Position numbers and translations under genes: made by a program | The notes under the pieces: generated by a model | The model's input: the letters and a program-made list of their open reading frames with translations, nothing else | Told to the model about the DNA's origin: nothing | The model's database searches: none | In this document: positions 1 through 64,000 of the stretch, piece by piece | How positions within the stretch are numbered: position 1 is the first letter of the stretch | Layout of the letters: the number at the start of each line of letters is the position of its first letter | IMG/VR virus record: IMGVR_UViG_3300022924_000001 | Location: 1-64,000 of that record | From: a virus | Length of the DNA: 64,000 nt | Direction: 5' to 3' (one strand)

Positions 1-2741
1 ACCACACCTGTATCGGTAAATGCCTGAAAATCGTTATTGGAGATATCCTCATTAATATTTCTGGCTTCCGGTGCAAGCGCGCTTGCTTTGTCTATAGCGT
101 ACTGCTGGGTGATACGCGTAAAGAAGTCCTGCGTATATTCATCCATTGATTTACCGCTATTGATAATCTTGGATAAAATACTGCTTTGATCCTGAGGTTT
201 GTAGTTTGGACTGGATAGTGCTCTGGCAGTATCATCAAAAGCCTTAAACTGTTCTACAGACCTATTATATTCTTTTATTAGTTTGCCTATTTTTAAATGT
301 GCCTGCGGGTTAGTGGTTTTAAGGTTATCTATCAGCTTATTTAACCTTCCTAAGTTCTCTTCTGTATTGTTTAGGTCTTCCTCGCCGACTAACATATCGT
401 TCTTTATAAACGGATTTTCTATTTTTGCGGTGTTGAGTAATACATTTCTTTGCTGTAATAGTTCAGAACTCTCATTACCCAAGTCAACTATTCTCTGGGA
501 TATTGCTGCATATCTTTGATTGTAATCTACATTTTCCTCTCGTCCCTGTTTATACCTTTCCAAAGATAAAAGTTCTCTTTCCAGAGCCTTCTTTTTATTT
601 TGGGCGGCTTTTATCTTTCTGTTTGTACTGTAATATTCTTTAGAGGTAGCACCACTGGCATTTTTTAAAACATTATCTATATCTAGAGCGTTAGTAAACA
701 TAGTATCAGAGAAATTACCGAGTACCTCCTGTTTTATGGAACCCAGCAGATCTGTCTGTAAATTGCCTGTTACCTCTCCCATTGTAAGATTATAGGTAAT
801 GGCTTCCACAATTGCCTGTTTATCGGTAAAACCCGATTGTTTGGCACCTACAAACTCTCCCTGTCCTGTTATGGCTTCTGCAAAATCCCTGTTCTTCTCA
901 TAAGAATTAGATAAAGTAGTGTATTCTTCGAGCGTGCGGCTTTTGAACTCGTCTATGTTGTCTAGCTCTATACCTGCTTCCTTAAACTGCTCTGGGGTCA
1001 TAGTATCCAAAGACATGCGCAGGTCTTCAATATCCTCGGCGCTGTCCCTTTTTATATTCCTGTTGAAGTTAAGGCGGGAAAACATTTTGTCGTTTCTCGC
1101 TATTTCTCCACCTACCAAGTCATTGTTGGCAGTGGCTTTATCTTCTCTCTCTTGTGCTCCCTGTATTTGGTTGGTCATAGCCAATCGTTTTACAAGAAGG
1201 TTGCCGGAAAAAGTATTTAGTCCTGCCACACTCTGTTCAACTTCTTTTCTTCTTTTGTCTATTTCGCCTGCCCCCCCGGTAAGGTTTCCTGTGAGACCTC
1301 CGCCTATAACAGTTATAAGCGCAGCTGTTCCAAGTTCTTCCCATCCTTCAGAAGTACCGTAGGTCTTTGACATGGCATTATACACCATCCCCATCAAATC
1401 GAGATTCTCTGCCGTGTATTTAGGGTTATAAGTACTTTGTATCCAGTTGTTGGCTACCTTATTGGTAACATTTTGAAGCCCTTCCTCAAACAATACCTCT
1501 GATGCGAGATTACGTCCCACACCATATACCTTTCCAGCTACATTCTGGAAACGGCTTGCTTTAATAGCTGCTATACCTGATTCTGTAGCTTCAGTTCCTA
1601 TCCCAAATAACGTCCTGTCAAAAGATTTTGCTACTGATTTTAAAGGATTTTTAACACCGAAACTTCCCCCAAGGAATGCAAGATTCGCACCACCTACCAA
1701 GAAATAATTTGTTGCAAAAACAGTGTTGGATGTATTTGCCAAATCATTTTCAAAATTGGCTATATCCTCTTGGTCTGGTTTCCTTCCATTTAGTTTCTCA
1801 AAATTATTGTAAAAATTTTCCTTGGCTTCTTTTTTATAGTGCCACGCTTCTGCTGCGGCCTCCCCCGATGCGGAAGTAAGTCCAAATCTCAGGGTATTTA
1901 TTGCTTCCCCTATTTTAGAACCTAATATAGCCCCTTCCCTGTTTAAAACAGCCGCTTTTAACGGTTGTTTAATAAAGGACTTGAACTTATTCAGCGCTCC
2001 GAACGTTTCTTCTGTTACACGGGCTGCTGTACCTAATTCCGCTCCTATTCTTGCTCCTCTCAGCGCTAATGAACTTCCTCCGGTAGCATAAGCCCAAGCC
2101 GCTTCTGATACAACAGTACCTAAAGTAAAGGCTGTCCCTGCAAGAACATCGTTTGCCCAGAAATTGGCAGACCCTAGATTTCCGAAAAAACCTGCATCTT
2201 TCTCCTGTTGTGAATAATAATTTGGAAGGTTGTAGTCTAATTTGGTATTCCAGTCATCTAATGTCTTCGTGAAGCTATTATCATAGAAAGCTGAGATGCT
2301 TCCCTCTTTGGCTGCCTGTACAAAACCATTCACAAATCCTACAGTATTACCCAGTACAACTACCCCTGTCTTGGTAATTGTTTTGCCTAAACCATTAAGC
2401 CATTTATCTGTAGTTGATTGTTGCTGCGCCTGATACTCCTCATTATTTATCCCTGCTTTGAAACTGTCAAATTTTGCATATAATGTTCCATCATTAAGGG
2501 TTGTATAGGCTTCACCTACATTATAGTTTCTTTCTTCAAGACTGGGTTTTTCAATTCCTGCTACACTCTGTCCAAAATAATAGTCATTTTTAGGTGCATA
2601 GTCTTTTGGCATCATTGTAGAGAAATCAGGTGTTGATTCCTTTGCCTGAAGGTCAGCATATAAATTAGATATTTCAGGTTTTACCTGATTAGGTATTACA
2701 GGTACCTGAATATCCGCTATCGCCTGTGGGTTAAAATCCAT
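1..2741 (-). CDS. large virion protein, N-terminal 913 codons (gene runs off the window start); tape-measure/ejection-protein-like
   Basis: The minus-strand frame is uninterrupted from the ATG at 2739-2741 (MDFNPQAIADIQVP...) to position 1. It is absent from the ORF track only because it has no stop in the window. The start overlaps the stop of the 917-aa gene (TAATG). It has Gly/Ala-rich hydrophobic segments (GTAFTLGTVVSEAAWAYATGGSSLAL; LITVIGGGLTGNLTGGAG) and long coiled-coil-like stretches. Confidence 0.75.
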   Translation of the reverse strand, partial: MDFNPQAIADIQVPVIPNQVKPEISNLYADLQAKESTPDFSTMMPKDYAPKNDYYFGQSVAGIEKPSLEERNYNVGEAYTTLNDGTLYAKFDSFKAGINNEEYQAQQQSTTDKWLNGLGKTITKTGVVVLGNTVGFVNGFVQAAKEGSISAFYDNSFTKTLDDWNTKLDYNLPNYYSQQEKDAGFFGNLGSANFWANDVLAGTAFTLGTVVSEAAWAYATGGSSLALRGARIGAELGTAARVTEETFGALNKFKSFIKQPLKAAVLNREGAILGSKIGEAINTLRFGLTSASGEAAAEAWHYKKEAKENFYNNFEKLNGRKPDQEDIANFENDLANTSNTVFATNYFLVGGANLAFLGGSFGVKNPLKSVAKSFDRTLFGIGTEATESGIAAIKASRFQNVAGKVYGVGRNLASEVLFEEGLQNVTNKVANNWIQSTYNPKYTAENLDLMGMVYNAMSKTYGTSEGWEELGTAALITVIGGGLTGNLTGGAGEIDKRRKEVEQSVAGLNTFSGNLLVKRLAMTNQIQGAQEREDKATANNDLVGGEIARNDKMFSRLNFNRNIKRDSAEDIEDLRMSLDTMTPEQFKEAGIELDNIDEFKSRTLEEYTTLSNSYEKNRDFAEAITGQGEFVGAKQSGFTDKQAIVEAITYNLTMGEVTGNLQTDLLGSIKQEVLGNFSDTMFTNALDIDNVLKNASGATSKEYYSTNRKIKAAQNKKKALERELLSLERYKQGREENVDYNQRYAAISQRIVDLGNESSELLQQRNVLLNTAKIENPFIKNDMLVGEEDLNNTEENLGRLNKLIDNLKTTNPQAHLKIGKLIKEYNRSVEQFKAFDDTARALSSPNYKPQDQSSILSKIINSGKSMDEYTQDFFTRITQQYAIDKASALAPEARNINEDISNNDFQAFTDTGV

Positions 2742-5494
2742 TATTGTAAACTTTTTATTAAGTTATCCACTTCTGTTTCTGTTGGGTTGTCTATAAGGTA
2801 TCTAAGGACTCCTTCAGAGACCAAAACTTGTGGATAGTTTTTAACCAGATATGGGATATCATCCTGAAGATATTGCATTCCTGTATCACCTTCAGTTAAG
2901 GTTTTTCCATTTGAAGTTGCTAGATTGATTGCCCAAGTACCGTCAAATGGCTTAACTGTCGGTACAAATTTATTAAGGTTTTCAGACATGGAATTGACCA
3001 GCGTCTCTAGTTTGGCTTCAGGGATTTTATTCTTCAGCGCTGCCTTATAGACATCCAATGTTCTTTGTTCTGTCAAAAAATTGTTGGGAGGAGCTACAAA
3101 ACCTTTCCTTATTTCGGGGGATATGTTATTTATGTAAGTATCCGCTTTTCCAAGCAGTGTTTTTTTGGTGTTGTCCAAGTAGTTTATATTTCTTCCCGGC
3201 GTTATTTTTATGCTGGTTCTTTGTGCGTCAAGTCCTTGCTGGTTACTGCTGGTCTGAGCATACTTTATAAGTTCTTTATAAGCAGCATCTTCTTTACCTA
3301 CAACAACCTGAGCTGATACTTTTTTAGTGCTTTCTTTTCCGTCTGTGTAACCTTTATTCTGCACTATAGTTAATGTTTCATCCTCATTTTTGTAGAAGGA
3401 GAGCGGTGCTTTTTCAGTAAACACCTGTGTATCATCTGTCTGAGGTATCATATTTATAATACGTTTCCTTAACGGTTCACTTCCTATTGTGGCTATATTG
3501 GAAGTATTGAAGTAAGTGGTCTGACCCGCAACGGTTTTTCTGTTAAGATCTGTATTGGCAACATCTGTAGCCTCATTTTTTAAATCCTGCCTTACAAAGT
3601 TTGCTGAGGGTATTCTGGCACTTCTGCTGGTAAGCCCATTAAGTATATCTGCAAATTGGGAAAGTTTTACTTTGTCTGTTGTAAGTACTTTCTTAAGGTT
3701 ATCCCAACCACCGTTTGTATCAACAAAGGTTTTGGCTTTGCTGTATAATTGAGCGTCTCTTCTGGCAGAATCGCCTACTGTAACATCTCCTAATGTACCC
3801 AAAGTTACTGTGTCAAGTGCAGTGTCTAAAATAGAAGCTGTTCTGTTTGCAACTGACGAGTCTACATTGGCAGATTTCATTTCATCTCGAAGAGATTGGA
3901 TATAGGTATCTGGTTTTTTGGCAAAGGTATTGGTGAGCGCATCCCCTTTTACCCCCCAGTATTCATTTGCAAGTGAGTTTCTTTTTACTTCTATTCCTGC
4001 AAGCTGTTTGGCCACATCCCCATAGACAGCCCCTACATTGGAAGCATCAAATGCCATTTTCATAGCTAAAGACTTAGGGAATTGTGCAGCTGTTTTTTCT
4101 TTTCCGCTCAAAACGTTTCCTTGCGCATCATACCCCATCTTATTCATCTCCGAAGCATAATGCTCTTTTATATCAGGACTTACTCGGTCGCTGTTAACAG
4201 TGTTACCTATTAAACTTACCATTTCGGCTGTTGTTGACAAATATTCTTTTTCTAAACCTTTAAATGGGTCTATCTCATTCTCTAAAGCCCCTTCTCTGGC
4301 AGCAGTTGTGATAGCTCCACTTGCATTTACAGCGTTACCCTGTGCATCAACTCCAAGCTCCTGTTGTAGTTTTGCTATTTCCAAGGCGCTTTTGGTCATG
4401 TCAAGACCAAATTTCTGCTGGGCTCTTTGTTCTTCTGATTGTTGGATTTCTAATCCTGCCTTGGCAAAATAGTATTCATCCTTATTTATTTCCTGAGACC
4501 ACTTGGCCTGCGCCATATTGGCAATACCTGATTTCCAATTTTCTTTTTCCAGAAAACCTCCTAAAGTTACAGGGTCGTTTAAATCTAAAGAAGATAATTC
4601 ACTATTTGTCTGTTCTTTTTGCCTGATATAGGCATCCATTTTTACCTGAGCTTCTTTCTTCTGGCTGTCAGGGATAGCCGAATTATTTATAAACGCTCTT
4701 TGATTGCTTATATTCTCATCTATATTAGCATTTATAGAAGTCTTATAGGCTTCAAAGTTCCTTTGTGCTAACGGTAATTGATCTTTGTATTTTGCCCAGC
4801 CATTTATTTTCAACTGCTGGTCTTCTTGACTTGTCAGTATGTTTGGAATGTACTCAAATATCTCCTGAGAGGTAAGCCCATCTATTGTTCTTTTTATCAT
4901 CCTACCCGGGTTTTGGGGATCAGGTGTTTCTATAACTTGTTTACCTCGTAAATCTTTTAAGTCTTTTATCTTCTTTAGTTGTGTAGCTGTGACATCTACA
5001 TAAGGGTTATAATTTAAATTTCCAATAGTATCCGTCTGGCCTGTCAACCACTGATCTGCACCCCCTTGAGCTAAACTGAAACTGTAATTAGCATCATTGT
5101 AAGTGTTTGGGTCTTTTTCTCTTAATTTGGCGACATTTGCATTGTAAGCGTCTATTTTCTGTCCTTGTGCTACAGCATTGATTGTCTGCGAATCTAGTGC
5201 CGAATGTATCTGATTTGTAATATTTCTTGTTACCCCCGGATTATCTAAGGCTAACTTACCGCTATTATTCACCTGAGCTAACAGGCTCTGCACATTGTTA
5301 GCCAAGTGTTGACGGTCTTTGTCTCTTTTTAATAAGCTGTCTATTTTTCCTAGTTCAGCAAGTCCCTGATCTATCTGCATTACAGATGTATCAAAACGCC
5401 CTTGCTTGGCAGCCATTACGGTATTTATTAATCCTAGGTTTACAGGATCTTGTACTTTGTTAAATGAATCAGGAGTCGATAAATAGTTAGCCAT
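2741..5494 (-). CDS. large virion protein (917 aa), function unknown
   Basis: Long ORF whose stop overlaps the next start. It is Q/N-rich and coiled-coil-like, and a late promoter architecture lies at 5514-5564. Confidence 0.8.
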   Translation of the reverse strand: MANYLSTPDSFNKVQDPVNLGLINTVMAAKQGRFDTSVMQIDQGLAELGKIDSLLKRDKDRQHLANNVQSLLAQVNNSGKLALDNPGVTRNITNQIHSALDSQTINAVAQGQKIDAYNANVAKLREKDPNTYNDANYSFSLAQGGADQWLTGQTDTIGNLNYNPYVDVTATQLKKIKDLKDLRGKQVIETPDPQNPGRMIKRTIDGLTSQEIFEYIPNILTSQEDQQLKINGWAKYKDQLPLAQRNFEAYKTSINANIDENISNQRAFINNSAIPDSQKKEAQVKMDAYIRQKEQTNSELSSLDLNDPVTLGGFLEKENWKSGIANMAQAKWSQEINKDEYYFAKAGLEIQQSEEQRAQQKFGLDMTKSALEIAKLQQELGVDAQGNAVNASGAITTAAREGALENEIDPFKGLEKEYLSTTAEMVSLIGNTVNSDRVSPDIKEHYASEMNKMGYDAQGNVLSGKEKTAAQFPKSLAMKMAFDASNVGAVYGDVAKQLAGIEVKRNSLANEYWGVKGDALTNTFAKKPDTYIQSLRDEMKSANVDSSVANRTASILDTALDTVTLGTLGDVTVGDSARRDAQLYSKAKTFVDTNGGWDNLKKVLTTDKVKLSQFADILNGLTSRSARIPSANFVRQDLKNEATDVANTDLNRKTVAGQTTYFNTSNIATIGSEPLRKRIINMIPQTDDTQVFTEKAPLSFYKNEDETLTIVQNKGYTDGKESTKKVSAQVVVGKEDAAYKELIKYAQTSSNQQGLDAQRTSIKITPGRNINYLDNTKKTLLGKADTYINNISPEIRKGFVAPPNNFLTEQRTLDVYKAALKNKIPEAKLETLVNSMSENLNKFVPTVKPFDGTWAINLATSNGKTLTEGDTGMQYLQDDIPYLVKNYPQVLVSEGVLRYLIDNPTETEVDNLIKSLQ

Positions 5495-5513
5495 TCAATT
5501 AGTTATATAAAAA

Positions 5514-5564
5514 CAAAAGTACCATATTTCTATGGCACTTTAAAATTACTTATCTTATGGGTTT
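5514..5564 (-). promoter_or_regulatory. late promoter (AAACCC-N7-AAGTAATTTTA-N19-TACTTTTG)
   Basis: Minus-strand reading: AAACCCATAAGATAAGTAATTTTA, a 19-nt spacer, then TACTTTTG (TAnnTTTG), 20 nt before the ATG at 5494. One of five copies with identical spacing. Confidence 0.6.
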
Positions 5565-5647
5565 GTATATTATTCGCTTGGTAACAATATACAAATCTCA
5601 CCCAAAAATTAATTGTTTTATTTTTTGAAAATTTTTATATTAGTGTC

Positions 5648-5833
5648 ATGGATAAAGAAGTTAAATTTAAAGTGGGGGATATTTTATATTGGCGGCGTTT
5701 TGAATGCAGCGTAATAATACTTTCTCGCTGGGATAGAACATCTGCTCAAAGAGTTACATGGATGTGCAAAGTATATCCAAACGGAGAAAAGGAATTTCCT
5801 GCTCTAGAATCTGAGTTAGAGGATATTTCTTAG
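5648..5833 (+). CDS. hypothetical protein (61 aa), lone plus-strand ORF
   Basis: ORF track. It converges on and overlaps 5816-6070 by 18 nt. No promoter box was seen. Confidence 0.3.
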   Translation: MDKEVKFKVGDILYWRRFECSVIILSRWDRTSAQRVTWMCKVYPNGEKEFPALESELEDIS

Positions 5834-6070
5834 TTTCAATTCTAGTATCGCTCGCTCTAGTGTCAATTCTTCTCCACTGTTTCTATCTGTTATTTTATAT
5901 CTGGAAGGCTGTGATTGAAACAAGTATATTGGAACCATACTCCTAAATAGTATTTCTGTATCGTCTTTTGCATAACCTAATACAATATCCTCTATTCGTG
6001 TCAAATCATCTGGCTCTCCTTTATAATCTTCAATTCCTGAACTCCAACCATCTGGTAATTCTCTATTCAT
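5816..6070 (-). CDS. hypothetical protein (84 aa)
   Basis: ORF track. Its start overlaps the stop of the upstream gene 6067-6306 (ATGA-type coupling). Confidence 0.55.
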   Translation of the reverse strand: MNRELPDGWSSGIEDYKGEPDDLTRIEDIVLGYAKDDTEILFRSMVPIYLFQSQPSRYKITDRNSGEELTLERAILELKLRNIL

Positions 6071-6306
6071 ACGCTTTGATTTAATTCTACAGTTGTAGTA
6101 GTTGTAAAAGATATTTTTACGACTTCACCATTTTTTATCCTATCTGTTTCTTCTTTGCTTAAATTTTTTATTTCCGGCGGAAAATTTGAATTCTGCAAAT
6201 CATCCAAATCTAATTTCCCTTCGGACATATAGTCAACATCAAGTGAATTTGTATCCAAGTGTTTACTAGTTTTATTACTCTTTTTTACAATCTTAAACTT
6301 GTACAT
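6067..6306 (-). CDS. hypothetical protein (79 aa)
   Basis: ORF track, packed in a same-strand array. Confidence 0.55.
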   Translation of the reverse strand: MYKFKIVKKSNKTSKHLDTNSLDVDYMSEGKLDLDDLQNSNFPPEIKNLSKEETDRIKNGEVVKISFTTTTTVELNQSV

Positions 6307-6318
6307 TTATTTTTAGTT

Positions 6319-6573
6319 TTAAGTTGATACATAAATCCAATAGGTTCTTCCATCTATGATAGGGTACTGGTTTTCTTCATCATTAATATACTGTTTGTCA
6401 AGAGTTTTTAGTAATTCCATTGGTGTAATATTAACCTCCATTACCAACGTCTTAAGAGCATATCTGAGATATGTTTCTTTGTGTGTTGCGTATTTTTTAT
6501 TACTTTTATTTCCTGTATCGTAAAAAGAGTGTATAACCATAAGTTTTAATTTAAAACCGAAACAAGTATGCAA
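6319..6573 (-). CDS. hypothetical protein (84 aa; the internal ATG at 6538-6540 would give 73 aa without overlap)
   Basis: ORF track. The alternative start avoids a 28-nt overlap with 6546-6857. Confidence 0.5.
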   Translation of the reverse strand: MHTCFGFKLKLMVIHSFYDTGNKSNKKYATHKETYLRYALKTLVMEVNITPMELLKTLDKQYINDEENQYPIIDGRTYWIYVST

Positions 6574-6857
6574 AAATATAATATCGCAATAAGCAAATGT
6601 AGTGCTTCTACATACTCTCTGGCTTTTTCTGGCGTAGAAAGATTTTCTTCCAAGGAGTCTTTAAAACGTCTCTTAAAATTTATTTTTGGTTTTACTTCAA
6701 ACTCGTAACTCTCCTTCACAATACCTAAAACTTTTTCTCCTTTGTTTCTTTCTGCGGCTATTTTATTTGCCTCTTTCCACGAAGTAGTGTATATGGAATC
6801 ACTTTTAAGTATTCCATTTTCTATATACTCTGTTATATACTCTTCTACTTTTTTCAT
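6546..6857 (-). CDS. hypothetical protein (103 aa) with hydrophobic C-terminal anchor
   Basis: ORF track; C-terminus LLIAILYFCILVSVL. Confidence 0.55.
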   Translation of the reverse strand: MKKVEEYITEYIENGILKSDSIYTTSWKEANKIAAERNKGEKVLGIVKESYEFEVKPKINFKRRFKDSLEENLSTPEKAREYVEALHLLIAILYFCILVSVLN

Positions 6858-6858
6858 G

Positions 6859-7029
6859 TTATGCTTTTAGGCTTGATATGGCTTTTATGAGAAGTCCAAT
6901 ATGTCTTTTAACGCGTACCATATCACCCTTATCGTAAAAATTTGATATTACTTTTGCACTAATTAATGTTAAGTTATCCGTTGGCGACAGTTTTTTTAAT
7001 TTGTCATTTTCTACATAATCTTTCAGCAT
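6859..7029 (-). CDS. hypothetical small protein (56 aa)
   Basis: Read by hand: MLKDYVENDKLKKLSPTDNLTLISAKVISNFYDKGDMVRVKRHIGLLIKAISSLKA. It is below the track length cutoff. The stop lies 1 nt from the next start. Confidence 0.4.
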   Translation of the reverse strand: MLKDYVENDKLKKLSPTDNLTLISAKVISNFYDKGDMVRVKRHIGLLIKAISSLKA

Positions 7030-7060
7030 GGTAATATACTTTTGTTATATTAATATTAAA

Positions 7061-7188
7061 GTAATACTTTTACTAGGGTACAGTAAAGGCACTTTTGGAA
7101 AACAAAGTCCAATTTAATACGACTCTACTGATGATTATGAAACACTTCTACAAACTTACCAATACGTGTACCCTAGTAAAAGTATTAC
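7061..7188. repeat. perfect 21-bp inverted repeat flanking an 86-nt spacer
   Basis: GTAATACTTTTACTAGGGTAC (7061-7081) is the exact reverse complement of 7168-7188. The element is intergenic. Confidence 0.9.
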
Positions 7189-7227
7189 TATTTTATTTTC
7201 TTATATCTTTACTTCTTCAATATAAAT

Positions 7228-7485
7228 TTACTGTTCCTGATTTTTTATAGGGTTTTTAATAATACTATAGCCTATACTGTATTTGGTAAAGTAGCTAGAC
7301 AGTGACCTTAATACAAAACCTGTTGTTGTTATAATTTCGACTTCTGCCATAAAATCTTCTTTTTCTATTTTTGGGCATACAGTCGTTGTTGTAAACTTTA
7401 AATCAATATTGCCAACCTCGCAGAATCTATTTATACTTTGAACCAACTTGATAAAAATATGCTTTGTGATGTTATTTTCTCTCAT
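7228..7485 (-). CDS. hypothetical protein (85 aa)
   Basis: ORF track, same-strand array. Confidence 0.5.
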   Translation of the reverse strand: MRENNITKHIFIKLVQSINRFCEVGNIDLKFTTTTVCPKIEKEDFMAEVEIITTTGFVLRSLSSYFTKYSIGYSIIKNPIKNQEQ

Positions 7486-7497
7486 GTTTTTGTGTGG

Positions 7498-7698
7498 TTA
7501 AGCTATAACTGCCTTAGTTTTTAATCTTTTCCTTGCCTGCTTTAATACGTCCTCGGCAAAGCCTAAATCATCTCCTTTAAATAAATCGACTACAGCCCTT
7601 ATCTTAACATCATAAGGGTTTGTTTCTTTGTTGTATTCTCCAACTTTATTTTGTTTTTCTGAGTCTACAATGTGAACCCCTAAATTTTGTGCTTCCAT
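7498..7698 (-). CDS. hypothetical protein (66 aa)
   Basis: ORF track, same-strand array. Confidence 0.5.
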   Translation of the reverse strand: MEAQNLGVHIVDSEKQNKVGEYNKETNPYDVKIRAVVDLFKGDDLGFAEDVLKQARKRLKTKAVIA

Positions 7699-7772
7699 TA
7701 TGATTATGAATCATTTATTAATAATGTAAAGATATAGAAATTTTAAGTATAATTACTTATTTTAACTTATAT

Positions 7773-10436
7773 TTAACTTTTGCCTCCAAATCTTTTCTTG
7801 GTTGCACGTTTTTTAGTTTTTGATACATCTGTAGTTACTAGAGGTGAAGCTAAAGCTTGTTCTTTATAAAATGTTGGCATAACCCCTAACCTCTCTATAC
7901 CATTATTACCGTATCCAAAGTTACTATACAGTTCATTAAGTCTATTAACATTATTTACCGCATTGTAATTAGTCAAATTTACAGCTTGCATTTGATTATA
8001 GTAATTTCTTGTATTTTGGTCTGTAATTGCCTTGGCCGTTAATATTTTTCGTTCGTAGTCATTCAAATCTACCCCCCTTGCATTTTCTTCCTGCATCTGA
8101 ACCTGCGCGTTAAACTGTTGCGACTGTGCATCCGAGCCCAGATTTTGCCTGTTTGTGTCTGCTATAGTTTTTGCAATATTCTGCTGGGTAATAGCGGATA
8201 AATTAGCTAGTGCTGCTGTTCTTTGAGAATCAGGCAATTGGTTTATCTGTTGCTGTGCCTGTGATTCCTGCGCCCTTAATTCTGATATTTGCTGGTCAGG
8301 TGTAAGCATAAGAGGATCAATCCTGTCATATCTTCTTGTTAATTTTAATGCACCTTCCAAACTATCAGGCATTAGTGGCATCTGATTAGGTAAAAGCAAT
8401 GTATTTAGATTATCTCTCTGTCCTTGTGTTGCTACTACGTCTTCCTGTGTATTTACAGGCTCTGTGTAAGGATTATATTGGTTAGGGATATTTCCTGCTG
8501 TAGGTAAAATGTTATTGTATACAGGTGTCTGTAAATAGTTTGCCGGGGCATTTGGAAACCTGTTCTCAATAAGTCCGTCTGCAAATTGGTTTAGGTAGAA
8601 TTCAGAGGTATCCAATCCTTTTGACTTCATTACTGATACCAATGCGTTTTTTTCTTCCGGTGTATATTGGGCGGAAGGTTTATCGGCAGGTATTCCTATT
8701 TGTGCAAATATCTCAGGGTTATTGGCTTTTATCAAATCTACGCCTTTGGCGGTAATATCCACAGCTCTTGCGTATTGTTCCGTTGATTGTGGTTGATTGG
8801 CTACTGACCAGTTTTGTAATTCTGCAACTGCGGCATTCAGGTCTTTCTCATTTCCTGTTATATTTCCATCATATCCTGCAAAACGGGCAGTACTTAAAAA
8901 GTCTTTCAAGGTCTGTCTTTTCTGCTCTTCTGTGCGTGGATGGTACCCTCCTATCTGGTAAGTAGCCTCAGTATTCTCCTCATCTGATTTAGAGGCTTCC
9001 TGTCTATTAAATACATCGTCCATCAGTGACTTTCTTGCCTCTTCCAAAGGTGTTTTCTGCTCTTCCAGTTCAGCGAGTTTTGTAGACAAAAATTCCTTAT
9101 TCAAATCTACTGTTGTAGTGGCACTTTGATTGTCTCTTACTATCTCTTCCTGCTTCTTTAGTTTTTTTATTATGTCTTCCTGTTCTTCAACCAATGCTTT
9201 TAATCCTGATTTTGCAGTAAACTTATCCAACACCTTTGCGTAGGTATCTTTGGGTCTTACTTCTAATCCAAAATTATCGGTATAGTGCTTTGCATTTTCT
9301 TTACCTACTTTTAAGTGATCTGATACAATTCTCTCTCCGGGTTCCAGATTTACATGAACTCCTCCCTTTTCGTGTGTGTCTCCTATAGCTTTTGTAATGC
9401 CTCCCAAGTTATCCTGCAAGTACTCATTATGTTCTACTTCTGCTGTTACACTAGGATCATTCTTATTTAGGGAAGTGGTGTATTCTCCAGTCAATTCTTT
9501 AACAATAGTCCCACCTTTTTGCATGAAGTTTTCCTGCGGTGATTGTAGTTGTTGCATTATACCCTCTACTAGTTGGGTTGCTTGATTTTCTTCCATGCCT
9601 GATTCTATAAGAGTCTGCAATACCTGTTGTGGGTCTGCTCCCTGCTGTAATGCCTGCACTATTTGTGCTTCTATTCCTTGTTGTCCGCCTTCCTGAAAGG
9701 ATTGTGTTGCAGGAATTTGTGCCTGTCGTACTCTTCTGTCATACTCTGTCTGTATAAAATTCTCCCTGTTACCAAGTCCTAAACCTCCTACAATATTTCT
9801 ACCTAGGCCTGTAAGTAACTTGGCTGAACTTCCTACTATACCCAAATCATTTTTATCCTTTATGGATTGTCCTAGAAAAGTGGCGGCACTTTGCAAATCT
9901 ACTCCTCCATAAGGATTGAAGTATTGTATAGGCGGTGTATATTTATTTTCAGTGTCTGTTGTCTGTGGGGTGCCTTCAAAATATAGAGGACTCCTTGTAT
10001 CATTTATAGGATAATACGGGGTTGCTGTCTGTGGTTGTTCTACTCCATAAGTCGTAGTTACATTACCCATAGTTTCAGGACTTGTTGTAGCGGTTACGGT
10101 AGGACTGTTACTATTCATATATGCATTTCCCATTCCCTGAGTTATTGGATAATTCGTAGGGGTAACTTGAGCCTGAGTAGTAGGCATTGGAGCATTGAGA
10201 ATGTTCTCAAAATTTGCATTTGCCGAGTAGTTTGGGTTAAATATCTGGTTCATACTTAAAGCATTTCCTACTCTTACAGGGTTTGCTATAGTCTGAGGAA
10301 TATCGTCTTTTTTTCTCGGTATTCTTACATTATCCCAAGTAGAGCTTCCAAAAGAGCCTAAAAAATCAGTGAATACGTTATTCGGTACTTGTGTTCCTCC
10401 CTGATATTTAGGTTTTCTATTTATCTTTTTTTTCAT
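7773..10436 (-). CDS. large virion/ejection-type protein (887 aa)
   Basis: Long ORF whose start overlaps the stop of the 774-aa gene. It has Q/P/N/T-rich low-complexity N-terminal and C-terminal parts and a basic C-terminus. It shares a PQENFMQKGGTI module with the neighbouring gene. Confidence 0.8.
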   Translation of the reverse strand: MKKKINRKPKYQGGTQVPNNVFTDFLGSFGSSTWDNVRIPRKKDDIPQTIANPVRVGNALSMNQIFNPNYSANANFENILNAPMPTTQAQVTPTNYPITQGMGNAYMNSNSPTVTATTSPETMGNVTTTYGVEQPQTATPYYPINDTRSPLYFEGTPQTTDTENKYTPPIQYFNPYGGVDLQSAATFLGQSIKDKNDLGIVGSSAKLLTGLGRNIVGGLGLGNRENFIQTEYDRRVRQAQIPATQSFQEGGQQGIEAQIVQALQQGADPQQVLQTLIESGMEENQATQLVEGIMQQLQSPQENFMQKGGTIVKELTGEYTTSLNKNDPSVTAEVEHNEYLQDNLGGITKAIGDTHEKGGVHVNLEPGERIVSDHLKVGKENAKHYTDNFGLEVRPKDTYAKVLDKFTAKSGLKALVEEQEDIIKKLKKQEEIVRDNQSATTTVDLNKEFLSTKLAELEEQKTPLEEARKSLMDDVFNRQEASKSDEENTEATYQIGGYHPRTEEQKRQTLKDFLSTARFAGYDGNITGNEKDLNAAVAELQNWSVANQPQSTEQYARAVDITAKGVDLIKANNPEIFAQIGIPADKPSAQYTPEEKNALVSVMKSKGLDTSEFYLNQFADGLIENRFPNAPANYLQTPVYNNILPTAGNIPNQYNPYTEPVNTQEDVVATQGQRDNLNTLLLPNQMPLMPDSLEGALKLTRRYDRIDPLMLTPDQQISELRAQESQAQQQINQLPDSQRTAALANLSAITQQNIAKTIADTNRQNLGSDAQSQQFNAQVQMQEENARGVDLNDYERKILTAKAITDQNTRNYYNQMQAVNLTNYNAVNNVNRLNELYSNFGYGNNGIERLGVMPTFYKEQALASPLVTTDVSKTKKRATKKRFGGKS

Positions 10437-12757
10437 TTCTTTTTTATTTGCGGATATTCAGTCACTGAATTACCATTAAATTTATAGTTTTCTCCCGGGT
10501 ACATCATTTGTATGTGACCTGTATCTGATATTCCAAGAACAGGTGTTTTTATAGGCTCTCCTGTAAGGGGGTTAGGTTTCATAGTTATCTCATTGGAATT
10601 TATTTGAGTGATTTCTCCCGGGTACATCCACTGCCCAAGATCGCTATTAATAAGTCCGCCTTGTTGGTATACGGGAGTTACTATACGAGTATTGGTTGGC
10701 GCTATATAGGGTAAATCTTGGCTTCCATCAAATCTGTAATTGGTTTGAGAACCATTATAGGCGGTAGAGCCTTGAATACTATCCTGTATGTTCCAATATT
10801 GGGGAACTCTTACTGGATTATTCATGTTTGCATCTCCCTCCAATTCAAAACTATTTGTTACTAATCCTTCAGGGGTCATACCTTTTAAAGGTGTATAACT
10901 TTCTCTCTTCTGCAATACAGGAGGCAGATTAGCCTTTACTTGTTGATATGGTGTTCCTGCTGTACCATACCTTTTAATCCTTTCTTTCTTTTCAGATTCA
11001 GTAAGTAGGTCATAAGGTTTAACAGATATTGGATCATAAGAAGATATATTAATAGCATCCCCATACATTGAATCTTTTTTATTTACATTAGAATATCCAG
11101 AAATATATGTCGGCTCAACCCTTTTATCAAAAAGTTGCATAGGAGCTCTAGTATCCAATAGTGCATTAGCGGCTTCTCTTTGATAATATCTATTTTCATC
11201 AATATTTTTTCTATATTGCTCTTTAGGTAAAAACTGATAATTAGAAGTTCCGTTATTAAGTGGAACCCTAGCACCACTAAAATGTTGTACTGCTTCATCA
11301 TTACTTTCAAACGCAGCTTTTCCTAACCCTCTTCCTTTTATAATACTTCCGTCTATCTGATAGTTCTTATTTTTATTATAATAACCTAAAACTTTTACAG
11401 AATTATTATATAAATTCAAACTATCTTGACGGGTTACCCCTCCTCTTTGATAAACCGGGGTTACAGTTCGCGTATTGTTTGGAGAGATATATGGAAGATC
11501 CTGAGTGCCATCAAACCTATAATTAGTCTGAGAACCGTTGTAATTTGTTGAGCCTTGTATTGTGTCTTCAATATTCCAGTACTCGGGTGTTCTCACCGGA
11601 TTATTAATACCCATATCCCCTTCTAATTCGAAATCGCTTGGTACTAGCCCTTCAGGTGTCATTGGAGGAAGAGCCTTTATCTCTGGCGGTGATTGGACTA
11701 TATTACTCTGCAATACAACAGGCTGTACAGGTTTCTTGTATACGGGATATTCTATTACGGATCCTGTTGCACCATTACCCTGTGTATTATTATATAGATT
11801 ATGTCCTATTGGGGCTATTCCTGTTTTCTGTTGAAAATAAATATCTCTGGGGTTCATATCTGACGCATCCTGATCCTTCCAATATTTAAAAGGTTTTCCA
11901 TTGGTCATCATAGACCTATCATTCGCATTTACACCTTCATTATACATCATTAAGCTGTCTTGATAAGATTTATAACGCGGATCATTTTTATCCTTGACAG
12001 CTATTGTCCCGCCTTTTTGCATGAAGTTTTCCTGCGTCTGGTATTGTGCGGGATCTACATAATCCACTGCTGTATTACCTATAATCTTAGCTATATAATT
12101 TCTTTCTGCCATTTTTTCCTCTAGCCTTTTCTTTGCATCTTCCTGTGAAGTATCTGCTAAAATAGGCTTTTCTTCTGTATCTGGCAAACTACTTAAATTC
12201 TGGGTAGTGTCGGGTGGAGTGTATAAGTCTACAACAGGTTCTGCTAGGGCAGTAGTGGTAGAGCCTACTTTTATATTCATCTTTGCCGATGCCCAGTCGT
12301 ATAACTGACCGATTGTTTTTAAACTCCCATCTTTATTATATACCACAGACTTATTAGCTTTTATTGCGCCCGGGGACAATACCGAAGATACAGGTGCATT
12401 AGGTTCTGCATTGTAACCTTTGAAAAAAGTACGGGCTCCTCCTGCCCCCAAAAAATGTCCCAAATACCTATCTGCATCATTTAATTCCCGACCTACAACA
12501 GGTTTTATGTAGCTCTCATTTAACCTAGTGAACTCCCTCATAACCAAATCAGCTTTTTTAGGATCTTTACGGTCTTCTAGGTTATACTTAAGTCCAAGTT
12601 GGTTTACCACTCCCTTCCAAGTTGAGTCCGTAAATTGGTATAATCCTGTAGCTGAACTTGTAGGATTCTTGGCAGCCGGATTTCCTCCGCTCTCTACCTG
12701 TGCTACTTTTCTTAGGAATGGGTTTAAAGGGTCTTCTTTATATTCTTGGAATCTCAT
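10433..12757 (-). CDS. virion-associated lytic transglycosylase (SLT-like N-terminal domain) with two 75-aa repeats
   Basis: The N-terminus VAQVESGGNPAAKNPTSSATGLYQFTDSTW matches the catalytic E-S plus GLxQ signature of lytic transglycosylases. It sits among giant virion genes. Confidence 0.8.
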   Translation of the reverse strand: MRFQEYKEDPLNPFLRKVAQVESGGNPAAKNPTSSATGLYQFTDSTWKGVVNQLGLKYNLEDRKDPKKADLVMREFTRLNESYIKPVVGRELNDADRYLGHFLGAGGARTFFKGYNAEPNAPVSSVLSPGAIKANKSVVYNKDGSLKTIGQLYDWASAKMNIKVGSTTTALAEPVVDLYTPPDTTQNLSSLPDTEEKPILADTSQEDAKKRLEEKMAERNYIAKIIGNTAVDYVDPAQYQTQENFMQKGGTIAVKDKNDPRYKSYQDSLMMYNEGVNANDRSMMTNGKPFKYWKDQDASDMNPRDIYFQQKTGIAPIGHNLYNNTQGNGATGSVIEYPVYKKPVQPVVLQSNIVQSPPEIKALPPMTPEGLVPSDFELEGDMGINNPVRTPEYWNIEDTIQGSTNYNGSQTNYRFDGTQDLPYISPNNTRTVTPVYQRGGVTRQDSLNLYNNSVKVLGYYNKNKNYQIDGSIIKGRGLGKAAFESNDEAVQHFSGARVPLNNGTSNYQFLPKEQYRKNIDENRYYQREAANALLDTRAPMQLFDKRVEPTYISGYSNVNKKDSMYGDAINISSYDPISVKPYDLLTESEKKERIKRYGTAGTPYQQVKANLPPVLQKRESYTPLKGMTPEGLVTNSFELEGDANMNNPVRVPQYWNIQDSIQGSTAYNGSQTNYRFDGSQDLPYIAPTNTRIVTPVYQQGGLINSDLGQWMYPGEITQINSNEITMKPNPLTGEPIKTPVLGISDTGHIQMMYPGENYKFNGNSVTEYPQIKKK
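10655..10879 (-). repeat. intragenic 75-codon repeat, copy B (MTPEGLVTNSFELEGD...VYQQGG)
   Basis: Aligns without gaps to copy A at 11438-11662, with most residues identical. Confidence 0.9.
11438..11662 (-). repeat. intragenic 75-codon repeat, copy A (MTPEGLVPSDFELEGD...VYQRGG)
   Basis: See copy B. Confidence 0.9.
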
Positions 12758-15700
12758 TGTTCTGTTTTTTCTTGTGTTACTCCAAACCTGTAGATATACT
12801 GGTATCTGGATTCTTGGTCTTGTGTAAGTCTTATATTAAAATAAAGCCCTTTCATTTTTTCCAATATTTTCTTACCGCCGAATTTTACTATGTCACTATT
12901 TATTGTCTTATTTATTTGATTTGCATCCCAAATCCATAGAGGATTATTGGTATCGTTATTTAAAACCCGGTTGTAAAAATAATTTATAAACCAATTGTCG
13001 TTTTTATAGGTTGCAAGTATCTGTTGTGAATTTTTATCATCACTTGTTTTAGGATACTTAGATATAAGTGATGCTGAGCCACTGTTATTGACCAATTCCA
13101 ATTTTCCAGTGTTGCTTAAATTATTATATATAACCAAACTTGAAAAAGGTTTGTTCTGTAATTCTGCCCAGTCGTATTTACCGTGGTATCTTCTGGTATT
13201 GGAGTTAAAAGATAAGCTCTCTAGATTCTTTTCTCCCAGCACAGTTTTGGTTGTGTAATCTATTATAAAGGGTTGTTTAACGCCGTAGAACACCTGATAG
13301 GATTGGTTTGTCAATAAGTGACTCCAGAGTCCCTTGTCACTTCCTATAGAATTTATTCCTGTCTGAAAATAATTTTGATGGTTAATATAGTAATTGGGAG
13401 CAAAGCTGTAAAAACTTATCCATTGGTTTAATATAGGACTGTAGGCAATTGTGAAACTCACTTCCTTGAAATATTCGGGATCAGTTATGTCTATAGGAAT
13501 AATAACATCATTTAAAACAGGTTCTGTTGTTTGGGTACACTCGCAAATATCCTCATCCCTTACACAACTGTCTACACAATTTGGTTGGGCTGTTTCTGTA
13601 CATCCAACACCGTTTACTATTGCATCAACCACACTGTCACTGATATCAATACCAAAAGGTTTAAAATAATAAGTGCCGCCCGTCACACTGGCATAATTCT
13701 GCATAATATAAGTGTTGTTAGGAGGCGTTATACCTACCGGGGGTACAGGTGGTATAACTGTATTATTTCCTGTAAAGTACGAAAATATTTTAACTCCCAT
13801 GTTATTTGCCTTTGTAGCTTGTGCATCAGCATTTAACCAATCGGAAAAGTCATATGCATCATCAAACCCAGATGGCCTTTCATCTGTAGTGAATATAATT
13901 GCTTTTGCAGCATTTTCCCTGAATACTCCTATTGTTGTAGCGGATACTACCGTACCGTTTTTATCCAGTGCGGGACTGTTGTCAAGAGCTGCGGCCAACG
14001 CCAAGTCAGATGGTTCTGGATTACCCGCCCCAAATGCTGCTGATACTGTATTTATCTGTGTTAAAAAAGTTGTCTCGTTACCTAAAGAAAAAGGCTCTAA
14101 TATCTCAAAAAGGAATTGTCCATCACCCCTTTGATCCCTTATCACTATTAAAGACAGTCGGTAATCTGCACCAAAGTTTTCTATTATTGCAGGTACAATA
14201 TCGCTACTTATAGCATTTTTGATATTATCTATAGTTCCGCCCTGAGAAGCTGTAGCGTCAAGGACAAAAACTATGTCAAGACCTTCTGAACAATCTCCTG
14301 TTGTTCTCTCACACAGCTGGGTTCCTGTATTAAAACTGTATCCACTTGGACAGGCAGGACTCAAAACAGTTTTTTCACAAGTATTTGTTTCGGTATTTAA
14401 AGTATAACCTATAGGGCATGTAAGAATTTTCGGGGTATCATTGCACTCCGTATCGTTCACCACAAACCCTGTTGGTGTATATTCTATACACTTATCGTCT
14501 AGTGGTACATAATCTTTTTTAGTTATAAACACCCTATTAAACCTGCTGTCAAAACCCATCGAGATACCTATACCGTTATATGCATTGTCGGTATCAACAT
14601 CAGGGAAATATTTTAATATCTTAAATGGGAGGTGTTCCTTAAACCAATTTCGCATTCCTTGGTCATATCCTGAAATCTCTTTCATTCCCTTACCGCTGTT
14701 CTCAATTTGCATTACCTGACCTCTCTTGGCATCTACATGGAAGTGCCCGAATTCATTTGAGATACTCTGTGAAGACTGTGTTCCTCCATAACCTAATTCT
14801 GTATTGGAGAAGGTGATGGGTCTGCGGGCGAATATACCACCTGTTCCCAAAGATTGTGTTGAAGGTGTTATTCCATCCACCAGAACATCAACTGCATTAA
14901 ATATCGCCGTTGTATTTTCAAATCTGGCAAGTACCTGTTCACTTTCTATACCCCGTAATTCCTTAAGTTTCCCAAAGGAAGTCTTGAACTCGTAGGTATC
15001 CAAAGGACGGTATATGAGCCAAGGATCTGATAAGTTGTTTTCGCTGTTATCAGGCAGGCTGTACCTTACCCCATTTGGGCTGTCAAATCTGCAATCGTAA
15101 AGCTCTTTTTCGTAGGTTGACGGTAATCCCCTATATCCTAGTGATGTTGTATTTTTTGAGTAAACGGGATTGTAAAAGAAAGTATTGGGTTTTTTAATAC
15201 TTACATCTCTTTCCTGAGTAAAATCCATATAATCTCCTACATTAGGGTAGAAATTATTTTCCGGTTCTTTTCTGGCTTCCCTGTAATCTGTATTAATCTC
15301 TGTTTCAACCATCATTCCCGGGATACCATAATAGTATAAGTAGAACTTGCTTGGCTCCTGAATATACATATCCCTTTCCCCTCTCAAGCTGTCAAACCTG
15401 TATTCACTGTCAAAATCTGGAAATATGGCAGCACCTGAGCTTGTAGAGCCTCCTAATTCATAGTCGACAAAGAATCTTGGTTGGATTCCTATATTATTGT
15501 ACTTTCTATAGTCAAAAGGAGTTAGTGATGCCGTACCCATAGCATCTACAGAGAATAGGGGTAATTTTCTTTTGATATAATATCTTGTGATAAAGGTATC
15601 ACCACCAAATATCGATATACAGGAATCACTTGGGTTTTTTAAGTCTCCCCTATACCCTGTGGATATCCACGTAATGCTGCCTAAAGTACCGTATTGGGCA

Positions 15701-18700
15701 GCTATATAATTTTTTAGTTTTACATAAGGGCTTGCAATATTTTTAAAAATATCGACACTTTTACCCGATTTATCTATACCTGACTCGCTGGCAAAGGTAA
15801 GGCTGGAACTGTTAAAATCTATATTTCCATTATCATACTCCTTATACTGGTCTTCCCATACAAGAGGGTAATCTTCCCCTAGTGAAATAAATACTGATCT
15901 CTCCCGGTCTAAATTATTTATATTTAGTTTCTCACCTGTGACATCATTTACGGTTGTAAAATTCCCTTCTTTTAGATTCTTGCCCACATTTAATCCCCGC
16001 ACCAAATTACCTTCTTCCTGTAATGCCTGAATGTAATTATAATACCCTTCAGATGCGTAATAGTAAGCAAAGTTTTTTGGACTTCCTAAATCCCTGAAAG
16101 CCTTTAGCCATTCATATCTGTATCTACCTGTGATAGCTACTGCCTCTAATCCTCCTAAACTTGCTGCAAGTGCACTTAACCCTATCCCTACAATATTAGT
16201 AGAACTACTTGTACCTAACTGAACCCTATAATTCTCTCCTGCCGCAGCCAATTTGATAGCCAGTTCTGCTGCGGATTCAAGTCCAGCCAATAGAGTAGCT
16301 ACTGTTTTTGCTTTACGTCCTAATATTACCCACTTAGGGTGGTCTTTTACGGGGGCAAAATTACCTTTTGACTTACCAAACACATAACCCTCTACCTTAA
16401 GTTCGGTAGGTATGGTTCTCTTATAAAAGTCAGTCTCTGGCGAATGGAAGGTAAAATTATAGTTGGAGTTTGAGTTATGAGGCAACAATGCTGTTCTATT
16501 CTCGACATAGTTAAGCTTATCATTTCCTAAGTCATTATACGGATAATTAGGGTAATATTTGGTATTTCCCTCTTCCATGTATTTACGCATGTCAAAAAGA
16601 TAACCGGAAGCCTCTACACTTTTATTTGCCGTACGGTCTCCTCTTAAAACTTCATAACCTACTATACTCTCTCTTTGCTGTTGGGTAATAAGATTGTTTT
16701 TTACGGCTATATCAAGAAAAGAAGTAATTACATTTTCATTTACAGTTATACCTAATGGGTATATTACAGTGGGGGCAAAGGGGGCTAATCTGTCATCCCA
16801 CATAAAAGGTGCCACTTTATTATCCGGCATTTTAAAATGTCTTATAGGTTGGCATCTGAAATCTGTAGAGTTTTTCAGTAAGTACTTTCCTTCTGAATAC
16901 CCTGTTGTAAATTTCTGTTCGAACTGTAAACGTATTTCACTATCCTGAAAATCCGAAACATCTATTTTTAAACTTTTGGAATTATATAGTTCTGCATTAT
17001 CAGGATAAGTATCCGTACTCTCTGAATAACCAAAGTCTCCTTTTTTATAGGGGAATGCTGTACAGTCCTGTATGATAGGAATCTCGTATTCACAGTCTGA
17101 TACATAGGTCTGCTTTTTATCTAAAGTAATAGAATCATAGCTTACATCAATCCTTGCAATCTCGATGCTTCTGGTAACAACATTAAAGCAGCCGCGTGTA
17201 GGTGCAGTTCTGTAAAATGGATCGGATGCTGCATTTATTCCGCTTGCTATCGGTGTATCTAAAACAGCATAAAAATCATTCCCTATAAATCCGGTTACAG
17301 TTGTAACAACATTATTGCTGTCTTCAAACAGCACATCTGCTCCTGACTTTGTTATTTTTATTTGTGTCCCCTGACGCAAATCTATTATCTGACAGTAAAG
17401 AGGCGTTGTTGAACTGCATTTATTGAAAATATTTAATCGTATTTTAGCGCCGTTATCAGCACCATTGATATCTATATTATCATCGGTCTCATTTAGCTTG
17501 TATTTACTTACTTCAAATATGAGGCTGTCTTGTGTCTGGAAGCCTGACTTAAACCAGAGCCCCCCCTCATGTATCTTATCATAAAAAGTACCTGCACCAT
17601 ATACTGAATCACATCCTGCATCTTTTGAGGTTAATACACCTGCCAAAGTGTCTGCTCCATAATACATATGGAAATAAGACTCTGTAGGTTCATCTATAGT
17701 TTGTATATTCTGTAATTGGTCTGCATAGCTGCATTGTGTATTTGGAGAAGCAAAGTTTCTCAGATAGACTGTATCTCCTCCCGGCATATATTGCTGTTCG
17801 AAGTCAGTGTCCCTTTCATATCCGCCCGCAGGTTTTACAGTAAACATGCTGCAAGAAGGTGTTGTCCTTATCTTTACATATTCATCAGGAAAACTCTTTG
17901 GTATTTTATTTACCAATTCGCCCATTACATTATTTACAAGAAGAATCTCATCTGCTAATTCAGGCTCCCCACAGTTATCTGTAAAAACAGGAGTACAATT
18001 CTGGTCGGAATAGTCAGATATATTAAAATAATCACAGTAGTCGTACTCCTCACAATCGTCCTTATTATCCTCAATAAAATCCTTTAGGTTAGTATAATCA
18101 TCAGGGTTTTCTATTGTTAGTGTACCCGCTGGGATTACAACTACACTTTCTACAATACAGAACTTTTTTTGCTGTTCTATAACTATATTGGTTTCTATGT
18201 TTTCAGTAAGGCACGTACCTGTCTCTATCGCGTCATTATAGTACTGCCATCTTTGTGTTCGCCCCTGTATAATACAATTGGCTACGCTCGCTTCAATAGA
18301 GGCTCTGTCCTGATTGTTTATCTCTGTTCGGTCTAATACAGTGGATTCTCTTCCTATGAGTGGGAAATTGGCTGTATAGTAACCATCATTGGTCAGGAAT
18401 CTCAATGCTAAAGGGTAGGTTTCATCCCGGTTATATCCCCTGAATTGGGAGGCCGCTATACCTGACTGGTACAACCCTTCTTTTGCTATAGAAGTCTGCC
18501 ACTGGAAAAAAGAACCCATTAAACTCACAACAGGTTGCAAATTCCATTCTTTTTCTGTCTCTAGTCCATATAAGAAAAGTGTGTTATTGGAATCGGTAAG
18601 ACCTTCTGCTTTTTTTATTGTAGGATTCCGCTTAATTATAGCAGTAAAATCTATCCTGTCTTTTCTCTCGGAAGTAGTGTAAATTACAGAGTTGTCATCT

Positions 18701-19662
18701 ATAGTATGGATACCTTCAACAAAATAATTCTCGGCGTTATCAGTATTTTGTATTACTACTATCTTATAATAGTCGTAACTCTTGTCAAGACCTGTCACAG
18801 ATAACCGGATTGCAAAGTTTGTTATGGATGCCAATTCTGTATTGGCTTCCTTGACAATATCATTCTCATCAAAAATAGGGATTGTATTGGTAATGGAAAA
18901 ATACTCGGATATTTCATTTCCCGATGCATCTGAATAGGCAATGAGAAATTCATATGTTCCTGTTTTTAACCTGCCTCCTAATTGTATTGCAAAAGGAGTA
19001 AGGGTAGGCACGCCGAATTTTTTAAAGATCCTCATCTTATCTGCATTGAAGCAGATTACATCTCCTTGGGGTTCCCCGCATACAATATTCTGGGAATTAA
19101 TATAATCTCCAATCTTATCAATTATGATGTATCTGGGAGGATTATTAAAGTCAGTGAAGTAAATAGTCTTACCACACTTCTCATTTTTGATAACTATTTT
19201 CTTTATGGGAAAGTTTATATCAAACCCAAATCCTAGATTGCAGGCATCATTTAAAAGGGTTTCATATTGTTGAAGTGGTACTTGAGTGGTTTCCTCTAAA
19301 GGTTCAGAAAGAACTTTGTACTTTTGGCAGTCCTCGCATGTTACATCAATATCGGCTATATCAGAATTATTCTGGTTATTTCTTATAGTTCCGAATTCTC
19401 CTACACCCGTAGTTGGATTCACTAAAAATATGTATGTATCATCAGTGCTGATATCATTCTTCCCTCCATGAAATCTATATCCTTCTTTGAAACGGGTAGC
19501 TAAAATATTACTTTGCTCATTACTTAAACTGAAAAAATCTTCTGATGAATTCTCTATGTTTGCATTGAAAGCAAAAGAATATTCAGAAGGTTCTAGGTCT
19601 ATAGGATTTTTGCGGGACATCCCTTTTTTAGGGCTGTTTATACTCTGTGCAGGTTTATTCAT
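12754..19662 (-). CDS. giant virion protein (2302 aa) with C-terminal Cys-rich repeats and a vWA domain
   Basis: Single 6.9-kb ORF. vWA signature: DIVFVLDATASQGG (MIDAS-like DxTxS) ... IIFTTDERPSG. It is preceded by CPIGYTLNTETNTCEK / CPSGYSFNTGTQLCER repeats. Confidence 0.85.
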   Translation of the reverse strand: MNKPAQSINSPKKGMSRKNPIDLEPSEYSFAFNANIENSSEDFFSLSNEQSNILATRFKEGYRFHGGKNDISTDDTYIFLVNPTTGVGEFGTIRNNQNNSDIADIDVTCEDCQKYKVLSEPLEETTQVPLQQYETLLNDACNLGFGFDINFPIKKIVIKNEKCGKTIYFTDFNNPPRYIIIDKIGDYINSQNIVCGEPQGDVICFNADKMRIFKKFGVPTLTPFAIQLGGRLKTGTYEFLIAYSDASGNEISEYFSITNTIPIFDENDIVKEANTELASITNFAIRLSVTGLDKSYDYYKIVVIQNTDNAENYFVEGIHTIDDNSVIYTTSERKDRIDFTAIIKRNPTIKKAEGLTDSNNTLFLYGLETEKEWNLQPVVSLMGSFFQWQTSIAKEGLYQSGIAASQFRGYNRDETYPLALRFLTNDGYYTANFPLIGRESTVLDRTEINNQDRASIEASVANCIIQGRTQRWQYYNDAIETGTCLTENIETNIVIEQQKKFCIVESVVVIPAGTLTIENPDDYTNLKDFIEDNKDDCEEYDYCDYFNISDYSDQNCTPVFTDNCGEPELADEILLVNNVMGELVNKIPKSFPDEYVKIRTTPSCSMFTVKPAGGYERDTDFEQQYMPGGDTVYLRNFASPNTQCSYADQLQNIQTIDEPTESYFHMYYGADTLAGVLTSKDAGCDSVYGAGTFYDKIHEGGLWFKSGFQTQDSLIFEVSKYKLNETDDNIDINGADNGAKIRLNIFNKCSSTTPLYCQIIDLRQGTQIKITKSGADVLFEDSNNVVTTVTGFIGNDFYAVLDTPIASGINAASDPFYRTAPTRGCFNVVTRSIEIARIDVSYDSITLDKKQTYVSDCEYEIPIIQDCTAFPYKKGDFGYSESTDTYPDNAELYNSKSLKIDVSDFQDSEIRLQFEQKFTTGYSEGKYLLKNSTDFRCQPIRHFKMPDNKVAPFMWDDRLAPFAPTVIYPLGITVNENVITSFLDIAVKNNLITQQQRESIVGYEVLRGDRTANKSVEASGYLFDMRKYMEEGNTKYYPNYPYNDLGNDKLNYVENRTALLPHNSNSNYNFTFHSPETDFYKRTIPTELKVEGYVFGKSKGNFAPVKDHPKWVILGRKAKTVATLLAGLESAAELAIKLAAAGENYRVQLGTSSSTNIVGIGLSALAASLGGLEAVAITGRYRYEWLKAFRDLGSPKNFAYYYASEGYYNYIQALQEEGNLVRGLNVGKNLKEGNFTTVNDVTGEKLNINNLDRERSVFISLGEDYPLVWEDQYKEYDNGNIDFNSSSLTFASESGIDKSGKSVDIFKNIASPYVKLKNYIAAQYGTLGSITWISTGYRGDLKNPSDSCISIFGGDTFITRYYIKRKLPLFSVDAMGTASLTPFDYRKYNNIGIQPRFFVDYELGGSTSSGAAIFPDFDSEYRFDSLRGERDMYIQEPSKFYLYYYGIPGMMVETEINTDYREARKEPENNFYPNVGDYMDFTQERDVSIKKPNTFFYNPVYSKNTTSLGYRGLPSTYEKELYDCRFDSPNGVRYSLPDNSENNLSDPWLIYRPLDTYEFKTSFGKLKELRGIESEQVLARFENTTAIFNAVDVLVDGITPSTQSLGTGGIFARRPITFSNTELGYGGTQSSQSISNEFGHFHVDAKRGQVMQIENSGKGMKEISGYDQGMRNWFKEHLPFKILKYFPDVDTDNAYNGIGISMGFDSRFNRVFITKKDYVPLDDKCIEYTPTGFVVNDTECNDTPKILTCPIGYTLNTETNTCEKTVLSPACPSGYSFNTGTQLCERTTGDCSEGLDIVFVLDATASQGGTIDNIKNAISSDIVPAIIENFGADYRLSLIVIRDQRGDGQFLFEILEPFSLGNETTFLTQINTVSAAFGAGNPEPSDLALAAALDNSPALDKNGTVVSATTIGVFRENAAKAIIFTTDERPSGFDDAYDFSDWLNADAQATKANNMGVKIFSYFTGNNTVIPPVPPVGITPPNNTYIMQNYASVTGGTYYFKPFGIDISDSVVDAIVNGVGCTETAQPNCVDSCVRDEDICECTQTTEPVLNDVIIPIDITDPEYFKEVSFTIAYSPILNQWISFYSFAPNYYINHQNYFQTGINSIGSDKGLWSHLLTNQSYQVFYGVKQPFIIDYTTKTVLGEKNLESLSFNSNTRRYHGKYDWAELQNKPFSSLVIYNNLSNTGKLELVNNSGSASLISKYPKTSDDKNSQQILATYKNDNWFINYFYNRVLNNDTNNPLWIWDANQINKTINSDIVKFGGKKILEKMKGLYFNIRLTQDQESRYQYIYRFGVTQEKTEQ

Positions 19663-20513
19663 TATTTACCCCGGGCAAACATCCCGAATATTTCTGTTCT
19701 TTTTTTATTTTGCTTGACCATATCTTTCCACCATCTTCCTCCCATTCCTTCAAACTTGGCAGAGGTCATGGCATTGGAAAAACTATCCCTTTCTAATTGA
19801 AGATAAAATTGTACTTTGGCCTGTACGTTTTCATCGTCCCCATTACTCCAAAGATTCTGGTATATTTTTCTCTTCAGGTGGTTCTCTAAATATTCGAATA
19901 CATAATTTCCCTGTACTTCAGGGATAATAAGTTCGTCATTCTCATCTACAGGCAGTCCCTGAAACTCTATAAGAATATTACCGGTGTTAAAATTCGTCTT
20001 TATGAAATCCCCTTCTATTTTTATCTCATACTGGCAGTTAGTGGTATTATTTAAATTTACATTTTTGGTGTGAATTTTAACAGATCCTTTACTTATTTTA
20101 AGTAATTCTGGTTTTCTCCTGTTTTTGCGTCCATCATGAAAATAAGTGGTCTCTGTAACTTCCGTGAACTCTCCATCCTTATAACTGTTACTCTGGTTAT
20201 CCCATTCTTTTTGCGCTTCTTTTCTTACTTTATACCTATAGAAGTCTTCTATAGTATCTTCTTTCTCGTCCTGTTCATATTCTTCTTCATAAAATTTTAT
20301 TGCTGATATCAAGCTGTAAAAGTTATGGGGTAATCTTACCTGACCATTTTTAACTTTCAAAACCGTACTAACAATTGGCATTATGTTTCCCCCGAATTTC
20401 TCCAGACCGTTTTTAATCCACAAATTAAGTGAGAGCTCGTCCAGCAAGCCACTCTCATTATATTGTTTGAGGTCGGTCTGAATTTGTGCTATTAGGTTAC
20501 TGCTGGTTATCAT
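19662..20513 (-). CDS. virion-module protein (283 aa), unknown function
   Basis: ORF track. Its stop shares nt 19662 with the start of the giant gene. Confidence 0.7.
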   Translation of the reverse strand: MITSSNLIAQIQTDLKQYNESGLLDELSLNLWIKNGLEKFGGNIMPIVSTVLKVKNGQVRLPHNFYSLISAIKFYEEEYEQDEKEDTIEDFYRYKVRKEAQKEWDNQSNSYKDGEFTEVTETTYFHDGRKNRRKPELLKISKGSVKIHTKNVNLNNTTNCQYEIKIEGDFIKTNFNTGNILIEFQGLPVDENDELIIPEVQGNYVFEYLENHLKRKIYQNLWSNGDDENVQAKVQFYLQLERDSFSNAMTSAKFEGMGGRWWKDMVKQNKKRTEIFGMFARGK

Positions 20514-21120
20514 TGTTTTTCTTTATTGCGTCCAAAGTCTTTATTCTGTTACCGTATAAATTCTGTAATGGGGTGTAAGCGGACTTATATTTTTTACCAT
20601 CTATTAATTGATAGTAAAGTACGCGTGATATCTTTTTTACCAGAAAGGTTTTATCCATTTGCCATACTTTTAATGCATTGTCTTTTCTTATAGGAATAAA
20701 AGATAAGGAGTATAAAACGCCATCAGTATGTAGATTAGTGTATCTTTTCATCTCTTTACCGTTATATTTCTCAATTATTCTTTTTTGAGGATATCTAAAA
20801 ACAGAAAAATAACCGTAATCCTTAATGAAAACTCCTGCCTCATTGTGTACCATTCTATAGGCAATAGTTTTCAAAGCTTCCTTATAAATTATCTTGATTT
20901 CCTCAGTTGTAATGTCAGGTATTGATGGTAGTATTTTCTCCCTGCAAAAGGTATGGAATTTTTGATTTTTTATAAGTGTTATACAGTTAACTAAGTTTTT
21001 TCTGGTTATATAGCGGTTTGGTATATTCCTGTTTTTTTCCCTATTAAGGTTGGCAGGATTTAAAGGGTTTGACCTCCTGATTTTCCTTACCGCGTCTTCT
21101 TTTCTGTATTTTACTTTCAT
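20497..21120 (-). CDS. virion-module protein (207 aa), unknown function
   Basis: ORF track; overlaps its neighbours at both ends. Confidence 0.65.
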   Translation of the reverse strand: MKVKYRKEDAVRKIRRSNPLNPANLNREKNRNIPNRYITRKNLVNCITLIKNQKFHTFCREKILPSIPDITTEEIKIIYKEALKTIAYRMVHNEAGVFIKDYGYFSVFRYPQKRIIEKYNGKEMKRYTNLHTDGVLYSLSFIPIRKDNALKVWQMDKTFLVKKISRVLYYQLIDGKKYKSAYTPLQNLYGNRIKTLDAIKKNNDNQQ

Positions 21121-21785
21121 TAACTACCCTCATTTAAATTTGGATTCTGGTCAGCCTGAACCTGCTTGGATATACTCACTTCTTTTATAGTTTCCTGTAC
21201 TACTGACTCTAATAATTTATCGCTGCAAACAAATTCGTAATCCCATGCTGACTTGCAATTTTTTTCCCTGCATTCAGAACACTGATCTAAATCGTAAAGA
21301 TCTGTAGGGATTAATTCTACATCTACTGCAAATATTTCCTTATTTATAATGTAAAGACTTCCTTCTTTATCGTAGTATTCTGCTTTATCTTTATAACCAA
21401 GTCTTTTTTTATCTAATCTATGTTGTGCGGGGGTTGTACTGTTAATTTCAATTTCTCCATCCAGTGATGTAACTGATTTTATACTGCTGCCATACTTTGA
21501 ATAAATAAGCTCAGGTAATTTTTTCTTGGAGCGCATTATAGTACTGCACGTCTTGAATTCTATTATAGGGCAGCTTACCACATCGATGCGTTCCATTTCA
21601 AAACATTTCAAAGTTCTGAAAACATTGGCTTCCCTGTAAAGACTGCGGTCATTGAGTTTTTGGCTGATTAGGAATTTAGCTTTTTCCTGCCCTGTCTTTA
21701 AAATATATCTGCGTGAAATCCTGTTATCTTTTCCCAAAGATTTCAATCCGTTAATAACCCTAGATACAAATTCACTGTTATTCAT
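21120..21785 (-). CDS. virion-module protein (221 aa), Cys-containing
   Basis: ORF track. A late promoter architecture lies immediately upstream. Confidence 0.65.
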   Translation of the reverse strand: MNNSEFVSRVINGLKSLGKDNRISRRYILKTGQEKAKFLISQKLNDRSLYREANVFRTLKCFEMERIDVVSCPIIEFKTCSTIMRSKKKLPELIYSKYGSSIKSVTSLDGEIEINSTTPAQHRLDKKRLGYKDKAEYYDKEGSLYIINKEIFAVDVELIPTDLYDLDQCSECREKNCKSAWDYEFVCSDKLLESVVQETIKEVSISKQVQADQNPNLNEGS

Positions 21786-21789
21786 ATTA

Positions 21790-21840
21790 CAAATATACCG
21801 TTTTGGCGTTTATTTTTAAAATTACTTATCTGACGGGTTT
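21790..21840 (-). promoter_or_regulatory. late promoter (AAACCC-N7-AAGTAATTTTA-N19-TATATTTG)
   Basis: Minus-strand reading: AAACCCGTCAGATAAGTAATTTTA, 19 nt, TATATTTG. The -7 box ends only 4 nt before the ATG at 21785, so the mRNA would be leaderless or nearly so. Confidence 0.55.
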
Positions 21841-21870
21841 AAAACAAGAAAAGGGCAGATTTCTCCGCCC
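21841..21870 (-). terminator. rho-independent terminator after the tail spike/fiber gene
   Basis: Minus strand: GGGCGG-AGAAAT-CTGCCC followed by TTTTCTTGTTTT. Confidence 0.6.
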
Positions 21871-21901
21871 AATCCAACTAAAGAGGAAAACCATAACCTC
21901 T

Positions 21902-23761
21902 TTATATTTTCTTCATTGCACCTATTGTGGTATTGTAGTATATATTACCAGTAATAAGTCCTGCTGTAATCGCTGCGGCATCATTGGTGTAACTGGCCTG
22001 ACTTGTAAATTGGAAGCCATTTATATTTGCACTGTTTGCACCTACAGTAACATTACTTGTTGCGGGATCAATAACCTGATTAATATTACTCCCCTGTACG
22101 TAAACACTGGCCGAGCCTGAACCAACTAGTAGAAAAGCCTGAATAACTGAAAAAAGATTGGAAAAATTACAGTTCAACAATCCTAACGAGGTTCCACTGG
22201 TGGTTTTAAGAACGTAATTTATTTGTTGGGTAAACACATAGCCTTCAGTAATCTCAAAATAATTCTTAAGCGGACTTCCTGTAGCTACTACATTGAATAA
22301 CGCATCACTCCCTCCCACTAATCTCGTATCTGTAGTGTTATACGGCCTTTGGCTTGGATCTTTGAAGGACTCTAATCTTACATAACTGTTAAGTATATCT
22401 AGGCTATATATATTTGTTTTAGGTAGGTATATACCGTTTGTTACGGACTTATTGGAAGTATTGTTATAAAAAGAGTTCCACCCTATAGAAATATCATTTG
22501 TTGAAAAAGTAGTATTGCTTATTTTAAATGCTGTCTGGTTTGTAGCCGTAATTGAAGTGTCTGTCATTATCAATCCTCCTTCGGCATCAAAATTCATATC
22601 GTAGCTGTATACATGAGGCGTATTGTTAGCTATATTATCCTGTACAAGTACATCTACACCAAATGACTTTATATTATTGCCTAAACTGTCTTTTGCTAAG
22701 ACATATGTTCCTGTTATGTATGCTGATTCTATTTGACAGTTATCTATCAGCAACGATGAAGTGTTTTGAGTAGTGTATAAAGAAGAGCCAAAATAATTTC
22801 TGTGTCTGACTATACCCTTGCTGCCAGAGTTTATGAGTATTATATTTGAATAACTCATCCTAACATTACTGTTCAGCTTGGAGGAGCCATCAAAGCCTAC
22901 TTTGCTCACAAGAAATTCTGTATCTATGGGGTAATCTGTGGTACCTGAAAAAAATATTGTCTTTTTAATAGTATTATCAGAAACAACACCTAATGTATTT
23001 ACACTTATCTTGTTTTCCAAGATTGTGTTTGCAGTTAACTGTGATTGGTTTACGCTGACATTGGATTGTAGTACGATTTGAGCATTAATATATTGTGGTG
23101 AAGCTATAGTTCCCGTTCCTATTACATTTATTAATGCATCGACATATGTTTTGAAAGGTTTTAGTATAGTACCTGTAGAATCTCCACTGTAATCTTCATT
23201 AACATAAAATTGAATAATATTTTCATCTGCCGGGATTTCTATATTTATCTCACTACCATTTTCGGTTATAACTATACTGTCCGAAGTAAGTGATTTAAAA
23301 GTAAATCTTGTATTGTCTCCGGTAATTGTATTTCCGCTATATACTGCTGTCCCGCTCCCTGTTGACTGAGCACTATACGTTTTTTGATTGGACTCTATAA
23401 AGGTATTTAAAGCTGTCTCATTTACTGACAAAGTAATCTCATTTGTACCCGGAGTTATTGTTATTAAATTACTCCCCAATAAAGTCTTCAATTCTTTTTG
23501 CCCCAGTACATTAGTCTGTTTGAAAATAGGTGTCCCTGTTCCTATATTTATTAGGGTAGAGAAATTAGATATACTTCCAAACTTATCGCATATAAAAGCA
23601 TCAAGTTGAACCAGTACCTCAGATAATGTCTGCCCTTTGAGTATTCCAGAGCATCCCAAATCTACATCCACATTGTTTACACAGGATGAATCTATAAATA
23701 CAGCACATCCTGTACATTTTGGTTTGCACCCACATAAGGATGTTTTATTACAATCACACAT
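21902..23761 (-). CDS. tail spike/fiber protein (619 aa) with Cys-rich N-terminal module
   Basis: N-terminus MCDCNKTSLCGCKPKCTGC...LDAFICD. The body has repetitive N/S/T/G-rich beta-strand-like periodicity typical of beta-helix spikes. It lies in the fiber cluster. Confidence 0.6.
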   Translation of the reverse strand: MCDCNKTSLCGCKPKCTGCAVFIDSSCVNNVDVDLGCSGILKGQTLSEVLVQLDAFICDKFGSISNFSTLINIGTGTPIFKQTNVLGQKELKTLLGSNLITITPGTNEITLSVNETALNTFIESNQKTYSAQSTGSGTAVYSGNTITGDNTRFTFKSLTSDSIVITENGSEINIEIPADENIIQFYVNEDYSGDSTGTILKPFKTYVDALINVIGTGTIASPQYINAQIVLQSNVSVNQSQLTANTILENKISVNTLGVVSDNTIKKTIFFSGTTDYPIDTEFLVSKVGFDGSSKLNSNVRMSYSNIILINSGSKGIVRHRNYFGSSLYTTQNTSSLLIDNCQIESAYITGTYVLAKDSLGNNIKSFGVDVLVQDNIANNTPHVYSYDMNFDAEGGLIMTDTSITATNQTAFKISNTTFSTNDISIGWNSFYNNTSNKSVTNGIYLPKTNIYSLDILNSYVRLESFKDPSQRPYNTTDTRLVGGSDALFNVVATGSPLKNYFEITEGYVFTQQINYVLKTTSGTSLGLLNCNFSNLFSVIQAFLLVGSGSASVYVQGSNINQVIDPATSNVTVGANSANINGFQFTSQASYTNDAAAITAGLITGNIYYNTTIGAMKKI

Positions 23762-23772
23762 ATATTTTTATT

Positions 23773-24000
23773 TTAAGCTTCCAAAGCTGTTATTCTTTCT
23801 TCTAAATCAGATATGAGCTGATTAGCATTCTGTAATGCCAAAACCAAATTTTGGTTTATAAGTAATTGACTTGAGTTTATAGCTACATTTATATAAGGCA
23901 GAGTTACAGGGGTCAATATACACTCTGTGCTTTTAAAATCCCCGTCACACAGAATAGGAGTATCATTGGTGGGCTGAAATATTTGTTCGTTACAATCCAT
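23773..24000 (-). CDS. small Cys-containing coiled-coil protein (75 aa), fiber-cluster accessory
   Basis: ORF track. C-terminal heptad-like LISDLEERITALEA. Confidence 0.5.
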   Translation of the reverse strand: MDCNEQIFQPTNDTPILCDGDFKSTECILTPVTLPYINVAINSSQLLINQNLVLALQNANQLISDLEERITALEA

Positions 24001-24012
24001 TGGTTTTTGTTT

Positions 24013-24363
24013 TTAAGGGCATTCACTGGCCTGTAATGCCTCTATTTGGGCTCGCATTACTGTTATTGTATCTGCCTGTGTTGTTATTATTGTTTTGAGG
24101 TCGCAAATTGCGTCCAACATAAATTGAATTAGTACTTTGGGTGTCTTATCTGTTGGGAGCGTATCACAGTATGTTACAGCACTTAAATCTGTATCTGTCT
24201 TTATTTGTCCTACACTAATATATAGATCATCTATTGTCTCTTCTACGGAAACACATGTCTCATCCACGAGTTCGCTATATTCTGGTATTTCACCCTGATA
24301 CTCCACACAGATAGCAAATGACTTGCTGCATGTATCTTTTCTTTGGTTATTTTTACAAGCCAT
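24013..24363 (-). CDS. Cys-rich protein (116 aa), fiber-cluster accessory
   Basis: ORF track. It shares an LDAxICD motif with the 619-aa protein. Confidence 0.55.
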   Translation of the reverse strand: MACKNNQRKDTCSKSFAICVEYQGEIPEYSELVDETCVSVEETIDDLYISVGQIKTDTDLSAVTYCDTLPTDKTPKVLIQFMLDAICDLKTIITTQADTITVMRAQIEALQASECP

Positions 24364-24410
24364 ACTTTTGTTTTTTTAAGCCCCAGTTTTACCCGGGGCT
24401 ATTATTAATT

Positions 24411-24557
24411 TTATCGCGGACGTTTTGGTCTTGGCGCACCAATCATATCTGTCTCTGTAACGTCAATGCCTGCATCTAAAAGCATAAAATATGCTTGTGC
24501 TATAACCCTATCCTCTTCTTTTAATGGTTTACCATCATATCTAATTTCTAGTCTCAT
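24411..24557 (-). CDS. hypothetical small protein (48 aa)
   Basis: Read by hand: MRLEIRYDGKPLKEEDRVIAQAYFMLLDAGIDVTETDMIGAPRPKRPR. It fills the gap between 24363 and 24562. Confidence 0.35.
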   Translation of the reverse strand: MRLEIRYDGKPLKEEDRVIAQAYFMLLDAGIDVTETDMIGAPRPKRPR

Positions 24558-24561
24558 ATTT

Positions 24562-25761
24562 TTAATAATATTCTATTGCGTTTTGAATTGTGTTTGTTGC
24601 ATTTGTAACTGTACTTGTTAACCTGCATAGTGCTCCGGCAGGAACTGGTGCGGACAATGTAAAATCGTTGTAGCCTGTTAATGCTAATCCTAAGTTAATA
24701 CTGTTTGACACTGTGGCTAAATTGCTAAAAGTTGTACCTCCATTAGTTGAGTATTGAAGAATAACTGTCCCTACTGACCCTAACAACACTGTAACATTAT
24801 AAGCTATTCTTATTGTATAGGTAACAATAGCATCTTTGGTTGAAGATACAGTAAAATTTGTATTTAGGCTTCTGGTTGGGTTGTAGACTGTCTTCAGGCT
24901 CCCTATTGGTGTATACCCTAATGCTGTAACAATCTCTGTAGAAGTAGGTGTATAACTTATTGACTTATACAATGGATCGGTAGAACTTTTAATTACAGAA
25001 AAAGCTGTGAGGCTTTTTGAATAAGCTGGTACTGTGGGGTCTGTCTCTGTCACAATAAAACCGGCTCCATTAGTAAGTTGGTTGGTATTGGTTGGAATTA
25101 AAGGTTTATTCAGTATCTCACTAAGCCCGGTAGACGAACTCCAATCTGATTTAACTTGTGGTGAAGGGATTGAAGGGGTGCCTGTTAACTTACTGTAGGC
25201 AAGTGAACTTATAAACGAAGGGTTTGAGTAGCTTGCAGTTGTGCTTACATTTCCTACTTCCCAACTCCTGTTTGTAGATAGTTCCTGAGTAATACCATTT
25301 ACGGTTATAGTCCTGCTATTTGGTATCTTACCTGCAATTTCAGTTTCCATATTAGCAATAGCGTTATTAGCATAAGCTACCGTCATAAACTCAGTATCAT
25401 CTACACTAATTTCGTTTCCTGTCATGCGTATTCCCTGCCCATTGGTAATCTTGTTTCCTAAATCATCATAATTACCTGAAAAGGCTACTTCTGCAAAAAC
25501 TGGGATATTAAAAATGGCATTCCAATCGGCCTGTACCATATTTATAAGATATCTTCCCGGATCTGTATCGGGTATATCAATAGGTCTTATTACTGTTTCA
25601 CCATTATCCTCTTCCATAGAAGATCCATTAAAATACCAAGTTTCCTGTGGAATGTCTCCTTGCTCCGTTATACCGAGCACAGCGATTGCCTGTCCGTCCT
25701 GAAGTACAAAACCATATAGTTCATCACGAGTAGGAACATTTAAATAATCTCTTAATTTCAA
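24562..25761 (-). CDS. tail fiber protein (399 aa)
   Basis: Contains SDWSSSTGLSEILNKPLIPTNTNQLTNGAGFI, the DW...I.NKP...L.N..GF repeat common in phage tail fibers. The C-terminal part is S/T/N-rich. Confidence 0.65.
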   Translation of the reverse strand: MKLRDYLNVPTRDELYGFVLQDGQAIAVLGITEQGDIPQETWYFNGSSMEEDNGETVIRPIDIPDTDPGRYLINMVQADWNAIFNIPVFAEVAFSGNYDDLGNKITNGQGIRMTGNEISVDDTEFMTVAYANNAIANMETEIAGKIPNSRTITVNGITQELSTNRSWEVGNVSTTASYSNPSFISSLAYSKLTGTPSIPSPQVKSDWSSSTGLSEILNKPLIPTNTNQLTNGAGFIVTETDPTVPAYSKSLTAFSVIKSSTDPLYKSISYTPTSTEIVTALGYTPIGSLKTVYNPTRSLNTNFTVSSTKDAIVTYTIRIAYNVTVLLGSVGTVILQYSTNGGTTFSNLATVSNSINLGLALTGYNDFTLSAPVPAGALCRLTSTVTNATNTIQNAIEYY

Positions 25762-25845
25762 TATTTTTATTTTATAAAGTTTGGGGATATATTTTTGGCT
25801 TTTTTATTTTCAGGTTTGCAGGGGATCTTATTTTTACTTTCAGAA

Positions 25846-28545
25846 TTATTTTATTATTTTTATCTTAAAAACGCCACTAGGTGGATTTATTGCTAGGGAT
25901 GAATAATTATTGTATCGTACTGTAACTACATTTGCAGCGGAAACAAAAGCGGTAAAAGTACTGTTAGCTGGCTGGTCTGGGGTTCCTAATAGAACTACAT
26001 CACCTAAAGAAGCGCCTGTTAATGCCACTGTCAAATCACTGGAAGTGGCACCGTTAGTACTAGGGAAATCTAACGTCGCAGTAGCAGTAAGAGGTGTTAA
26101 CGCTGTTATTTGAGCCTGTAAGTCTTGTACTGCTGTTCTAACTGTACTTGCAGAGGTAACAGGGGTGTTTGTTCCTGTTACGTAACCTGATATAACCTGA
26201 TTTTGTATAGTGTTAGAGATCGTTGCTATTGAACCATCACCCCTTAACAAGTTAGATGCAGAACCAGAGGTTATAGTTAAAGTTCCTGTAGGTATGGTTA
26301 AGCCGCCTGAATTAACAGTGCCGGTAGCTCTAATATTCCCTACTACATCTAATTTTTCAGTGGGTGAGTTAATTCCTATTCCTATTGATCCTTCAAAATA
26401 GCTTTTGAATGTTGAAGGAGACCAAATATTATACTTTCCAGTGAATAATCCTGTTAAATTTCCAACACTTGCACTGGGTGCCCCTATTGCTAAATTTGCT
26501 GTATTTGTAGATCTTGTAGTTACTCCTTGTTCACATAATACAATTCCTGTAGCTATTTGAAAAGGACTTAGGAGCGCACCTGAATGTTCTGGAACTATTA
26601 TACCATGTGCATTCTTTACTATAGATAATGGGTCATTTATATCAGATATAGTTCTAAAATATGCACCAGTTATGACATCTATTGAGCCTGTTCCAGTGAT
26701 TCTGGTTACACCTTCTATACCCTCTCCACCTCCACCTGAATTAGTAGAACTAAACCCATTCATATTAACTAAAGAAACGAATTTTCCCCCTCTAACCCTA
26801 TTGGTTGTATTGGTAGATAATGTAGCTCTGGCTTCTGAATCTATTGAATTGAAATTTGATGAGGTTGTTCTTAAATCAGAAACTAATAATGTAGCAAAGA
26901 AATCGGTAGAAAATGCTGTACTTGTGCCTAATTTAAATTTATAATTACTGTTGGCTCCCGGAGTTAAGGCATCCTGTGTTCCTATATCAAATCTCCTATT
27001 GGTAGTATCAAATTTTATTTCATTTGGTATAGTAGATAATATTCCAGATTGCCATACAGGAATAGTCCCTTCTGTCCCTACAGGGGTATTTGCAGCTATA
27101 GTTTCATCAACATATTTTTTTTGAGTGTAGTCAAGATCAGTAATATTAGAAGTATAATCAATTGAACTTGATATACCTCTTGAATCTGGATTAAAAGCGT
27201 CTATATTTACACCCGTTGATCCTACAATAAAATCTGTTACATTAATAGTATTCCCGTCTCTCCCACTTAAATTGACTTGCCCTGTTGATACTTCCACTTT
27301 TGCGGTAGAAGTATTTAAAGAATTATCAAATTGTTCAAGAACTACAATACCTTCGTCTGTAAAAACTAATCTTTTTTCAACATCGCCTGCTTTAGCAAAT
27401 ATTTTTAAGTTGTTATTATCCTGTATTTCCAAGTCGCCGGTAATAGGAGTATTCTCTGTTGTACCAGATAAAGGGATTGAATTGTTATTTATAAGTGTCT
27501 GTACCCCCTCTTTATCGAGAATACTCCTATCAGTGGTGTTTGGAAAATAATTTGCATCGTAATATAATCCAGAACTTACGGCTCCATCAGTTTTTATTCC
27601 TATGCTATTACTATCAGTGCTTATACCAAACTCATTATCTATAATTAGATTCTTTCCGGTTGATGAATTACTAAATAATAAAGTTTTATTATCTAATGTA
27701 CTACTTTCTATATTATCTGTATCTTGAATGATTATGTAATTAGAAAATAATCTATTACTGTATCCATCATATTGCAATAAAATATCTCCTGTTACAGGAT
27801 TACTATTTTCTGTACCTGTTATAGGTATGAAACCTGTATCACCAGTGATTGTTATATTACCATCCGTATCTGCCGGTATACCATTAACTGAAAGAACTTC
27901 TCTACCAAATACATTGTCAGCCAAAAACCTTTCTGAGTCTTCAGATAGAGTATTTGTTCTTATTGATAATTTTTTATCTGCCTCTGCACCTCTTAGTCCA
28001 TCATTTAATGTGACTGTTCCTGATATTTCAGCCGTACCATACACTCTTAATTTGGCAGCCCCTACTTGGAAAGTACTGTCTTCTGCGCCAAAAACCCCTC
28101 CTGAAGTATAAGAAAACCCTGTACCGGGTGTAGTCTCTATTACTATAGCATTAGTCGTTGTGTTTAAGACATCAGTTACGGCCTGTAAACCCGGTGTAAC
28201 TACGTCCGCTAAAGTTATGTAGTTTGAATCATTATTGAGTAGGCTTATGTTGTCTCCGGCTTTTATCGAGGCCTCAACAGCGGCTTGTATGGTTTCTGAA
28301 ACCTGTAACTGAAAAGACTGACCATTACCTGTAATAAGAATAGAGTTATCAGGAGAATTTATAGTAATATTACTCCCTGATCCTCCACTACCAACTAAAA
28401 GTAAGTTTGCGTTTGAGTCAGTGATATACATAGTTATCATCGCCCCTGTTTTTATAAAGTATATGGCGTTTTTACAAAGTTGGCTTTGTACGGGTAATGT
28501 AGTCAACCAAAAATATGGTGGGACTGTTATGCAATTGTTTTCCAA
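25846..28545 (-). CDS. long tail fiber protein (899 aa)
   Basis: Highly repetitive G/S/T/N-rich sequence with a beta-sandwich-like C-terminal end (VFKIKIIK). Adjacent to other fiber genes. Confidence 0.7.
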   Translation of the reverse strand: MENNCITVPPYFWLTTLPVQSQLCKNAIYFIKTGAMITMYITDSNANLLLVGSGGSGSNITINSPDNSILITGNGQSFQLQVSETIQAAVEASIKAGDNISLLNNDSNYITLADVVTPGLQAVTDVLNTTTNAIVIETTPGTGFSYTSGGVFGAEDSTFQVGAAKLRVYGTAEISGTVTLNDGLRGAEADKKLSIRTNTLSEDSERFLADNVFGREVLSVNGIPADTDGNITITGDTGFIPITGTENSNPVTGDILLQYDGYSNRLFSNYIIIQDTDNIESSTLDNKTLLFSNSSTGKNLIIDNEFGISTDSNSIGIKTDGAVSSGLYYDANYFPNTTDRSILDKEGVQTLINNNSIPLSGTTENTPITGDLEIQDNNNLKIFAKAGDVEKRLVFTDEGIVVLEQFDNSLNTSTAKVEVSTGQVNLSGRDGNTINVTDFIVGSTGVNIDAFNPDSRGISSSIDYTSNITDLDYTQKKYVDETIAANTPVGTEGTIPVWQSGILSTIPNEIKFDTTNRRFDIGTQDALTPGANSNYKFKLGTSTAFSTDFFATLLVSDLRTTSSNFNSIDSEARATLSTNTTNRVRGGKFVSLVNMNGFSSTNSGGGGEGIEGVTRITGTGSIDVITGAYFRTISDINDPLSIVKNAHGIIVPEHSGALLSPFQIATGIVLCEQGVTTRSTNTANLAIGAPSASVGNLTGLFTGKYNIWSPSTFKSYFEGSIGIGINSPTEKLDVVGNIRATGTVNSGGLTIPTGTLTITSGSASNLLRGDGSIATISNTIQNQVISGYVTGTNTPVTSASTVRTAVQDLQAQITALTPLTATATLDFPSTNGATSSDLTVALTGASLGDVVLLGTPDQPANSTFTAFVSAANVVTVRYNNYSSLAINPPSGVFKIKIIK

Positions 28546-28555
28546 TTATAGTTTT

Positions 28556-28897
28556 TTAAAAATTTATTTCGCCTAGGCATTTATCTATACTACAGGTATC
28601 TGTTTTCTTACACTCTCTATCTAAATCACATAGCCTCTTATTTTTTAGTTTTTCTTTTTTTATGCCGCAGTTTTCTAACTCACCCGAAATCTTTTTTTCT
28701 ATGTAGTCTATTATCTCACAATCTTCGCTGCACATTACTTCGTTCAGACCCATATGAAAATAAGCCTCATTCCAATCTGGCTCCTTACCCAGCATATAAT
28801 AAGTATAGTAAAAATAAGAGTTGGAAAGGCTGTTGAGCCTTTTGTCGGACTCGTACTTATATCTGTTTCGGGTTACTTCATCAACACTTTGTATCAT
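28556..28897 (-). CDS. Cys-rich protein (113 aa)
   Basis: ORF track. It has 9 Cys, and its start abuts the stop of 28898-29437. Confidence 0.5.
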   Translation of the reverse strand: MIQSVDEVTRNRYKYESDKRLNSLSNSYFYYTYYMLGKEPDWNEAYFHMGLNEVMCSEDCEIIDYIEKKISGELENCGIKKEKLKNKRLCDLDRECKKTDTCSIDKCLGEINF

Positions 28898-29437
28898 TTA
28901 TATACAGTCTTTACATCCTGAATTCGCTTTGGTAAGTTTTTGGGCTTCGTCATAACTTTTTTGGGCTTGTGAGTAGTAACCTTCATGAGCAAAAGCCTTA
29001 GCCCTGTTCAGGTGGAACTCTATTTTCATGAGTGCTTTAAGCAACTTACTTGCAGGGTCATACTCCAATCCATTCTGAATCCATATTTTATTTATGCTTC
29101 GTCTTAAAGTGTCTGTCTTTAAATATTCCCTCTCTGCACTGTAAGAGTTTGGTGTACCCTCCAATAGAAAATGGTAGATACCATCCGGTAAAGGTTCATA
29201 ACTGTCTTCTCCGCACTCTACACAGCTTAAATGTAATGTTTGGCTATTATACCAAGTTATTTTGTTTTTGGGAAAAGTAAATGTTTCATAGTTTTTATTC
29301 CCCGGAATTTTAATAGACAAAGTGGCAGGAGCATTTTCGATATTATTCCAATTACTGTTGTCTGCCACCAATAAAGTATTGGGGTCATTGGTATTGAGTA
29401 TCTGGAAAGATATTTTAGGTTTGCCTATTATAGCCAT
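28898..29437 (-). CDS. hypothetical virion-module protein (179 aa)
   Basis: ORF track. CVECGEDS and C-terminal SGCKDCI motifs. Confidence 0.55.
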   Translation of the reverse strand: MAIIGKPKISFQILNTNDPNTLLVADNSNWNNIENAPATLSIKIPGNKNYETFTFPKNKITWYNSQTLHLSCVECGEDSYEPLPDGIYHFLLEGTPNSYSAEREYLKTDTLRRSINKIWIQNGLEYDPASKLLKALMKIEFHLNRAKAFAHEGYYSQAQKSYDEAQKLTKANSGCKDCI

Positions 29438-29438
29438 A

Positions 29439-29717
29439 TTATGCTTTTAAGGAATTTATGACAGCATCTAGTTTAGCTTCAATTGCATCCAGCCTAGACT
29501 CCGTATTTGTTCTTAATGTATTTACAGACGTCCTGGCTTCAGCTAAATCGGTATATACCGCTGCTATAGCGGTGAGGTTTGTAGTTGTTCCCAGAGGCTG
29601 TACGTTAGCCAAAAGCTCTACTTGGCTTTCTTCTGATATTCTTGTAAATAATTTTTTAAGCTTATTTATAAGATCAAAATAGTTTAAAGCCTGTATTAGT
29701 TGTTGTGTTGTTTTCAT
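29439..29717 (-). CDS. coiled-coil protein (92 aa)
   Basis: ORF track. Heptad-like C-terminus (RLDAIEAKLDAVINSLKA). Confidence 0.5.
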   Translation of the reverse strand: MKTTQQLIQALNYFDLINKLKKLFTRISEESQVELLANVQPLGTTTNLTAIAAVYTDLAEARTSVNTLRTNTESRLDAIEAKLDAVINSLKA

Positions 29718-29718
29718 T

Positions 29719-30357
29719 TTAGAATTGGAATATTAATTTGGTTGATATGTCTTTGTTAGTATTTATACCTGCAAGTAGAATTGTATTTTTTATCCTTATC
29801 CCTGCATCTACACCATAAGATAATTTTCTGGTATCAAGATTGGTATTTAACCCTCCTCCCGCCAGAAAAGAAAAGTTATCTTTCTGTATAATAGTTTTCG
29901 TAATTGTTTTTTCTTGTACCGTTACTTCCTGAGGCTTTATTTTGTAGTCAGCCCTTACATCAAGCAGCTGACCCTGTACTTTGGAGTAAATTTTTAATTC
30001 GAGTTTATCATCTGAAAAATCAGTTACATTTTCTCTCTCCTGAATAGACTTTATATATAAAAGGTTTTTAAGGCTGTCATTAGATTTCAGGAATTTAGCC
30101 GCTAGTTCTTTATCAATAGGATGGGTTGAATAAATATATCGGTTTTTATACAAAATAGAGTCGCTGTGTTTTGAAGGTAGTTCTGTTTCATTTTGGGGTG
30201 TATTGAAACTGCCCACTACTTCAGGTATCCGTACTTTAACATCCTTTGTCTCTACAAGAACACTTTCTTCTGGTTGGCAATTTCTAAAAAATAGGGCTAA
30301 TAGAATTATCAACAATACTATAACAGCGTCTTTCCAATATGTTTTTAATAGTGTCAT
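29719..30357 (-). CDS. membrane-anchored beta-rich protein (212 aa) ending in Phe; possible outer-membrane lysis accessory
   Basis: N-terminal TM segment (AVIVLLIILLALFF). The C-terminus has alternating hydrophobic residues (ISTKLIFQF). Its start overlaps the endolysin stop. Confidence 0.55.
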   Translation of the reverse strand: MTLLKTYWKDAVIVLLIILLALFFRNCQPEESVLVETKDVKVRIPEVVGSFNTPQNETELPSKHSDSILYKNRYIYSTHPIDKELAAKFLKSNDSLKNLLYIKSIQERENVTDFSDDKLELKIYSKVQGQLLDVRADYKIKPQEVTVQEKTITKTIIQKDNFSFLAGGGLNTNLDTRKLSYGVDAGIRIKNTILLAGINTNKDISTKLIFQF

Positions 30358-31064
30358 ACTTTTAATACTTGTCCGATTTTAATAATATCGGTAGTTAGCT
30401 TATTATCGGTCTTTAGTTTAGTAATTGTAGTGTTGAACTTTACTGCTATTTTTGTAAGGGTATCGCCACTTTTTACTGAGTACGTAGTAGTCTTTTCGTT
30501 TGTTGTCGTACCTCCGGCAAATTCGTATAATACCTTAGCTATAGCTTTGGAATATGCAATTTTATTCTTTTGGTAGCTTTTCATATCATTGGGGTTTGAA
30601 ATAAAGCATACCTCCAGTAAAACATTTTCGCCCGTTAGTCTCATCCAACCCAGTGATGGGTGCTGGCTCTCTGATTCGGTTTTTACTCCATTTTTACCTC
30701 TTAAAGGAATACCTAAAATCTCGCTGGTTTTGGCACTTAATGCTTTTGCCAGATTATACTCCAAAGCAGTGTATTTTTCAGGAACAATTGTTTCTACTCC
30801 TGTGCTTTTTTCATTAAAGGCATTCCAGTGCAAATCTATTAGTATAGAATCCGGTGAAACTAGTCTCTTAAAAAAAGCAATACTGTCTTTAAGTATGGTA
30901 TCGTTACCATCTTTAATGGCTGTCACCCCTAATTTTGATAATTCGGACATTATAAGGTCTCGCAATTCTACTGAAAGCTCTCCTTCTATGTACCCGTTTC
31001 CTGAACTTCCCCTATCGCGCCCACTCTTGTTGGCGTGACCGGCTGAAATAAATATCTTTCTCAT
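30354..31064 (-). CDS. endolysin: N-acetylmuramoyl-L-alanine amidase (Amidase_3-like) + C-terminal LysM
   Basis: ISAGHANKSGRDRGS ... IDLHWNAF ... LLEVCFISNPND is amidase_3-like. The C-terminal YSVKSGDTLTKIAVKFNTTITKLKTDNKL...IKIGQVLKV is a LysM motif. Confidence 0.85.
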   Translation of the reverse strand: MRKIFISAGHANKSGRDRGSSGNGYIEGELSVELRDLIMSELSKLGVTAIKDGNDTILKDSIAFFKRLVSPDSILIDLHWNAFNEKSTGVETIVPEKYTALEYNLAKALSAKTSEILGIPLRGKNGVKTESESQHPSLGWMRLTGENVLLEVCFISNPNDMKSYQKNKIAYSKAIAKVLYEFAGGTTTNEKTTTYSVKSGDTLTKIAVKFNTTITKLKTDNKLTTDIIKIGQVLKV

Positions 31065-31324
31065 TCTTTCTCTTCTATGGTTTTCTTGTCATTAATTTTA
31101 GTGTCTGCTGTTGCAAGTCCAAGCACAGTTGCCAAAAATATAAGTAAGGAATCGAAGACATCAACTGCCTTACTTGTTATTTCCTTATCTAGTATTATGT
31201 CTGATATACTTATATAAATAGCTAAAAACATGGTTACTAAAAAAGTAATAAGTATTACAAAGCTTTTTCTGGAATAAATTCCTGCCGGAGATCTCAATAG
31301 ATCCTCAAAATAGTTCTTAATCAT
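31061..31324 (-). CDS. holin-like membrane protein (87 aa, 2 TM)
   Basis: Two hydrophobic helices and a charged C-terminus, directly upstream of and overlapping the endolysin. Confidence 0.5.
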   Translation of the reverse strand: MIKNYFEDLLRSPAGIYSRKSFVILITFLVTMFLAIYISISDIILDKEITSKAVDVFDSLLIFLATVLGLATADTKINDKKTIEEKE

Positions 31325-31532
31325 TCTGCTGTCTTATTGTGGCCTCCCTCGCATTAAAAGTATCTTCCAGTATATTAACTTCCTTATAAAGTTGGGTCTT
31401 TTCCAAAACTTCCTGTGAAGTCCAAGAACGGGATAACTTTATATTCTCAATATTTTGATCCGCCTTTGGGGAGGGCTTCATAAATATCGCTGTTACTATT
31501 AAGCTTAAAATTCCTATTATTGTAATCTTCAT
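31317..31532 (-). CDS. small signal/TM-anchored protein (71 aa), lysis cassette
   Basis: N-terminal hydrophobic segment MKITIIGILSLIVTAIF. Confidence 0.45.
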   Translation of the reverse strand: MKITIIGILSLIVTAIFMKPSPKADQNIENIKLSRSWTSQEVLEKTQLYKEVNILEDTFNAREATIRQQND

Positions 31533-31534
31533 TT

Positions 31535-31858
31535 TTATTTCGTTTTTACTTTCTTATATCCTTGGTATGCTCTTTCTTCCAATTGCTCCACTCTGTCTCT
31601 CCAGTAGCTATTATTTGTGTTAGCATCTTCCACCCTTTTTTTGTTGCACGTATCAATCTCTTTCGAAAGATTATCAATGATATTATTATATCTAGCAGTA
31701 AGAGCATTGATTGCGGCATCTTTTTTGTTTAGTTCTTCTCTTTGGTCGTATATTATTATTCCGCCCAGAGCAAGGATTATTGCTAGGGAGATGCTGAGCC
31801 ATTTTTTTACAGTTAAATTGGCAAAAAAACTTCCTGTTTCAACTGCTGTATTACTCAT
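31535..31858 (-). CDS. type-II membrane coiled-coil protein (107 aa), i-spanin-like
   Basis: One N-proximal TM segment (WLSISLAIILALGGIIIY) followed by a charged coiled coil. Confidence 0.45.
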   Translation of the reverse strand: MSNTAVETGSFFANLTVKKWLSISLAIILALGGIIIYDQREELNKKDAAINALTARYNNIIDNLSKEIDTCNKKRVEDANTNNSYWRDRVEQLEERAYQGYKKVKTK

Positions 31859-31867
31859 TTTTCCGAA

Positions 31868-32215
31868 TTAGTTTCCGGCTTCTGAAAATTTCCTCATTGT
31901 TATTGTTAGTATAAATACACATATTAATATAGAGTATATCTGGTAGTAGTTCACCATTATCATCTTATAGCTAAGCTCTGTCAGGACGTTGAGTATTATT
32001 ACGGTTGCGAAACTTTTTACTTTTAAGCTGTTCCATAAGTTATATCCGCCTAATAAAAATCCTAATATTGATATTGATACCATAATGTTATCTACTATCC
32101 CTATGGTGTCATATAATCTATAGTATATATCTGTTTCTACTATAAAAAATAATGACATATAAGCCCCTATTATAAATACAGGTAGTACTCCAATTATGTC
32201 AATTAACTTTGTCAT
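31868..32215 (-). CDS. polytopic membrane protein (115 aa), holin-like
   Basis: About four hydrophobic helices. It is the first gene after the terminator at 32247-32274. Confidence 0.5.
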   Translation of the reverse strand: MTKLIDIIGVLPVFIIGAYMSLFFIVETDIYYRLYDTIGIVDNIMVSISILGFLLGGYNLWNSLKVKSFATVIILNVLTELSYKMIMVNYYQIYSILICVFILTITMRKFSEAGN

Positions 32216-32246
32216 TTCCTGACCGTGGTTTTTTGGGGGTATTATT

Positions 32247-32274
32247 AAAAAAGGGAGGGATTTTAACTCCTCCC
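32247..32274 (-). terminator. rho-independent terminator downstream of the 753-aa gene
   Basis: Minus strand: GGGAGG-loop-CCTCCC followed by TTTTTT. The plus strand also has a T-rich tail, so it may act in both directions. Confidence 0.65.
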
Positions 32275-32296
32275 TTTAGTTTTAAGTTCTATAAGC

Positions 32297-34558
32297 TTAT
32301 ATTGCGTAAGCTCTTTGTGCAGGTAATCCAGCAGCCGCAGCCAACTTATTGAAAAGTGTTTCTACTGCTTGATGTTTTCCTACTTCAACTCTTGCGATGT
32401 AAGTGATTCTCTGATCGCTTTCTCCTATGTGCTGTACAGGTGTTTTTACACTAACAGTAAGAGCGTAATCCACATATTGGGCAAGGCCTTTAAGTCTAGT
32501 TTCCTGACCCATCTGCCATTTACCGTAGTTGTTTCCATAAAGTCTTTCAGTTCCTTCAAAATAACGTCTTGAACGGTCTTCAAAGTCTCTCATCATTCCA
32601 CCAAGTGCTTCTGGCTCTTCAGCTAGATTGATAAGTTTAACTGCAAATCTTCCAACTCCTGAAACAAATGACTCGTTTACAAATGTAGGTTCTCCACCTG
32701 CAATACTAATTCTTGTGGAAGTAGCGTAGAAAGGCATATCATCCCTGTATTCTTCGTCTCCGCTTAATACAAATGGTTTTGCTTTGACACGGATACCCAT
32801 TTTAGCTAGAGGATTATATGTTCTTGAAGTTTTTTCCCAAGAAACTCTCTCATAATCATGAGGGGCTTCTGATATAAATAAATCCCTGAATTCTGGTGAA
32901 CACTCCTCACAAACAATATCGCTTAGTACTGTAGTTCTATAAGTAGTCTGACATAAGCCTTCTGCTGCGGCTCCTGATGCTACTGCGGCGGCTACTGTTC
33001 CTGCCAAAGTACCTGAAGCATTTGTTACACTAAATGAAGGATAAGTTGCTGAAGGTGCTACAAGTATAAGTGTTGCTGCTGAAGAAGTGATTGTTCCTCC
33101 TGTAGCTGTCTCGATTGCAGCTTTATTAGCTGTTATAAAATCTGTTGCTGTCTGGGTAAGGGAAGTATTGTAAGTTGCAAGGTAATTAACACCAGCTATA
33201 TTTACGTTTGCTGTTCCAGATGTACCGGTTAGTGTAGCTGTTCTGGAAAGGCTTGCTGAATCTACTGCAATAACAAGTGTTGGGTAGGCGGCCTGAAGCT
33301 CTGCCAGTTTATTTTCTCCGCAGTCATCATCTGCCAAAGTAATTCTGTACACTTCTGGTACTGCGTTACATGTATCACCTGCTGTCCAAGCTGTAGCTAC
33401 TGTAGTTGGGTTAACACATACTGATGATGCATCTCCTACCAAAGTAATAACTGCTGTTCCTTTTATTGCTGTAGCAGCCTTGAAAGTAGCGATTTCAGCC
33501 TCTGTAAGCTCATTATCAGTTACAAGTGTATAAATACCTACCCCGCCGTTTTGCGCCTGTTTGATAACAGTCCCTGTAACGAATCCCGGAAGATCATCTA
33601 CAGTGGTTGTAAGGTCTACTCCGTCATCTTCAATGCTCACAGAATAAACAACACCCTCTACAGTTGCCGTATAACCTGTTGTACAATCTTCACAATCCTT
33701 GATGTAAGACGCTGTAGATGTAACGTAATTGGCTAGTGTAGTTCCTGTTGGTGCAAGGATAGTATATTTAGTCTGGTCATCACCTACTCTTTCAGAAGCA
33801 AAAACCTGATAATCGTTATATTGTGCCTGTACATTTCCTAAATCTGACTCTCTTCCTCTGTCTGTAAGGACAAGTTCGAAAGTAGTATAAGGTACTTCAT
33901 CTGAAATGGCTGCCAAAGATGGAGATAACGAGTTTACAGGGGTAATTTCAATGTAGTCGGTAATTGGTACGCCGCCCATCAAAGTAATGCCTTTAAAATT
34001 CTCTACGGCTCTCTCGATGATTTCCTGCATGGAAGCTACACCATTTGTACAGTCTACACATGTACCGTCTTCCCTAACATAAGGGTATTCAATATGAATT
34101 TGCGCTGTAAAATAAGCATCCTGATAACCCAGCACTGCCATAGCGTCTCCCCAAAGGGTTACTTCTATCACATCTGATTCTCCTTGCTTAAGTACAATCT
34201 CAGTACCTGCCTTGCCGTTGTATCCTATGATAAACTCATCTGTTTCAATTCCTTTTACTTTTGGTGCAAAGACTTTGTAGTCTACAACCTCTGAAAGTTT
34301 GAAAGGTAGTGAAGACCAAGCTTTATCCGAGAATGATCTTGTTACTGAAAGAGGCGGTACACCTAATTTAATCTCAAAATTTGTATCAGCGGGCTTTCCT
34401 GCGAAAGTATTTACAACCCTGCGGCCGTTTTGTGTGTTTGGAAGGGATAAATCGACAATAGCCAATTGACCATCTGCCAAGTTTAATGAACCTCCTGTGG
34501 TAAGAACATTACCTTCGTTAAGGTTAAATATCCTGTCTTGTCCTTTTAAAATACTCAT
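32297..34558 (-). CDS. abundant-looking virion structural protein (753 aa); capsid- or tail-associated, role unresolved
   Basis: Long ORF that is less AT-rich than its neighbours, with its own terminator. It has an Ala/Thr/Gly-rich central insertion. Confidence 0.8.
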   Translation of the reverse strand: MSILKGQDRIFNLNEGNVLTTGGSLNLADGQLAIVDLSLPNTQNGRRVVNTFAGKPADTNFEIKLGVPPLSVTRSFSDKAWSSLPFKLSEVVDYKVFAPKVKGIETDEFIIGYNGKAGTEIVLKQGESDVIEVTLWGDAMAVLGYQDAYFTAQIHIEYPYVREDGTCVDCTNGVASMQEIIERAVENFKGITLMGGVPITDYIEITPVNSLSPSLAAISDEVPYTTFELVLTDRGRESDLGNVQAQYNDYQVFASERVGDDQTKYTILAPTGTTLANYVTSTASYIKDCEDCTTGYTATVEGVVYSVSIEDDGVDLTTTVDDLPGFVTGTVIKQAQNGGVGIYTLVTDNELTEAEIATFKAATAIKGTAVITLVGDASSVCVNPTTVATAWTAGDTCNAVPEVYRITLADDDCGENKLAELQAAYPTLVIAVDSASLSRTATLTGTSGTANVNIAGVNYLATYNTSLTQTATDFITANKAAIETATGGTITSSAATLILVAPSATYPSFSVTNASGTLAGTVAAAVASGAAAEGLCQTTYRTTVLSDIVCEECSPEFRDLFISEAPHDYERVSWEKTSRTYNPLAKMGIRVKAKPFVLSGDEEYRDDMPFYATSTRISIAGGEPTFVNESFVSGVGRFAVKLINLAEEPEALGGMMRDFEDRSRRYFEGTERLYGNNYGKWQMGQETRLKGLAQYVDYALTVSVKTPVQHIGESDQRITYIARVEVGKHQAVETLFNKLAAAAGLPAQRAYAI

Positions 34559-34590
34559 TGTTTTTTATTTAAAAATTTAGTTGTTGATTG

Positions 34591-35256
34591 TTATATTTTT
34601 TGTGCGGCATTCATTTTGTTTGCCTGATATTTATCTGAATTATTGTTTAATTCGAATTCCGAAGCTGCTAAACTTATTATTCTGTCTAAAATCTTATCAT
34701 CCCATTCAGGGTTGGTTTTAGGATTGAAGTTGCTTTCAGGATCTTCCGGGTTGCTAAGGCTAATCTGTAGTGGATATCTATAGTAAGAAAGTACTATATT
34801 TTCAAAAGTAAAATTATCTTTATAGACTTTTACTTTATTTGAACCGAGGTTATAAGGAGCCTCGCGGTACTTGAATGACGGTTTGTTGAATTCATCCCGG
34901 AGGATATTATTCCTGTCATCATTCTTGATTTCAAATAAATCGAATATTTGATTTGTACATTTCTCTTTTGAAGCCAGTCCATAAATGCTGGAAAGTTCGA
35001 AGTAGTTTTTAGGAAGCTCAAAATCTTGAGAGTCTTTATGAAAAGTTGAGGATGGTATTTTTTTGTCTTCTACTAGAAGTTGCTGTATATAGCGAATATC
35101 ATCCTCATACTTTTTATCCAGAATGTACTCTGGAAATTTATTTTGAACCTCATTGAATATAATTACAAACTTACCCTTGTCGCAGCCTACACCGTCTGTG
35201 GTTGCATTTTTGTTTATCTTTATAATAAACTTATCATAAGTCTGTTCTGAGGTCAT
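34591..35256 (-). CDS. head-completion/connector-position protein (221 aa)
   Basis: ORF track. The call rests only on its position downstream of the capsid genes. Confidence 0.6.
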   Translation of the reverse strand: MTSEQTYDKFIIKINKNATTDGVGCDKGKFVIIFNEVQNKFPEYILDKKYEDDIRYIQQLLVEDKKIPSSTFHKDSQDFELPKNYFELSSIYGLASKEKCTNQIFDLFEIKNDDRNNILRDEFNKPSFKYREAPYNLGSNKVKVYKDNFTFENIVLSYYRYPLQISLSNPEDPESNFNPKTNPEWDDKILDRIISLAASEFELNNNSDKYQANKMNAAQKI

Positions 35257-35258
35257 TT

Positions 35259-36242
35259 TTAGTCTTTCAAGTGGTCAAATATTAGTTCCTGTATTTCAGA
35301 AGACTGTGCTGCTTTTCTGGCGGCTATTTTTAAGTTAGCTCCTAAATCTGTATCGCCTAAATATACAGACCCCATTTTTCTTTTTATTACTCCATCACGT
35401 AAAAGCTGTTTCAATTTGGAGAAAATAGTCAACTCCTGTTTTCCTGAGATACTGGAGAAATTCTCGTAAGTCTCTAAAAAGATTTTGGCATTTTGATAGC
35501 CATTCTCCTTATTGTTTAGCCATTGTGTAAAAGCGCTGTTAAGTGCAGCTTCATCCGGGTTATTGGAACTAGGTATTCCTAAGTAATCGAGTATAGTAAT
35601 TAAGTCTGTTTTATTCTGACTATACATTGTAAAGAATAATCCTATTGCCTTATTCCTTTCAAGATCTTTTCTCTGACCGAGGTTAAGCACTTCATCAATA
35701 TTTTGTACTGCATATTGGGCTTTAAGTCTGAATACAGTGTCTTCTTCTTTGTCTTTTGGGGCTAAGTTGCCAAATAAAACTGCTGAATAAATCGACAGCA
35801 GCTGCATAGGATTGGAAGTGTTGAAAGTAATATCGTTTCTTAAATCTGTAGAGGCTGTCAACCAAAAGCAATTTTCTCCTGTATCAATATGGGATAGTCT
35901 TCCTTCTCCAATGATTCTTTCTACAGGGTCTATGATAAACTTTTTTAATCCTGCAATTACTGTTTTTCTTGCCTCTGTATCAGGGTATAATTTTATAAGG
36001 GTCTTGGAATTCTCATGGAGTCCTGTGTCCCAAATATTTCTGTCATTATCCCAGATAGCCATTGGAACTTCTGTTCCTATATGCGGGTCTAATAACTTTG
36101 TAGTATCGTGCTGTATAAATCCATCAGGTGCTCCTGAATCCAGCTTAGGGATTACTTTATATAAGGAGTCTGATTTTATTTCAAATCCGTGAACGTTAAC
36201 GCTTAATTGCTTTGCTTCCGCTTCTTTCTTTGTAAATGCCAT
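35259..36242 (-). CDS. virion-module protein (327 aa)
   Basis: ORF track. A late promoter architecture lies upstream. Confidence 0.65.
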   Translation of the reverse strand: MAFTKKEAEAKQLSVNVHGFEIKSDSLYKVIPKLDSGAPDGFIQHDTTKLLDPHIGTEVPMAIWDNDRNIWDTGLHENSKTLIKLYPDTEARKTVIAGLKKFIIDPVERIIGEGRLSHIDTGENCFWLTASTDLRNDITFNTSNPMQLLSIYSAVLFGNLAPKDKEEDTVFRLKAQYAVQNIDEVLNLGQRKDLERNKAIGLFFTMYSQNKTDLITILDYLGIPSSNNPDEAALNSAFTQWLNNKENGYQNAKIFLETYENFSSISGKQELTIFSKLKQLLRDGVIKRKMGSVYLGDTDLGANLKIAARKAAQSSEIQELIFDHLKD

Positions 36243-36261
36243 TTTATATTTGGTTTTAATG

Positions 36262-36312
36262 CAAATTTAAATCAGATTTGACAAAGAAAAAATTTACTTG
36301 TTTTTTAGGTTT
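36262..36312 (-). promoter_or_regulatory. late promoter variant (AAACCT-N7-AAGTAAATTTTT-N18-TAAATTTG)
   Basis: Minus-strand reading. The -7 box lies 19 nt before the ATG at 36242. An AGCCC/GGGCT hairpin (36313-36335) lies between it and the stop of the 562-aa gene. Confidence 0.5.
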
Positions 36313-36348
36313 AGCCCCAATTTTTACATCAGGGCTTTTTCCTATATT

Positions 36349-38037
36349 TTAGTTAAATCCTTTTCTTGCTGCTTCATCAAGTTCAATAACAACAAATCTG
36401 GTAAGGTCTCTCACGTGTATTGCAACACTAGAGTGAATCCAGAAGGACTGTGCCATTGTTTTGTATGAAGAAACTACATCAGCAGCTTTCTTGTTACTGT
36501 AGCGTCCATTATCTGAACCCCAGTAAGTCATCTCACCTTCTGGCTTAACAAGATAGATATTTGCCTTAGTATTACCGCCTTCTATAACGGTTGCTCCTTG
36601 AGGCATTTTCTTGTTATTAGAGTAAGATTGGTCAGCCACATCCCAGATAATAAGAGAGTAAGAAGTATGTGCTCTTCCTCCTGTGTGCATACCTTTCTGG
36701 ATACGGTCTGTCATTGGGATGCTGTTTAATGAAGGATCTTCCTCTACCTGTAGATTACCAATACCTGCAATATAAACCTGAGTAAATCTCACTGGTTTCA
36801 TTACTAAGTTCAATAAATCATTTCCTGAAACTGGGTTAGGAATAGTTCTTTCTGAGCCCAAGAATCTTCCGATAGAATCGTACTGTGCATTGATTTCATC
36901 CTTGAAAATCTGATAGATATTTTCTACCGCGTCTTTACCACCCTTAAATTTAATAAATCTGTCAACATCCGGCATATCATTAGAACGGAAAACATATTCT
37001 ACCGCATTCTTTATATGTGATCTTGTAATACCACCCGGCTTAGCGTATTTAATAAGTTTACCTCTACGGATTTGGTGGAAAAGACCTTCATTAAGTCTTG
37101 TAACTCCATTTGAATCCCTTATAGTCCCTGCTTTTTGGAATAAAAGAGCGTGGGCTACAAGTTTTTCGTGTTCCCTGTGTACCAAGAATTCCATAGTTGC
37201 TCCAATTCTCATAGTGGTTGGTCTGGCTTTTCCTGTAACACCGTCACGGTCTGCGATAACTGCGAACTCACCAAGGTCTTGTGCCTCGTTCATCAAATCA
37301 TCTATATATGCTCTTGAGTGTGCTGTTGCTCCACTGAAGTTTTTTCTGTCTGCCTTACCAGTTACGTACGCTTCAACCCCTGACATATTTCCTAATTGGA
37401 ATTGACATGTCATAGTTGTAGGAGAATCCATAAAATCTACGTTAGAGTAGTTTTGTGCGTATTCACCAAACATAGTATGGCTAATTTTGTAATACTGGAT
37501 ACCTTTTACAAGTAAAGAAGCATCGTAGTAAGCCCGTTTTGAATTTGAAACTAATTTAACTGAGTGTTCAAATCCTTCATTCACTAACCTGATCTCTTCG
37601 TCTCCCGAAACCACAATCTGATCTCCATATAAAGGATCACATGAAAGTACATCTCCCGGAGCAAACTGTTTGGTTAGTACAATTTTAAAAGGTGACTCAT
37701 CAATACCCGGGAAATCCTGATTGGATGTGTCACGGATAGTTGTACAGTTCATACTTTCCTTGATTGCAATATCATAGGTGAAACTACCATCCTCTCCGTT
37801 AACTTCCATTACCGCTTTGTTAGCAAGAAGTTCACGATACATAGGATAAGTTGTTTTGGCCTGTTGCCCCCATAATTGCATCAAACCTAAGTGATGCTTA
37901 TTAGGGTCTTCCTGATACCACGAGCCCATAGATGCCATATCTTGGTACCCTTGGATAGATTGAACCGTTTTTCTGTCGGTAAATTTGATTACATGATCTC
38001 CGTTATACAGAGACCTATTTGTTTGCGTAACACTCAT
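36349..38037 (-). CDS. major capsid protein candidate (562 aa)
   Basis: Synteny is portal, scaffold-like, then this gene. It is followed by a hairpin. I recognised no sequence motif. Confidence 0.55.
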   Translation of the reverse strand: MSVTQTNRSLYNGDHVIKFTDRKTVQSIQGYQDMASMGSWYQEDPNKHHLGLMQLWGQQAKTTYPMYRELLANKAVMEVNGEDGSFTYDIAIKESMNCTTIRDTSNQDFPGIDESPFKIVLTKQFAPGDVLSCDPLYGDQIVVSGDEEIRLVNEGFEHSVKLVSNSKRAYYDASLLVKGIQYYKISHTMFGEYAQNYSNVDFMDSPTTMTCQFQLGNMSGVEAYVTGKADRKNFSGATAHSRAYIDDLMNEAQDLGEFAVIADRDGVTGKARPTTMRIGATMEFLVHREHEKLVAHALLFQKAGTIRDSNGVTRLNEGLFHQIRRGKLIKYAKPGGITRSHIKNAVEYVFRSNDMPDVDRFIKFKGGKDAVENIYQIFKDEINAQYDSIGRFLGSERTIPNPVSGNDLLNLVMKPVRFTQVYIAGIGNLQVEEDPSLNSIPMTDRIQKGMHTGGRAHTSYSLIIWDVADQSYSNNKKMPQGATVIEGGNTKANIYLVKPEGEMTYWGSDNGRYSNKKAADVVSSYKTMAQSFWIHSSVAIHVRDLTRFVVIELDEAARKGFN

Positions 38038-38062
38038 TGTTCTATTTTAATTTTAGTTGTTG

Positions 38063-39133
38063 TTATGGTAAGTCAAAGCTAAAGGTGCTTGTTGTATCCT
38101 CTAGGGGAGCAACTGTTTTCTTATCTTTGTTTTTTGGTATAAAGCTTATAGTTTTGAAGGTTTCAATATTATCTTTTCTTTTACTGTCTACAGCCTTAAG
38201 TTTGAGATAATTTTCTTTGTCGGCCAAAAAGTAAATGAGCTCCTGCGCTCTTTTTGGATCTTCCATGACTTCATTATAAAGTCTGTCTACTTCCATCATA
38301 CCTTCCTTATTTTCCTTTGTTGCAAGGTCTATAAGTTTTTTGGCGGTTACATCCTGAATCCCCTGTTCTTTGTATAGTTTGGATAATTCTGAACGGTATT
38401 TTTTAATGTCTTCTTGCTCTTTTATTCTTTCTGCCTGAACTGCTTTTTCGGCTTCGGCTACAGTCTTATCGTAATTACTTTGGTGAAAGTCTACAATTCT
38501 TTTGGCTTTTTCATCAAGGACAGAATCTTTCTTATCTTTCTCTACAAGCAACTTGGCCTGATCTTCATCATTCCCATTTGCAAGGTATTGTCTGAAAACT
38601 ATAGTTGATTGGTGACTTTCATCATCAATATCCCAACCATCAGCCTCTTCAAAAGGTCTTTTGACTAAATCAGGTGTCTGAAATATTTGCCTTAAATCTC
38701 CTTTTTCCTTGATTATATTGATAAGCTTCTTTTGGTTTTCATCAAGTCCTTCAACAGAGACAAACTTCTCTTTTATTTCTTCCTGTTGTTTTGTCTTTTG
38801 GCTTTCCAGAATAGATAGGTAGTAGTCTTCGTCTAAATCTGTGAGTTCTGATAGCTTTACTACATTCCCCTCTGAATCTTCAACTTCAGCGTCTTCCCAA
38901 TCTCCTCTTTCAATCAGTCTTTTTGCTAAGGTAGCGTACTGGTTAGGTTTTGTATCAAATTTGGGAACTTCTGCAATTACCGGAGGATCTGTAGTAATTA
39001 CCTCTTCTGCGGGAGGTGTTAAATCTAAATCGGGTACTTCCTGCGTAACCTCTTGTTGTTCTGTTGGTAAATCGAAATTGAATTCTGCTAATGCTTCAAT
39101 AGTAGTAGCTCCTTCTTGAATTTGGTTTTTCAT
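38063..39133 (-). CDS. scaffolding protein candidate (356 aa)
   Basis: Very acidic, E/K/D-rich coiled-coil composition. It lies between the portal and capsid candidates. Confidence 0.55.
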   Translation of the reverse strand: MKNQIQEGATTIEALAEFNFDLPTEQQEVTQEVPDLDLTPPAEEVITTDPPVIAEVPKFDTKPNQYATLAKRLIERGDWEDAEVEDSEGNVVKLSELTDLDEDYYLSILESQKTKQQEEIKEKFVSVEGLDENQKKLINIIKEKGDLRQIFQTPDLVKRPFEEADGWDIDDESHQSTIVFRQYLANGNDEDQAKLLVEKDKKDSVLDEKAKRIVDFHQSNYDKTVAEAEKAVQAERIKEQEDIKKYRSELSKLYKEQGIQDVTAKKLIDLATKENKEGMMEVDRLYNEVMEDPKRAQELIYFLADKENYLKLKAVDSKRKDNIETFKTISFIPKNKDKKTVAPLEDTTSTFSFDLP

Positions 39134-39143
39134 TTTATTATGG

Positions 39144-39193
39144 CAAATGTAGTATGGTTATACGTGTTAAAAAAATTGCTTGTTTTTTAAGTT
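39144..39193 (-). promoter_or_regulatory. late promoter variant (GAACTT-N7-AAGCAATTTTTTT-N17-TACATTTG)
   Basis: Minus-strand reading. The -7 box lies 10 nt before the ATG at 39133. It is the weakest of the five copies. Confidence 0.4.
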
Positions 39194-39233
39194 CTGTCCT
39201 TAGCTGATATATAATTGCTTAGTTGGTATGTAA

Positions 39234-42005
39234 TTAGTTCTTATTTACTAATGCTATTGTCTCGTTTGATCTTATTTTATCCCGCTGTATCTGAAGGGCT
39301 TCCCTTTCTAAGTCCAACTTTTGCTGTTCCAAGGATTTTCTGTCTTCGGATTCTTTTTGTTTTAAGTTACCTAATCCTTGTTTCATCATCAGTTCTTGAT
39401 TCCTGAATGAGTTTTTCAAATCGTTTTCGGCAGCCTGTGAAACCTTGTCGAAGTATTCGTCCTGTGGTGACCTTCCTGAGCCTACTTTAGATATTCCGTC
39501 TATCTCTGCCTTTTCAAGCATAGTATCCCTGTCTTTTTGTTTTTCTACAGCTATAAATTGTCTCTCAGTATCTTTCTCTAGTTTCTGGGCTTCAATCTGT
39601 TTATCAAGCAACATTTGTTGGTTTTCTCTTTCTGCGGCAGCCTCTTTTTCTTTTTCCAGCCTGTTCTCTCTTCCTACCTGTATAAGCTCAACAACAGAAC
39701 GTGCTTTGACTATCTGGCTAAAATCCAGAATATCTGAACCCTGTGTATTGGTCTGCAACATAATATTCTTTAGGTTTTCCAACTGTTTTTTATCGTTGGA
39801 ATTATTGGTAGGTATTATTCCAAAATGTCTTAGTGGGAAATAAGGGTCTGATAATTCTATAAATACTTTATCACCATCAGATTTTGTATAGTAATATGCT
39901 GCGTCCAGATTATTTTTCTGGCAGTACTGCGCTACACAAAGGTGTATGTGATTTGCTTTTTTATTACCGGAAGACATTGCTGAGAATATGGGCTCTGTTT
40001 GTGCATATGAGGCTGTCAGTCCCTGTTTAATACCTTCGGCGGTTGTATACTCCGATGCATTACCAATTCGTTGTTGGGTTATACCTATTTGTTCTAAAGC
40101 GAGTATCTTATAACGCTCTGCAAGATTCATTCTGTTATTGATCTGCTCGGTGAAGGTAATGCTCTGGCTCATGAAGGTATTCATTCCCTGTCCGGCTCCC
40201 TGCATATTCTGTTTTTTGGTATCTATAGGGACAATACCTATTTCAACTGCGGCCTCACGTAGCATCTCAAGTGTCTCTCTTGTACCAATGTTATCCTTGT
40301 ACTCTGACGGCAAATAATTGACATCAAATAAAAGGAAAGTTCCAATCTCTTTTTCAAGGAGATTAAATATCTGGTTCATGCATATATTGTGCATGATTAT
40401 AAAAGGCCTTAGCTTTTTGGCAATAGAGTTTCCTATAAGACCTGCAACCGGAAGTTTGATATCATAAAGGTTTGAATCCCCTTTTATCTGGTAAGGTAAT
40501 GGCTCTCCGCCTAAATACAAATCCTCATTAAGAAAACTATTGCCCGCATTTACCTTTACTCCCCATCTTACCTGCGGTCTGTAAGTAAATGCAATAGTAT
40601 TAGGCTCAGGATTGTTTTCTATATCTTCAAGTGTTACCTTGCGTAGAGTCCTTATTTCGTTCTCAACCAAGAAATCCTTTACAAGATCATCAGTAATTAT
40701 TTGTTGGTCTGGGATGCCATCTTTAGTAATATAATTTAGTATTCCGATTCTCTGCCAGCCTTTCCAGTAAGATTCTGTACATTGGTGTAAATCATTTCTT
40801 ACAGAGATATCACTTCTAAGCTGGCTTGCAAAATTATTGACATTATTCATGCCCTTATTTAAAGGAGAGAACCAAGTATCTTCTTTGCTTGTGGTGCCGT
40901 CTTCATTTATCACTGTAGACTCTCCCAGAGGTATATTAAATGCATCCTGAAGCTGTAGGGTTACATCATAATCGAAATAATCCTCAAAAGGAACATATAC
41001 CTGATCTTGGAAATTCTTGTCAAGTATGTTTTTGAAAGAACTCTCCTGTCCAGAAGAAAGTACACTTTCAGTATTTTTATTGTAGTATCCTGATAATCGT
41101 TGTTGTTGTTCGGCAGTTAATTTATTTCCCCAGCGTTCCATTATCTGGTTTGCCGATAAATAGTGTACCTGCCCTACATACTCCCCGTCCTGCGGGTATT
41201 TTATATCAACGTCCTCCGAGAAAAATGTCGTAACTGATTTCCATCTTTCAGGTCGGTAAAAATCATAACCTATATGGTAATTCCTGAACCATCTTCCTGT
41301 GAGTATGTAGTCGGTTATTTCTTCCTCATCCATCTCGTCCATATCAAACCTGTCACGGTCTATATCGAGGGTATTCTGAGCCCAGATGGCAGCTTTTGTT
41401 TTCCAGTTTTTATTCATGTCTTTCTGGATAAGATCCGGCGATATTAATTCTGCCTTTTTCTGCTCCAGTGCCTGCATGAATTGTTGCTGTTCCTCTTCTG
41501 AACTGAATTCCTGTTCAAGGTTTACTCCTGCCTCCAATAATTTTCTTTGAAGTTCTATATCAAAAAGCTGTTGTGTGTACTCTTTTACCCTTTGTGTCTT
41601 ATCCCTTATGTATTCATTTTGGGAAAAAGGGTCTTCAGTTGTAATTGTATAACTGTCCTTAAATTTTCCATATTCCCCGCGAATCTGGTTCACTATCATT
41701 CCCAGAAAGTCGTAGTGTTTCGGGGAGGATGTTATCTGTACTTCATTGACAAGTTTTACAAACTCATCGGTCTTGTCTGATAACCCATAGTCGGAGAGAA
41801 TAAGCTCCCCATTTATCATCCTATAATAATCCTGAAACTCTATATTTCTTTCCAGCTGTCTTATAGCTATCTCTTCGAGCCTGTCCAATGTAGAGTTTAC
41901 CCATTTCGGGGTTTTCTTTGAATCGGGTATGGCTTGAGGTGGTAGTGCCGAAGAATTTTCTCCTGATAAGCCTACACCGTTAAAAAATGCGTGGTTTGAA
42001 TTCAA
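39234..42005 (-). CDS. portal protein candidate (923 aa)
   Basis: Supported by its size, its position immediately downstream of the large terminase, and its charged coiled-coil C-terminal tail (EKEKEAAAERENQQ...). Confidence 0.55.
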   Translation of the reverse strand: MNSNHAFFNGVGLSGENSSALPPQAIPDSKKTPKWVNSTLDRLEEIAIRQLERNIEFQDYYRMINGELILSDYGLSDKTDEFVKLVNEVQITSSPKHYDFLGMIVNQIRGEYGKFKDSYTITTEDPFSQNEYIRDKTQRVKEYTQQLFDIELQRKLLEAGVNLEQEFSSEEEQQQFMQALEQKKAELISPDLIQKDMNKNWKTKAAIWAQNTLDIDRDRFDMDEMDEEEITDYILTGRWFRNYHIGYDFYRPERWKSVTTFFSEDVDIKYPQDGEYVGQVHYLSANQIMERWGNKLTAEQQQRLSGYYNKNTESVLSSGQESSFKNILDKNFQDQVYVPFEDYFDYDVTLQLQDAFNIPLGESTVINEDGTTSKEDTWFSPLNKGMNNVNNFASQLRSDISVRNDLHQCTESYWKGWQRIGILNYITKDGIPDQQIITDDLVKDFLVENEIRTLRKVTLEDIENNPEPNTIAFTYRPQVRWGVKVNAGNSFLNEDLYLGGEPLPYQIKGDSNLYDIKLPVAGLIGNSIAKKLRPFIIMHNICMNQIFNLLEKEIGTFLLFDVNYLPSEYKDNIGTRETLEMLREAAVEIGIVPIDTKKQNMQGAGQGMNTFMSQSITFTEQINNRMNLAERYKILALEQIGITQQRIGNASEYTTAEGIKQGLTASYAQTEPIFSAMSSGNKKANHIHLCVAQYCQKNNLDAAYYYTKSDGDKVFIELSDPYFPLRHFGIIPTNNSNDKKQLENLKNIMLQTNTQGSDILDFSQIVKARSVVELIQVGRENRLEKEKEAAAERENQQMLLDKQIEAQKLEKDTERQFIAVEKQKDRDTMLEKAEIDGISKVGSGRSPQDEYFDKVSQAAENDLKNSFRNQELMMKQGLGNLKQKESEDRKSLEQQKLDLEREALQIQRDKIRSNETIALVNKN

Positions 42006-42021
42006 TTTAAAAGTATTTCCA

Positions 42022-42072
42022 CAAATTTAGGCACTTGCTGTCAGTTTGCAAAATTACTTGGTTTCTGGGTTT
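42022..42072 (-). promoter_or_regulatory. late promoter (AAACCC-N7-AAGTAATTTTG-N19-TAAATTTG)
   Basis: Minus-strand reading: AAACCCAGAAACCAAGTAATTTTG, 19 nt, TAAATTTG, 16 nt before the ATG at 42005. This copy has a full -33 TTTG and -7 TAnnTTTG. Confidence 0.65.
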
Positions 42073-44783
42073 TAAAACAGCCTTCTGCGGGTTGTAGTGA
42101 ATAATTTTGATTTGGATGAACTCACACTCATTTCTTTTTTTTCAGGCTCTTTAATACGCGCCTCTACATAATTTGCGTCGAGATAATGCGCCTGTATAAG
42201 TGCTATACCGAAAGTGGTAATTCTATCGTGGTTTTCTCCCTCTTTGTAGTTTATCATCTCTTCAAGGAGTAGTTCATCATTTATAAGCTCTATACCGTAT
42301 ATTGTATACTCCTTATCATTCTCGTCTTTTAAGGTATGTACCTTATTTGCATAGTTTATGGCCTTATTTAATATAGCTGACTTATTACCTGATGGTGATA
42401 TCCCATAGGTACGGCGATTATTTACTTTCAAAGTTAAATCTCCCGCCATATTGAAGGATGGTACAAGGTATTGGTCGGTTTTATGTAGGGTATCCAAATA
42501 AGTCTTGAATTCCATATCCTCATTCTCCATGAGACACTCGGCATTATAAGCTTCCAAAAGCATGTAGCCTATATTGTGGAACTTACTGTGAGGGTTGGGT
42601 CGGCTCGCATATGTGGCCGCTATCCTGTCACCCCACTCATCATTTCCCGACTGCCTCTTGAAAATCTTGAAACAGCCTACAGAATCACTGTCTGCCTCTT
42701 CCTGCTTGTAATCATCCAGTGATGCAACGTACAGTCCTCTGGGTGGTTTTACAGTGGGGAACTCCCCAAATATTACTACGGGCGAATCGTGAAATCCTCC
42801 TTTATGTGGAAACTTCGGAAGTTCTTTTTTTGAGTGTTCTATTTCAGTATATTTGGAATCCCGACCTTTAAATAAATCTACTTTTCTTCCTGTGAGCCCT
42901 TCTTCCCTTATCCTTCTTAAATGCCTTTCCGCTACTTCCCTATTAAAAGGATTTACTTTTCCAGATAAAAATATTTCTTCCGGGTCATTAGGGTAATAAA
43001 CAATTTCCTTGGTTAAGGATTGTTTATTTTTAGCCAGTTTTAATCTATCAGCTTTAATTATTTCATGACACCTTTTCCAATCGGTAAGTAGTATCTTTAT
43101 TTTTCTGAGTTCTGTTGAATCTGGGCGGCCTAGATAATCGGCCAAATTTGATTCTATTTTCACCATGCCCTCTTTCGCAGACATCGCAGCAGGTGCAAAG
43201 GTTCCGAATTTTCTTCTTTTCCAAGGGATGTCTTCTTTGTCTATACCTCTTTCTAAGGCTTCCCAGTTCATTGGAAGTACGTCATAATCTTCAGGATCAT
43301 TTAGAAATATCAGGGCATCACGTGATAACTCTTCGTTCCCTCCAGTCCCGGACAGTATAGGAGTACAAAGTTTTCCAGCAGGAGTGTCGAAAGAAGGTTT
43401 GGCTCCATTAAGTTGATCTATAAAAGGGGCTTTCATTATCTCATCAATAACAAAGGCATCTGGTGTAAATCCTGCAAGCACCTCAGAGGACTTTTCTCCC
43501 CCGCTGTTAAGGTTTATAATATGTATTACTGCCTGCAAGAGGTTTTTACCTCCTTTGGTCTTTATCCCTAACTGTACTTTTTTAGACCAGTCATTGGTAA
43601 GGTTGTTTGGAGCAAAAGCAGGATTGCAATTCTGCATGGAAACCTTTACGTTCTTTTCAAGCTGACCTAAATCCTTTGCTGATCCCCCACCTACTACCAG
43701 TTCCTTACCACCTGTTATTGCAATGTGATGAAGATGTGAGGCCAATCCTGTACTTTTGAAAAGCCTTCTGGTAGCAGCTATGAATAACATTCTTCCCTTT
43801 ATTTTGGCATCCCTGTAATTGTCCTGAATTATATACCATTCATTATCCCTTAATGGAGGTATTATAACATCTTTCTTTATATCCAGCTGTCCTGTCACAT
43901 TATTCATAGTAGCCCGGGGTATTTCGGTTACAAAGTGGTTTATGTGAAAGTAAAGCCACGGTTCTATAGGTTGTCCGTCTATATTTATACCGTTCTTTAT
44001 TTTTTTAAATTCGTCTACATAAAATTGCAGTGTATTTTTTTCCTGTTCAAAATAGTGCTTGTCTACATTCCACACCGGGACTTTACTCTTATCCATATAG
44101 ATAAGCATCTCATTTTTAGGAGGGCTGTCAAAGTCTATTTTCATAGCCGAGATTTTACGCTCTATCTCGGGATACAGTTTTACCAGCTGCTCGTGCATAC
44201 ACAAAGGAGCTTTCACATTATCATGGAATACTATTCCTGATGTATCCTGTGTGTCGTCTTTTATGTTCAGCGCAGCAATATTATCATCAATCCTTGATAT
44301 ATCAGCAAAGCACTCCTTAAGAAACTTCATTTCATCAGAACGTATATCCTGATTCTCTATCTGGGATATGTCTACAGACTCAACATAAAAATCCACACGG
44401 TCAGTATGGATTTTAATAATAGATAAGCACTCTTTGATAAATGACTTGAATTCTGAGAGGTGATGGTCTCCTTCTGCTTTTTTGACAAAGAATTTTAACC
44501 TGTCGAGTATTTCTTTGGTTATGTCCTGTTGCAGTTTGAATTCATCCCCTTTATATTTTAAGTTGCTTTTTTGAGATGCAAGTTTTTCCTTTACGAACTT
44601 GGACATCTCTGACTTGATTATTTTTTTATTGGTGTGTTCCTTATCAATATAATCTATAAAGTTCTCATCAGAAAGATTTTCATCTGTCTGTATTGATGAC
44701 CAGTCATTATTTACAATGTACTTTTTGTATTTAAGGAACTGTGGTTTATTTTTCTTTATAAATCCTTTAATAAATTCAGACAT
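42072..44783 (-). CDS. terL: terminase large subunit with ~330-aa N-terminal extension (903 aa)
   Basis: Walker-A-like FIAATRRLFKSTG, Walker B DAFVIDEI, and a C-terminal RNase-H-like nuclease motif LYVASLDDYKQ...DSDSVGCFKIF. Confidence 0.7.
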   Translation of the reverse strand: MSEFIKGFIKKNKPQFLKYKKYIVNNDWSSIQTDENLSDENFIDYIDKEHTNKKIIKSEMSKFVKEKLASQKSNLKYKGDEFKLQQDITKEILDRLKFFVKKAEGDHHLSEFKSFIKECLSIIKIHTDRVDFYVESVDISQIENQDIRSDEMKFLKECFADISRIDDNIAALNIKDDTQDTSGIVFHDNVKAPLCMHEQLVKLYPEIERKISAMKIDFDSPPKNEMLIYMDKSKVPVWNVDKHYFEQEKNTLQFYVDEFKKIKNGINIDGQPIEPWLYFHINHFVTEIPRATMNNVTGQLDIKKDVIIPPLRDNEWYIIQDNYRDAKIKGRMLFIAATRRLFKSTGLASHLHHIAITGGKELVVGGGSAKDLGQLEKNVKVSMQNCNPAFAPNNLTNDWSKKVQLGIKTKGGKNLLQAVIHIINLNSGGEKSSEVLAGFTPDAFVIDEIMKAPFIDQLNGAKPSFDTPAGKLCTPILSGTGGNEELSRDALIFLNDPEDYDVLPMNWEALERGIDKEDIPWKRRKFGTFAPAAMSAKEGMVKIESNLADYLGRPDSTELRKIKILLTDWKRCHEIIKADRLKLAKNKQSLTKEIVYYPNDPEEIFLSGKVNPFNREVAERHLRRIREEGLTGRKVDLFKGRDSKYTEIEHSKKELPKFPHKGGFHDSPVVIFGEFPTVKPPRGLYVASLDDYKQEEADSDSVGCFKIFKRQSGNDEWGDRIAATYASRPNPHSKFHNIGYMLLEAYNAECLMENEDMEFKTYLDTLHKTDQYLVPSFNMAGDLTLKVNNRRTYGISPSGNKSAILNKAINYANKVHTLKDENDKEYTIYGIELINDELLLEEMINYKEGENHDRITTFGIALIQAHYLDANYVEARIKEPEKKEMSVSSSKSKLFTTTRRRLF

Positions 44784-45243
44784 CCAGCATATTTTTCAAT
44801 TCTTCAACAAGATTTTTCATCGCCCCGGATTTTACCTGAGCACTTTTAACCTTCTGTATAAAATCCTTATCTTTTTCAACTATCTTCATATCAGGGGTAA
44901 CAGAGAAATTATTTTTAGGTATTTCTTTTTCTATTATTCTGCATAAACTTGTTATCTCTTCAGGTAACTTTGGTTCTACATTTTCAAGGTCTGTATAAGC
45001 ATCCACCATAATATAAAGCTTATTATTAGTAATCCTAAGATCATTTCGGTATAGGCCTATCTCTGTGAATACTTCAAAGGCTGTCTGTTCTACATCTGCT
45101 TCAAACTCTGATTCTATCAGGATTTTTGCGATATCTGCTTTTCTTGCTGTGAGATCCTTTTCTTTCTCTGCTATTACATGTGTATAGCGAATATGCTGCT
45201 CAAAAGCATTCCTTATCTTGTTATATAAACTTGGTGCTTCCAT
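44776..45243 (-). CDS. hypothetical protein (155 aa); small-terminase position
   Basis: ORF track. It overlaps the terL start by 8 nt. The call rests on position only. Confidence 0.5.
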   Translation of the reverse strand: MEAPSLYNKIRNAFEQHIRYTHVIAEKEKDLTARKADIAKILIESEFEADVEQTAFEVFTEIGLYRNDLRITNNKLYIMVDAYTDLENVEPKLPEEITSLCRIIEKEIPKNNFSVTPDMKIVEKDKDFIQKVKSAQVKSGAMKNLVEELKNMLDV

Positions 45244-45446
45244 TATAGTTCTTTTTCATTATCCCGCGATTTCTCTATGGCTGTATAAAAATCCTCATCT
45301 GAAATATCCCAGAGAAAACTAAGGGAGACATCATTCTTACTGCCTAACTTTTGCATAAAACTAAATAATAGTTTTCCAAAGCTGTACTCAGGATACTGTT
45401 TTGCCAAATCTGTAAATTCTGTTATTGCGTTTGCTCTGTAATTCAT
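45243..45446 (-). CDS. hypothetical protein (67 aa)
   Basis: ORF track, coupled overlaps. Confidence 0.5.
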   Translation of the reverse strand: MNYRANAITEFTDLAKQYPEYSFGKLLFSFMQKLGSKNDVSLSFLWDISDEDFYTAIEKSRDNEKEL

Positions 45447-45766
45447 TTTACTGTTCCTTTTATTTTAAAATAGATTGGTTTTTCCTGTCCATTTTCCAAA
45501 TAGAAAAAGGTTACAGTCTTGGTAAATGTACCTACAATTTTTGTGTCGTAAGTTATTTTTATTCGGTGTATATTATCTTTGGATTCTAAAATACTTGCTG
45601 TAGTGCAGCTCATGCAACCGGGCTTAATCCTTACATTGGCAGATTCAACCTGTACTTCGAGCTCCACACTCCCATTACCTTTATACATTAAAGGATTGTA
45701 GTTAATCCAATAATTAGGCTCTACATACTCCAGATGAGCCCTGTCTTCACTTATTAGTTTTACCAT
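45443..45766 (-). CDS. DUF1573-like Ig-fold protein (107 aa)
   Basis: PGCMSCTTA resembles the CGCT motif of Bacteroidota DUF1573, and the sequence is beta-rich. Confidence 0.45.
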   Translation of the reverse strand: MVKLISEDRAHLEYVEPNYWINYNPLMYKGNGSVELEVQVESANVRIKPGCMSCTTASILESKDNIHRIKITYDTKIVGTFTKTVTFFYLENGQEKPIYFKIKGTVK

Positions 45767-46094
45767 TTGGTATGTAAATTGATTTATATTCGTTTTTAGG
45801 CCATTTATCTAAAGGGCATATTTCAGATTCCCCTGTTGGTGATACATATTTTACTTTCTTGGCTATATTACACCCGCAGCTTGGTTCCAGACATACACCT
45901 TCAAACTTCTCCGATTTAAATACGGTATCGAGTACGCGATTTAAAAACAATTTGGTTTTCTGCATGAAACTATAATTGTCAAAATTAAGGGAGTTATAGT
46001 AACATAGCTTGCATATCTCCAGTCTTTGCTTGGATATTTCTGTTTCGTTTTGGTTTACTATGCGGGAATATATCGCCTTAAATGCTTTTATCAT
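45747..46094 (-). CDS. Cys-rich (zinc-ribbon-like) protein (115 aa)
   Basis: CKLCYYN ... CLEPSCGCN ... CPLDKW. Its start overlaps the GroEL stop (TAATG). Confidence 0.55.
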   Translation of the reverse strand: MIKAFKAIYSRIVNQNETEISKQRLEICKLCYYNSLNFDNYSFMQKTKLFLNRVLDTVFKSEKFEGVCLEPSCGCNIAKKVKYVSPTGESEICPLDKWPKNEYKSIYIPNGKTNK

Positions 46095-47644
46095 TACATG
46101 AACGCTTCAGAATTATATACTATACACTCGGTAGATAAAAATGCTGTGGCTATAGAACTTGCATTCTGCAATGCATTTACAGCTATCTTGGTAGGATCTA
46201 TAATACCCTCATCAAAAAGGTTTACTATTTTCTCCGTGACAACATTATACCCCATACCATAAACATCAATATCCAGTTTATTTTCTATCTCCGCATTTTT
46301 CAATATCTGTAAATAAGGATATTCAATCGCTCTTTTAAGAACGTTTACAGCCTCATTTTCAGCATCACCTGCCAATACTTTTGCAGCATGAAGATAAGCT
46401 GTCCCTCCTCCTGCAAGATACCCTGACTCTATTGCGTTTCTTACAGCATGGTAAGCATCCTCATACCTGTCATATTTCTCTTTTATTTCTACAGCTGAAT
46501 AACCCCCTACCTTAATAACGGCAACTCCTCCTGATAATTTGGCAAGTCTCTGTTTTTGGTTGTTTTTTTCATGGCCTTCCTCTGTATTCTGGATTTGGGC
46601 TTTCAGCTGTACCTGTCTTTCCTTTATCTTATTTTTATCTCCGGCTCCCCCTACAATGGTGGTGTTTTCTTTGGCTATTGTTATTTTAGAACATTCACCA
46701 AGCATATCTTCAGTGACATCTTTCAGGGAACTGCCATCTTCTTTGGATATTACTTTACCACCTGTAAGTACTGCAATGTCTTCCAAATTATTTTGCCTTC
46801 TGTCTCCATACCCCGGCGCTTTTACTGCCACTGCCCTTAGCTGTTGGTTTCTGAAATTTGCTACAAGCGTACTTAAGGTAGTCGGGTCAATATCTTCAGC
46901 TATAATCAGCAAAGGTCGGTTTTTATTTACCGCTATGGAGCAGATATCTAATATATCCATTATGTTCTCTATGTGGTCATTATAGAGAAGTATAAAAGGG
47001 TTATCTAATTCACATAAAGCCTTTTCGAAGTTGTTTTGAAAGTAGGGTGATAGGTATCCATTATCAAAGTTCATACCCTCAACAAAATCAACCACAGTTG
47101 TATTACCGTTTGATTCTTCAATTGTAACTACACCTTCTCTGCCCACTTTAGTTATGGTATCCACAATTATCTTGGCGATATCTTTGTCACCATTTGCAGA
47201 CACCCTTCCAATCTGTAATTGTATTTTTCTATTTGTTGCCTTTTTTGACAGTTTTTTAAGTTCTGCAATTACTTTTTCGGTGGCAAGATCAATCCCCTTT
47301 TTAAGGTCAGACAAGCTTATACCTTTTTCTATGGCGGCATATCCTTCTGAAATTATAGCCTGCGTAAGAACAGTCGCTGTAGTAGTACCGTCACCCGATA
47401 CGTCATTGGTCTTCTGGGCTACGTTACGAGCCATTTCAGCCCCTATATTCTCAATTGGGTCATCTAGTACTATATCCCTAGCGATAGAGGCTCCATCTTT
47501 AGTAATTACAGTGTTGAATCCTTCCTTTTTAATTATTACATTTTTACCTCTGGCACCTAAAGTTACCTTTACTGCATTAGCAAGTTTGTCAACCCCGGCT
47601 TTTAGTTTGTCTCTGGATTCCTGTCCTGTTATTATCTGGTTCAT
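46094..47644 (-). CDS. groL: GroEL-family chaperonin (Cpn60) homolog, 516 aa
   Basis: AGVDKLANAVKVTLGARGKNVII, VSGDGTTTATVLTQAI (the conserved DGTTTATVL nucleotide-binding motif), GGGTAYLHA. Collinear with GroEL but lacks the C-terminal GGM tail. Confidence 0.9.
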   Translation of the reverse strand: MNQIITGQESRDKLKAGVDKLANAVKVTLGARGKNVIIKKEGFNTVITKDGASIARDIVLDDPIENIGAEMARNVAQKTNDVSGDGTTTATVLTQAIISEGYAAIEKGISLSDLKKGIDLATEKVIAELKKLSKKATNRKIQLQIGRVSANGDKDIAKIIVDTITKVGREGVVTIEESNGNTTVVDFVEGMNFDNGYLSPYFQNNFEKALCELDNPFILLYNDHIENIMDILDICSIAVNKNRPLLIIAEDIDPTTLSTLVANFRNQQLRAVAVKAPGYGDRRQNNLEDIAVLTGGKVISKEDGSSLKDVTEDMLGECSKITIAKENTTIVGGAGDKNKIKERQVQLKAQIQNTEEGHEKNNQKQRLAKLSGGVAVIKVGGYSAVEIKEKYDRYEDAYHAVRNAIESGYLAGGGTAYLHAAKVLAGDAENEAVNVLKRAIEYPYLQILKNAEIENKLDIDVYGMGYNVVTEKIVNLFDEGIIDPTKIAVNALQNASSIATAFLSTECIVYNSEAFM

Positions 47645-47922
47645 TATTGAAATACGTGTAAAATTGGAGATGAATTGCCACCATTGTTATGACGCGAGCC
47701 ATCAACAGGGATAATACTTACATTATAATCAGAGTTGTATTTATTTATGGCCTCAGCTAAACCTAGGTCTTTATACTCTTTTGGAAAATAAGAGATATCG
47801 AAGATAATTCTTTTAGGAGCACCTGATTTTAAATTGATCGGTACAATACCGAGTTCTTTTAACTTTTGATTTCGCTCAAATTTGTTCAAATCCTCAATGA
47901 AATCGTTTAAATCTTTAGTCAT
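47644..47922 (-). CDS. hypothetical protein (92 aa)
   Basis: ORF track. Its stop shares a nucleotide with the GroEL start. Confidence 0.55.
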   Translation of the reverse strand: MTKDLNDFIEDLNKFERNQKLKELGIVPINLKSGAPKRIIFDISYFPKEYKDLGLAEAINKYNSDYNVSIIPVDGSRHNNGGNSSPILHVFQ

Positions 47923-48413
47923 TATTTTTTGTTATAATTAATATTTTGTAACTCTTCTACTGCGGCGTATATTTCTCCTGACTTTCGTGCTCCCGCATAC
48001 TTGTAATTTTCATATTGCGGGGGCAGGGCACATCTAAATTTTGATGCTAAAGGTAAAAGATAATGCTTTGTTCTGGATTTATAAGTGTTGCTCTCGTCCT
48101 TGTACATTTCTATTCTTGCCTGCCTGTGTTGCCAAAAATCATGTTTTTTTTGAAGTTCTTCATCTTCCTTGTGTTTTAACTGGAACCTTAAATCGCGTAC
48201 TATGTCGTTTATCTTGATCTTGCTTTGGTAAATTATCCCCAGATTAGGAAGGTGTATGGCATATATATCCCTTTCTTTTGTCTGTTCAACAATAAACTTG
48301 AACATATTCCTCTGCACTGCCAGACAACGCTCATAATCCAAACCTGTATTTTCACTTACTTCTCTTGCTATATCCTCCTCATAGGATATTTCGGTTAGCT
48401 CTTTGTTAAACAT
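47922..48413 (-). CDS. hypothetical protein (163 aa), regulator-like
   Basis: ORF track. Second gene of the minus-strand module. ISYEEDIAREVSENTGLDYERCLAV looks HTH-like (weak). Confidence 0.5.
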   Translation of the reverse strand: MFNKELTEISYEEDIAREVSENTGLDYERCLAVQRNMFKFIVEQTKERDIYAIHLPNLGIIYQSKIKINDIVRDLRFQLKHKEDEELQKKHDFWQHRQARIEMYKDESNTYKSRTKHYLLPLASKFRCALPPQYENYKYAGARKSGEIYAAVEELQNINYNKK

Positions 48414-48804
48414 TTCTAAAGCCTATTGTGTAAAGTCTGTATTTTTTTTCTATAAAAGTCTGCCGGATTGATTTGAGGTCTTCATTAAGTTCAAATTTTC
48501 TCATATTGTTCCTGCAAGTAATAAGATATCCTTTATCCCTCAGTTGTTTGTTTATCCCGTGAAGGTGGTTCTTCTTTTTGTTTAGGTCGGCACATACCAT
48601 ATCTAGCGTGTCATCAGAAATACCCTTCCTTACATAATAAACAAGTATGTTTTTTTCAAACTCCCTCAACCTGTCACTGCCCGTAAATTTGATTATGCTG
48701 TAAATGGATATAATCCTTTCTACCAAGTCGATTTCGTTCTTGATTTCACAGGTATTCAGGTGTATATTTACAGGAGTAGCTGACATGGATGTAAAATTAA
48801 TCAT
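48406..48804 (-). CDS. hypothetical protein (132 aa), winged-helix-like
   Basis: ORF track. First gene of the minus-strand module. INKQLRDKGYLI is wHTH-like (weak). Confidence 0.5.
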   Translation of the reverse strand: MINFTSMSATPVNIHLNTCEIKNEIDLVERIISIYSIIKFTGSDRLREFEKNILVYYVRKGISDDTLDMVCADLNKKKNHLHGINKQLRDKGYLITCRNNMRKFELNEDLKSIRQTFIEKKYRLYTIGFRNV

Positions 48805-48912
48805 TTTTATAGTATCTTCCTAATGTTTTAACTTTTTATTAAGAAAATTATAATTTATTTTTATTATGAGACTTTTTCAGCTAAGTAATTTTTTTGGGGG
48901 GTTTTCATTTTG

Positions 48913-48920
48913 TAATTTTG
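48913..48920 (+). promoter_or_regulatory. -7 box TAATTTTG
   Basis: Matches TAnnTTTG, 17 nt before the ATG at 48938. Confidence 0.5.
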
Positions 48921-48937
48921 CATAAAAACCAGTTATA

Positions 48938-49192
48938 ATGAAAGATTACGATGAATTCTATAGCCTGATATGGGGATACTATTTGCAGCCAAGTGACGTA
49001 TCCTACGATTACAGGGAACTTCACACAGACTTCATAAGAAACCTTACGTTTGGTTTTTACAGGGACTACGAGAAGAATAATGTGCATGTATCAGTATATG
49101 CCAAGGCTATGAAAACAGTTTTTATTAACCTGTTCTTGTTTTCTCCTGAGACTACTGACTTTGGAGACTCAAAAGATTATAATGATATTTAG
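48938..49192 (+). CDS. stand-alone hypothetical protein (84 aa)
   Basis: ORF track. It has its own -7 box and its own terminator. Confidence 0.6.
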   Translation: MKDYDEFYSLIWGYYLQPSDVSYDYRELHTDFIRNLTFGFYRDYEKNNVHVSVYAKAMKTVFINLFLFSPETTDFGDSKDYNDI

Positions 49193-49207
49193 TTGTTGAT
49201 TTGTTTT

Positions 49208-49240
49208 GCCCCGGCGTTTTATTTTGGCTGGGGCTTTTTT
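49208..49240 (+). terminator. rho-independent terminator
   Basis: GCCCCGGC-11 nt loop-GCTGGGGC (8 bp including one G.U) followed by TTTTTT. Confidence 0.7.
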
Positions 49241-49259
49241 AAACTTATAATCTAATTAG

Positions 49260-49291
49260 TTTGGTGATCCGATAAAGATTTTGTATATTTG
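49260..49291 (+). promoter_or_regulatory. full consensus Bacteroidota-type promoter TTTG-N20-TATATTTG
   Basis: TTTG at 49260-49263 and TATATTTG at 49284-49291. It points into ~800 nt with no ORF. Confidence 0.55.
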
Positions 49292-49297
49292 TCTTAT

Positions 49298-49980
49298 ATA
49301 TGAGCTAATCATATTGTTGCCGGAAAGTGCGTTTCAATAGACGTGATATAGTAGGTTTTAATCGGTTTAATTACTGATAGCATGCATCACTTTTTCTGGC
49401 TTAAATTATAATTATGAAAAAAGATATATTGCTGTGGGATATCATCCGAATGAAGGATATAGACCTAATATAAAAATAAATGTTAAAATATTTGGTAGTT
49501 AAAATTAAATAAACTACTTTTGTTCAATCAATATTTCGAATCAAATTATTAAGGGTTGTGGAAATTCCTAAAATAGATATTATATAAAAATAAATCTCCT
49601 TGAATACTAGCTAATTTCCACTTTAGGCTTTTATTCTTGGGGATTTTTTTATTTTATAACGTGAGGCTACGAATGTTTATTCGTTCACGTTGAGGAGAGA
49701 TTAACTCCAAAGCTAAAAGGAAGAGGGAGGCAAATTGTCTAGTCCGCCTGAGAGTAGGCTGTATTAGTTCAGCCTTAATAAAATAAAAAACTAATACCAT
49801 TATATGGTCGTTCTGTAAGGCGTTGGGCGTTAGCCTTAAATAAATATAAATCCTATTGTGAGCGAAGCGAAATCAGCGTAAGCTGTTAAATAACAAATAG
49901 TTATTTATGTTATAAATAACAGAGTAACGCAGCGCAGCGTAGTTTACGATGTTATTCCCTTGCCTTGGGAAAGGCATTTA
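49298..49980 (+). ncRNA. candidate structured non-coding transcript(s), class unknown
   Basis: There is no ORF longer than 20 codons, and a promoter lies upstream. Long-range stem 49319-49329/49388-49400. Nested hairpin 49658-49691. GNRA-capped hairpins CAGC-GTAA-GCTG (49874-85) and TGCCTT-GGGA-AAGGCA (49961-76). 9-bp hairpin 49900-49920. The 49655-49985 island is locally less AT-rich. Confidence 0.35.
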
Positions 49981-50090
49981 TAAACAGAAAACAACGTATC
50001 CCACTTTCAATCGGTTGGTTTGTTACCTGCTTAAAAATAGTATTTAATAGAAAATTAATTGTAACTTTAATAGGTTATAAATAAAAATAT

Positions 50091-50098
50091 TTGTAAAT
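50091..50098 (+). promoter_or_regulatory. -7 box TAAATTTG for the early operon
   Basis: Matches TAnnTTTG, 15 nt before the ATG at 50114. Confidence 0.5.
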
Positions 50099-50113
50099 TT
50101 GAACTATAAATCT

Positions 50114-50686
50114 ATGATTATGAAATATTATGCAGTTAAGACAGGTAAAATTCCGGGAATATACTATAATTGGGATGAATGTAAGGATCAAATAAACAAA
50201 TATCCCGGAGCTATATTTAAATCTTTTGAAAATATAGAACAAGCGAATAAGTTCTTAACAGGTAAAGAATATAATACTGATAGATATACAGTTGACTCAC
50301 TTAACTGTGATGGAGCTTATTCTGCTAGAACTAATATCATGGAGTATAATATAGCGGATACAACAACAGGTAAGATTCTGGTAAACAAAAAGTTTGACGG
50401 CGGTACAAATAACATAGCCGAATTTTTAGGACTAGTAGAAGCTATGAGGTTATTAAAAACAAATAATATTGATAAAATAATATACACTGACTCTTTAACA
50501 GCATTGGCTTGGGTAAGGAATAAAAATATCAACAGTGTTTATGACATAACTGATAATAAAAAGATAGAACAGGATGTTTGGGGTGCGCGGGTATTTCTCT
50601 CAAAAATTAATATTTCTGATTTCAATCTGAAAAAGTGGGATACTGTAAATTGGGGACAAATACCAAGTGATTTCGGAAGAAAATAA
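50114..50686 (+). CDS. rnhA: RNase H1 with N-terminal hybrid-binding (HBD) domain
   Basis: YYAVKTGKIPGIYYNWDECKDQINKYPGAIFKSFENIEQANKFL is the RNase H1 N-terminal dsRNA/hybrid-binding domain. Catalytic motifs CDGAY, TNNIAEFLGLVEA and IYTDS. The track start at 50099 is TTG; the ATG at 50114 (or 50120) is preferred. Confidence 0.85.
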   Translation: MIMKYYAVKTGKIPGIYYNWDECKDQINKYPGAIFKSFENIEQANKFLTGKEYNTDRYTVDSLNCDGAYSARTNIMEYNIADTTTGKILVNKKFDGGTNNIAEFLGLVEAMRLLKTNNIDKIIYTDSLTALAWVRNKNINSVYDITDNKKIEQDVWGARVFLSKINISDFNLKKWDTVNWGQIPSDFGRK

Positions 50687-50693
50687 ATTAATA

Positions 50694-50921
50694 ATGAATA
50701 TAAGTAAACCGGTTTATTTGATAGTTTTAAATGGTGATGCAAGAGATTATGTCATTCAATCAACGCAGCCATTAATAGTTAGGTATCAGCGCCACACAGA
50801 TAAAACAGAAATTTTATTAATGGTCAATAATAATAACTCTTATGAAGATATTAAGAAGCAGTATTCACAAATGTCTCTATTAATGGTTAGATATTTAGAA
50901 AATGGAATACATTTAAATTAA
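50694..50921 (+). CDS. hypothetical protein (75 aa from ATG 50694)
   Basis: ORF track frame. The track start at 50667 is GTG and overlaps the RNase H gene. Confidence 0.5.
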   Translation: MNISKPVYLIVLNGDARDYVIQSTQPLIVRYQRHTDKTEILLMVNNNNSYEDIKKQYSQMSLLMVRYLENGIHLN

Positions 50922-50926
50922 AAAAT

Positions 50927-51061
50927 ATGGAAGAGTTAGAAAAAATTTTAGGGCGTAAATTAAAAGGCAGTGAGTTACTACTTTCCTCTATGTACGGAGA
51001 TAATAAGCTTTATAAACCTGTTAAAGACTCAAATGGTAATTTAAAATACGAAACAATATAA
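50927..51061 (+). CDS. hypothetical small protein (44 aa)
   Basis: Read by hand: MEELEKILGRKLKGSELLLSSMYGDNKLYKPVKDSNGNLKYETI. It exactly fills the gap between its neighbours. Confidence 0.4.
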   Translation: MEELEKILGRKLKGSELLLSSMYGDNKLYKPVKDSNGNLKYETI

Positions 51062-51063
51062 TT

Positions 51064-51357
51064 ATGAGTAAAGAAGATAGAACTGAAGATGTTTTAGCAT
51101 GCATGGAAGGTGTAAAACCCTATTCAAAAGATGAGCATATTATATGTATCAAAAAACGATATAATGCAGAAATATTAGACATTATATCAGATTTAAAAAC
51201 TGTATTTCCTTATTTAAGTGTAAATGAGCAAGTAATTCATGATTTCGTACCGCAGACAATTGAAGAACGCGACGGGCGGGAGAATTATATCCAATTTGTT
51301 TTAATGAAGGAGTTAAGAAATGTTGTAAATCAAATTAGAGATGCTAAAACTAAGTAA
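51064..51357 (+). CDS. hypothetical protein (97 aa)
   Basis: ORF track. Confidence 0.55.
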   Translation: MSKEDRTEDVLACMEGVKPYSKDEHIICIKKRYNAEILDIISDLKTVFPYLSVNEQVIHDFVPQTIEERDGRENYIQFVLMKELRNVVNQIRDAKTK

Positions 51358-51437
51358 TAAAACTCCCCCATTATAATACTAACATTAAATATATTATTGG
51401 TATAGACTATAATGGGGGGTAAATTTACAAATATAAA

Positions 51438-51620
51438 ATGGCAGCAAGTGTAATAGAAGAAAAACGTTTAAAGTGGATAACAGATACCAATCAGGTCATA
51501 ATAGGGTATAAGGTATATGCTTTACAAAACGGAAAAGTTAGTATTTGCGCCGGAGGAATATCAGAACCAGAAGATGTAGAGCGCGCAATAAAATATTTTA
51601 AAACAAAAAAGATGTTATGA
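51438..51620 (+). CDS. hypothetical protein (60 aa)
   Basis: ORF track. Its stop overlaps the next start (ATGA). Confidence 0.5.
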   Translation: MAASVIEEKRLKWITDTNQVIIGYKVYALQNGKVSICAGGISEPEDVERAIKYFKTKKML

Positions 51621-52054
51621 CAGTAGTATCGACCGATTGGTTAACTGATAAATTACAAGAGCTCCACCAAGCACTAAGTTATCTAAATATTAAGTATGAG
51701 TATAGGAAAAACATGCAATTACATATTGTGGGTGTAACTCCACTACAGCATTATAAAGGCGATAAGAGTTATATAGATAAGGAAATAGAGCTAGAAACTC
51801 TATTCGAACAAATGTTTCCAAATGAAGAAATAGTGTTTGTATCAGATGACTCATTAATACAAGTTGAAAATCCAATACTTATTTTAGAGAGTATAATGTA
51901 CGATTACAGCTACGGAAAGGATTATGAAGACAGGATTTGGATAAATATATTTAGTGGTGATAAAGAGCTTATACGACTACCAAAATTATACCGAGGAGAT
52001 GTTTATTCTAATATCACCTTCCACAGACCAGAAAATACGCTATTAAAATTATGA
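51617..52054 (+). CDS. hypothetical protein (145 aa)
   Basis: ORF track, coupled overlaps at both ends. Confidence 0.6.
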   Translation: MTVVSTDWLTDKLQELHQALSYLNIKYEYRKNMQLHIVGVTPLQHYKGDKSYIDKEIELETLFEQMFPNEEIVFVSDDSLIQVENPILILESIMYDYSYGKDYEDRIWINIFSGDKELIRLPKLYRGDVYSNITFHRPENTLLKL

Positions 52055-52233
52055 AAACAATTAAAGAAATTTCCGCGGCTATAAATAAAGAAAACTTTGA
52101 AAGATTTATGGTTGATTTTACAAAAACACTTTATTATTTCTGTGAGTTAAAAGAAGTTGATCCAGGTTTATTAATGGGCGATTATCGATGGACGGATGAT
52201 AATATAAATACAATAAGCTTTTATAACGAATAA
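52051..52233 (+). CDS. hypothetical protein (60 aa)
   Basis: ORF track. Confidence 0.5.
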   Translation: MKTIKEISAAINKENFERFMVDFTKTLYYFCELKEVDPGLLMGDYRWTDDNINTISFYNE

Positions 52234-52251
52234 TAAATTAAAATTTTAGAG

Positions 52252-52500
52252 ATGAAAAAAATTTGGCAAAAGATTGAGAATTTGTTTGAGAAAGATACTT
52301 ACTGGATATTGACAGTATTTCATACCAATGAGAAGTTTAGCCAGCACTCTACTATGTGCATATCTTACAATGGTGTTTTTCCTAATAAGGAAGCATTAAA
52401 ACGTTACATTAAGGAGACTAATGGATATGATAACTTTAATATTCTTTTTATGAAACAGCTTAGTAAAAAACAATATAATAAATATATAACACTAGAGTAA
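52252..52500 (+). CDS. hypothetical protein (82 aa)
   Basis: ORF track. Confidence 0.55.
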   Translation: MKKIWQKIENLFEKDTYWILTVFHTNEKFSQHSTMCISYNGVFPNKEALKRYIKETNGYDNFNILFMKQLSKKQYNKYITLE

Positions 52501-52504
52501 AACT

Positions 52505-52891
52505 ATGAATTTATTTGAAATACTAGGAATAATAGCAGTGCACTGGTTTGCTGATTTTGTTTTACAAACAGACAGTCAGGCAAAAGGAAAGAGTAAAAAT
52601 TGGGGTGACTTATTGTCACATACAGCTACATACAGTTTGGTGTGGTGTATTGTTTTTGCATTTCTTTTTCTTATGTCTCCCTGGACAGTAGATCAAGCGT
52701 TTAATATGGTGATATTATTCCCGCTAATAACCTTTGTCTTCTACACAGTACAGGATTATATTACTAGCCGGGAAAATAGCAAGGTATGGGAAGAAAAGAA
52801 AATACATAAATTCTTTATACTCATAGGATTTGACCAACTCTTGCATTATGATCAATTATTTATCACCTATTGGTTATTAATGGGTAAGTAA
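52505..52891 (+). CDS. integral membrane protein, DUF3307-like (128 aa)
   Basis: HWFADFVLQT resembles the H..DF.LQ signature of DUF3307. Several TM helices. Confidence 0.5.
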   Translation: MNLFEILGIIAVHWFADFVLQTDSQAKGKSKNWGDLLSHTATYSLVWCIVFAFLFLMSPWTVDQAFNMVILFPLITFVFYTVQDYITSRENSKVWEEKKIHKFFILIGFDQLLHYDQLFITYWLLMGK

Positions 52892-52917
52892 AATTAGGAT
52901 ATTAGGTATATAATAAT

Positions 52918-52925
52918 TATATTTG
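52918..52925 (+). promoter_or_regulatory. -7 box TATATTTG upstream of the recA-like gene
   Basis: Matches TAnnTTTG, 23 nt before the ATG at 52949. Confidence 0.45.
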
Positions 52926-52948
52926 TAGCAATAAAAATTAAACATTAG

Positions 52949-53932
52949 ATGGCTAAAAGTAAAGTAGACGAGGTTAAAAAACAGGGGTTGGATTCATTTA
53001 TGGATGAGATGAACAAAACCTTTGGTAAGGAAATATTTGTAAAGGATCTCAAAAACGTAACTGTAACTAAAATAGGTACCGGTAGTCTTGCACTAGATAT
53101 TGCATTGGATGGAGGGTTCCCAAAAGGAAAGATGGCAGAGGTATTTGGAATAAACCAGTCAGGTAAATCATCCTGTTGTTTTGAGACCGCAGCAAATTTT
53201 CAAAGGGATTACCCAGATGAACCAATAATACTGATTGATCTTGAGGATACTTTTACAGATGGTTATGTAAAATCATTAGGTTTAAATACAGATAAAAATT
53301 TCAGGGTCATGAAGCCTAAAACAGGAGAGCAAACTTATGAAATACTTATCAGTTTTGCTAAAAATATAGTAGGAGGCCTAATTATTTTAGACAGTTTTGC
53401 TTTACTACTACCATCAAAAGAAGATGAAGGAGATATGGGGGCAGCTCAAATGGGAAGCAGTGCAAGATTAAATTCACAGGGTCTAAGAAAGTTATTCCCT
53501 CACAGTTCGCAAAATGGCACTACAATACTATTTATAAACCAAATCCGTACAACTTTCGACATATACTCGCCTATTGCGACATCAGGCGGAAAATCCCTAC
53601 CTTTTTATAGCAGAACGCGATTAAATTTATCTAAGGTTAAAGGCGAAGATGGAGTTTCTAATGGGTGTAATATAAAACTAGAGAAAGCCACTTATGGTAA
53701 AGAGGGTACAAAAGTAAATACCTTTAGATTACTGAAGGGTAAGTTTGACAAGTTAAGGGAAATTGTAGAGTGTGGAGAGACAGCAGGGATAATAAAAAGA
53801 TCTGGCGCTTACTTTTCTTATAAAGATACCACATTAGGTCAAGGTATGACAAAAGCCAAACAAACCCTTGAAGACAATCCAGAACTTACCGAAGAATTAG
53901 AAAAAAGTATTAGGCAGCATTACGGAATATGA
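52949..53932 (+). CDS. recA: RecA-family recombinase
   Basis: GSLALDIALDGGFPKGKMAEVFGINQSGKSS parallels RecA LDIALG.GG.P.GRI.EIYGPESSGKTT (Walker A). IILDSFALL is the Walker B region. FINQIR. Confidence 0.85.
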   Translation: MAKSKVDEVKKQGLDSFMDEMNKTFGKEIFVKDLKNVTVTKIGTGSLALDIALDGGFPKGKMAEVFGINQSGKSSCCFETAANFQRDYPDEPIILIDLEDTFTDGYVKSLGLNTDKNFRVMKPKTGEQTYEILISFAKNIVGGLIILDSFALLLPSKEDEGDMGAAQMGSSARLNSQGLRKLFPHSSQNGTTILFINQIRTTFDIYSPIATSGGKSLPFYSRTRLNLSKVKGEDGVSNGCNIKLEKATYGKEGTKVNTFRLLKGKFDKLREIVECGETAGIIKRSGAYFSYKDTTLGQGMTKAKQTLEDNPELTEELEKSIRQHYGI

Positions 53933-54078
53933 TCCTACACATAAAACCAATAAAAGATTTAAAAGAACATGAGGAATGCTCAACCTGTCATTGCTGTCCA
54001 CGAGCTGAAATAGTGGAAGGCGGAATATTAATTATACACAATGCTTATGATGGGAGAAGGCAATCAAAAAAAATATGA
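53929..54078 (+). CDS. hypothetical small Cys-rich protein (49 aa)
   Basis: Read by hand: MILHIKPIKDLKEHEECSTCHCCPRAEIVEGGILIIHNAYDGRRQSKKI. It overlaps both neighbours by 4 nt (ATGA). Confidence 0.4.
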   Translation: MILHIKPIKDLKEHEECSTCHCCPRAEIVEGGILIIHNAYDGRRQSKKI

Positions 54079-54299
54079 AAAAGTACTTCGAGTTTAGATT
54101 TTACAAAGGGAGTTATCAGAATTTACGAGCTTACAAATTTGATTATGAGAATTGTAATTATTTTATTACTTTAGTTTTCTTTCAGTTTCAAATTAGAGTT
54201 ATTTTTAATTTTTACCCCCGAAAAAATAATCAGGAATTAAAAACATACGGTTTCCATTTTTCACCTTCTAGGGTTATATCAGGTTGCTGGTTTTGGTAG
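54075..54299 (+). CDS. hypothetical protein (74 aa); the same frame continues past its TAG
   Basis: ORF track. See the finding on the in-frame TAG at 54297-54299. Confidence 0.5.
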   Translation: MKKYFEFRFYKGSYQNLRAYKFDYENCNYFITLVFFQFQIRVIFNFYPRKNNQELKTYGFHFSPSRVISGCWFW

Positions 54300-54398
54300 G
54301 GAGAAAATCTAAAACTAGTTGAATATCCTTGGCGGTACAGATTCTATAAACAAGGGGTTCTTTTAAAAGAAGGATATTGGTTAGATGACGCATTTCAT

Positions 54399-54713
54399 TT
54401 GGATAATGAAATAAGAGATAAAATGTACTGCTTAGATTATTTATATACCTATAAACTTATTTCAGGAGAAGAGCAAAAAATACCCGTAAAAGTTTACGTT
54501 ATTCGGTTAGAATTTAGAAGAAAACCTTTCATGAAAACTTTACTATTTAATAAGACTCGGGACTATATAGTCGTAGAGCCTAGCAAAAAAATAGGGGAGA
54601 TGGCAAATATATCAGATGTATATATGGTTAGACATGAGTATATGATGAAAAAAGGTGAGGATGCTATGCAAACAATAATGAGGATGGAACGAGAAAGAAG
54701 GTTTAATAGATAG
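54399..54713 (+). CDS. hypothetical protein (104 aa from TTG); in frame with 54075-54299
   Basis: ORF track. There is no ATG, GTG or TTG between the TAG (54297) and 54399, yet the frame stays open for 33 codons. Confidence 0.5.
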   Translation: MDNEIRDKMYCLDYLYTYKLISGEEQKIPVKVYVIRLEFRRKPFMKTLLFNKTRDYIVVEPSKKIGEMANISDVYMVRHEYMMKKGEDAMQTIMRMERERRFNR

Positions 54714-54716
54714 ATT

Positions 54717-54857
54717 ATGAAAACAACAAATAAAGATATGGAAGAGTTATACAGATATTTAAATAAGAACAATATTTCTTTTAGTGTCGATAATAATCCA
54801 AGCCCAGAGAAGATAGAGAGAATAGAAAAATCTATAAAAAATAATATTGGGAAGTAG
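54717..54857 (+). CDS. hypothetical small protein (46 aa)
   Basis: Read by hand: MKTTNKDMEELYRYLNKNNISFSVDNNPSPEKIERIEKSIKNNIGK. Confidence 0.35.
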   Translation: MKTTNKDMEELYRYLNKNNISFSVDNNPSPEKIERIEKSIKNNIGK

Positions 54858-55227
54858 AGTAGTAAAAACCAGAAATAATTTCACTTTATCCGAATCTGCC
54901 TTTTGGGGATTTATCAGGAGCACTCTTAGAAATGCCTCTAGATGGTGGAAGCCTATTACACAATGTAAGCTAGAATCCAGAAGAGTTTATAAAGGAAATA
55001 ATAAACTTCAAAAGTGGGAATATAAATGTAATCACTGTAAAGGCTGGTTCATGGATAAAGAAGTACAGGTTGACCACATAGTAGATGCAGGATCATTAAC
55101 AAATGGAGATGATTTAAAAGGATTTGTTGAAAGACTGTTTTGTGAGGTGGGTGGATTTCAAGTTTTGTGCAAGCCCTGTCATCAAATAAAAACAAATAAT
55201 GCTAGGGTTAAAAATAAGCTTAAATAA
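54847..55227 (+). CDS. HNH endonuclease
   Basis: CNHCKGW ... VQVDHIVD ... CKPCHQIKTNN is a CxxC...DH...CxxCH HNH signature. The track start is TTG. Confidence 0.75.
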   Translation: MGSRVVKTRNNFTLSESAFWGFIRSTLRNASRWWKPITQCKLESRRVYKGNNKLQKWEYKCNHCKGWFMDKEVQVDHIVDAGSLTNGDDLKGFVERLFCEVGGFQVLCKPCHQIKTNNARVKNKLK

Positions 55228-55238
55228 AAACATTTGAT

Positions 55239-55349
55239 ATGATAACAGAGGAAAATTGTAATAAAGGGCTTTTTATTTTTATGGGAGTTATTGGCATTGT
55301 CATAGCTGTACTTAGTTTTTACATGGCCTTTACACTAGATAAAGAATAA
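55239..55349 (+). CDS. small membrane protein (36 aa)
   Basis: Read by hand: MITEENCNKGLFIFMGVIGIVIAVLSFYMAFTLDKE, with one TM helix. Confidence 0.35.
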   Translation: MITEENCNKGLFIFMGVIGIVIAVLSFYMAFTLDKE

Positions 55350-55352
55350 AAA

Positions 55353-55559
55353 ATGATATACAAGATTAACAAAACCGTAGTACCAGAAGGAGCTTTTAGG
55401 CTAGCCTGCCTGCTAACTAAAGATATACTTAGAAAAATCGGCAAGAAAAAACCTAAGTTGAAAATAAAAGCATATAAGCAGGATGATAAGTGGATTAAAG
55501 AAGTCTGTAAAAAGGGAATTATTTTACAACTATATAAAAAATCAATAAATGATATATAA
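55353..55559 (+). CDS. hypothetical basic protein (68 aa); N-terminus paralogous to the next gene
   Basis: MIYKINKTVVPEGAF versus MIYKINDMVVTEEEF in the next gene. Confidence 0.5.
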   Translation: MIYKINKTVVPEGAFRLACLLTKDILRKIGKKKPKLKIKAYKQDDKWIKEVCKKGIILQLYKKSINDI

Positions 55560-56466
55560 AATAAACGACATGGTAGTAACAGAGGAGGAATTTAATAACA
55601 ATCTTTCTCGATTAAATCCTGTGGATATTATGCCCAAATTTGTAATTGAGGATGATGCAGAGCCGACAGCCCCAGAATTAAAATTTCGATATCTGACAAG
55701 AGGGGAAGTTATAGGCTTAAATAGATGGGAAAAACATCCAGCGGCAGATAAAGAGGGAAGGGTGAAAGTGAAAATTCTAAATTATGATGAGGATAAAAAA
55801 GAAAAAGACAAAAAACTGTTAGAGGAAGCCGATAAGCACCAAGAAAAAATAGGTGGTAGGGTAGACTATGACAGGATTATATACGGTTTTAAACCAAATT
55901 ATAGCCAAGATGTAATAGATGCAAGTAAAACTAAAGAAATACAGAAAAAGATAAATATGCAGCAAAGTAAAGAGTGGGTACAAGAAAACCCTGATCACAA
56001 TCTTGTTTTTACAGCATTAGAATCTAAAGCTAAAATTTTCCAAGATAAACAAGCCGCAAAAAAACAAAAAAACTCAGGTAAGGGAATAGCCTGTGAACAA
56101 TCTAAAACTAATACCAGAGAAGGATTTATACCCTTAACTTATAAAGTCAAACAAGACAGAATTATAGAAGAAGGGATTGGATCATATAAAGGAATTAAAG
56201 AAAGTGCTGCCAAAACAGACTACTCCGAAATAGATTGGGATTTTATTGAGGGGATGGCCAAAAGGATGTCGGGAAATAAAAACAAATACCCCAAAGACAA
56301 CTGGAAGAAACCTATTGATATCAATGAATTAAAACAGTCGTTATTCAGGCATGTACGCGAGATAATGCTGGGTAATTATGATGATGAAGGATATTTAGGT
56401 CACCTATATGCAACAGCCTTAAATGCACAGATAATAGCTTACCAGCTTAAAAATAATCAAAAATGA
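55549..56466 (+). CDS. protein with C-terminal MazG-like all-alpha NTP pyrophosphohydrolase-type domain (DUF5664 / dATP-dGTP diphosphohydrolase N-terminal-like)
   Basis: DWDFIEGMAKRMSGNKNKYPKDNWKKPIDINELKQSLFRHVREIMLGNYDDEGYLGHLYATALNAQIIAYQL fits the KY..NW...S..RH...D.E.HL...N pattern of that family. Confidence 0.55.
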   Translation: MIYKINDMVVTEEEFNNNLSRLNPVDIMPKFVIEDDAEPTAPELKFRYLTRGEVIGLNRWEKHPAADKEGRVKVKILNYDEDKKEKDKKLLEEADKHQEKIGGRVDYDRIIYGFKPNYSQDVIDASKTKEIQKKINMQQSKEWVQENPDHNLVFTALESKAKIFQDKQAAKKQKNSGKGIACEQSKTNTREGFIPLTYKVKQDRIIEEGIGSYKGIKESAAKTDYSEIDWDFIEGMAKRMSGNKNKYPKDNWKKPIDINELKQSLFRHVREIMLGNYDDEGYLGHLYATALNAQIIAYQLKNNQK

Positions 56467-56756
56467 GATACAGGAAAAGACCAGTAGAGGTAGAGGCACT
56501 AGTGTGGACAGGAGGTAATCACAGAGAAATGTATAACTATTTAGGCGGAAATCCAGATGAGTGTATTAGTAGTTATGGTGATAATTTTTATATAAGCTTT
56601 ACTGTGAGCCCTTCCGGGTTGGTAATAAGGACTTCTGAAGGTGATATGGCAGCAAATAAGGGAGATTACATAATTAAAGAACCTTTTGATAAAGAAAGAG
56701 GTTATTATCCTTGCAAACCAGATATTTTCGAATTAACTTATGAAAAAGTAGAATAA
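56463..56756 (+). CDS. N4 gp49 / Sf6 gp66-family-like protein (97 aa)
   Basis: KRPVEVEALVWTG ... GDYIIKEPFDKERGYYPCKPDIFELTYEKV resembles that family. Confidence 0.5.
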   Translation: MRYRKRPVEVEALVWTGGNHREMYNYLGGNPDECISSYGDNFYISFTVSPSGLVIRTSEGDMAANKGDYIIKEPFDKERGYYPCKPDIFELTYEKVE

Positions 56757-56799
56757 TAGTTTGCACATATAATAAATTATCACTATCTTTACATTATAA

Positions 56800-57240
56800 A
56801 TGAAGCTACTCAAACTAACCACATCCGATAAAGTTTTGACTGAGGAAGCTCAGCAGAGACAAGATGCTTTTGATAATGAGTACTTGGTTGATTCCAGCGG
56901 CAGAGGTTTTGAAGAATGGGATAATTTAGGTATTCCCCCATCTAAAGAACTTCTTGAAAAAGAAAATGAGGAGCTTGTTTTTGAGGACAGTGATTATGAG
57001 TATCTGAATTATAGCCTTATTCTAAATATTAAAGAATTTTGTTATTGTTTAGATGAAGAAGAAAGTACCGTGGTGTATACCAAAAGCGGTAATTCTTTAA
57101 GAGTTGCGGAAAATTGTGAAGAAATAGAAAAACAAATACTTTGTCTCCACTCAAATGTATTTTCAAATTTAAAAATGTGGATAATAAAAAACATACAAAA
57201 TGGAATACAAAAATTATTCGCTTTCAACAGGAAAGGCTAA
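56800..57240 (+). CDS. hypothetical acidic protein (146 aa)
   Basis: ORF track. Confidence 0.55.
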   Translation: MKLLKLTTSDKVLTEEAQQRQDAFDNEYLVDSSGRGFEEWDNLGIPPSKELLEKENEELVFEDSDYEYLNYSLILNIKEFCYCLDEEESTVVYTKSGNSLRVAENCEEIEKQILCLHSNVFSNLKMWIIKNIQNGIQKLFAFNRKG

Positions 57241-57877
57241 GTTTTATTTAAAGTCAAAAACACCGGAAGCCGGATTTGAAGAAGTTACTTATGGAACCGA
57301 CAACAAGAAAACATACCATCAGTATGCTGCTTCTATCAAAGGTGTGCCCACTTATTTGGAGACCAAGAGTATTGAGTTTGATGGGCGTACGATAAAATTT
57401 CTGGAACTTACTTTGATGGACGGTGACACTGCAAACAAACTGTCATTACCCCTTAAAAACAAAAGCGGTTATACAGATGAAGTTAAAGTGTTGATATCTG
57501 CTTTGAACGGGCTTGAATTGGGCGAGGAAGTTGTGTTGAATCCCAGTGTGAATAAGTACACCAATGCAAAAGGACAGGCAAAAGAAAGTTTACAGCTTTA
57601 CATCAATTACGTAAATAAAAAAAATGAGCAGGGTAAATCCCAAAGTACAGGGTATATTCCTTTTGCTGAGATTCCTAAACCTGTGTCAAAAGTTGTTGCC
57701 GGAGATACCACTTGGGACTGGAGTGAGCAGACAGAATACTATTGGAATAAACTTACGGAAATTGAAGCCCGTTTTAAAAATCAGACGACAAGTTCTGGTA
57801 CAGAAGCTCCGAAACCTGTGGTGGATGAAAAGAAGAGTTTTATAGCAGAGGCATCAAGTAATGAATTGCCTTTTTAA
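57200..57877 (+). CDS. single-stranded DNA-binding protein candidate (225 aa)
   Basis: Beta-rich N-terminal two thirds, a flexible S/T/P/E linker, and a C-terminal tip SSNELPF resembling the SSB DDDIPF tip. It lies in the DNA-metabolism module. Confidence 0.45.
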   Translation: MEYKNYSLSTGKAKFYLKSKTPEAGFEEVTYGTDNKKTYHQYAASIKGVPTYLETKSIEFDGRTIKFLELTLMDGDTANKLSLPLKNKSGYTDEVKVLISALNGLELGEEVVLNPSVNKYTNAKGQAKESLQLYINYVNKKNEQGKSQSTGYIPFAEIPKPVSKVVAGDTTWDWSEQTEYYWNKLTEIEARFKNQTTSSGTEAPKPVVDEKKSFIAEASSNELPF

Positions 57878-58430
57878 AACGTTGGATAGTGATACTCAAC
57901 AGGTTTGTATATTATGTGGCATCACTAAAAACCTTGAAGATTTTTACCAGCATAAGCAAATGAAATTAGGCGTAGACAGTAAGTGTAAGGAATGTGTCAA
58001 ATGCAGAGCTTCTAAAAGATATCAAATATTATCTTTAAATGCGGACTTTATAGAAAATGAGCGCTTACGTCACAGACTAAAGTATAAGACTTGTAATTAC
58101 CGTAGTAAACAGAAGGAGTGGGATGAAAACAAGCCGTGGAAAAAGACAACTATATATAAAAGTTTAAACAAAAAATTAAATTTACCTAGTGGATTAGAAG
58201 TACATCACTGGAATTATAATGATGATTTTTTGGAAGATGTGTTTATTTTAAGTAGAATAGAGCATAAAAGATTACATCAGTACTTGAATTTAGATTTAGA
58301 AAAAAGGTTATTCTATCTTTCTGACGGAACTCTTTTAGATACCAGAGAAAAGCATTTAGCTTTTATAAATAATTTAGATAAAAATAAAAACTATGAAAAA
58401 AGATTTAAACCCGCTGAATCATTGGTATGA
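57861..58430 (+). CDS. HNH endonuclease-like protein (189 aa)
   Basis: CILCG ... CKECVKC zinc-finger-like N-terminus. LEVHHWNYNDDF...RIEHKRLH is an H-N-H core. Confidence 0.6.
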   Translation: MNCLFKTLDSDTQQVCILCGITKNLEDFYQHKQMKLGVDSKCKECVKCRASKRYQILSLNADFIENERLRHRLKYKTCNYRSKQKEWDENKPWKKTTIYKSLNKKLNLPSGLEVHHWNYNDDFLEDVFILSRIEHKRLHQYLNLDLEKRLFYLSDGTLLDTREKHLAFINNLDKNKNYEKRFKPAESLV

Positions 58431-58812
58431 GGGCGAAGAGAATATAAGTATAAATGCACGTGAATATGGGCTTCTTAAAACCGCTTTGGAGCAGGCAATG
58501 GCTCTGGTTATAGAAACCACTTATCCCGAGATAACAGGATTTGTAGACAAGACAGGTGCTGTTGTGGAGAAACCCACTCAGAAACAATTTGAAAATGAGG
58601 AGGTACAGCAGGTTGTAATGCCTGACAAGACTTTTTCTGCGGCAAATAGAAAAGTACATTACAAATCAACTGTAACCAATGAGCTTATTGCAGCAAATGA
58701 ACTGATATTAAGCATCCACATGAGGAATATCGAGGCTGGTAATACAAAGACACTTGAAGAGCTTCAGAAAATATATGAAACCAAGAAAGCATCTAAACTA
58801 GAGGTAGTGTAA
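58393..58812 (+). CDS. hypothetical protein (139 aa)
   Basis: ORF track. Confidence 0.55.
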   Translation: MKKDLNPLNHWYEGEENISINAREYGLLKTALEQAMALVIETTYPEITGFVDKTGAVVEKPTQKQFENEEVQQVVMPDKTFSAANRKVHYKSTVTNELIAANELILSIHMRNIEAGNTKTLEELQKIYETKKASKLEVV

Positions 58813-59057
58813 TGGAAGAAATAGATAATTGGAATGTTAAGGCTTGGTATTTTAGCCGGGAACTTCAGAAAATAAGAAACGCTTTTAAAAATATAAGCTA
58901 CCTGTCATTTTTGGAGGAGAAAGAAAAGGTGTTTTTTAAAGTGAAATTTAAAAATAATACTAATTTCAATGTTTTGATACCTGACGGGCTAAAGAGCTTA
59001 GAGGATAAAGATTTTAACAGACTTAGAGAGATTATAACAGAGCATGCAGGAAATTAA
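58812..59057 (+). CDS. hypothetical protein (81 aa)
   Basis: ORF track. Confidence 0.55.
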   Translation: MEEIDNWNVKAWYFSRELQKIRNAFKNISYLSFLEEKEKVFFKVKFKNNTNFNVLIPDGLKSLEDKDFNRLREIITEHAGN

Positions 59058-59065
59058 ACTACAAT

Positions 59066-59455
59066 ATGAAATGCTTTTGGACAGCGGGGATCTATACGAA
59101 CTATTTCCCCGTGCCACTGGCTCATGGTCAAAAGATGGAAAGAAATTCACTCAAATATATAAGGAAAATCTCAAGACAATGGAAGGATTTGAATCCTGAT
59201 GAGCTAAGTAAGTATTTCCACCAGTTCTGTGATATAAGCTATAGGGATATTGAGATAGTCTGTGGCCTTGCAGAACGAAGAAACTACTTCCAGATACTTT
59301 ATAGTTACGATATCCGCAATACCCTTATCCTTCAACAGTATTTCTTGGATAATGAGATGTACTTGGATTGTGCGGATGTACAAGACCAGATTGAAAACCA
59401 TAATAAGTTAACCGGGGACTGTCTTCCTTATCTATTAAAAGACTTAAAAAAATGA
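59066..59455 (+). CDS. hypothetical protein (129 aa); 5' boundary uncertain
   Basis: ORF track. A competing 51-codon ORF at 59045-59200 in another frame looks at least as protein-like over the first 130 nt. Confidence 0.45.
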   Translation: MKCFWTAGIYTNYFPVPLAHGQKMERNSLKYIRKISRQWKDLNPDELSKYFHQFCDISYRDIEIVCGLAERRNYFQILYSYDIRNTLILQQYFLDNEMYLDCADVQDQIENHNKLTGDCLPYLLKDLKK

Positions 59456-59700
59456 GAGCATACGGAGAAAGAATAGTGGTGTTACCAATTACAGAAGGAA
59501 CAACAATAAAAGGTATACAGGTATCAACAGAGAAGGTTTTCACAGGTATATGTGAGGTGTATTCGGTAGGGGCAGATGTCAAGACCGATATTAAAAAAGG
59601 TGACAGGATTAAGATAATCAGTGATTCAGGAGTGAAAGTCTCAGAAGACGGTGTGGATTACATTGTTATTGTAGGTCAAAATATATTGTGTTATTTATGA
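59452..59700 (+). CDS. groS: GroES/Cpn10-like co-chaperonin (82 aa)
   Basis: Collinear with GroES. ERIVVLPI matches DRVIVKR. The G-rich loop region is TTIKGIQVS. GICEVYSVG matches GEVLAVG. IKKGDRIKII..SGVKV..DGVDYIVIVGQNIL matches [31 protein letters not shown]. Confidence 0.65.
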   Translation: MRAYGERIVVLPITEGTTIKGIQVSTEKVFTGICEVYSVGADVKTDIKKGDRIKIISDSGVKVSEDGVDYIVIVGQNILCYL

Positions 59701-60059
59701 TATTAAATATAGATGATTGCAAGGTAATAGATAATTACTTTGAGAGTGAGGGTTATACTTGGAGTGCCTTAACATTAATCGAAGCCAGTAAAGAGTGTGA
59801 GGAATTTGATATGCCGCTTGCAGGTATTAACTTAACTCATCCAGCTTGGGGAATAAAAACAATTAAGGATTTTATCTATCAGGCTAAAAGGTGTGAACGT
59901 GTAGGGGATTATCCTATTATATTAACCGATGAGGGTGTTATATGCGATGGACTTCACAGAATATGTAGGGCAATTTTGGCCGGCAAAGAAACCATAAAAG
60001 CAAAAAGATTACAAACTATGCCTAGTGCAGATAGTTATACAAAACCAGAAGAAAATTAA
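59688..60059 (+). CDS. ParB-like nuclease domain (ParB/Srx fold) protein
   Basis: VICDGLHRICRAILAG is the DGxHR motif of ParB N-terminal/sulfiredoxin-like domains. Confidence 0.6.
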   Translation: MLFMILNIDDCKVIDNYFESEGYTWSALTLIEASKECEEFDMPLAGINLTHPAWGIKTIKDFIYQAKRCERVGDYPIILTDEGVICDGLHRICRAILAGKETIKAKRLQTMPSADSYTKPEEN

Positions 60060-60069
60060 AAAGAAGACT

Positions 60070-60531
60070 ATGAATTTACAAGAAATTAAAGGAAAGTTAG
60101 AGGGAGTTGCCGAGTTATTATACGTTAATAACCGTGTATTGGACGAATATTTTGATGTACTAGGTGAATCAGAGACTACTATAGGGGTCGGGTCTGATAA
60201 GGTTGTTCCACAAGGATTATCAGCTGAAATAGATGACCTTCTCGCTATTATCGTGACGAGGTGTGAAGTTAATAGCAAATATGTAGGAAGAGTAAAGCAA
60301 TCTGTAGTGCCTAAAAGTGTTGTTACTGACTTGGAAGCTAACGTTGGATGGTCACATAAAGCAGCGCGAGCGGGAAATAACCAATGCGGCAATTTGTCTA
60401 GTAGGGATAAGGCTGGTCTTGAAAGTGCGGCGGAAGTAAAAAGTTATTATAATCACTATTTTGCGTCTGAACCTGACATGCAACGAGAAAATTTAAATAG
60501 CGTTGTTAATCTAAGTCGAGATGTTATATAA
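60070..60531 (+). CDS. hypothetical protein (153 aa from ATG 60070)
   Basis: ORF track frame. The upstream part of the track ORF overlaps the ParB-like gene, so MNLQEIKGKLEG is the preferred start. Confidence 0.55.
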   Translation: MNLQEIKGKLEGVAELLYVNNRVLDEYFDVLGESETTIGVGSDKVVPQGLSAEIDDLLAIIVTRCEVNSKYVGRVKQSVVPKSVVTDLEANVGWSHKAARAGNNQCGNLSSRDKAGLESAAEVKSYYNHYFASEPDMQRENLNSVVNLSRDVI

Positions 60532-60534
60532 GTA

Positions 60535-60777
60535 ATGCAAATAACATCTGAAAATTACTTTGATGATGAAAGGGGATGTGGACACGAGTACTCTATATTA
60601 GAAGAAAACGTCCACTATTTTATGAACTGTAATTATGTGGTTGTTACAAATTACTTTTGGGATGATATTTTGTGTGTTGAAAATGTTCATTTTGATATGG
60701 ACACAGATCCTAAGAAAGAGGTGAAGTGTTATGGTGATTGTGGGGTGAGGGTAGGATTTTGGCGGAAAAAGAAATAG
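60535..60777 (+). CDS. hypothetical Cys/His-containing protein (80 aa)
   Basis: ORF track. Confidence 0.5.
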   Translation: MQITSENYFDDERGCGHEYSILEENVHYFMNCNYVVVTNYFWDDILCVENVHFDMDTDPKKEVKCYGDCGVRVGFWRKKK

Positions 60778-60849
60778 GACAGTAAATTATGGAGTTAAAA
60801 ACATCAGAACAGTGACTAAAACCCGCCGCAAATAAAAAATATTTATAAA

Positions 60850-61125
60850 ATGAAAATAAAAGCAAAGTTTACAGAGGAGTTTGAAGATGGAGCTGTAATA
60901 AGCTGTGAACCCCAGAGAGGTAATGCGTATCTAGTAGATGAATTAGGATTCCTTATACCAGAAGGAAAATGGGATTTCTCTGATTTCAAAAAAGGTAATA
61001 TATTTTTAAAAGTGGGGTTTACCCTTAAAGAGAGTAATATGGGTAACTATGCAACACAAAACGAAGTCCGTAAAGCTGAACTCTTGGAATGTAATTTTTA
61101 CAGTGAAGGCTCATTAGAGGACTAA
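60850..61125 (+). CDS. hypothetical protein (91 aa)
   Basis: ORF track. Confidence 0.5.
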   Translation: MKIKAKFTEEFEDGAVISCEPQRGNAYLVDELGFLIPEGKWDFSDFKKGNIFLKVGFTLKESNMGNYATQNEVRKAELLECNFYSEGSLED

Positions 61126-61150
61126 GTAAAATTTCGCGAATAAAAAACAT

Positions 61151-61441
61151 ATGGAAAATAGAAAAACAGGCAAGACAACAAAACTAATAGATGAGGCTAT
61201 ACAGTATTTATTCAATACTGGTGAACTATATTTATTTAGAAGAGGCAAATTAGTAGAGAACAGTAAGATCCCAAGGGATACGAGATTATTTGTTGATCCC
61301 GACCATGCAAGAGAAAACAGGGCTCAAGAGGAGTTTATAACTAGGTTAGTGGGGCGTTTACGATTAGAGCATTATAACAGCGTTAATCTTTTTTCTAATG
61401 TCAGTTATGTGCATATAGAGGTTAAAAATTCCGGTGAATAA
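61151..61441 (+). CDS. hypothetical protein (96 aa) with an isolated P-loop-like TGKTT
   Basis: ORF track. NRKTGKTTKLID is Walker-A-like, but the protein is too short for a full ATPase. Confidence 0.5.
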   Translation: MENRKTGKTTKLIDEAIQYLFNTGELYLFRRGKLVENSKIPRDTRLFVDPDHARENRAQEEFITRLVGRLRLEHYNSVNLFSNVSYVHIEVKNSGE

Positions 61442-61464
61442 AAAATAATCAAAATTTTTAAACT

Positions 61465-62388
61465 ATGTCTACATATTACTACGATTGCGAATTTTTAGAA
61501 GGTAAACAGAAAGAGAGCTTTCCAATATCTCTATTTAGAAAAGAAACAAAACCTGGTATTGATTTAATCAGTATTGGACTGATTGCCGAAGACAACGAGG
61601 AGTATTATGCTATTTCAAAAGACTTTAATTTGACAGAAGCTTGGAATAGGTTTGAATGGAAAAAACAGTGGGTGCCGCTTGATAAAAATAATCAAGTTTG
61701 CAAAGACGTAAGAGTCTATTGGATCCGTGAAAATGTACTACTACCCATTTTTTATCAGTTAGCTCTTGACGATTTTCATTTAACCCACTTTAAAGACCAG
61801 TGGCTTGTTGATGGGAAAGAAGTGACTTTGGAAGTTTTTAAGTCTAACGCTAAATGGTCTTCAGATTTTAAGTGGTTCAAAAAACTTATTAAAAAATATG
61901 GCAAGACTAATGACCAAATCGCGGCGGAGATAAAAGAATTTATTTATAAAAAAGAAGATGTGTTATATAATCATGAAAGATGTTCTATGGAAGACATTGG
62001 AAGCGTAAAGAGCGATATTAATCTTTATGGTTACTATTCAGCCTATGACCACGTTGTATTCTGTTGGCTCTTTGGAAAAATGATGAATTTGCCTAATGGT
62101 TTCCCGATGTACACTAGAGACTTGAAGCAGATACTTGATGAAATAACTCTTGATTTACCGAAAGAGCTGATAAGAAAGCTTCAATGTAGTATATGTAATC
62201 ATAATTCTTTAGAGTATCTAGAAAACACTGGAGAAGCTTTTGAGTTAGAATTCAGGCTTAAAAGGATCAAAAAACATGCAGATTACCCAAAACAAGAGAA
62301 TGAGCATAACTCTTTATCCGATGCTAGGTGGAATAAAAAGCTTCATGAATTCTTAAAATCCCTACAGATCCAAATTTCCGGCGAATAA
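61465..62388 (+). CDS. DEDDh 3'-5' exo(ribo)nuclease, Rv2179c-like
   Basis: YYYDCEFLE (D, E), ISIGLIAEDNEEYYAISKDFN, YGYYSAYDHVVFCWLFG (D), HNSLSDARWN (H, D). Confidence 0.7.
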   Translation: MSTYYYDCEFLEGKQKESFPISLFRKETKPGIDLISIGLIAEDNEEYYAISKDFNLTEAWNRFEWKKQWVPLDKNNQVCKDVRVYWIRENVLLPIFYQLALDDFHLTHFKDQWLVDGKEVTLEVFKSNAKWSSDFKWFKKLIKKYGKTNDQIAAEIKEFIYKKEDVLYNHERCSMEDIGSVKSDINLYGYYSAYDHVVFCWLFGKMMNLPNGFPMYTRDLKQILDEITLDLPKELIRKLQCSICNHNSLEYLENTGEAFELEFRLKRIKKHADYPKQENEHNSLSDARWNKKLHEFLKSLQIQISGE

Positions 62389-62411
62389 AAAATACTATAA
62401 AAATAATTAAG

Positions 62412-62447
62412 AACCCTTGTATTAACTTACAGGGGTTTGTTCTTTAT
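62412..62447 (+). terminator. terminator-like hairpin ending the early operon
   Basis: AACCCTTGT-8 nt-ACAGGGGTT (one G.U) followed by the T-rich TGTTCTTTAT. Confidence 0.5.
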
Positions 62448-62470
62448 AAGAAGTAATGTAAGAACAAAAA

Positions 62471-62610
62471 GTAAACAGATTTGTTTACATTAATATAAAT
62501 AAGTAAACACGTATATTGATGGTGTATAGGGGGTGGCTTGATAATAACCACTATAGGTAAGGGCTTTATTTTTAGTCTGAGACTTGGGGGATAATAAAAA
62601 AATTGTAAAC
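62471..62610. repeat. GTAAACA iteron-like repeats
   Basis: GTAAACA at 62471-77 and 62503-09, an inverted TGTTTAC at 62482-88, and GTAAAC at 62605-10. Confidence 0.6.
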
Positions 62611-62624
62611 GTTATTGACACATA

Positions 62625-62703
62625 ACCCACCCTATATACAAACCCCAACCAAAAAGGAAATTTTTACCTAACCCCCGCCTAACCAAAATCAAAACCCCAA
62701 ACC
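62625..62703 (+). repeat. G-poor A+C tract with AACCCC-type repeats
   Basis: AAACCCCAACCAAAAA, TAACCCCCGCCTAACCAAAA and AAAACCCCAAACCG. It is mirrored by G-runs at 62521-62590. Confidence 0.7.
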
Positions 62704-62986
62704 GTTTTTGACCGATTCCTATTTTTAAAATCCAAAATTTAATTTATTTTTTAACATAAATAATTTGCGTATGTCAAATATTGTTTCTAATCAACGTTCT
62801 CGAACTTTTGATAGTCTCATACCTTACTACCTCTTTACGTGTCTTAAAAACGCTTATAATCAATATTACACTATATTTGACGTTTACCTCACAATCCAAT
62901 TAGTTTAATACGAGGAACGCACGCGCATATACAACAATCTTTTTAAATAAAAAAATTTATTTTCACTATTTTTATTAAAATGTTGA

Positions 62987-62994
62987 CATATATT
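62987..62994 (+). promoter_or_regulatory. -7 box TATATTTG
   Basis: Matches TAnnTTTG, 45 nt before the ATG at 63040. A second TATATTTG lies at 62872-62879. Confidence 0.45.
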
Positions 62995-63039
62995 TGTAGT
63001 GTTGAAAGCAACTAAGCTACCAACTTAAATCTAAACATT

Positions 63040-63174
63040 ATGGCACTTTCAAAATTACAAAATGATAAGCTAGAATCACTTTACAATGACTACAACAACG
63101 GAGTAATTACATGTAACGAATACTTAGAGAAACAAACCTTAGTTTTAGGGTCTAAAATACTACAAAGCTCTTAA
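63040..63174 (+). CDS. hypothetical small protein (44 aa)
   Basis: Read by hand: MALSKLQNDKLESLYNDYNNGVITCNEYLEKQTLVLGSKILQSS. Confidence 0.35.
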   Translation: MALSKLQNDKLESLYNDYNNGVITCNEYLEKQTLVLGSKILQSS

Positions 63175-63175
63175 A

Positions 63176-63309
63176 CCTGCGAAATACCCTTTGGGTATCG
63201 ATACCTAGCCATTAAAGGTATCCTGATGAGTTTGGCAAGTGTGACACCACTATAACTGTCTGCTTAGCTTGCTAGTATGGATTAATCGCCGAATCAAGCC
63301 ACGAAATAC
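63176..63309 (+). ncRNA. hammerhead ribozyme candidate (predicted cleavage between C63199 and G63200)
   Basis: C-GAAA-UACCC-UUU-GGGUA-UC | GAUACC-11 nt loop-GGUAUC-CUGAUGA-G. All invariant core nucleotides are present and stems I and III are perfect. Stem II is weak locally or formed with GCCAC-GAAA at 63298-63306. Confidence 0.6.
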
Positions 63310-63563
63310 AAATAGTATAGTAGTGTTTTAATACGTGTTTAAAAACATTAGTGTTAGGCTTTCAATATGGAAATATTGGGTTAGTAAATAAGCAATTCCT
63401 GCGCGTTGGTTACGCTTGTAGAATGGATGAAACATAAATAACCTAACTAAATAGATTCGTGGTTAACGTTGGGCGCAACTCCCTAAAATATAAACGGTAT
63501 TAGTAAGTACTATTAATAAGGTTCGTAACCTTTACCGTTTGCTAACTATTAAAATATAATATT

Positions 63564-63743
63564 ATGACTATTCAAAAATTCTTTAAGGTTTTAAGCTATT
63601 ATCTTATACTTATTAATATCGGTATGTTGGTGTATGCTGTAATAAAATTAGATATAAAATTTATTTGTTTGTTTTCTTGTTTTATTGCGGTGTTTATTTT
63701 TATTAACTGGTTGTGGTCTGAACCCCTAAAATTTAAATTATGA
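63564..63743 (+). CDS. small membrane protein (59 aa)
   Basis: Read by hand: MTIQKFFKVLSYYLILINIGMLVYAVIKLDIKFICLFSCFIAVFIFINWLWSEPLKFKL, with two TM helices. Confidence 0.45.
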   Translation: MTIQKFFKVLSYYLILINIGMLVYAVIKLDIKFICLFSCFIAVFIFINWLWSEPLKFKL

Positions 63744-63898
63744 AAATACAAAGAATAGTAGTTGAAAATTTCAGCGAACTAGATTACATTGTAGTTGCTG
63801 TTTATAAAAACGGGGAGTTTGACCGCAGAGAAAAAATACTTAAATCGAATATTGTAAAACAATTCCCATTACATAGGGGTAAAATAATTAAACTTTAA
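63740..63898 (+). CDS. hypothetical small protein (52 aa)
   Basis: Read by hand: MKIQRIVVENFSELDYIVVAVYKNGEFDRREKILKSNIVKQFPLHRGKIIKL. ATGA overlap with the previous ORF. Confidence 0.4.
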   Translation: MKIQRIVVENFSELDYIVVAVYKNGEFDRREKILKSNIVKQFPLHRGKIIKL

Positions 63899-63903
63899 AT
63901 AAT

Positions 63904-64000
63904 ATGGATTTAAAAATTGAATTATATCTCTATGAGGGTTCACTCGATTGGGATAACAGTTTAGTAAGAGAAGACCGTTACATTATTGTAGGCAGTGAGG
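63904..64000 (+). CDS. hypothetical protein, 5' fragment (runs off window end)
   Basis: ATG at 63904 (MDLKIELYLYEGSLDWDNSLVREDRYIIVGSE...), open to the window end. Confidence 0.35.
   Translation, partial: MDLKIELYLYEGSLDWDNSLVREDRYIIVGSE

Follow-up and report, generated by a model that had tools for sequence, protein, structure and literature searches.

To our knowledge, very little is known about the timing of gene expression in Bacteroidota phages, the crAss-like phage phi14:2 being the one studied case. Among activator-dependent phage promoters, the T4 MotA/AsiA middle promoters, the lambda cII-dependent promoters and the late promoters of Mu (C) and P2 (Ogr) all lack a good -35 element, which the activator replaces. 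Bacterial UP elements of the Escherichia coli rrnB P1 type are bipartite, lie at approx. -57 to -38 and consist of degenerate A/T tracts. Phage phi14:2 and related crAss-like phages have extended 'tripartite' middle and late promoters (Drobysheva et al., bioRxiv 10.1101/2020.03.07.982082). Those mapped before the portal gene and gp092 of phi14:2 are rifampicin-sensitive, E. coli holoenzyme by itself transcribes promoters with this core in vitro, the ring-protein region is placed in the middle class, and the early promoters, used by the virion polymerase, have no common motif (bioRxiv 10.1101/2020.03.07.982082). At mapped Flavobacterium psychrophilum starts the TAnnTTTG box spans -12 to -5, and leaderless mRNAs make up approx. 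5.5% in this organism (PMC9723704).

The window analysed in the present study, which is the 64000-nucleotide stretch forming positions 1 to 64000 of the IMG/VR record IMGVR_UViG_3300022924_000001, has 36% G+C and comes from a phage with a genome of 133.4-133.5 kb, as judged from contigs of the same phage in public assemblies. Its nearest cultured relatives are the Cellulophaga baltica phages phi4:1 and phi17:2, with ~66% nucleotide identity over terminase and portal, and we identify it as a relative of these two phages with a crAss-like tail. It is likely to be a marine phage of Flavobacteria, and the Bacteroidota host that an earlier note on this DNA had proposed is likewise likely, because the closest cultured relatives infect C. 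baltica. The gene order parallels that of phi14:2, including the leftward structural module. This leftward block encodes GroEL (46094-47644), the large terminase (42072-44783, the ORF ending at 42072), the portal protein (39234-42005), a 356-aa protein in the scaffold position after the portal gene (ATG at 39133), the major capsid protein (36349-38037), a 327-aa virion protein after the capsid gene (ATG at 36242), a 221-aa virion protein, then tail ring protein 2 (221 aa, PF25702; 21120-21785), ring protein 1 (19662-20513), the crAss muzzle protein (2302 aa, PF25731; 12754-19662), a 774-aa SLT-domain protein and, also on the minus strand, a 917-aa virion protein (ATG at 5494). A basic 207-aa protein is encoded at 20497-21120, the position where crAss-like phages encode an IHF-like protein, and the rightward block, from 48.9 kb, includes RNase H, RecA, GroES (59452-59700) and an exonuclease. 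This phi4:1-like phage combines a crAss-type muzzle and ring-1/ring-2 tail proteins with GroEL and GroES of its own. The window ORFs showed no crAss-type virion RNA polymerase, the 2302-aa ORF being ruled out as a polymerase by its identity as the muzzle protein, and Rfam and tRNA scans of the window found nothing. The portal gene appears to start with TTG (42003-42005, minus strand) in the window and in two relatives (L009, 6016; L010, 6001), and the alignments of homologues begin at residue 5-6 of the TTG-started ORF.

The earlier note had described five copies of a bipartite element on the minus strand, each preceding a late transcription unit, and all five were found at the positions it gave. 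At the portal promoter (42022-42072, minus strand), AAACCC (42072-42067) is followed by AAGTAATTTTG (42059-42049), which includes the -33 TTTG, and by TAAATTTG (42029-42022), with a predicted start at ~42017 and the TTG start codon at 42005. The promoter of the operon of the scaffold-position gene and the major capsid gene (39144-39194, minus strand) consists of GAACTT, matching AAACCC at three of six positions, AAGCAATTTT (39181-39172) and TACATTTG (39151-39144). The promoter of the 327-aa gene (36262-36312, minus strand), with a hairpin between it and the capsid gene, has AAACCT (36312-36307), AAGTAAATTTT (36299-36289) and TAAATTTG (36269-36262). That of ring protein 2 (21790-21840, minus strand) has AAACCC (21840-21835), AAGTAATTTTA (21827-21817) and the box TATATTTG (21797-21790), after which come TAAT and the ATG at 21785; two hairpins and a T-run lie upstream. 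The promoter of the 917-aa gene (5514-5564, minus strand) is composed of AAACCC (5564-5559), AAGTAATTTTA (5551-5541) and TACTTTTG (5521-5514). In addition, we found a sixth copy of the core on the plus strand (48883-48920), where AAGTAATTTT (48883-48892) and TAATTTTG (48913-48920) are followed by an ATG at 48938; it precedes the first rightward ORF (84 aa), next to the replication module. Plus-strand boxes had been thought to be without the upstream half, and the box at 48913 does indeed lack AAACCC, but it carries AAGTAA. As this copy is without AAACCC only, the AAGTAA half is not specific to the leftward strand, contrary to what had been supposed. Two other plus-strand boxes, placed earlier at 50091 and 62987, are actually at 50094 and 62989.

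The 16-base half AAACCC-N7-AAGTAATTTT occurs exactly, and with the identical spacing previously noted for the three best copies, at 5542-5564, 21818-21840 and 42050-42072 on the minus strand, and had no match in 100 dinucleotide shuffles. The copies at 21818 and 5542 have 26 of 29 bases in common. The copy at 36290-36312 shows two mismatches (AAACCT and AAGTAAA), and the copy at 39144-39194, with AAGCAA and half of the hexamer, has the weakest upstream half in the window, as had been recognized. AAACC(C/T) is present in four of the six window copies. The core AAG(T/C)AA-N24-TAnnTTTG gave six exact matches against 0.07 expected, the largest count in any shuffle being one. The box had been said to follow the T-run by 17-19 nt; it is present, but its spacing is stricter than this, since N24 from AAG(T/C)AA is exact in every copy. 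All six core copies are intergenic and correctly oriented, and a start codon lies 4-19 nt downstream. Three copies, those at 36.3, 21.8 and 5.5 kb, have hairpins or terminators immediately before them. A weight matrix built from 11 sites of relatives only, and then run on the window, gave ranks 1 to 3 to the ring-2, 327-aa and 917-aa copies and rank 5 to the portal copy, the portal score of 12.7 not being above the best random-window score of 12.8. Rank 4 was taken by a coding site on the minus strand (12155-12208), inside the 774-aa SLT-domain gene, which scored about as high as the portal copy (14.6, against the same random best); it reads ACCC-N7-AAGTAGTTTG...TATTTTAG and may be either a weak internal promoter or a chance match. 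We found no further copy in the 7.3 kb and 8.4 kb of the same phage beyond the window ends.

To place these elements relative to transcription, we applied the box position from F. psychrophilum (PMC9723704) to the copies. The -7 box TAnnTTTG, found in all six, then spans -12 to -5; the -33 element, which is the TTTG, TTTA or TTTT ending the T-run of AAGTAATTTT(G/A/T), spans -35 to -32, with a 19-bp spacer; AAGTAA spans -42 to -37, the N7 spacer -49 to -43 and AAACCC -55 to -50. TTTG-N19 is exact at the portal copy, and the -33 element is TTTA or TTTT in at least four of the six window copies. The T-run had been counted as part of the extra element; it is itself the -33 element, so that only AAGTAA and AAACCC are additional to the host consensus. 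The T-run was also considered as an RNA-level or terminator feature, which we rejected as it lies ~20 nt away from the hairpins. The copies resemble Bacteroidota primary-sigma promoters in their -7 box, 19-bp spacer, T-rich -33 and short leaders, supporting the proposal of Bacteroidota -33/-7-type promoter-like units before the structural gene blocks, but they differ from ordinary host promoters, as sampled at 133 promoter-like sites, in having AAGTAA or AAACCC upstream.

With a start 5 nt after the box, the predicted leaders are 0-15 nt long. For the ring-protein gene, transcription is predicted to begin at the A of the ATG, and four relatives with 43-64% identity in this protein have the same box-N4-ATG arrangement, which supports the earlier suggestion that this mRNA is leaderless, as we also predict from the sequence. 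The same arrangement (TAGATTTG, CCCT, ATG) stands before a 797-aa gene of the same phage beyond the window start (contig L215, 17845-17981); the box there has no AAGTAA module, and this suggests a second leaderless structural transcript. Many copies, in the window (36243-36262 and 48921-48937) and in many relatives, run TAnnTTTGCA at the -7 box and then (T)AAAACCAAA within the short leader, which could be a start-site or translation-initiation context.

We then compared these sites with those of related phages, for which we collected close relatives (L009-L012, with capsid proteins 77-85% identical, and L217-L219, with ring proteins 62-64% identical) and a distant clade (L003-L008, ~47% portal identity). 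Orthologous portal, scaffold, 327-aa and ring promoters retain (T)AAGTAATTTT, the exact N24 and TAnnTTTG(CA), with the N7 and N19 stretches unconserved among relatives. Across 17 sites from seven related genomes (alignment numbering), the T-run at +6 to +9 is conserved in 16-17 of 17, C at -9, A at -11 and T at -1 in 14 each, and A at -12 and A at -7 in 13 each; AAGTAA and the -7 box are invariant in this set, but both had defined it. The distal hexamer is present in part of the orthologues. The L010 scaffold promoter has an exact AAACCC-N7, the L219 ring promoter has CAACCC-N7, and the scaffold promoter orthologues carry AAACCC, ATACCC or AAATCC, unlike the weak window copy, whereas AAACCC is absent from several of the orthologous portal and 327-aa promoters. 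The portal gene of phi4:1 is preceded by AAGGAATTTTT-N19-TAAGTTTG. In the distant clade, AAGTAATTTG-N20-box is retained, but AAACCC-N7 is replaced by CTCTAAAAnT, a difference between clades that fits a factor and a site evolving together. These ~140-kb genomes have three copies each, of the form CTCTAAAA(T/G)T-AAGTAATTT(G/T)-N-TAnATTTGC, one of which lies on the other strand, ahead of the gene for a homologue of the 84-aa protein.

Given this conservation among phages, we also examined whether the module is found in host DNA. The full 22-base architecture had no match in 185579 bacterial and archaeal species (one genome each). The core AAGTAATTTT-N20-box gave at least 120 scattered matches in bacterial genomes, single-copy and taxonomically mixed, which served as a background sample only; among the matches listed, 44 of 120 were from Bacteroidota, 16 of these 44 precede an ORF, and none of the 44 was above four of the six bases of AAACCC. 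Strict TTG-N19-box sites in the background sample numbered 14, too few for a logo. In 323 kb of Bacteroidota DNA, AAGTAA was found at none of 133 TAnnTTTG boxes before ORFs, anywhere from -36 to -25, and these boxes showed no positional bias upstream of -33. Both AAGTAA and AAACCC are absent from the four mapped phi14:2 promoters used by the host polymerase. Taken together, these comparisons argue against the module being a generic host feature and agree with the earlier placing of the upstream half outside the host consensus. However, the 133 boxes are promoter-like sites, with no rRNA or other very strong promoters identified among them, so that an UP-like element of the host's few strongest promoters is compatible with these controls. 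We found nothing relevant in the literature on a Bacteroidota UP element or on a polymerase-promoter structure. Searches of IMG/VR with AAACCC-N7-AAGTAATTTT gave 42 single matches, none with a -7 box at the right distance, which we dismissed as chance or coding matches, and a metagenome scan with the ring protein recovered only the same phage and one distant relative.

These six sites very probably serve as promoters for the host RNA polymerase carrying its primary sigma factor, given their placement, their host-type core, the upstream terminators and the mapped phi14:2 promoters before homologous genes. As in phi14:2, a host-type -33 and -7 are joined by an additional conserved block, and host-like promoters precede the portal, gp092 and ring-region homologues; the phi14:2 promoters are read by host polymerase, and by analogy those of the window would be too. 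The extra conservation in phi14:2 (P070, P075, P108 and P110; four sequences) consists of TCAnA in the spacer and an A-tract abutting CTTG. In contrast, the window copies show no spacer conservation and have their extra block upstream, at -55 to -37. From the sequence comparison it is therefore this block upstream of -33 that would set them apart from the known phi14:2-type extended promoters. 'Late' timing is something that we infer for these units, and by analogy with phi14:2 the ring-protein unit may be of the middle class.

With regard to the module, we tentatively favour, with rather less than even confidence, the reading that these are host sigma-A promoters with an upstream module bound by a phage factor. 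The host sigma-A polymerase would use TAnnTTTG at -7 and the T-rich -33, starting 5 nt after the box, and AAGTAA, joined in four copies by AAACC(C/T), would form the extra module. AAACCC lies two helical turns upstream of -33 and so on the same face of the DNA. A phage-encoded DNA-binding protein on the module might then contact RNA polymerase, through the alpha C-terminal domain or sigma region 4, and would either enhance transcription of the portal, scaffold/capsid, 327-aa, ring-protein and 917-aa units or set its timing. We lean towards a phage factor because the module is sequence-specific, is confined to this phage family and has a distal half that differs from clade to clade, and the activator that the earlier note proposed for the upstream half is plausible in this light. 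As in the T4, lambda, Mu and P2 systems, a host -10-type element is combined with a phage-specific box at a fixed distance in a few promoters that would be co-regulated. However, unlike in those systems, the -33 element is retained at the host spacing, and we detected no homologues of MotA/AsiA, cII, Mu C or Ogr in the window. Also against a phage factor are the lack of AAACCC at several orthologous promoters and at the plus-strand copy, and the fact that no significant transcription-factor or sigma domain was found in the window ORFs.

The best candidate for such a factor would be the conserved winged-helix-like protein encoded at 48406-48804 on the minus strand, the first gene of the leftward block. 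It is basic, 132 aa long (126 aa from Met7) and contains the winged-helix-like segment HLHGINKQLRDKGYLI. The distant (L004) clade and phi4:1 (gp073) have a homologue in the corresponding place, so that every motif-bearing clade is represented, and none was detected in the half of phi14:2 examined; the family comprises ~106 clusters. Its best PDB match, in which the recognition helix and wing of a MarR regulator are aligned, is not significant (E=0.07). The window protein had no Pfam hit, and a few members of the family give weak winged-helix Pfam hits. A structure model (126 aa, five homologues) had a pLDDT of 49 and was unusable. Pfam and PHROGs searches of ~45 window ORFs revealed no sigma factor and no confident transcription factor. 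We regard this protein as a lead, not a finding, and the specific proposal that AAACCC-N7-AAGTAA is the operator of a winged-helix activator of this family (including phi4:1 gp073), which would recruit or stimulate the host sigma-A polymerase at the structural-gene promoters, is doubtful, although possible.

An explanation without any phage factor is nearly as likely, owing to the near-consensus core and the UP-element geometry. It is quite possible that the module is an UP-like strength element read by the host alpha C-terminal domains, with AAGTAA as the putative proximal and AAACCC as the putative distal subsite, and with timing set otherwise. The module extends from -55 to -36, where a classical UP element lies, directly upstream of the -35 equivalent, with AAACCC (-55 to -50) and AAGTAA (-42 to -37) at exactly the two subsite positions. 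With a near-consensus -33, -7 and 19-bp spacer the core is probably self-sufficient, and by analogy the host polymerase may need no helper. Such a role would also suit the copy ahead of a rightward gene that adjoins the replication module, the genes served, which by analogy with phi14:2 are among the most highly expressed classes, and the window, in which no transcription factor was confidently recognized. However, the element is sequence-specific and partly C-rich rather than an A/T tract, and it has an invariant G and C positions, unlike an UP element. It is also missing from the 133 Bacteroidota promoter-like sites, which is a weak test as no rRNA promoters were identified among them, and the whole architecture is missing from all 185579 genomes. 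Moreover, its upstream half varies between phage clades, and phi14:2, which infects the same host species as phi4:1, has a different upstream sequence.

Two further explanations are, in our view, improbable. In one, the module is bound by a DNA-bending protein, either the phage 207-aa protein (20497-21120) or a host HU/IHF-type protein, which shapes the promoter with no specific polymerase contact. The surroundings are rich in A/T, the A and T runs there being phased, four genomes have phased direct repeats with TAAG ahead of the scaffold promoter, and the 207-aa protein is basic (pI 10.1) and conserved in relatives. However, the fixed N7 and N24 and the invariant bases suggest base-specific reading, and the 207-aa protein was rejected as an IHF/HU protein, having no detectable similarity to the 'IHF' of phi14:2 (g073) or to any solved IHF/HU structure. 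In the other, which we consider equally improbable, AAACCC is the 3' edge of the terminator hairpins that lie upstream, or has arisen through duplication of promoter cassettes. Its CCC is predicted to pair with an upstream GGG at the 917-aa and 327-aa copies, and the 26 of 29 bases common to the 21818 and 5542 copies would suit a duplicated cassette, but this pairing is absent at the ring-protein and portal copies, and relatives with other hairpins and spacers again have AACC(C) at this distance in their ring and scaffold promoters. Finally, promoters of a phage-encoded sigma factor or phage RNA polymerase, in place of the host primary sigma, are very improbable, and with them the sigma-like factor of the earlier note, since, although the motif exceeds typical host promoters in length and uniformity and the domain scan covered the window, in a genome of which all but ~50 kb was examined, both host elements are kept at host spacing with a -7 box of host type, the scanned window ORFs contain no sigma or polymerase domain (the 2302-aa ORF being the muzzle protein), and the early promoters of the phi14:2 virion polymerase share no motif.

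The cis-element described here is clearly delimited, has a strict spacing and is supported by phylogenetic footprinting, and there are a few candidate factors for it. As a version of the element is present in the cultured phage phi4:1 on C. baltica, it is directly testable there. If the preferred reading of a factor-dependent module is true, Flavobacteria and Bacteroidota, in which genetic tools are scarce, would gain a strong promoter part that can be switched; if the winged-helix operator reading is true, this would be the first class of activator-dependent late promoters to be defined in a Bacteroidota phage, with clade-wise co-evolution. If the module is only an UP-like element, it would show the maximal-strength form of a promoter in Bacteroidota.

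Several other features of these genomes were observed. Just upstream of the scaffold/capsid promoter (39195-39233, minus strand), a direct repeat of ~19-20 nt that ends in (C/T)TAAG stands twice in tandem, and this pair is present in all four close genomes (the window, L009 at 8800-8840 and the equivalents in L010 and L011); the first repeat in the window includes AAGCAATTAT, resembling the core AAGCAATTTT. A degenerate seventh candidate on the minus strand (7699-7772) has the form AAGTAATTAT-N20-TACATTAT, with an imperfect -7 box, and faces a 66-aa ORF at 7498-7698. L009, with 83% capsid identity, has an IS605 OrfB/TnpB-like gene (PF01385 and PF07282) at 2179-3258, just upstream of the terminase gene, unlike the window, where there is none at this position. 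The 84-aa protein (48938-49192, plus strand) is acidic (pI 4.6) and 52% identical in the distant (L004) clade, being more conserved than the portal protein. The divergent region (48805-48937) has no TAnnTTTG box upstream of the first leftward gene. It does contain, at 48826-48843 on the minus strand, the sequence CTTAATAAAAAGTTAAAAnnnTAGGA, which occurs once in the window, has a nearly identical counterpart in the same distant clade (~47% portal identity) and may be a promoter of a different kind, e.g. for early expression.

Follow-up and report, generated by a model that had tools for sequence, protein, structure and literature searches.

Large structured RNAs without a known function are uncommon, and the ties of several of them to phages and tRNA clusters are unexplained. 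GOLLD and ROOL are large RNAs that are often found near tRNAs and in prophages, and are possibly co-transcribed with the tRNAs (PMC5737381); a preprint reports RNA-only complexes for RNAs of this type (bioRxiv 10.1101/2024.12.08.627333). Here we describe a phage locus whose largest element, designated module D, resembles GOLLD and ROOL by context. Like them, D is a non-coding RNA of several hundred nucleotides with many helices, loops of the GNRA type and little conservation of individual nucleotides. It also lies in a slot that holds 23 tRNAs in the cultured Cellulophaga phage phi4:1 and a tRNA-Asn in another relative, G001, and its setting is accordingly that of a tRNA cluster. By the tests that define the two families, however, D belongs to neither: neither of its two known copies gives an Rfam match at E<=10, it is shorter (~330-520 nt), and neither multistem junctions nor pseudoknots are demonstrated for it. 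Compared with ROOL, the copy studied here spans ~330 nt, with support for local hairpins only.

The window (the whole stretch of DNA that was analysed, 64,000 nucleotides) is the first 64 kb of an IMG/VR genome of 133,478 bp, the two ends of which have a 127-bp direct repeat in common. The source is a marine, Flavobacteria-type phage. Its major capsid protein shares 44% identity with those of Cellulophaga phages phi4:1 and phi17:2 and 83% with those of two IMG/VR genomes, G001 and G002; phi4:1 (genus Lightbulbvirus) is the closest cultured relative. To the left of 48.8 kb, the minus strand carries GroEL-like, terminase, portal and capsid genes, while the plus strand to the right of a gap of ~0.86 kb carries RNase H1 and RecA-like genes, the gap being the point of divergence. 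The original prediction, made from the sequence of the window, had noted here a consensus promoter firing into ~800 nt free of ORFs, and had proposed either one large structured RNA or a replication origin. All of the motifs on which it drew are present: the promoter at 49260-49291, the arms of a long-range stem at 49319-29 and 49388-400, the nested hairpin at 49658-49691, and the hairpins at 49756-75, 49816-38, 49874-85 (GUAA loop), 49961-76 (GGGA loop, then TTTAT) and 49900-20 (9 bp). The following features frame the gap.

48938 to 49192, plus strand: ORF84, a conserved 84-aa gene that adjoins the island in every related locus
49209 to 49241, plus strand: predicted intrinsic terminator of ORF84, a G+C-rich stem of 8 bp and then a T run, identical in metagenome contig L018
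50094 to 50101, plus strand: -7 box TAnnTTTG, a pattern match
50114 to 50686, plus strand: RNase H1-type gene (Pfam RNase H1 N-terminal domain, E 1e-19; RNase H; PHROG 531), with which the protein genes of the plus-strand early block begin

Homologues of ORF84 number 20 in a large protein collection, and the identity is 55-63% in relatives (by contig, 99% in L018, 63% in L019 and 51% in L020). AlphaFold models it as a small bundle of helices (pLDDT 82). A fold search, which bears on ORF84 as a possible RNA-binding partner, returned no PDB match, and the protein falls into no Pfam family. Related loci were located by way of the capsid protein and alignment of ORF84; searches with RNase H alone, or with a 132-aa neighbour alone, gave no relatives. 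The loci compared are those of G001 (L016) and G002 (L017), the metagenome contigs L018, L019 and L020, and the short contig L021.

The gap, of 30% G+C, contains no credible ORF. The longest ORF had been put at 19 codons in the original prediction; that ORF exists at 49414-49473, but the longest plus-strand ATG ORF has 32 codons (49949-50047). The longest stop-to-stop run is 72 codons, compared with 65 +/- 15 in shuffled sequences; reading through TAG, TGA or TAA singly opened no credible frame in the gap, and no peptide of the stretch is conserved with the homologous sequence of L019. Because stop-free runs do not exceed those of shuffled sequences and no peptide is conserved with the homologue, the stretch is effectively non-coding. 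As RNA, the 799-nt stretch has a folding energy of -182.4 kcal/mol, compared with -158.6 +/- 6.1 in shuffled sequences (z -3.9). Neither ARAGORN nor Rfam detects a tRNA or tmRNA in the 64-kb window, and Rfam release 15 yields no gathering-score match there.

An ORF-free RNA stretch follows ORF84 in six related loci as well, extending over ~370 to ~960 nt in those that can be read to the end. Each gap opens with a TAnnTTTG box and continues with a differing set of small elements, listed below; A and B are small RNAs, C is a predicted pseudoknotted terminator, D is the multi-hairpin RNA introduced above and E is a hairpin-rich segment.

G001: ~80-nt RNA A, tRNA-Asn, C
G002: A, ~75-nt RNA B, C
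L019: B, C, a long D
L020: an inserted ORF, then B and C
L021: sequence stops ~290 nt past ORF84
L018: identical to the window through 49402, then insertions and another version of C; D is absent

Both small RNAs, A and B, close with a terminator hairpin and carry compensatory changes; for B these amount to 6 compensatory pairs across 3 sequences, with a 9-nt loop identical at 8/9 positions. In phi4:1, the corresponding junction sits between the minus-strand terminase block and helicase/RecA and contains, in order, a small plus-strand gene, 23 tRNA genes and an element resembling C that has a predicted promoter of its own; another ~540 nt, poor in ORFs, then lead up to the helicase gene. Akin to the locus studied here, phi4:1 thus has a plus-strand RNA array in the same slot, leading into helicase/RecA early genes. 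It differs in its 23 tRNA genes, as opposed to none in the window, and in having no homologue of D by nhmmer or BLAST. Since tRNAs, small RNAs or C and D occupy one junction across the relatives, the slot is best described as an RNA-gene island.

We consider it probable, though well short of certain, that the gap is a modular island of non-coding RNA genes and not one 800-nt RNA. The island would head the plus-strand early block as the positional counterpart of the phi4:1 tRNA cluster, two host-type promoters (P1 and P2) would transcribe it rightwards, C would meter read-through, and D would be made from that read-through. Module boundaries, strand, conserved base-pairing and synteny are established; transcription starts and stops, read-through and any action in trans are inferred. 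The locus adds a Bacteroidota-phage example to the association of large RNAs with tRNA clusters, in the form of a swappable island slot for tRNAs, small RNAs or a large RNA. The 5' part of the island comprises the following elements.

49260 to 49291, plus strand: predicted promoter P1 of the Bacteroidota type (TTTG ... TAnnTTTG), an exact pattern match
49292 to 49402, plus strand: module E, a hairpin-rich leader or small RNA without comparative support
49414 to 49473, plus strand: mini-ORF of 19 codons, of the same length in L018
49491 to 49522, plus strand: predicted promoter P2, an exact pattern match

A TAnnTTTG box lies 87-124 nt past the ORF84 stop codon in 7/7 loci, and P1 has comparative support because the position of this box is kept in all seven. 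For P2, the -33 region is conserved in L018, where a -7 box is found at the matching place. Transcripts from P1 would cross the mini-ORF and then reach C. Relative to L018, the mini-ORF has one synonymous change and changes at two more codons; past it, L018 has an extra ORF of ~70 codons that is absent from this phage.

Within module E, the long-range stem proposed originally (49319-29 with 49388-400) does form part of the minimum free energy (MFE) fold, but the stability of E is not significant (z -1.1). The sole relative carrying E, L018, is identical there and so offers no covariation, and no U-tract is found 3' of the module. A reading in which the gap is an A+T-rich spacer with chance hairpins and no function would accommodate E, as well as the lack of window-wide enrichment of the two-box promoter pattern (5 matches against 3.8 expected, 2/5 of them in the gap). 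It is contradicted for C and D by the covariation described below and by invariant blocks of up to 16 nt that lie in otherwise diverged sequence in D and its L019 homologue. As an account of the locus it is scarcely credible; for E, and only for E, chance is a possible explanation.

The proposal of one continuous functional RNA of 0.6-0.8 kb, starting at P1, draws on the conserved position of that promoter, on the better folding of the whole stretch relative to shuffles and on the lack of any strong terminator from P1 to 49644. A transcript of ~800 nt from the first promoter would, however, have to include both an internal promoter, P2, and a canonical intrinsic terminator ending at 49656. Furthermore, the modules recombine among relatives, in which C occurs without D, and A, B or a tRNA takes the place of E. 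L018 carries an insertion of ~30 nt after module E and another of ~200 nt after the mini-ORF, and its 3' part is different. A single RNA is therefore very unlikely. What stands of the idea of a structured RNA concerns the 3' 40% of the gap; it does not extend to the whole gap as one unit. Evolutionary support for structure is confined to C and D.

The terminator in question belongs to module C.

49557 to 49656, plus strand: module C, a predicted pseudoknotted intrinsic terminator RNA (hairpin, U-tract and loop pairing)

Its hairpin (49594-49643) is long and imperfect and is followed by a U-tract from 49644, and a 5' arm at 49558-49566 pairs with the apical loop at 49613-49621. The hairpin and U-tract are predicted by MFE folding independently in 6/6 metagenomic or viral loci. 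In these six and in phi4:1 the MFE hairpins range from -16 to -28 kcal/mol and end at the T run, so that the stem-loop and following U-tract of an intrinsic terminator are predicted for all of them. The pairing of loop and 5' arm, of 7-10 bp, is likewise found in all six loci and in phi4:1, the arm lying 35-45 nt 5' of the hairpin; arm sequences vary between phages, with complementarity kept, and the C-like pseudoknotted terminator of phi4:1 has its own compensatory version of helix a.

Covariation, not folding energy, is the decisive evidence for structure at this locus. From a plain MAFFT alignment built on sequence only, RNAalifold selects the loop-to-arm helix unaided. In this helix 83% of cells are paired, compared with 68% in shuffles (0/500), and its covariation score is 0.474, compared with 0.168 (0/500), with slid controls lower. 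Double changes occur in 5/9 pairs, with several pair types per column; the MAFFT alignments of C leave stems b and c out of register. The order of the strands (arm, 5' side of the stem, loop partner, 3' side of the stem) gives a pseudoknot-type arrangement and, on comparative grounds, C qualifies as a putative pseudoknot, with a loop that pairs with an outside strand and a pairing that covaries. The original prediction had named covariation against related phages as a check, and it is seen for C across seven phages and for D across two. That both are genuine structured RNAs is, in our judgement, very likely; in the roles proposed for them our confidence is moderate to low. The small pseudoknotted terminator is conserved across the group, including the cultured phi4:1, and can thus be tested there.

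In every phage, C directly precedes the next gene or RNA, and no promoter separates the two; in G001, G002 and L018 the next start codon lies ~15-20 nt past the C stem, and no -7 box intervenes. Since whatever is downstream must be reached by read-through, C is most likely a terminator that is leaky or conditional, and would in that capacity meter read-through from the island. If C gates the early genes, it offers a new handle on temporal control in abundant marine phages. Like attenuator terminators, C has a G+C-containing stem and a U-tract immediately 5' of the next gene. It differs from them in its extra helix, which pairs with the apical loop and not with a terminator arm, and which for that reason does not obviously compete with the terminator; the helix and the terminator may form together or compete. 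C also has no ligand-pocket-like conserved nucleotides, its linker containing almost no conserved nucleotides at all. C matches no leader or sRNA family in Rfam. A heuristic scan of the genome for C-like elements was unspecific, and its sole clean intergenic match was C itself.

Module D follows directly, starting 0-2 nt past the T-rich tail of C both in the window and in L019. As it has no promoter of its own, D would be made by read-through of C. Its parts are listed below, helix numbering being separate from that of the promoters.

49658 to ~49981, plus strand: module D, a multi-hairpin RNA of ~330 nt with an approximate 3' end
49658-64 with 49685-91, plus strand: helix P1, supported
49669-73 with 49680-84, plus strand: helix P1a, supported
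49694-97 with 49705-08, plus strand: helix P2, supported
49756-61 with 49770-75, plus strand: helix P4, supported
49796-800 with 49804-08, plus strand: helix P5, supported
49817-21 with 49833-37, plus strand: helix P6, supported
49874-77 with 49882-85, plus strand: helix P7, supported
49962-65 with 49972-75, plus strand: helix P9, supported
49710-22, 49849-73 and 49926-44, plus strand: invariant linkers, kept relative to L019
49888 to 49920, plus strand: variable arm with two mutually exclusive A+T hairpins, in place of which L019 has a longer, unrelated insert
49982 to 50093, plus strand: tail between D and the RNase H box, with no U-tract hairpin and weak alignment to L019

The only homologue of D that was found is L019 1447-~1965. 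In the alignment of the two copies, identical blocks alternate with segments that have diverged or carry insertions, the blocks being a 13-mer (49710-22), 25 nt with one mismatch (49849-73), 17 nt with one mismatch in the region of the P6 loop and 19 nt with three mismatches (49926-44). The diverged segments form hairpins, each held in register by unchanged flanks or loops. Helices were anchored by hand, because MAFFT misaligns most of them, and the pairs were then scored by script. In this comparison of two sequences, 26 of the 40 pairs are unchanged, 12 carry double changes and still pair, 2 have changed on one side to G-U and none is broken; a rough estimate, at ~0.375 per changed pair if changes were unconstrained, puts the chance of such retention at the order of 1e-6. 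Comparison supports every one of the hairpins proposed originally at 49658-91, 49756-75, 49816-38, 49874-85 and 49961-76. At 49900-20, the 9-bp hairpin is present too, but it belongs to the variable arm, which falls outside the conserved core of D on account of the longer and unrelated insert in L019. P7 is capped by GUAA, and P9 by GGGA here and by a pentaloop of GNR(N)A type in L019.

The folding energy of D does not separate the strands (z -2.7 for plus, -3.5 for minus). Three of the G-U pairs would become A-C mismatches if read on the minus strand, and these pairs, together with the plus-strand promoters and terminators, fix the strand of D as plus. As to longer-range contacts, one candidate joins the 13-mer to the start of the 25-nt block and pairs only invariant blocks; another, between a CGCC block and the P6 loop, is possible in both copies and is likewise invariant. 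A third candidate, a helix of 13 bp here between the U-tract of C and an A-rich block of D, was rejected, as it is not kept in L019.

Family searches gave a consistent picture, in agreement with the original prediction, which could assign no known RNA family by eye: Rfam cmscan, GOLLD and ROOL included, was negative. At E<=10, only noise was returned for 48800-50200, for 49640-50060 and for the L019 copy, and equally for the end of the L020 island and the region following the tRNAs of phi4:1. Neither copy of D matches GOLLD, ROOL, HEARO, tmRNA, RNase P, introns or ribozymes in Rfam. Exact patterns derived from four invariant blocks of D found chance matches in coding DNA when run against IMG/VR, and one such pattern run against a species-genome collection produced chance matches only. 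BLAST of both copies against GenBank phages gave no match, nhmmer detected no paralogue in the phage's own genome and no homologue in phi4:1, and an A+T-rich contig, L025, shares only a 16-mer with D. With no Rfam match, and a homologue seen in one contig only, D is a rare, undescribed RNA; as far as these searches reach, it constitutes a previously undescribed family of which two copies are known. It is absent from three related phages (G001 and G002, which are more distant, and L018, which is almost identical upstream), and is therefore dispensable or recently acquired.

The 3' ends of the two copies bear on the possibility that C and D form a cis-regulatory 5' leader of the early operon, acting as an attenuator or as a processive antiterminator. 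In the phage studied here, no terminator was recognized between D and RNase H, and D may belong to the RNase H mRNA as its 5' portion. A leader would also suit the terminator shape of C with its conserved extra helix, and the fact that in three relatives C leads straight into the first early protein gene without an intervening promoter. In L019, however, D runs ~110 nt further and ends in a strong predicted terminator before a helicase-like gene that has promoter-like boxes of its own. RNase H is preceded by a -7 box of its own, 12 nt from the ATG at 50114. The gene after D also differs between the two phages: RNase H here, helicase there. The nearly unconserved linker of C is also unlike that of ligand-binding leaders. 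On balance we regard a cis-acting leader as unlikely. The simpler alternative raised in the original prediction, that the region is a plain 5' UTR of RNase H, does not survive the same observations, given the conserved structure, the -7 box of RNase H and the terminator of D in L019. Taken together, the terminator in L019 and its lack before RNase H describe D as a self-contained module with an open 3' end in this phage.

Returning to the preferred reading, an island of RNA genes, our best guess, by analogy, is that D would be a stable, compactly folded, trans-acting phage RNA akin to the GOLLD and ROOL sort. If D has a defined three-dimensional fold, RNA structural biology would gain a new target. 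A bolder version, that D founds a new class of large, tertiary-folded phage RNA, resembling GOLLD and ROOL in function but not related to them in sequence, and at the same time that C is a new regulated terminator whose loop pseudoknot, perhaps read by the ORF84 protein, gates D and the early genes, is a conjunction that we hold to be doubtful.

Two further explanations connect the gap with DNA replication. The structured primer RNA of ColE1, RNA II, is several hundred nucleotides long, is directed toward replication functions and involves RNase H. By analogy, D might stay on its template and be cut by the phage RNase H1 to prime DNA synthesis at an R-loop origin. In favour of this, a structured RNA at the junction points toward replication genes and lies 5' of an RNase H1 gene with a hybrid-binding domain. 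Unlike RNA II, however, D comes with no evidence of an origin and is not linked to RNase H in L019, where the gene that follows is helicase-like; three related phages that must replicate do without D, and no G-rich or C-rich segment suited to anchoring a hybrid was noted. A primer function is accordingly very improbable.

An origin in which repeated AGCG acts as iterons between the divergent modules was the other proposal of the original prediction. The AGCG count is correct, with copies at 49861, 49866, 49875, 49931 and 49936 (five in 80 nt, within 49861-49940), and the site is A+T-rich (30% G+C) and coincides with the divergence point as well as with the cumulative GC-skew minimum. An iteron origin would be expected to show several direct repeats of ~17-22 bp, an A+T-rich element for unwinding and further, independent signals of an origin. 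Direct repeats that long are lacking in the gap, where the repeats present are A+T-rich and of low complexity. The GC skew changes sign along with the orientation of the genes at each of the two switches (~48 kb and ~118 kb), and is for that reason no independent origin signal. Three related phages lack the whole D segment, and the AGCG copies, which are only 4-mers, belong to blocks kept unchanged in the homologous RNA; hairpins with strand-specific compensatory changes flank them. These observations make an iteron origin most improbable, and place the AGCG copies within RNA blocks of the island. In both phages the AGCG-rich blocks of D contain mini-hairpin-like GCGNAGC units, the middle base of which differs between the two.

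The ORF-free stretch between the gene for an 84-amino-acid protein (ORF84) and the RNase H gene, here called the RNA island, differs in content even among close relatives. One metagenome contig, L018, carries an ORF84 that is 99% identical to that of the window, and the two sequences are identical up to position 49402. Beyond this point (window 49403-49490 compared with L018 2624-2960), the contig has a 30-nt insertion and an extra ORF of approximately 70 codons, followed by a differing variant of C, the pseudoknotted terminator RNA, while D, the multi-hairpin RNA, is absent. Even near-identical phages differ here, and the island is a hotspot for indels.

Further small RNAs and a tRNA gene occur in the islands of related phages and contigs. 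Together with the short ORF of the window, they are as follows:

L017 3447-3538; L019 1240-1336; L020 4258-4348: small RNA B
L016 3440-3532; L017 3345-3438; L014 4815-4889 (minus strand): small RNA A and tRNA-Asn
Window 49414-49473: 19-codon ORF, sequence MKKDILLWDIIRMKDIDLI

Small RNA B spans approximately 75-90 nt and comprises three hairpins, with a predicted terminator forming its 3' end; comparison of three phages revealed six compensatory pairs. The middle hairpin displays a 9-nt loop, in which eight of the nine positions are identical, and B resembles an sRNA that acts by base pairing through a conserved seed. Small RNA A, of approximately 80 nt and likewise with a predicted terminator at its end, was found in both IMG/VR relatives (G001 and G002). 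G001 additionally harbours a tRNA-Asn(GTT) gene between A and C, which shows tRNAs and other small RNAs to be interchangeable within the island.

The 19-codon ORF is equally long in L018, where one change is synonymous and two further codons are altered; it could encode a micro-protein or a leader peptide. In another metagenome contig, L020, a gene of approximately 240 codons (3460-4190) is inserted in the island between the first promoter and small RNA B; its repeated sequence motifs make it look like an insert of the homing-endonuclease type. On the 3' side of C in the same contig lies a G+C-richer, hairpin-like segment of approximately 100 nt (4478-4578), at which the contig stops. A search of this segment against Rfam gave no match; possibly a further RNA begins here, in the slot of D.

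In Cellulophaga phage phi4:1 (NC_021788.1), the closest cultured relative, a predicted pseudoknotted terminator resembling C (9596-9760), which has a promoter match of its own, is followed by approximately 540 nt of ORF-poor, hairpin-rich sequence (9760-10315) and then by a helicase gene. The sole annotated ORF in this stretch has 44 codons, and an Rfam search of the stretch returned no match; it may represent another unannotated large RNA, occupying the slot held by D in L019.

The gene for the 84-amino-acid protein (48938-49192) always lies upstream of the RNA island, and its linkage to C is constant, which suggests a functional tie between the two. The product is acidic and aromatic-rich and is predicted to adopt a four-helix fold (pLDDT 82), for which a structure search against the PDB found no match.

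The window contains another ORF-poor island, 13 kb downstream of the first (62389-63565; L022 390-1565), and a search of the window against Rfam at gathering score gave no match. This island is not a paralogue of D; only the 9-mer CGTTGGGCG is common to it and the loop region of P6, one of the helices of D. By gene orientation and GC skew, the whole phage genome is divided into three blocks, of which the first (1-48.8 kb) and the third (approximately 118-133 kb) are minus and the second (48.9 to approximately 118 kb) is plus, and its ends have a 127-bp direct repeat in common.

Follow-up and report, generated by a model that had tools for sequence, protein, structure and literature searches.

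Positions 63175-63241 on the plus strand of the analysed viral DNA probably encode a type II hammerhead ribozyme located in a phage intergenic region, a reading that was given a probability of about 0.75 on the basis of sequence analysis. The window, i.e., the whole stretch of 64,000 nucleotides that was analysed (IMG/VR record IMGVR_UViG_3300022924_000001, positions 1 to 64,000), is part of a 133-kb metagenomic contig. The candidate is very probably a somewhat divergent addition to a well-known ribozyme class, with predicted activity. Type II hammerheads have been known from phage intergenic regions since 2011 and hundreds of them were recovered in the control scans, so that the existence of the candidate is in itself unsurprising. 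The first-pass annotation of this DNA rightly recognised the motif and exaggerated its novelty.

Architecture of the candidate ribozyme

From 63175 to 63199, the plus strand reads ACCUG-C(63180)-GAA(63181-83)-[A-UACCC-UUU-GGGUA-U](63184-98)-C(63199), followed from 63200 to 63241 by GAUACCU-AGCCAUUAA-AGGUAUC (63200-22)-CUGAUGA(63223-29)-G(63230)-UU-UGGC-AAGUG. All positions required of a hammerhead core are present (C3 U4 G5 A6 N7 G8 A9; G12 A13 A14; A15.1-U16.1; H17), and each core base listed in the first-pass annotation was found where it had been placed. Column 17 is a C, as in 148 of 150 natural examples. The G10.1-C11.1 pair that closes stem II is formed by G63230 with C63180. Stems I and III are both capped by loops (63200-22 and 63184-98, respectively), while stem II opens to the flanks, which corresponds to the type II topology. 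The positions of these elements are summarized in Table 1.

Stem III had been described as a hairpin of one A-U and five further base pairs, and this was borne out. Its strands are 63184-89 and 63193-98, with A63184:U63198 as the A15.1:U16.1 pair, and the ensemble pair probabilities of the hairpin range from 0.75 to 1.0. The description of stem I as a perfect hairpin also holds, but its length of 6 bp was one pair too short as U63206-A63216 pairs too; ensemble pair probabilities in this stem were 0.92-0.99. The nearest-neighbour energy of the core region (63160-63320) was no lower than that of shuffled sequence (z = -0.41). Small three-way junctions that depend on tertiary contacts commonly show such unremarkable overall stability.

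The G-C and U.G pairs next to the core were found as annotated, but the "poor" pairing of the stem II flanks is no defect. Natural type II hammerheads usually combine a stem II of 2-4 bp with a pseudoknot between loop I and the 3' tail. Among the matches listed, distinct viral examples had a stem II of 2 bp in 24, 3 bp in 52, and 4 bp in 41 out of 119 cases. Several hammerheads of the 8-kb sequence L016 show a G-C pair, an A-U pair, and then a U.U mismatch, a pattern like the G-C, U.G, U.U of the candidate.

While stem II is indeed open, the first-pass annotation had overlooked a GCCA/UGGC pseudoknot between loop I and the 3' tail, with a duplex energy of -6.5 kcal/mol. In most type II hammerheads, loop I pairs with the nucleotides directly following stem II over at least 4 bp (PMC3088659), and the candidate shows both traits of the type described in that study, a short stem II and a pseudoknot that reaches this length. 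Its start 3 nt past G10.1 is the commonest spacing, occurring in 35 of 81 natural examples among the matches listed, while its loop-side position lies 1-2 nt nearer the 5' side than the usual range. Chance alone produces 4 or more base pairs at an allowed position in 13-16% of cases, and the pseudoknot is therefore supporting and not decisive. Shortening a 6-bp pseudoknot to 4 bp was found to reduce the cleavage rate by ~20-fold (PMC3088659). With its weak stem II and short pseudoknot, the candidate is predicted to be a slow or condition-dependent ribozyme.

The 8-kb sequence L016 carries five type II hammerheads on its minus strand (636-578, 2569-2511, 4813-4766, 5830-5778, and 6988-6935), four of which visibly precede a gene start by no more than a few tens of nucleotides. 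The pseudoknot covaries among these copies, with GCUGA/UCAGC in one form and GUCCA/UGGAC in another. Approximately nine type II hammerheads each were observed in L038 and L076.

Table 1. Features of the candidate ribozyme and its surroundings (window coordinates unless a locus is named)
Feature	Position	Strand	Remarks
Terminator-like hairpin, end of upstream transcription unit	62411..62438	+	after the exonuclease gene
Promoter-like element, TTGACA then TAtaTTTG (Bacteroidota -7 box, TAnnTTTG)	62983..62998	+	putative promoter
Upstream 44-codon orphan ORF	63040..63174	+	stop codon 5 nt before C11.1
Stem II, 5' strand (G11.2, C11.1)	63179..63180	+	C63180-G63230, G63179.U63231
Core G12 A13 A14	63181..63183	+	read from the letters; columns invariant in 150 natural examples
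Stem III hairpin, A15.1-U16.1 plus UACCC/GGGUA, loop UUU	63184..63198	+	6 Watson-Crick pairs
C17 and predicted scissile bond C63199/G63200	63199..63200	+	position from the hammerhead consensus
Stem I hairpin GAUACCU/AGGUAUC, 7 bp, 9-nt loop	63200..63222	+	strands 63200-06/63216-22
Pseudoknot, loop I side GCCA	63208..63211	+	complementary to UGGC 63233-36
Core C3-A9, CUGAUGA	63223..63229	+	read from the letters
Stem II, 3' strand (G10.1, U10.2)	63230..63231	+	read from the letters
Pseudoknot, 3'-tail side UGGC	63233..63236	+	begins 3 nt past G10.1
Non-coding stretch of 322 nt, ribozyme to next ORF (63564)	63242..63563	+	no open frame
Half-copy: CGAAAUAC, loop AAAUA, GUAU, then A	63302..63319	+	without a CUGAUGA partner
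Natural U-A type II hammerheads	L151 4739-4809, L202 631-704, L207 1421-1479, L155 3904-3976		AT-rich viral contigs

Genomic setting

The contig encodes GroEL, a GroES-like protein, RecA, and an Rv2179c-like exonuclease, and its gene order resembles that of Cellulophaga phage phi17:2, a Lightbulbvirus. The host genome of the element is that of a Cellulophaga-phage-like (Lightbulbvirus-like) Flavobacteriia phage, and the element lies in a block of early/middle genes. Full-length GroEL (Cpn60) and RecA, resembling Cellulophaga phages phi17:2 and phi4:1, occur at 46094-47644 on the minus and 52949-53932 on the plus strand of the window, respectively, and a small ORF with a weak Cpn10 (GroES) match was seen at 2442-2690 of L013. 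From ~49 kb onward all genes are on the plus strand, and the ribozyme shares the strand of its neighbours.

Upstream of the element, the segment 62914-63001, which holds the promoter-like element, is 84% identical to positions 7836-7923 of L004, a contig related to the window at only ~46% protein identity. The AT-rich promoter-like region as a whole (62910-63005) has two copies in L004, at 7836-7923 and 7972-8019. The element at 62910-63005 is probably a conserved promoter of the Bacteroidota type used by phages, judging from these matches, while further copies of the promoter motif were not found in the window. The distance of 5 nt between the stop codon of the 44-codon ORF and the ribozyme was confirmed, with the ORF ending at 63174; natural viral type II hammerheads start at a median of 3 nt past the upstream stop among the matches listed.

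The downstream side is less typical. The gap from G10.1 to the next ORF measures 333 nt against a natural median of 28 nt among the matches listed, of which only 9% have a gap of at least 300 nt. No hidden ORF was detected in 63230-63566, even when recoded stop codons were included, and a search for repeats in the 1.2-kb non-coding region gave nothing meaningful. The RNA following the ribozyme had been called hairpin-dense, a description that failed, with the sequence being no more structured than shuffled sequence (z = -0.30). A scan of the window for tRNA and tmRNA genes found none. Among other viral contigs, a permuted tmRNA (RF04321, 66 bits) was identified on a 67-kb contig related to the phage (L001, 42-294, plus strand) and another related contig carries a tRNA gene whose anticodon arm is interrupted by a 38-nt insertion that may be an intron (L003, 2250-2355, plus strand).

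Searches for relatives of the island returned little. No homologues were found among phage records by blastn, and the exact pattern of core plus stem I did not occur in IMG/VR. The flanking ORFs of 44 and 59 aa gave only self-matches among 5.8 billion proteins, and the ORFs of 59 and 52 aa had no relatives in IMG/VR. In the single metagenome scan, which is described below with the models, all type II hammerheads obtained were unrelated ones. Nine IMG/VR loci and Cellulophaga phage phi17:2 have the neighbouring exonuclease gene in common, while the hammerhead is absent from them. A relative with 85% identity, present in samples ERZ27228460, SRR7968058, and JGI 3300022918, is represented only by contigs of 1-2 kb, which have another gene order and end short of the island. 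In this relative (L010, L011, and L012, compared with window 61128-62405), the 96-aa gene (61151-61441) lies directly after the exonuclease gene and not before it; a tandem copy, a rearrangement, or faulty assembly of the short contigs might account for this shift.

Model scores, chance expectation, and alternative readings

At gathering cut-offs, no Rfam model matched anywhere in the window. Under relaxed settings, Hammerhead_3 (RF00008) was the only hammerhead model returned and the remainder was noise; its score was 17 bits (E = 1.4), with the cut-off at 48.5, and its alignment of the core included an insertion of 69 nt in stem II. When the search was restricted to 63150-63262, which excludes the distal half-copy, none of the Rfam hammerhead models matched at E <= 10. 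The candidate stays below the gathering cut-off of RF02276 (37 bits), as do four clear metagenomic type II hammerheads (L014 7584-7635, L015 954-1006 and 519-584, and L017 384-435), of which the three that were re-scored with this model, from L014, L015, and L017, gave 30-35 bits. Since RF02276 leaves clear examples just under its cut-off, default Rfam annotation under-counts the type II class.

A series of own models was begun from a clean alignment of two sequences, as MAFFT alignments of hammerheads misplaced the stem gaps. The model of these two sequences (R1) gave the candidate 22.5 bits. A metagenome scan with a purine/pyrimidine-coded copy of the candidate motif yielded four type II hammerheads on unrelated GC-rich contigs, among them L016, and the models were built up from these. 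With R2, which comprises eight metagenomic type II hammerheads, the candidate reached 31.5 bits (E = 2e-6) and the next match 10.5 bits. R2 is partly circular because a pattern modelled on the candidate had served to retrieve three of its eight training sequences. For R3, at least 120 IMG/VR loci were collected with a stem III pattern of the family consensus (CGAAACGCC..GGCGUC..CUGAUGAG), R2 found 179 hammerheads in 100 of the loci listed, and the best 150 of these 179 viral hammerheads were used for training, which makes R3 far less circular than R2. This largely independent model assigned 26.9 bits to the candidate (E = 1.3e-5), with 11.6 bits for the next best match in the window. Hammerhead matches were absent from ~150 kb of related AT-rich phage DNA. 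The first-pass annotation had named the Rfam hammerhead models as one check; the curated models miss the candidate, while R2 and R3 place it far above noise.

Chance expectation was assessed with a descriptor consisting of GAA, a hairpin closed by A..U, a non-G base, a second hairpin, and CUGAUGA. On both strands of the window it matched one site only, even when the stems were relaxed to 3 bp. In 120 Mb of random sequence from an order-2 Markov model trained on the window (~940 window-equivalents), there were 89 matches at a minimum stem length of 3 bp, two when both stems had to reach 5 bp, and one when both had to reach 6 bp. The random expectation is thus ~0.002 per window for two stems of at least 5 bp. 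When C11.1/G10.1 was required in addition to both stems of at least 5 bp, no match occurred in the 120 Mb, and from these counts equally good look-alikes are expected at ~1e-4 per window or fewer. The annotated complete type II hammerhead with its predicted cut between C63199 and G63200 is accordingly backed by the descriptor, the random controls, R2, and R3.

In a rival explanation, the core letters and the two hairpins would have come together by chance or be left over from a decayed, now inactive ribozyme, the RNA would not cut itself at an appreciable rate, and the region would be an ordinary AT-rich intergenic leader. The extremely low random rate argues against this explanation, even if a rare coincidence could surface once many windows are scanned. 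A look-alike would fit a singleton without homologues in phage records, IMG/VR, and 5.8 billion proteins, the miss by the Rfam type II model, the bottom score among all compared hammerheads, and the minimal stem II and pseudoknot; it fits poorly with the gap of ~15 bits or more to the next match in both R2 and R3, and with a strand, intergenic site, stop-codon distance, and pseudoknot register that are all right for a hammerhead. For the isolated element, the nearest-neighbour structure of minimum free energy is a competitor of the active fold, which is again what a look-alike or relic might show. Taken together, this explanation is regarded as unlikely but not negligible.

Other readings retain the type II hammerhead and add to it a distal partner. 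A second copy of CGAAAUAC is present at 63302-09, as had been annotated, and the half-copy to which it belongs resembles the GAAA, stem III, and H17 of the candidate. No second complete hammerhead using 63302-19 was found in the window, either with the descriptor or with R3. The repeat could be a coincidence or the remnant of a duplicated half-ribozyme. The UGGC of the 3' tail can pair with loop I or with GCCA at 63298-301, and the two pairings are therefore mutually exclusive. On this basis, a regulated hammerhead might be imagined that serves the 5'-end processing of a phage ncRNA or leader of ~330 nt (63200-63563) and is not a simple inter-cistronic cutter, which is considered very improbable. 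The same low standing is given to its regulatory part, in which UGGC would be contested by loop I in the active state and by the distal GCCAC-GAAAUAC half-copy in an inactive or alternative state.

The first-pass annotation went further and proposed two mutually exclusive closures of the core, the second being a type III fold, with the duplicated GAAAUAC as a conformational switch. Folds of 63160-63325 were computed with and without constraints. The best fold with the type II helices had -28.3 kcal/mol, that with the type III helices -19.7 kcal/mol, and the unconstrained fold -33.7 kcal/mol. The type III alternative is thus 8.6 kcal/mol worse than type II, and neither the stable open stem III nor the score of at least 48.5 bits expected for RF00008 was found. 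Probabilities were <=0.006 for the type III stem II and ~0 for the type III stem III of 4 bp, while the own hairpin of the distal copy (A63306-U63318, 4 bp) reached ~0.8. Neither the alternative fold nor the switch held up against these values. A bistable ribozyme that closes as type II, or as type III via the distal CGAAAUAC and a GU(UU)GGC/GCCAC stem II, can draw on the existence of the 8-nt repeat, on the two partners of UGGC, and on a best, non-significant Rfam match that is of type III, but is barely credible given that an AU-rich stem III of 4 bp would have to displace a local hairpin of 6 bp, that the distal copy favours its own hairpin, that 5' to 3' transcription completes the type II fold ~70 nt ahead of the distal copy, and that closure of the type II core needs no second option.

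Predicted processing and comparison with known hammerheads

If the element is the type II hammerhead favoured here, transcription would start at the putative promoter near 62983-63010 and run through the ribozyme, ~185 nt into the new unit. The element of ~65 nt would fold on the nascent transcript, where the pseudoknot of 4 bp would lock it, and self-cleavage between C63199 and G63200 would occur cotranscriptionally, as predicted from hammerhead chemistry. The upstream product would comprise the RNA of the 44-codon ORF, with stem III as its 3'-terminal hairpin, carrying a 2',3'-cyclic phosphate. The downstream product would have a 5'-OH, begin with the hairpin of stem I, and comprise a leader of 333 nt together with the small ORFs that follow one another from 63564. 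In this way, the upstream and downstream parts of one polycistronic phage transcript would probably become independent of each other in stability and expression. An uncoupling role of this kind has been proposed, and is unproven, for many gene-flanking hammerheads in phages and prophages.

That the curated Rfam models overlook an AU-rich candidate with an AUC triplet, a minimal stem II, and an equally minimal pseudoknot shows that AT-rich (Bacteroidota) phages have been covered incompletely in ribozyme censuses. The location of the ribozyme ~185 nt past a putative promoter in a Cellulophaga-phage-like genome makes it a tractable case for effects on operon expression. The long non-coding stretch after the ribozyme is atypical and could conceal a processed RNA.

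The most conspicuous deviation of the candidate concerns positions 15.2-16.2, which are U63185-A63197 and result in an AUC triplet in place of the C15.2-G16.2 pair of the GUC form, which is present in 149 of the 150 natural examples of the R3 alignment. A scan with CGAAAU..AUC..CUGAUGAG returned mostly chance matches, and approximately a dozen clear type II hammerheads with U-A remained after structural filtering. They have 6-9 bp in stem I and 6-12 bp in stem III, several with pseudoknots. As clear type II hammerheads carry U-A, the variant is a natural one. The candidate had the lowest R3 score in comparison with 12 natural examples of the U-A type (33-48 bits).

The four U-A hammerheads of Table 1 share the topology, the U15.2-A16.2 pair, and the pseudoknot logic of the candidate. 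Stem II has 3 bp in L151, L207, and L155 and 2 bp in L202 and the candidate. The pseudoknots of L151 and L207 have 6 bp, while that of the candidate has 4 bp, and R3 scored the four at 33-47 bits compared with 26.9 for the candidate. A stem III of the form CGAAAUACC...GGUAUC is common to the candidate, L151, and L202, the latter two from loci with 22 and 39% G+C, respectively. No similarity was seen between the flanks of the window element and those of the L151, L202, L207, and L155 loci.

With RF00008 and discontinuous hammerheads with large insertions, the candidate has in common that its core letters can be threaded through the type III arrangement with an insertion of 69 nt in stem II. In contrast to RF00008, the type III stem III would have only 4 bp and the fold is thermodynamically unpopulated. 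The closest match in kind is given by the phage and prophage hammerheads of RF02276 (Perreault et al. 2011, PMC3088659), with which the candidate shares an identical catalytic core, an open stem II of 2 bp, a loop I pseudoknot, and an intergenic location on the coding strand just past a stop codon. Unlike the members of that family, it has an AUC triplet, an AU-rich stem I, and a pseudoknot of only 4 bp, it occurs as a single copy while many contigs carry several, and it scores under the Rfam reporting level.

Follow-up and report, generated by a model that had tools for sequence, protein, structure and literature searches.

The record is a complete phage genome of 133,478 bp with terminal repeats and a G+C content of 34.8%, and the window analyzed here (64,000 nucleotides) is its first 64 kb. 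The largest ORF-poor gap of the genome extends from 62389 to 63563 and is preceded by an exonuclease-like gene (61465–62388), which is followed by a terminator (62411–62438). Within the gap lies a promoter block (Table 1), from which transcription would start rightward at ~63003–63006. This block is single-copy in the 133-kb genome and is 84% identical over 89 nt to its counterpart in the related phage L005, where the neighboring proteins are just ~46% identical; it is also seen in a four-phage alignment, and its profile is found upstream of leaders in L025, L031, L063 and L023 and, more weakly, in L064, L014 and L066. Conservation reaches as far as ~90 nt upstream of the –7 box and is suggestive of regulator binding sites. 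With the promoter motif as the basis, the host is best read as being of the Flavobacteria/Bacteroidota type. A first-pass annotation had described the downstream part of the gap as ORF-free RNA packed with hairpins, linked to a hammerhead ribozyme and ending in a tRNA-like three-way junction. The features that were found at the locus are collected in Table 1.

Table 1. Features of the promoter, the leader and the adjoining genes (window positions; P0–P3, paired elements)
Feature	Position	Strand	Remarks
Promoter block	62915–63002	+	Bacteroidota-type –7 box TAnnTTTG at 62989–62996
44-aa gene	63040–63174	+	Within the segment absent from the closest relative, L031
Hammerhead-like motif, type II topology	63179–63236	+	Complete within the same segment
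Hammerhead-like GAAA and stem III hairpin	63181–63184; 63184–63189 / 63193–63198		Stem III, 6 bp
Hammerhead-like C17	63199		Predicted cleavage between 63199 and 63200
Hammerhead-like stem I hairpin and CUGAUGA	63200–63205 / 63217–63222; 63223–63229		Stem I, 6 bp
Hammerhead-like stem II	63230–63231 with 63179–63180		2 bp
Hammerhead-like pseudoknot	63208–63211 with 63233–63236		Loop I with tail, 4 bp
Leader block A	63261–63387	+	Conserved only with L031; contains the first two hairpins of the first-pass annotation
Variable leader segment	63388–63467	+	Includes the D-arm-like hairpin 63395–63424; unrelated in L031, with a 42-nt gap over 63388–63429
Hairpin P0	63468–63479	+	4 bp, GGCG loop
A-rich single-stranded linker	63480–63491	+	Each of the three sequence types has an A-rich linker ahead of its closing stem
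Three-way junction	63492–63540	+	P1 63492–63499 / 63533–63540; P2 63501–63504 / 63509–63512
Junction P3	63518–63523 / 63527–63532	+	Abuts P1
Translation initiation region	63541–63563	+	A/U-rich, unstructured; identical in L031
First downstream gene	63564–63743	+	59-aa hydrophobic protein

The locus is shared by L031, a metagenome contig that was found by a metagenome scan with the exonuclease-like protein, and the similarity between the two is mosaic. The region 62226–63008 matches at 93.6%, the following 252 nt of the window (63009–63260) correspond to only 24 nt in L031, 63261–63387 differ at 2 of 127 positions, 63388–63491 are swapped for a shorter, unrelated sequence, and 63492–63571 carry a single change. 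Of the exonuclease-like gene, L031 retains just the 3′-terminal 53 codons (L031:1299-1458; window 62226–62388), at 100% identity and behind unrelated genes, and therefore the mosaic boundary lies within this gene, at ~62226. Upstream of the promoter, a non-coding island with G-run and C-run stretches (62389–62900) is ~95% identical in L031 and has thus likewise been retained between the two phages. Since the window and L031 are identical elsewhere too, with zero differences over the 281 nt of 62226–62506, the near-identity of blocks A and B of the leader is weak evidence of selection and may instead reflect recent exchange.

The 252 nt that are missing from L031 include a 44-aa ORF and the entire hammerhead-like motif. 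The ORF has a homologue, P0004, of 52 aa (56% identical, E 8.7e-4, in a search against 1.8 billion proteins), for which the unrelated phage contig L037 carries an ordinary small gene without an adjoining ribozyme; the 44-aa ORF is a real gene. The motif next to it contains the type II core, with CUGAUGA, GAAA, a base other than G at position 17 and stems I and III closed by loops, as well as the stem II and the pseudoknot between loop I and the tail that have been described for this type (PMC3088659). CUGAUGA occurs at 21 sites in the genome, one of which has this context, the chance of which is ~1.3e-4 per site. In prophages, stem II of type II hammerheads often has only two pairs and the pseudoknots have four or more (PMC3088659), and single genes flanked by a type II hammerhead have been reported in such elements (Perreault et al. 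2011; PMC3088659). The motif does not reach the Rfam gathering threshold (Hammerhead_3, 17 bits vs 48.5), Hammerhead_II gives no match at E up to 10 either in the whole genome or in a 113-nt search, and RF00008 gives none genome-wide. A type III reading by way of the GAAA at 63302–63305, in block A, was set aside, because L031 shares this GAAA while lacking CUGAUGA altogether, and because the type II motif is self-contained in the insert.

The first-pass annotation had tied the hammerhead to the RNA downstream of it. This link is lost in the comparison with L031, which keeps the leader blocks in the absence of both the hammerhead and the 44-aa gene. The ribozyme therefore belongs to the inserted gene cassette, and the RNA downstream can do without it. 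The same observation bears on the idea that the locus produces a free-standing, trans-acting non-coding RNA with a 5′ end made by the hammerhead and a 3′ end marked by the junction, as might be suggested by the length of the ORF-free transcript, its conserved block A and the hammerhead-like motif upstream; this is very unlikely, given that the blocks occur in L031 without any hammerhead, that no terminator follows the junction, and that the junction goes with the start codon of whichever gene comes next. The indel with respect to L031 offers a clean natural case of a small gene travelling with a hammerhead-like motif.

As to coding content, 63175–63563 is indeed ORF-free: the longest frames are 35 aa on the minus strand and 28 aa with a GTG start, both are lost in L031, and a hidden or decayed gene was rejected in view of the lack of coding similarity in tblastx. 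The helices themselves can be read from the sequence where they had been placed, namely GUUUU/AAAAC (63325–63329 / 63342–63346), a 6-bp hairpin with a GGAA loop (63363–63378), the outer and inner stems of 63395–63424, a 4-bp hairpin at 63468–63479, and an 8-bp closing stem (63492–63499 / 63533–63540) around two hairpins. That the region is packed with them beyond chance did not hold: the fold z-scores against shuffled sequence range from –1.0 to +0.8 (MFE z of –1.0 for the + strand of 63175–63563, +0.08 for 63236–63563, that is without the hammerhead part, +0.09 for block A at 63261–63390 and +0.8 for the L031 homologue of the region), and the – strand of 63175–63563 scores –1.5. The stretch folds like shuffled sequence, and hence hairpin density is by itself no evidence. 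Only the GGAA-loop hairpin taken alone stands out (z –6.7), having been chosen after the fact. At the gathering threshold, Rfam returned nothing relevant in the window and 17 related loci, and at E up to 10 the sole match at the locus was the 17-bit Hammerhead_3. No repeats of the region were found elsewhere in the genome, and mimicry of a CRISPR repeat by the GUUG...CAAC hairpin was rejected, no Rfam repeat matching it.

The segments of the leader that precede the junction differ in how far they are conserved. No relatives of block A beyond L031 were found by blastn against GenBank phages or by exact-pattern scans of IMG/VR and GTDB, and BLAST against five whole related phage records gave nothing. 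The two hairpins of this block are invariant with respect to L031, and thus uninformative, except for the change of A63367 to G in L031, by which one A-U pair in the stem with the GGAA loop becomes G-U and pairing is kept. Both block A substitutions fall in 63367–63384, where they are silent in a 5-codon mini-ORF, one changing the start from AUG to GUG and the other the third base of a Gly codon; these are two events and may be chance. The D-arm-like hairpin at 63395–63424, which had been counted among the structured elements, is deleted in L031 and is therefore dispensable. The sequence substituted in L031 shares 89% identity with the leader of L005 and 80% with the leader of L023. Hairpin P0 alone is weak (–3.2 kcal/mol, z –1.9); it has a counterpart with the same 4-bp stem and a 16–17-nt loop at the corresponding place in L005 and L023, and in L031 one of its pairs is doubly changed, with C-G for U-A. 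In the hairpin before the junction of L005 (L005:8233-8284), L023 (L023:3444-3488) and L031 (L031:2238-2290), the 16–17-nt loop can pair with the downstream linker to give an H-type pseudoknot, which covaries among these three; the window has a tetraloop there.

In this phage, the junction fold coincides with the MFE structure (–10.5 kcal/mol, z –1.5), 18 of 200 shuffles are equally good, and the opposite strand folds equally well. Just one of the 49 positions differs from L031, in the P2 loop, and the window-type junction consequently shows no covariation of its own, this nearly identical sequence being the sole comparison. An exact-pattern scan of IMG/VR gave no match to the junction, and a junction 18-mer gave 16 matches in GTDB genomes vs ~17 expected, which corresponds to chance. 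The hydrophobic protein encoded downstream of the junction is found only in its own 2-member cluster among 5.8 billion proteins.

The finding that L031 carries an L005-like leader segment led to a comparison of the leaders that lie behind the conserved promoter in relatives, namely those of L005, L023, L025 and L014, together with those of four contigs found by pattern (L063, L064, L065 and L066). ORF-free leaders of ~280–440 nt follow the promoter in L031, L005 and L025; the median 5′ UTR in a Flavobacterium is 24 nt (PMC9723704). That the junction is a conserved element with covariation in relatives is supported by these eight phage contigs, besides L031: all compared leaders have a closing stem of 6–8 bp around two hairpins, with A-rich single strands on both sides. 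The sequences fall into three types, (i) the window and L031, (ii) L005 and L023, and (iii) L025, L014 and L063–L066, which differ in closing stem, second hairpin and loops; the eight contigs of types ii and iii have no detectable sequence in common with the leader of this phage. Across the types, P1 has 6–8 bp, P2 has 4 bp, and P3, of 4–6 bp, lies within 0–2 nt of the closing strand. The P2 stem is UAGU/ACUA in 8 of the 9 phages, and in the remaining one, L023, all four pairs are replaced by other standard pairs. The distance from the end of the junction to the first AUG is 23 nt here, 29 nt in L005 and L023, 23–33 nt in type iii, and 23–34 nt across relatives, with intervening stretches that are A-rich in all of them. 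The gene after the junction differs from phage to phage, and thus the element belongs with the promoter and the leader rather than with any particular gene. In L031, the module homologous to L005 abuts a window-type junction at the very place that is taken in L005 by the junction of that phage.

MAFFT failed to align the three types, and the alignment across types was therefore made by hand in a script; both this alignment and a strict descriptor of the junction (architecture plus UAGU/ACUA) were designed after seeing the sequences. In the structure-guided alignment of six sequences of the three types, 96 of 96 pair cells are standard, and the RNAalifold consensus is the junction. For type iii, a plain sequence alignment of the six contigs has 99.3% of cells paired and four pairs changed on both sides, which sit in P3 and in the preceding hairpin; none of 500 shuffles was as good, and controls in which the pairing was slid dropped to 37–60%. 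Between L005 and L023, there are two double changes in P1 and four in P2. Applied to 575 kb on both strands (1.15 Mb), the strict descriptor finds the leader sites and one stray; a loose junction of similar size is found 18–37 nt upstream of 3.9% of the gene starts in these phages. A second leader of this genome (49292–50113) has such a loose match at 50041–50083, which was rejected as an AT-rich promoter region that fails the strict descriptor. A covariance model, R1, built from two type iii sequences finds type iii only and misses the window, L005 and L023 even with filters off, and in L005, L023 and L014 the junction fold lies 3–5 kcal/mol above an alternative MFE fold. It is the recurrence in relatives, and not the fold energy, that places the junction above chance. 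When RNAalifold was run on four type iii leaders, a multi-domain consensus of 55 pairs was obtained, 10 of them with compensatory changes, and structured leaders are thus typical of this phage group.

These data also bear on the view that nothing here is functional, the stretch being a fast-evolving spacer with chance hairpins, the blocks shared with L031 the outcome of recent descent or exchange, and the junction-like folds of the relatives unrelated to the one here. The fold energies no better than those of shuffles, the commonness of loose junctions, the failure of R1 to connect the types and the identical blocks elsewhere in the window/L031 pair are all compatible with this view, but it is unlikely to be correct: three unrelated sequence types have a common position, a common architecture and a common P2 stem sequence, almost nothing but the leader sites is matched by the strict descriptor, covariation within types ii and iii is clear, and in L031 the L005-like module meets the window-type junction at the place of the L005 junction. 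The three-way junction at 63492–63540 thus appears to be real. A role at the DNA level, as a palindromic operator or as a replication origin fired from the promoter, is improbable in the extreme. The junction arms are palindromic, both strands fold equally well in this phage, and the locus comes after replication genes, behind a promoter that is single-copy; in the relatives, however, the G-U pairs of P1 (type ii) and P0 (type iii) would become A-C mismatches if the other strand were folded, which makes the fold specific to the transcribed strand, and the stems covary so that pairing is kept rather than sequence. A replication origin at the locus was also rejected on the cumulative GC skew, which turns at ~48–49 kb and not here.

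The tRNA-like character assigned to the junction in the first-pass annotation was not supported by the checks. ARAGORN reports 0 tRNA genes in the window or the genome, no tRNA match at E≤10 was found in 62300–64000, the only match of RF00005 genome-wide is at 77427–77444, and no CCA follows the closing strand. The T-loop-like loop has U at the A58 position, is outcompeted by a more stable arrangement with a 6-bp stem and a 3-nt loop, and is seen only in this phage and L031, the P3 loops of the relatives, of 3 or 7 nt, being unrelated to it in sequence and length. With the T-loop likeness confined to type i, what is left of tRNA mimicry is shape: P3 is separated from P1 by 0–2 unpaired nt in all types, the two stems together amount to 11–14 bp vs 12 in tRNA, the 4-bp P2 and the 5-bp P3 with a 7-nt loop of type iii have the dimensions of D and T arms, and the T-arm of a tRNA gene of the phage resembles P3 here. 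From this shape it is possible that P1 and P3 are recognized like an acceptor/T-arm minihelix, with RNase P or a similar enzyme cutting the leader from the mRNA, but such processing is considered rather unlikely.

The tRNA gene just mentioned (genome positions 77254–77453, + strand; L036:1327-1526) is of interest in its own right, being interrupted at the anticodon arm by ~137 nt. Its D arm is Leu-like and its T arm perfect; the gene scores 30.3 bits with the Rfam tRNA model vs a threshold of 29, was missed by ARAGORN, and has no intron family match. Permuted tmRNA genes (RF04321) are also present in related phages (L002:42-294 and L065:11507-11726, with 66 and 64 bits, respectively), that of L065 lying directly after a tRNA gene.

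The position of the junction in an operon leader, behind a unique conserved promoter, is reminiscent of putR, and raises the question of whether the nascent hairpin and junction might bind the polymerase or a phage factor and make transcription resistant to termination, as put or nut sites do, with the three types as specificity variants. The strict conservation, within a type, of loops and junction strands around stems that covary is what would be seen for a binding site, and the types are swapped between leaders as cassettes. Such a role in elongation control is, all the same, held to be about as improbable as tRNA-type processing. On the + strand, the ~12 kb downstream contain no predicted intrinsic terminator, which leaves antitermination unsupported; the sequence does not resemble put or nut, and the fixed distance of 23–34 nt to the start codon points instead to translation or to mRNA ends. 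A ligand-binding riboswitch with a three-way junction, of the purine type for example, was rejected too, no Rfam riboswitch matching the locus, and the variation of junction strands and loops between types argues against a small-molecule aptamer.

With somewhat better than even confidence, 63175–63563 is thus interpreted as the untranslated leader of an operon, structured and modular, which ends in a conserved, cis-acting three-way-junction module. Compared with the original proposal of a processed non-coding RNA locus, the non-coding nature of the region, its place downstream of a conserved promoter and the conservation of the terminal junction are retained, and the link to the hammerhead, the D-arm-like hairpin and the likeness to tRNA are given up. 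Transcription would proceed rightward from the conserved promoter at ~62990. In the presumed ancestral state, kept in L031, it would yield a transcript that is ORF-free for ~280 nt before the first small gene; in this phage, 63009–63260 would have replaced the 24 nt of L031, bringing in the 44-aa gene and the type II hammerhead-like motif just after the transcript start. The hammerhead, if active, would sever the mRNA of the inserted gene, and the leader would then have its 5′ end ~60 nt before block A. The last module of the leader would be made up of the small hairpin, the A-rich linker, the 49-nt junction and a 23-nt A/U-rich region on which the ribosome lands. In this arrangement, the junction could act as a compact RNA boundary, which keeps the A-rich initiation region from pairing with the fast-changing leader upstream, and, after processing in the A-rich linker, it could also act as a cap that protects the mature mRNA from decay at its 5′ end.

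On the comparative sequence evidence, the junction is probably a new cis-acting RNA element, and we infer that it may serve as a boundary, a stabilizer or a binding site for a regulator or another factor. A role at the mRNA level fits best, owing to the short, fixed distance to the start codon, the A-rich flanks and a leader much longer than the 24-nt median. A further and more doubtful elaboration, offered only tentatively, is that the long, modular leaders of large Flavobacteria-type phages form a family behind the one conserved promoter, with interchangeable junction cassettes at their ends. These cassettes would be recognized by a phage or host factor and would exist in three specificity types exchanged by recombination, and the inserted gene would have brought along a hammerhead that cuts the transcript and thereby keeps the leader working. 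If this were true, the role of the factor would be antitermination, translational control or tRNA-type processing, and the hammerhead insert would be nature's equivalent of the ribozyme insulators that are built into synthetic circuits.

Bacteroidota and their phages have unusual promoters and start sites without a Shine-Dalgarno sequence, and to our knowledge almost no cis-acting RNA elements of Bacteroidota phages have been reported. The motif is absent from Rfam release 15, and no description of it was found in the literature. It is of a kind that is already known, that of the cis-acting leader structures of phage mRNAs, and its distribution is narrow, with ~ten metagenomic phage contigs so far. 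A fold that is kept at a fixed distance from the start codon behind a promoter better preserved than the neighboring proteins, and that tolerates full replacement of its sequence, would provide a handle on how these phages control or protect their mRNAs.

Several elements of the locus can be compared with known systems. The hammerhead-like motif shares with type II hammerheads (PMC3088659) the complete core, the closed stems I and III, the open stem II of 2 bp, the 4-bp pseudoknot and the location beside a single small gene in a phage transcript; unlike them, it falls below the Rfam thresholds and is present in one genome only, outside the conserved leader, and its self-cleavage is a prediction. 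Among leader RNAs, the closest likeness is to the put RNAs (putL and putR) of HK022 and, loosely, to the lambdoid nut sites, which are also small, cis-acting structured RNAs behind a phage promoter, with type-specific sequences on a common architecture. The putR site, ~70 nt in length, lies ~270 nt from the transcript start and has two stem-loops (PMC9378689). The two stem-loops of put are long and are not enclosed by a closing stem as the hairpins of the junction are, and no sequence similarity connects them with the junction, which, unlike put, keeps a short and constant distance to a start codon, with no terminators predicted downstream, and in a phage whose host appears to be of the Bacteroidota type, with a different polymerase and sigma factor.

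The resemblance to the tRNA minihelices that are cut by RNase P lies in the closing stem, which is continued directly by a hairpin to a total of 11–14 bp, and in the second, 4-bp hairpin at the place of the D arm; in this phage, moreover, the loop begins with UUCG. The junction differs from tRNA in having neither an anticodon arm nor CCA, in the U that stands for A58, in loops that vary among relatives and in the negative outcome of the detectors. Finally, in the early mRNAs of the phages T7 and SP82, 5′ stabilizers and RNase III sites lie ahead of a start codon, on the downstream side of the promoter or of the preceding cistron. These structures define and protect the mRNA ends, and they are long irregular hairpins that are cut by RNase III. 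The element described here is, by contrast, a three-way junction flanked by A-rich single strands, in which any cleavage is hypothetical; what it has in common with the T7 and SP82 elements is that it is structured and occupies this kind of location.
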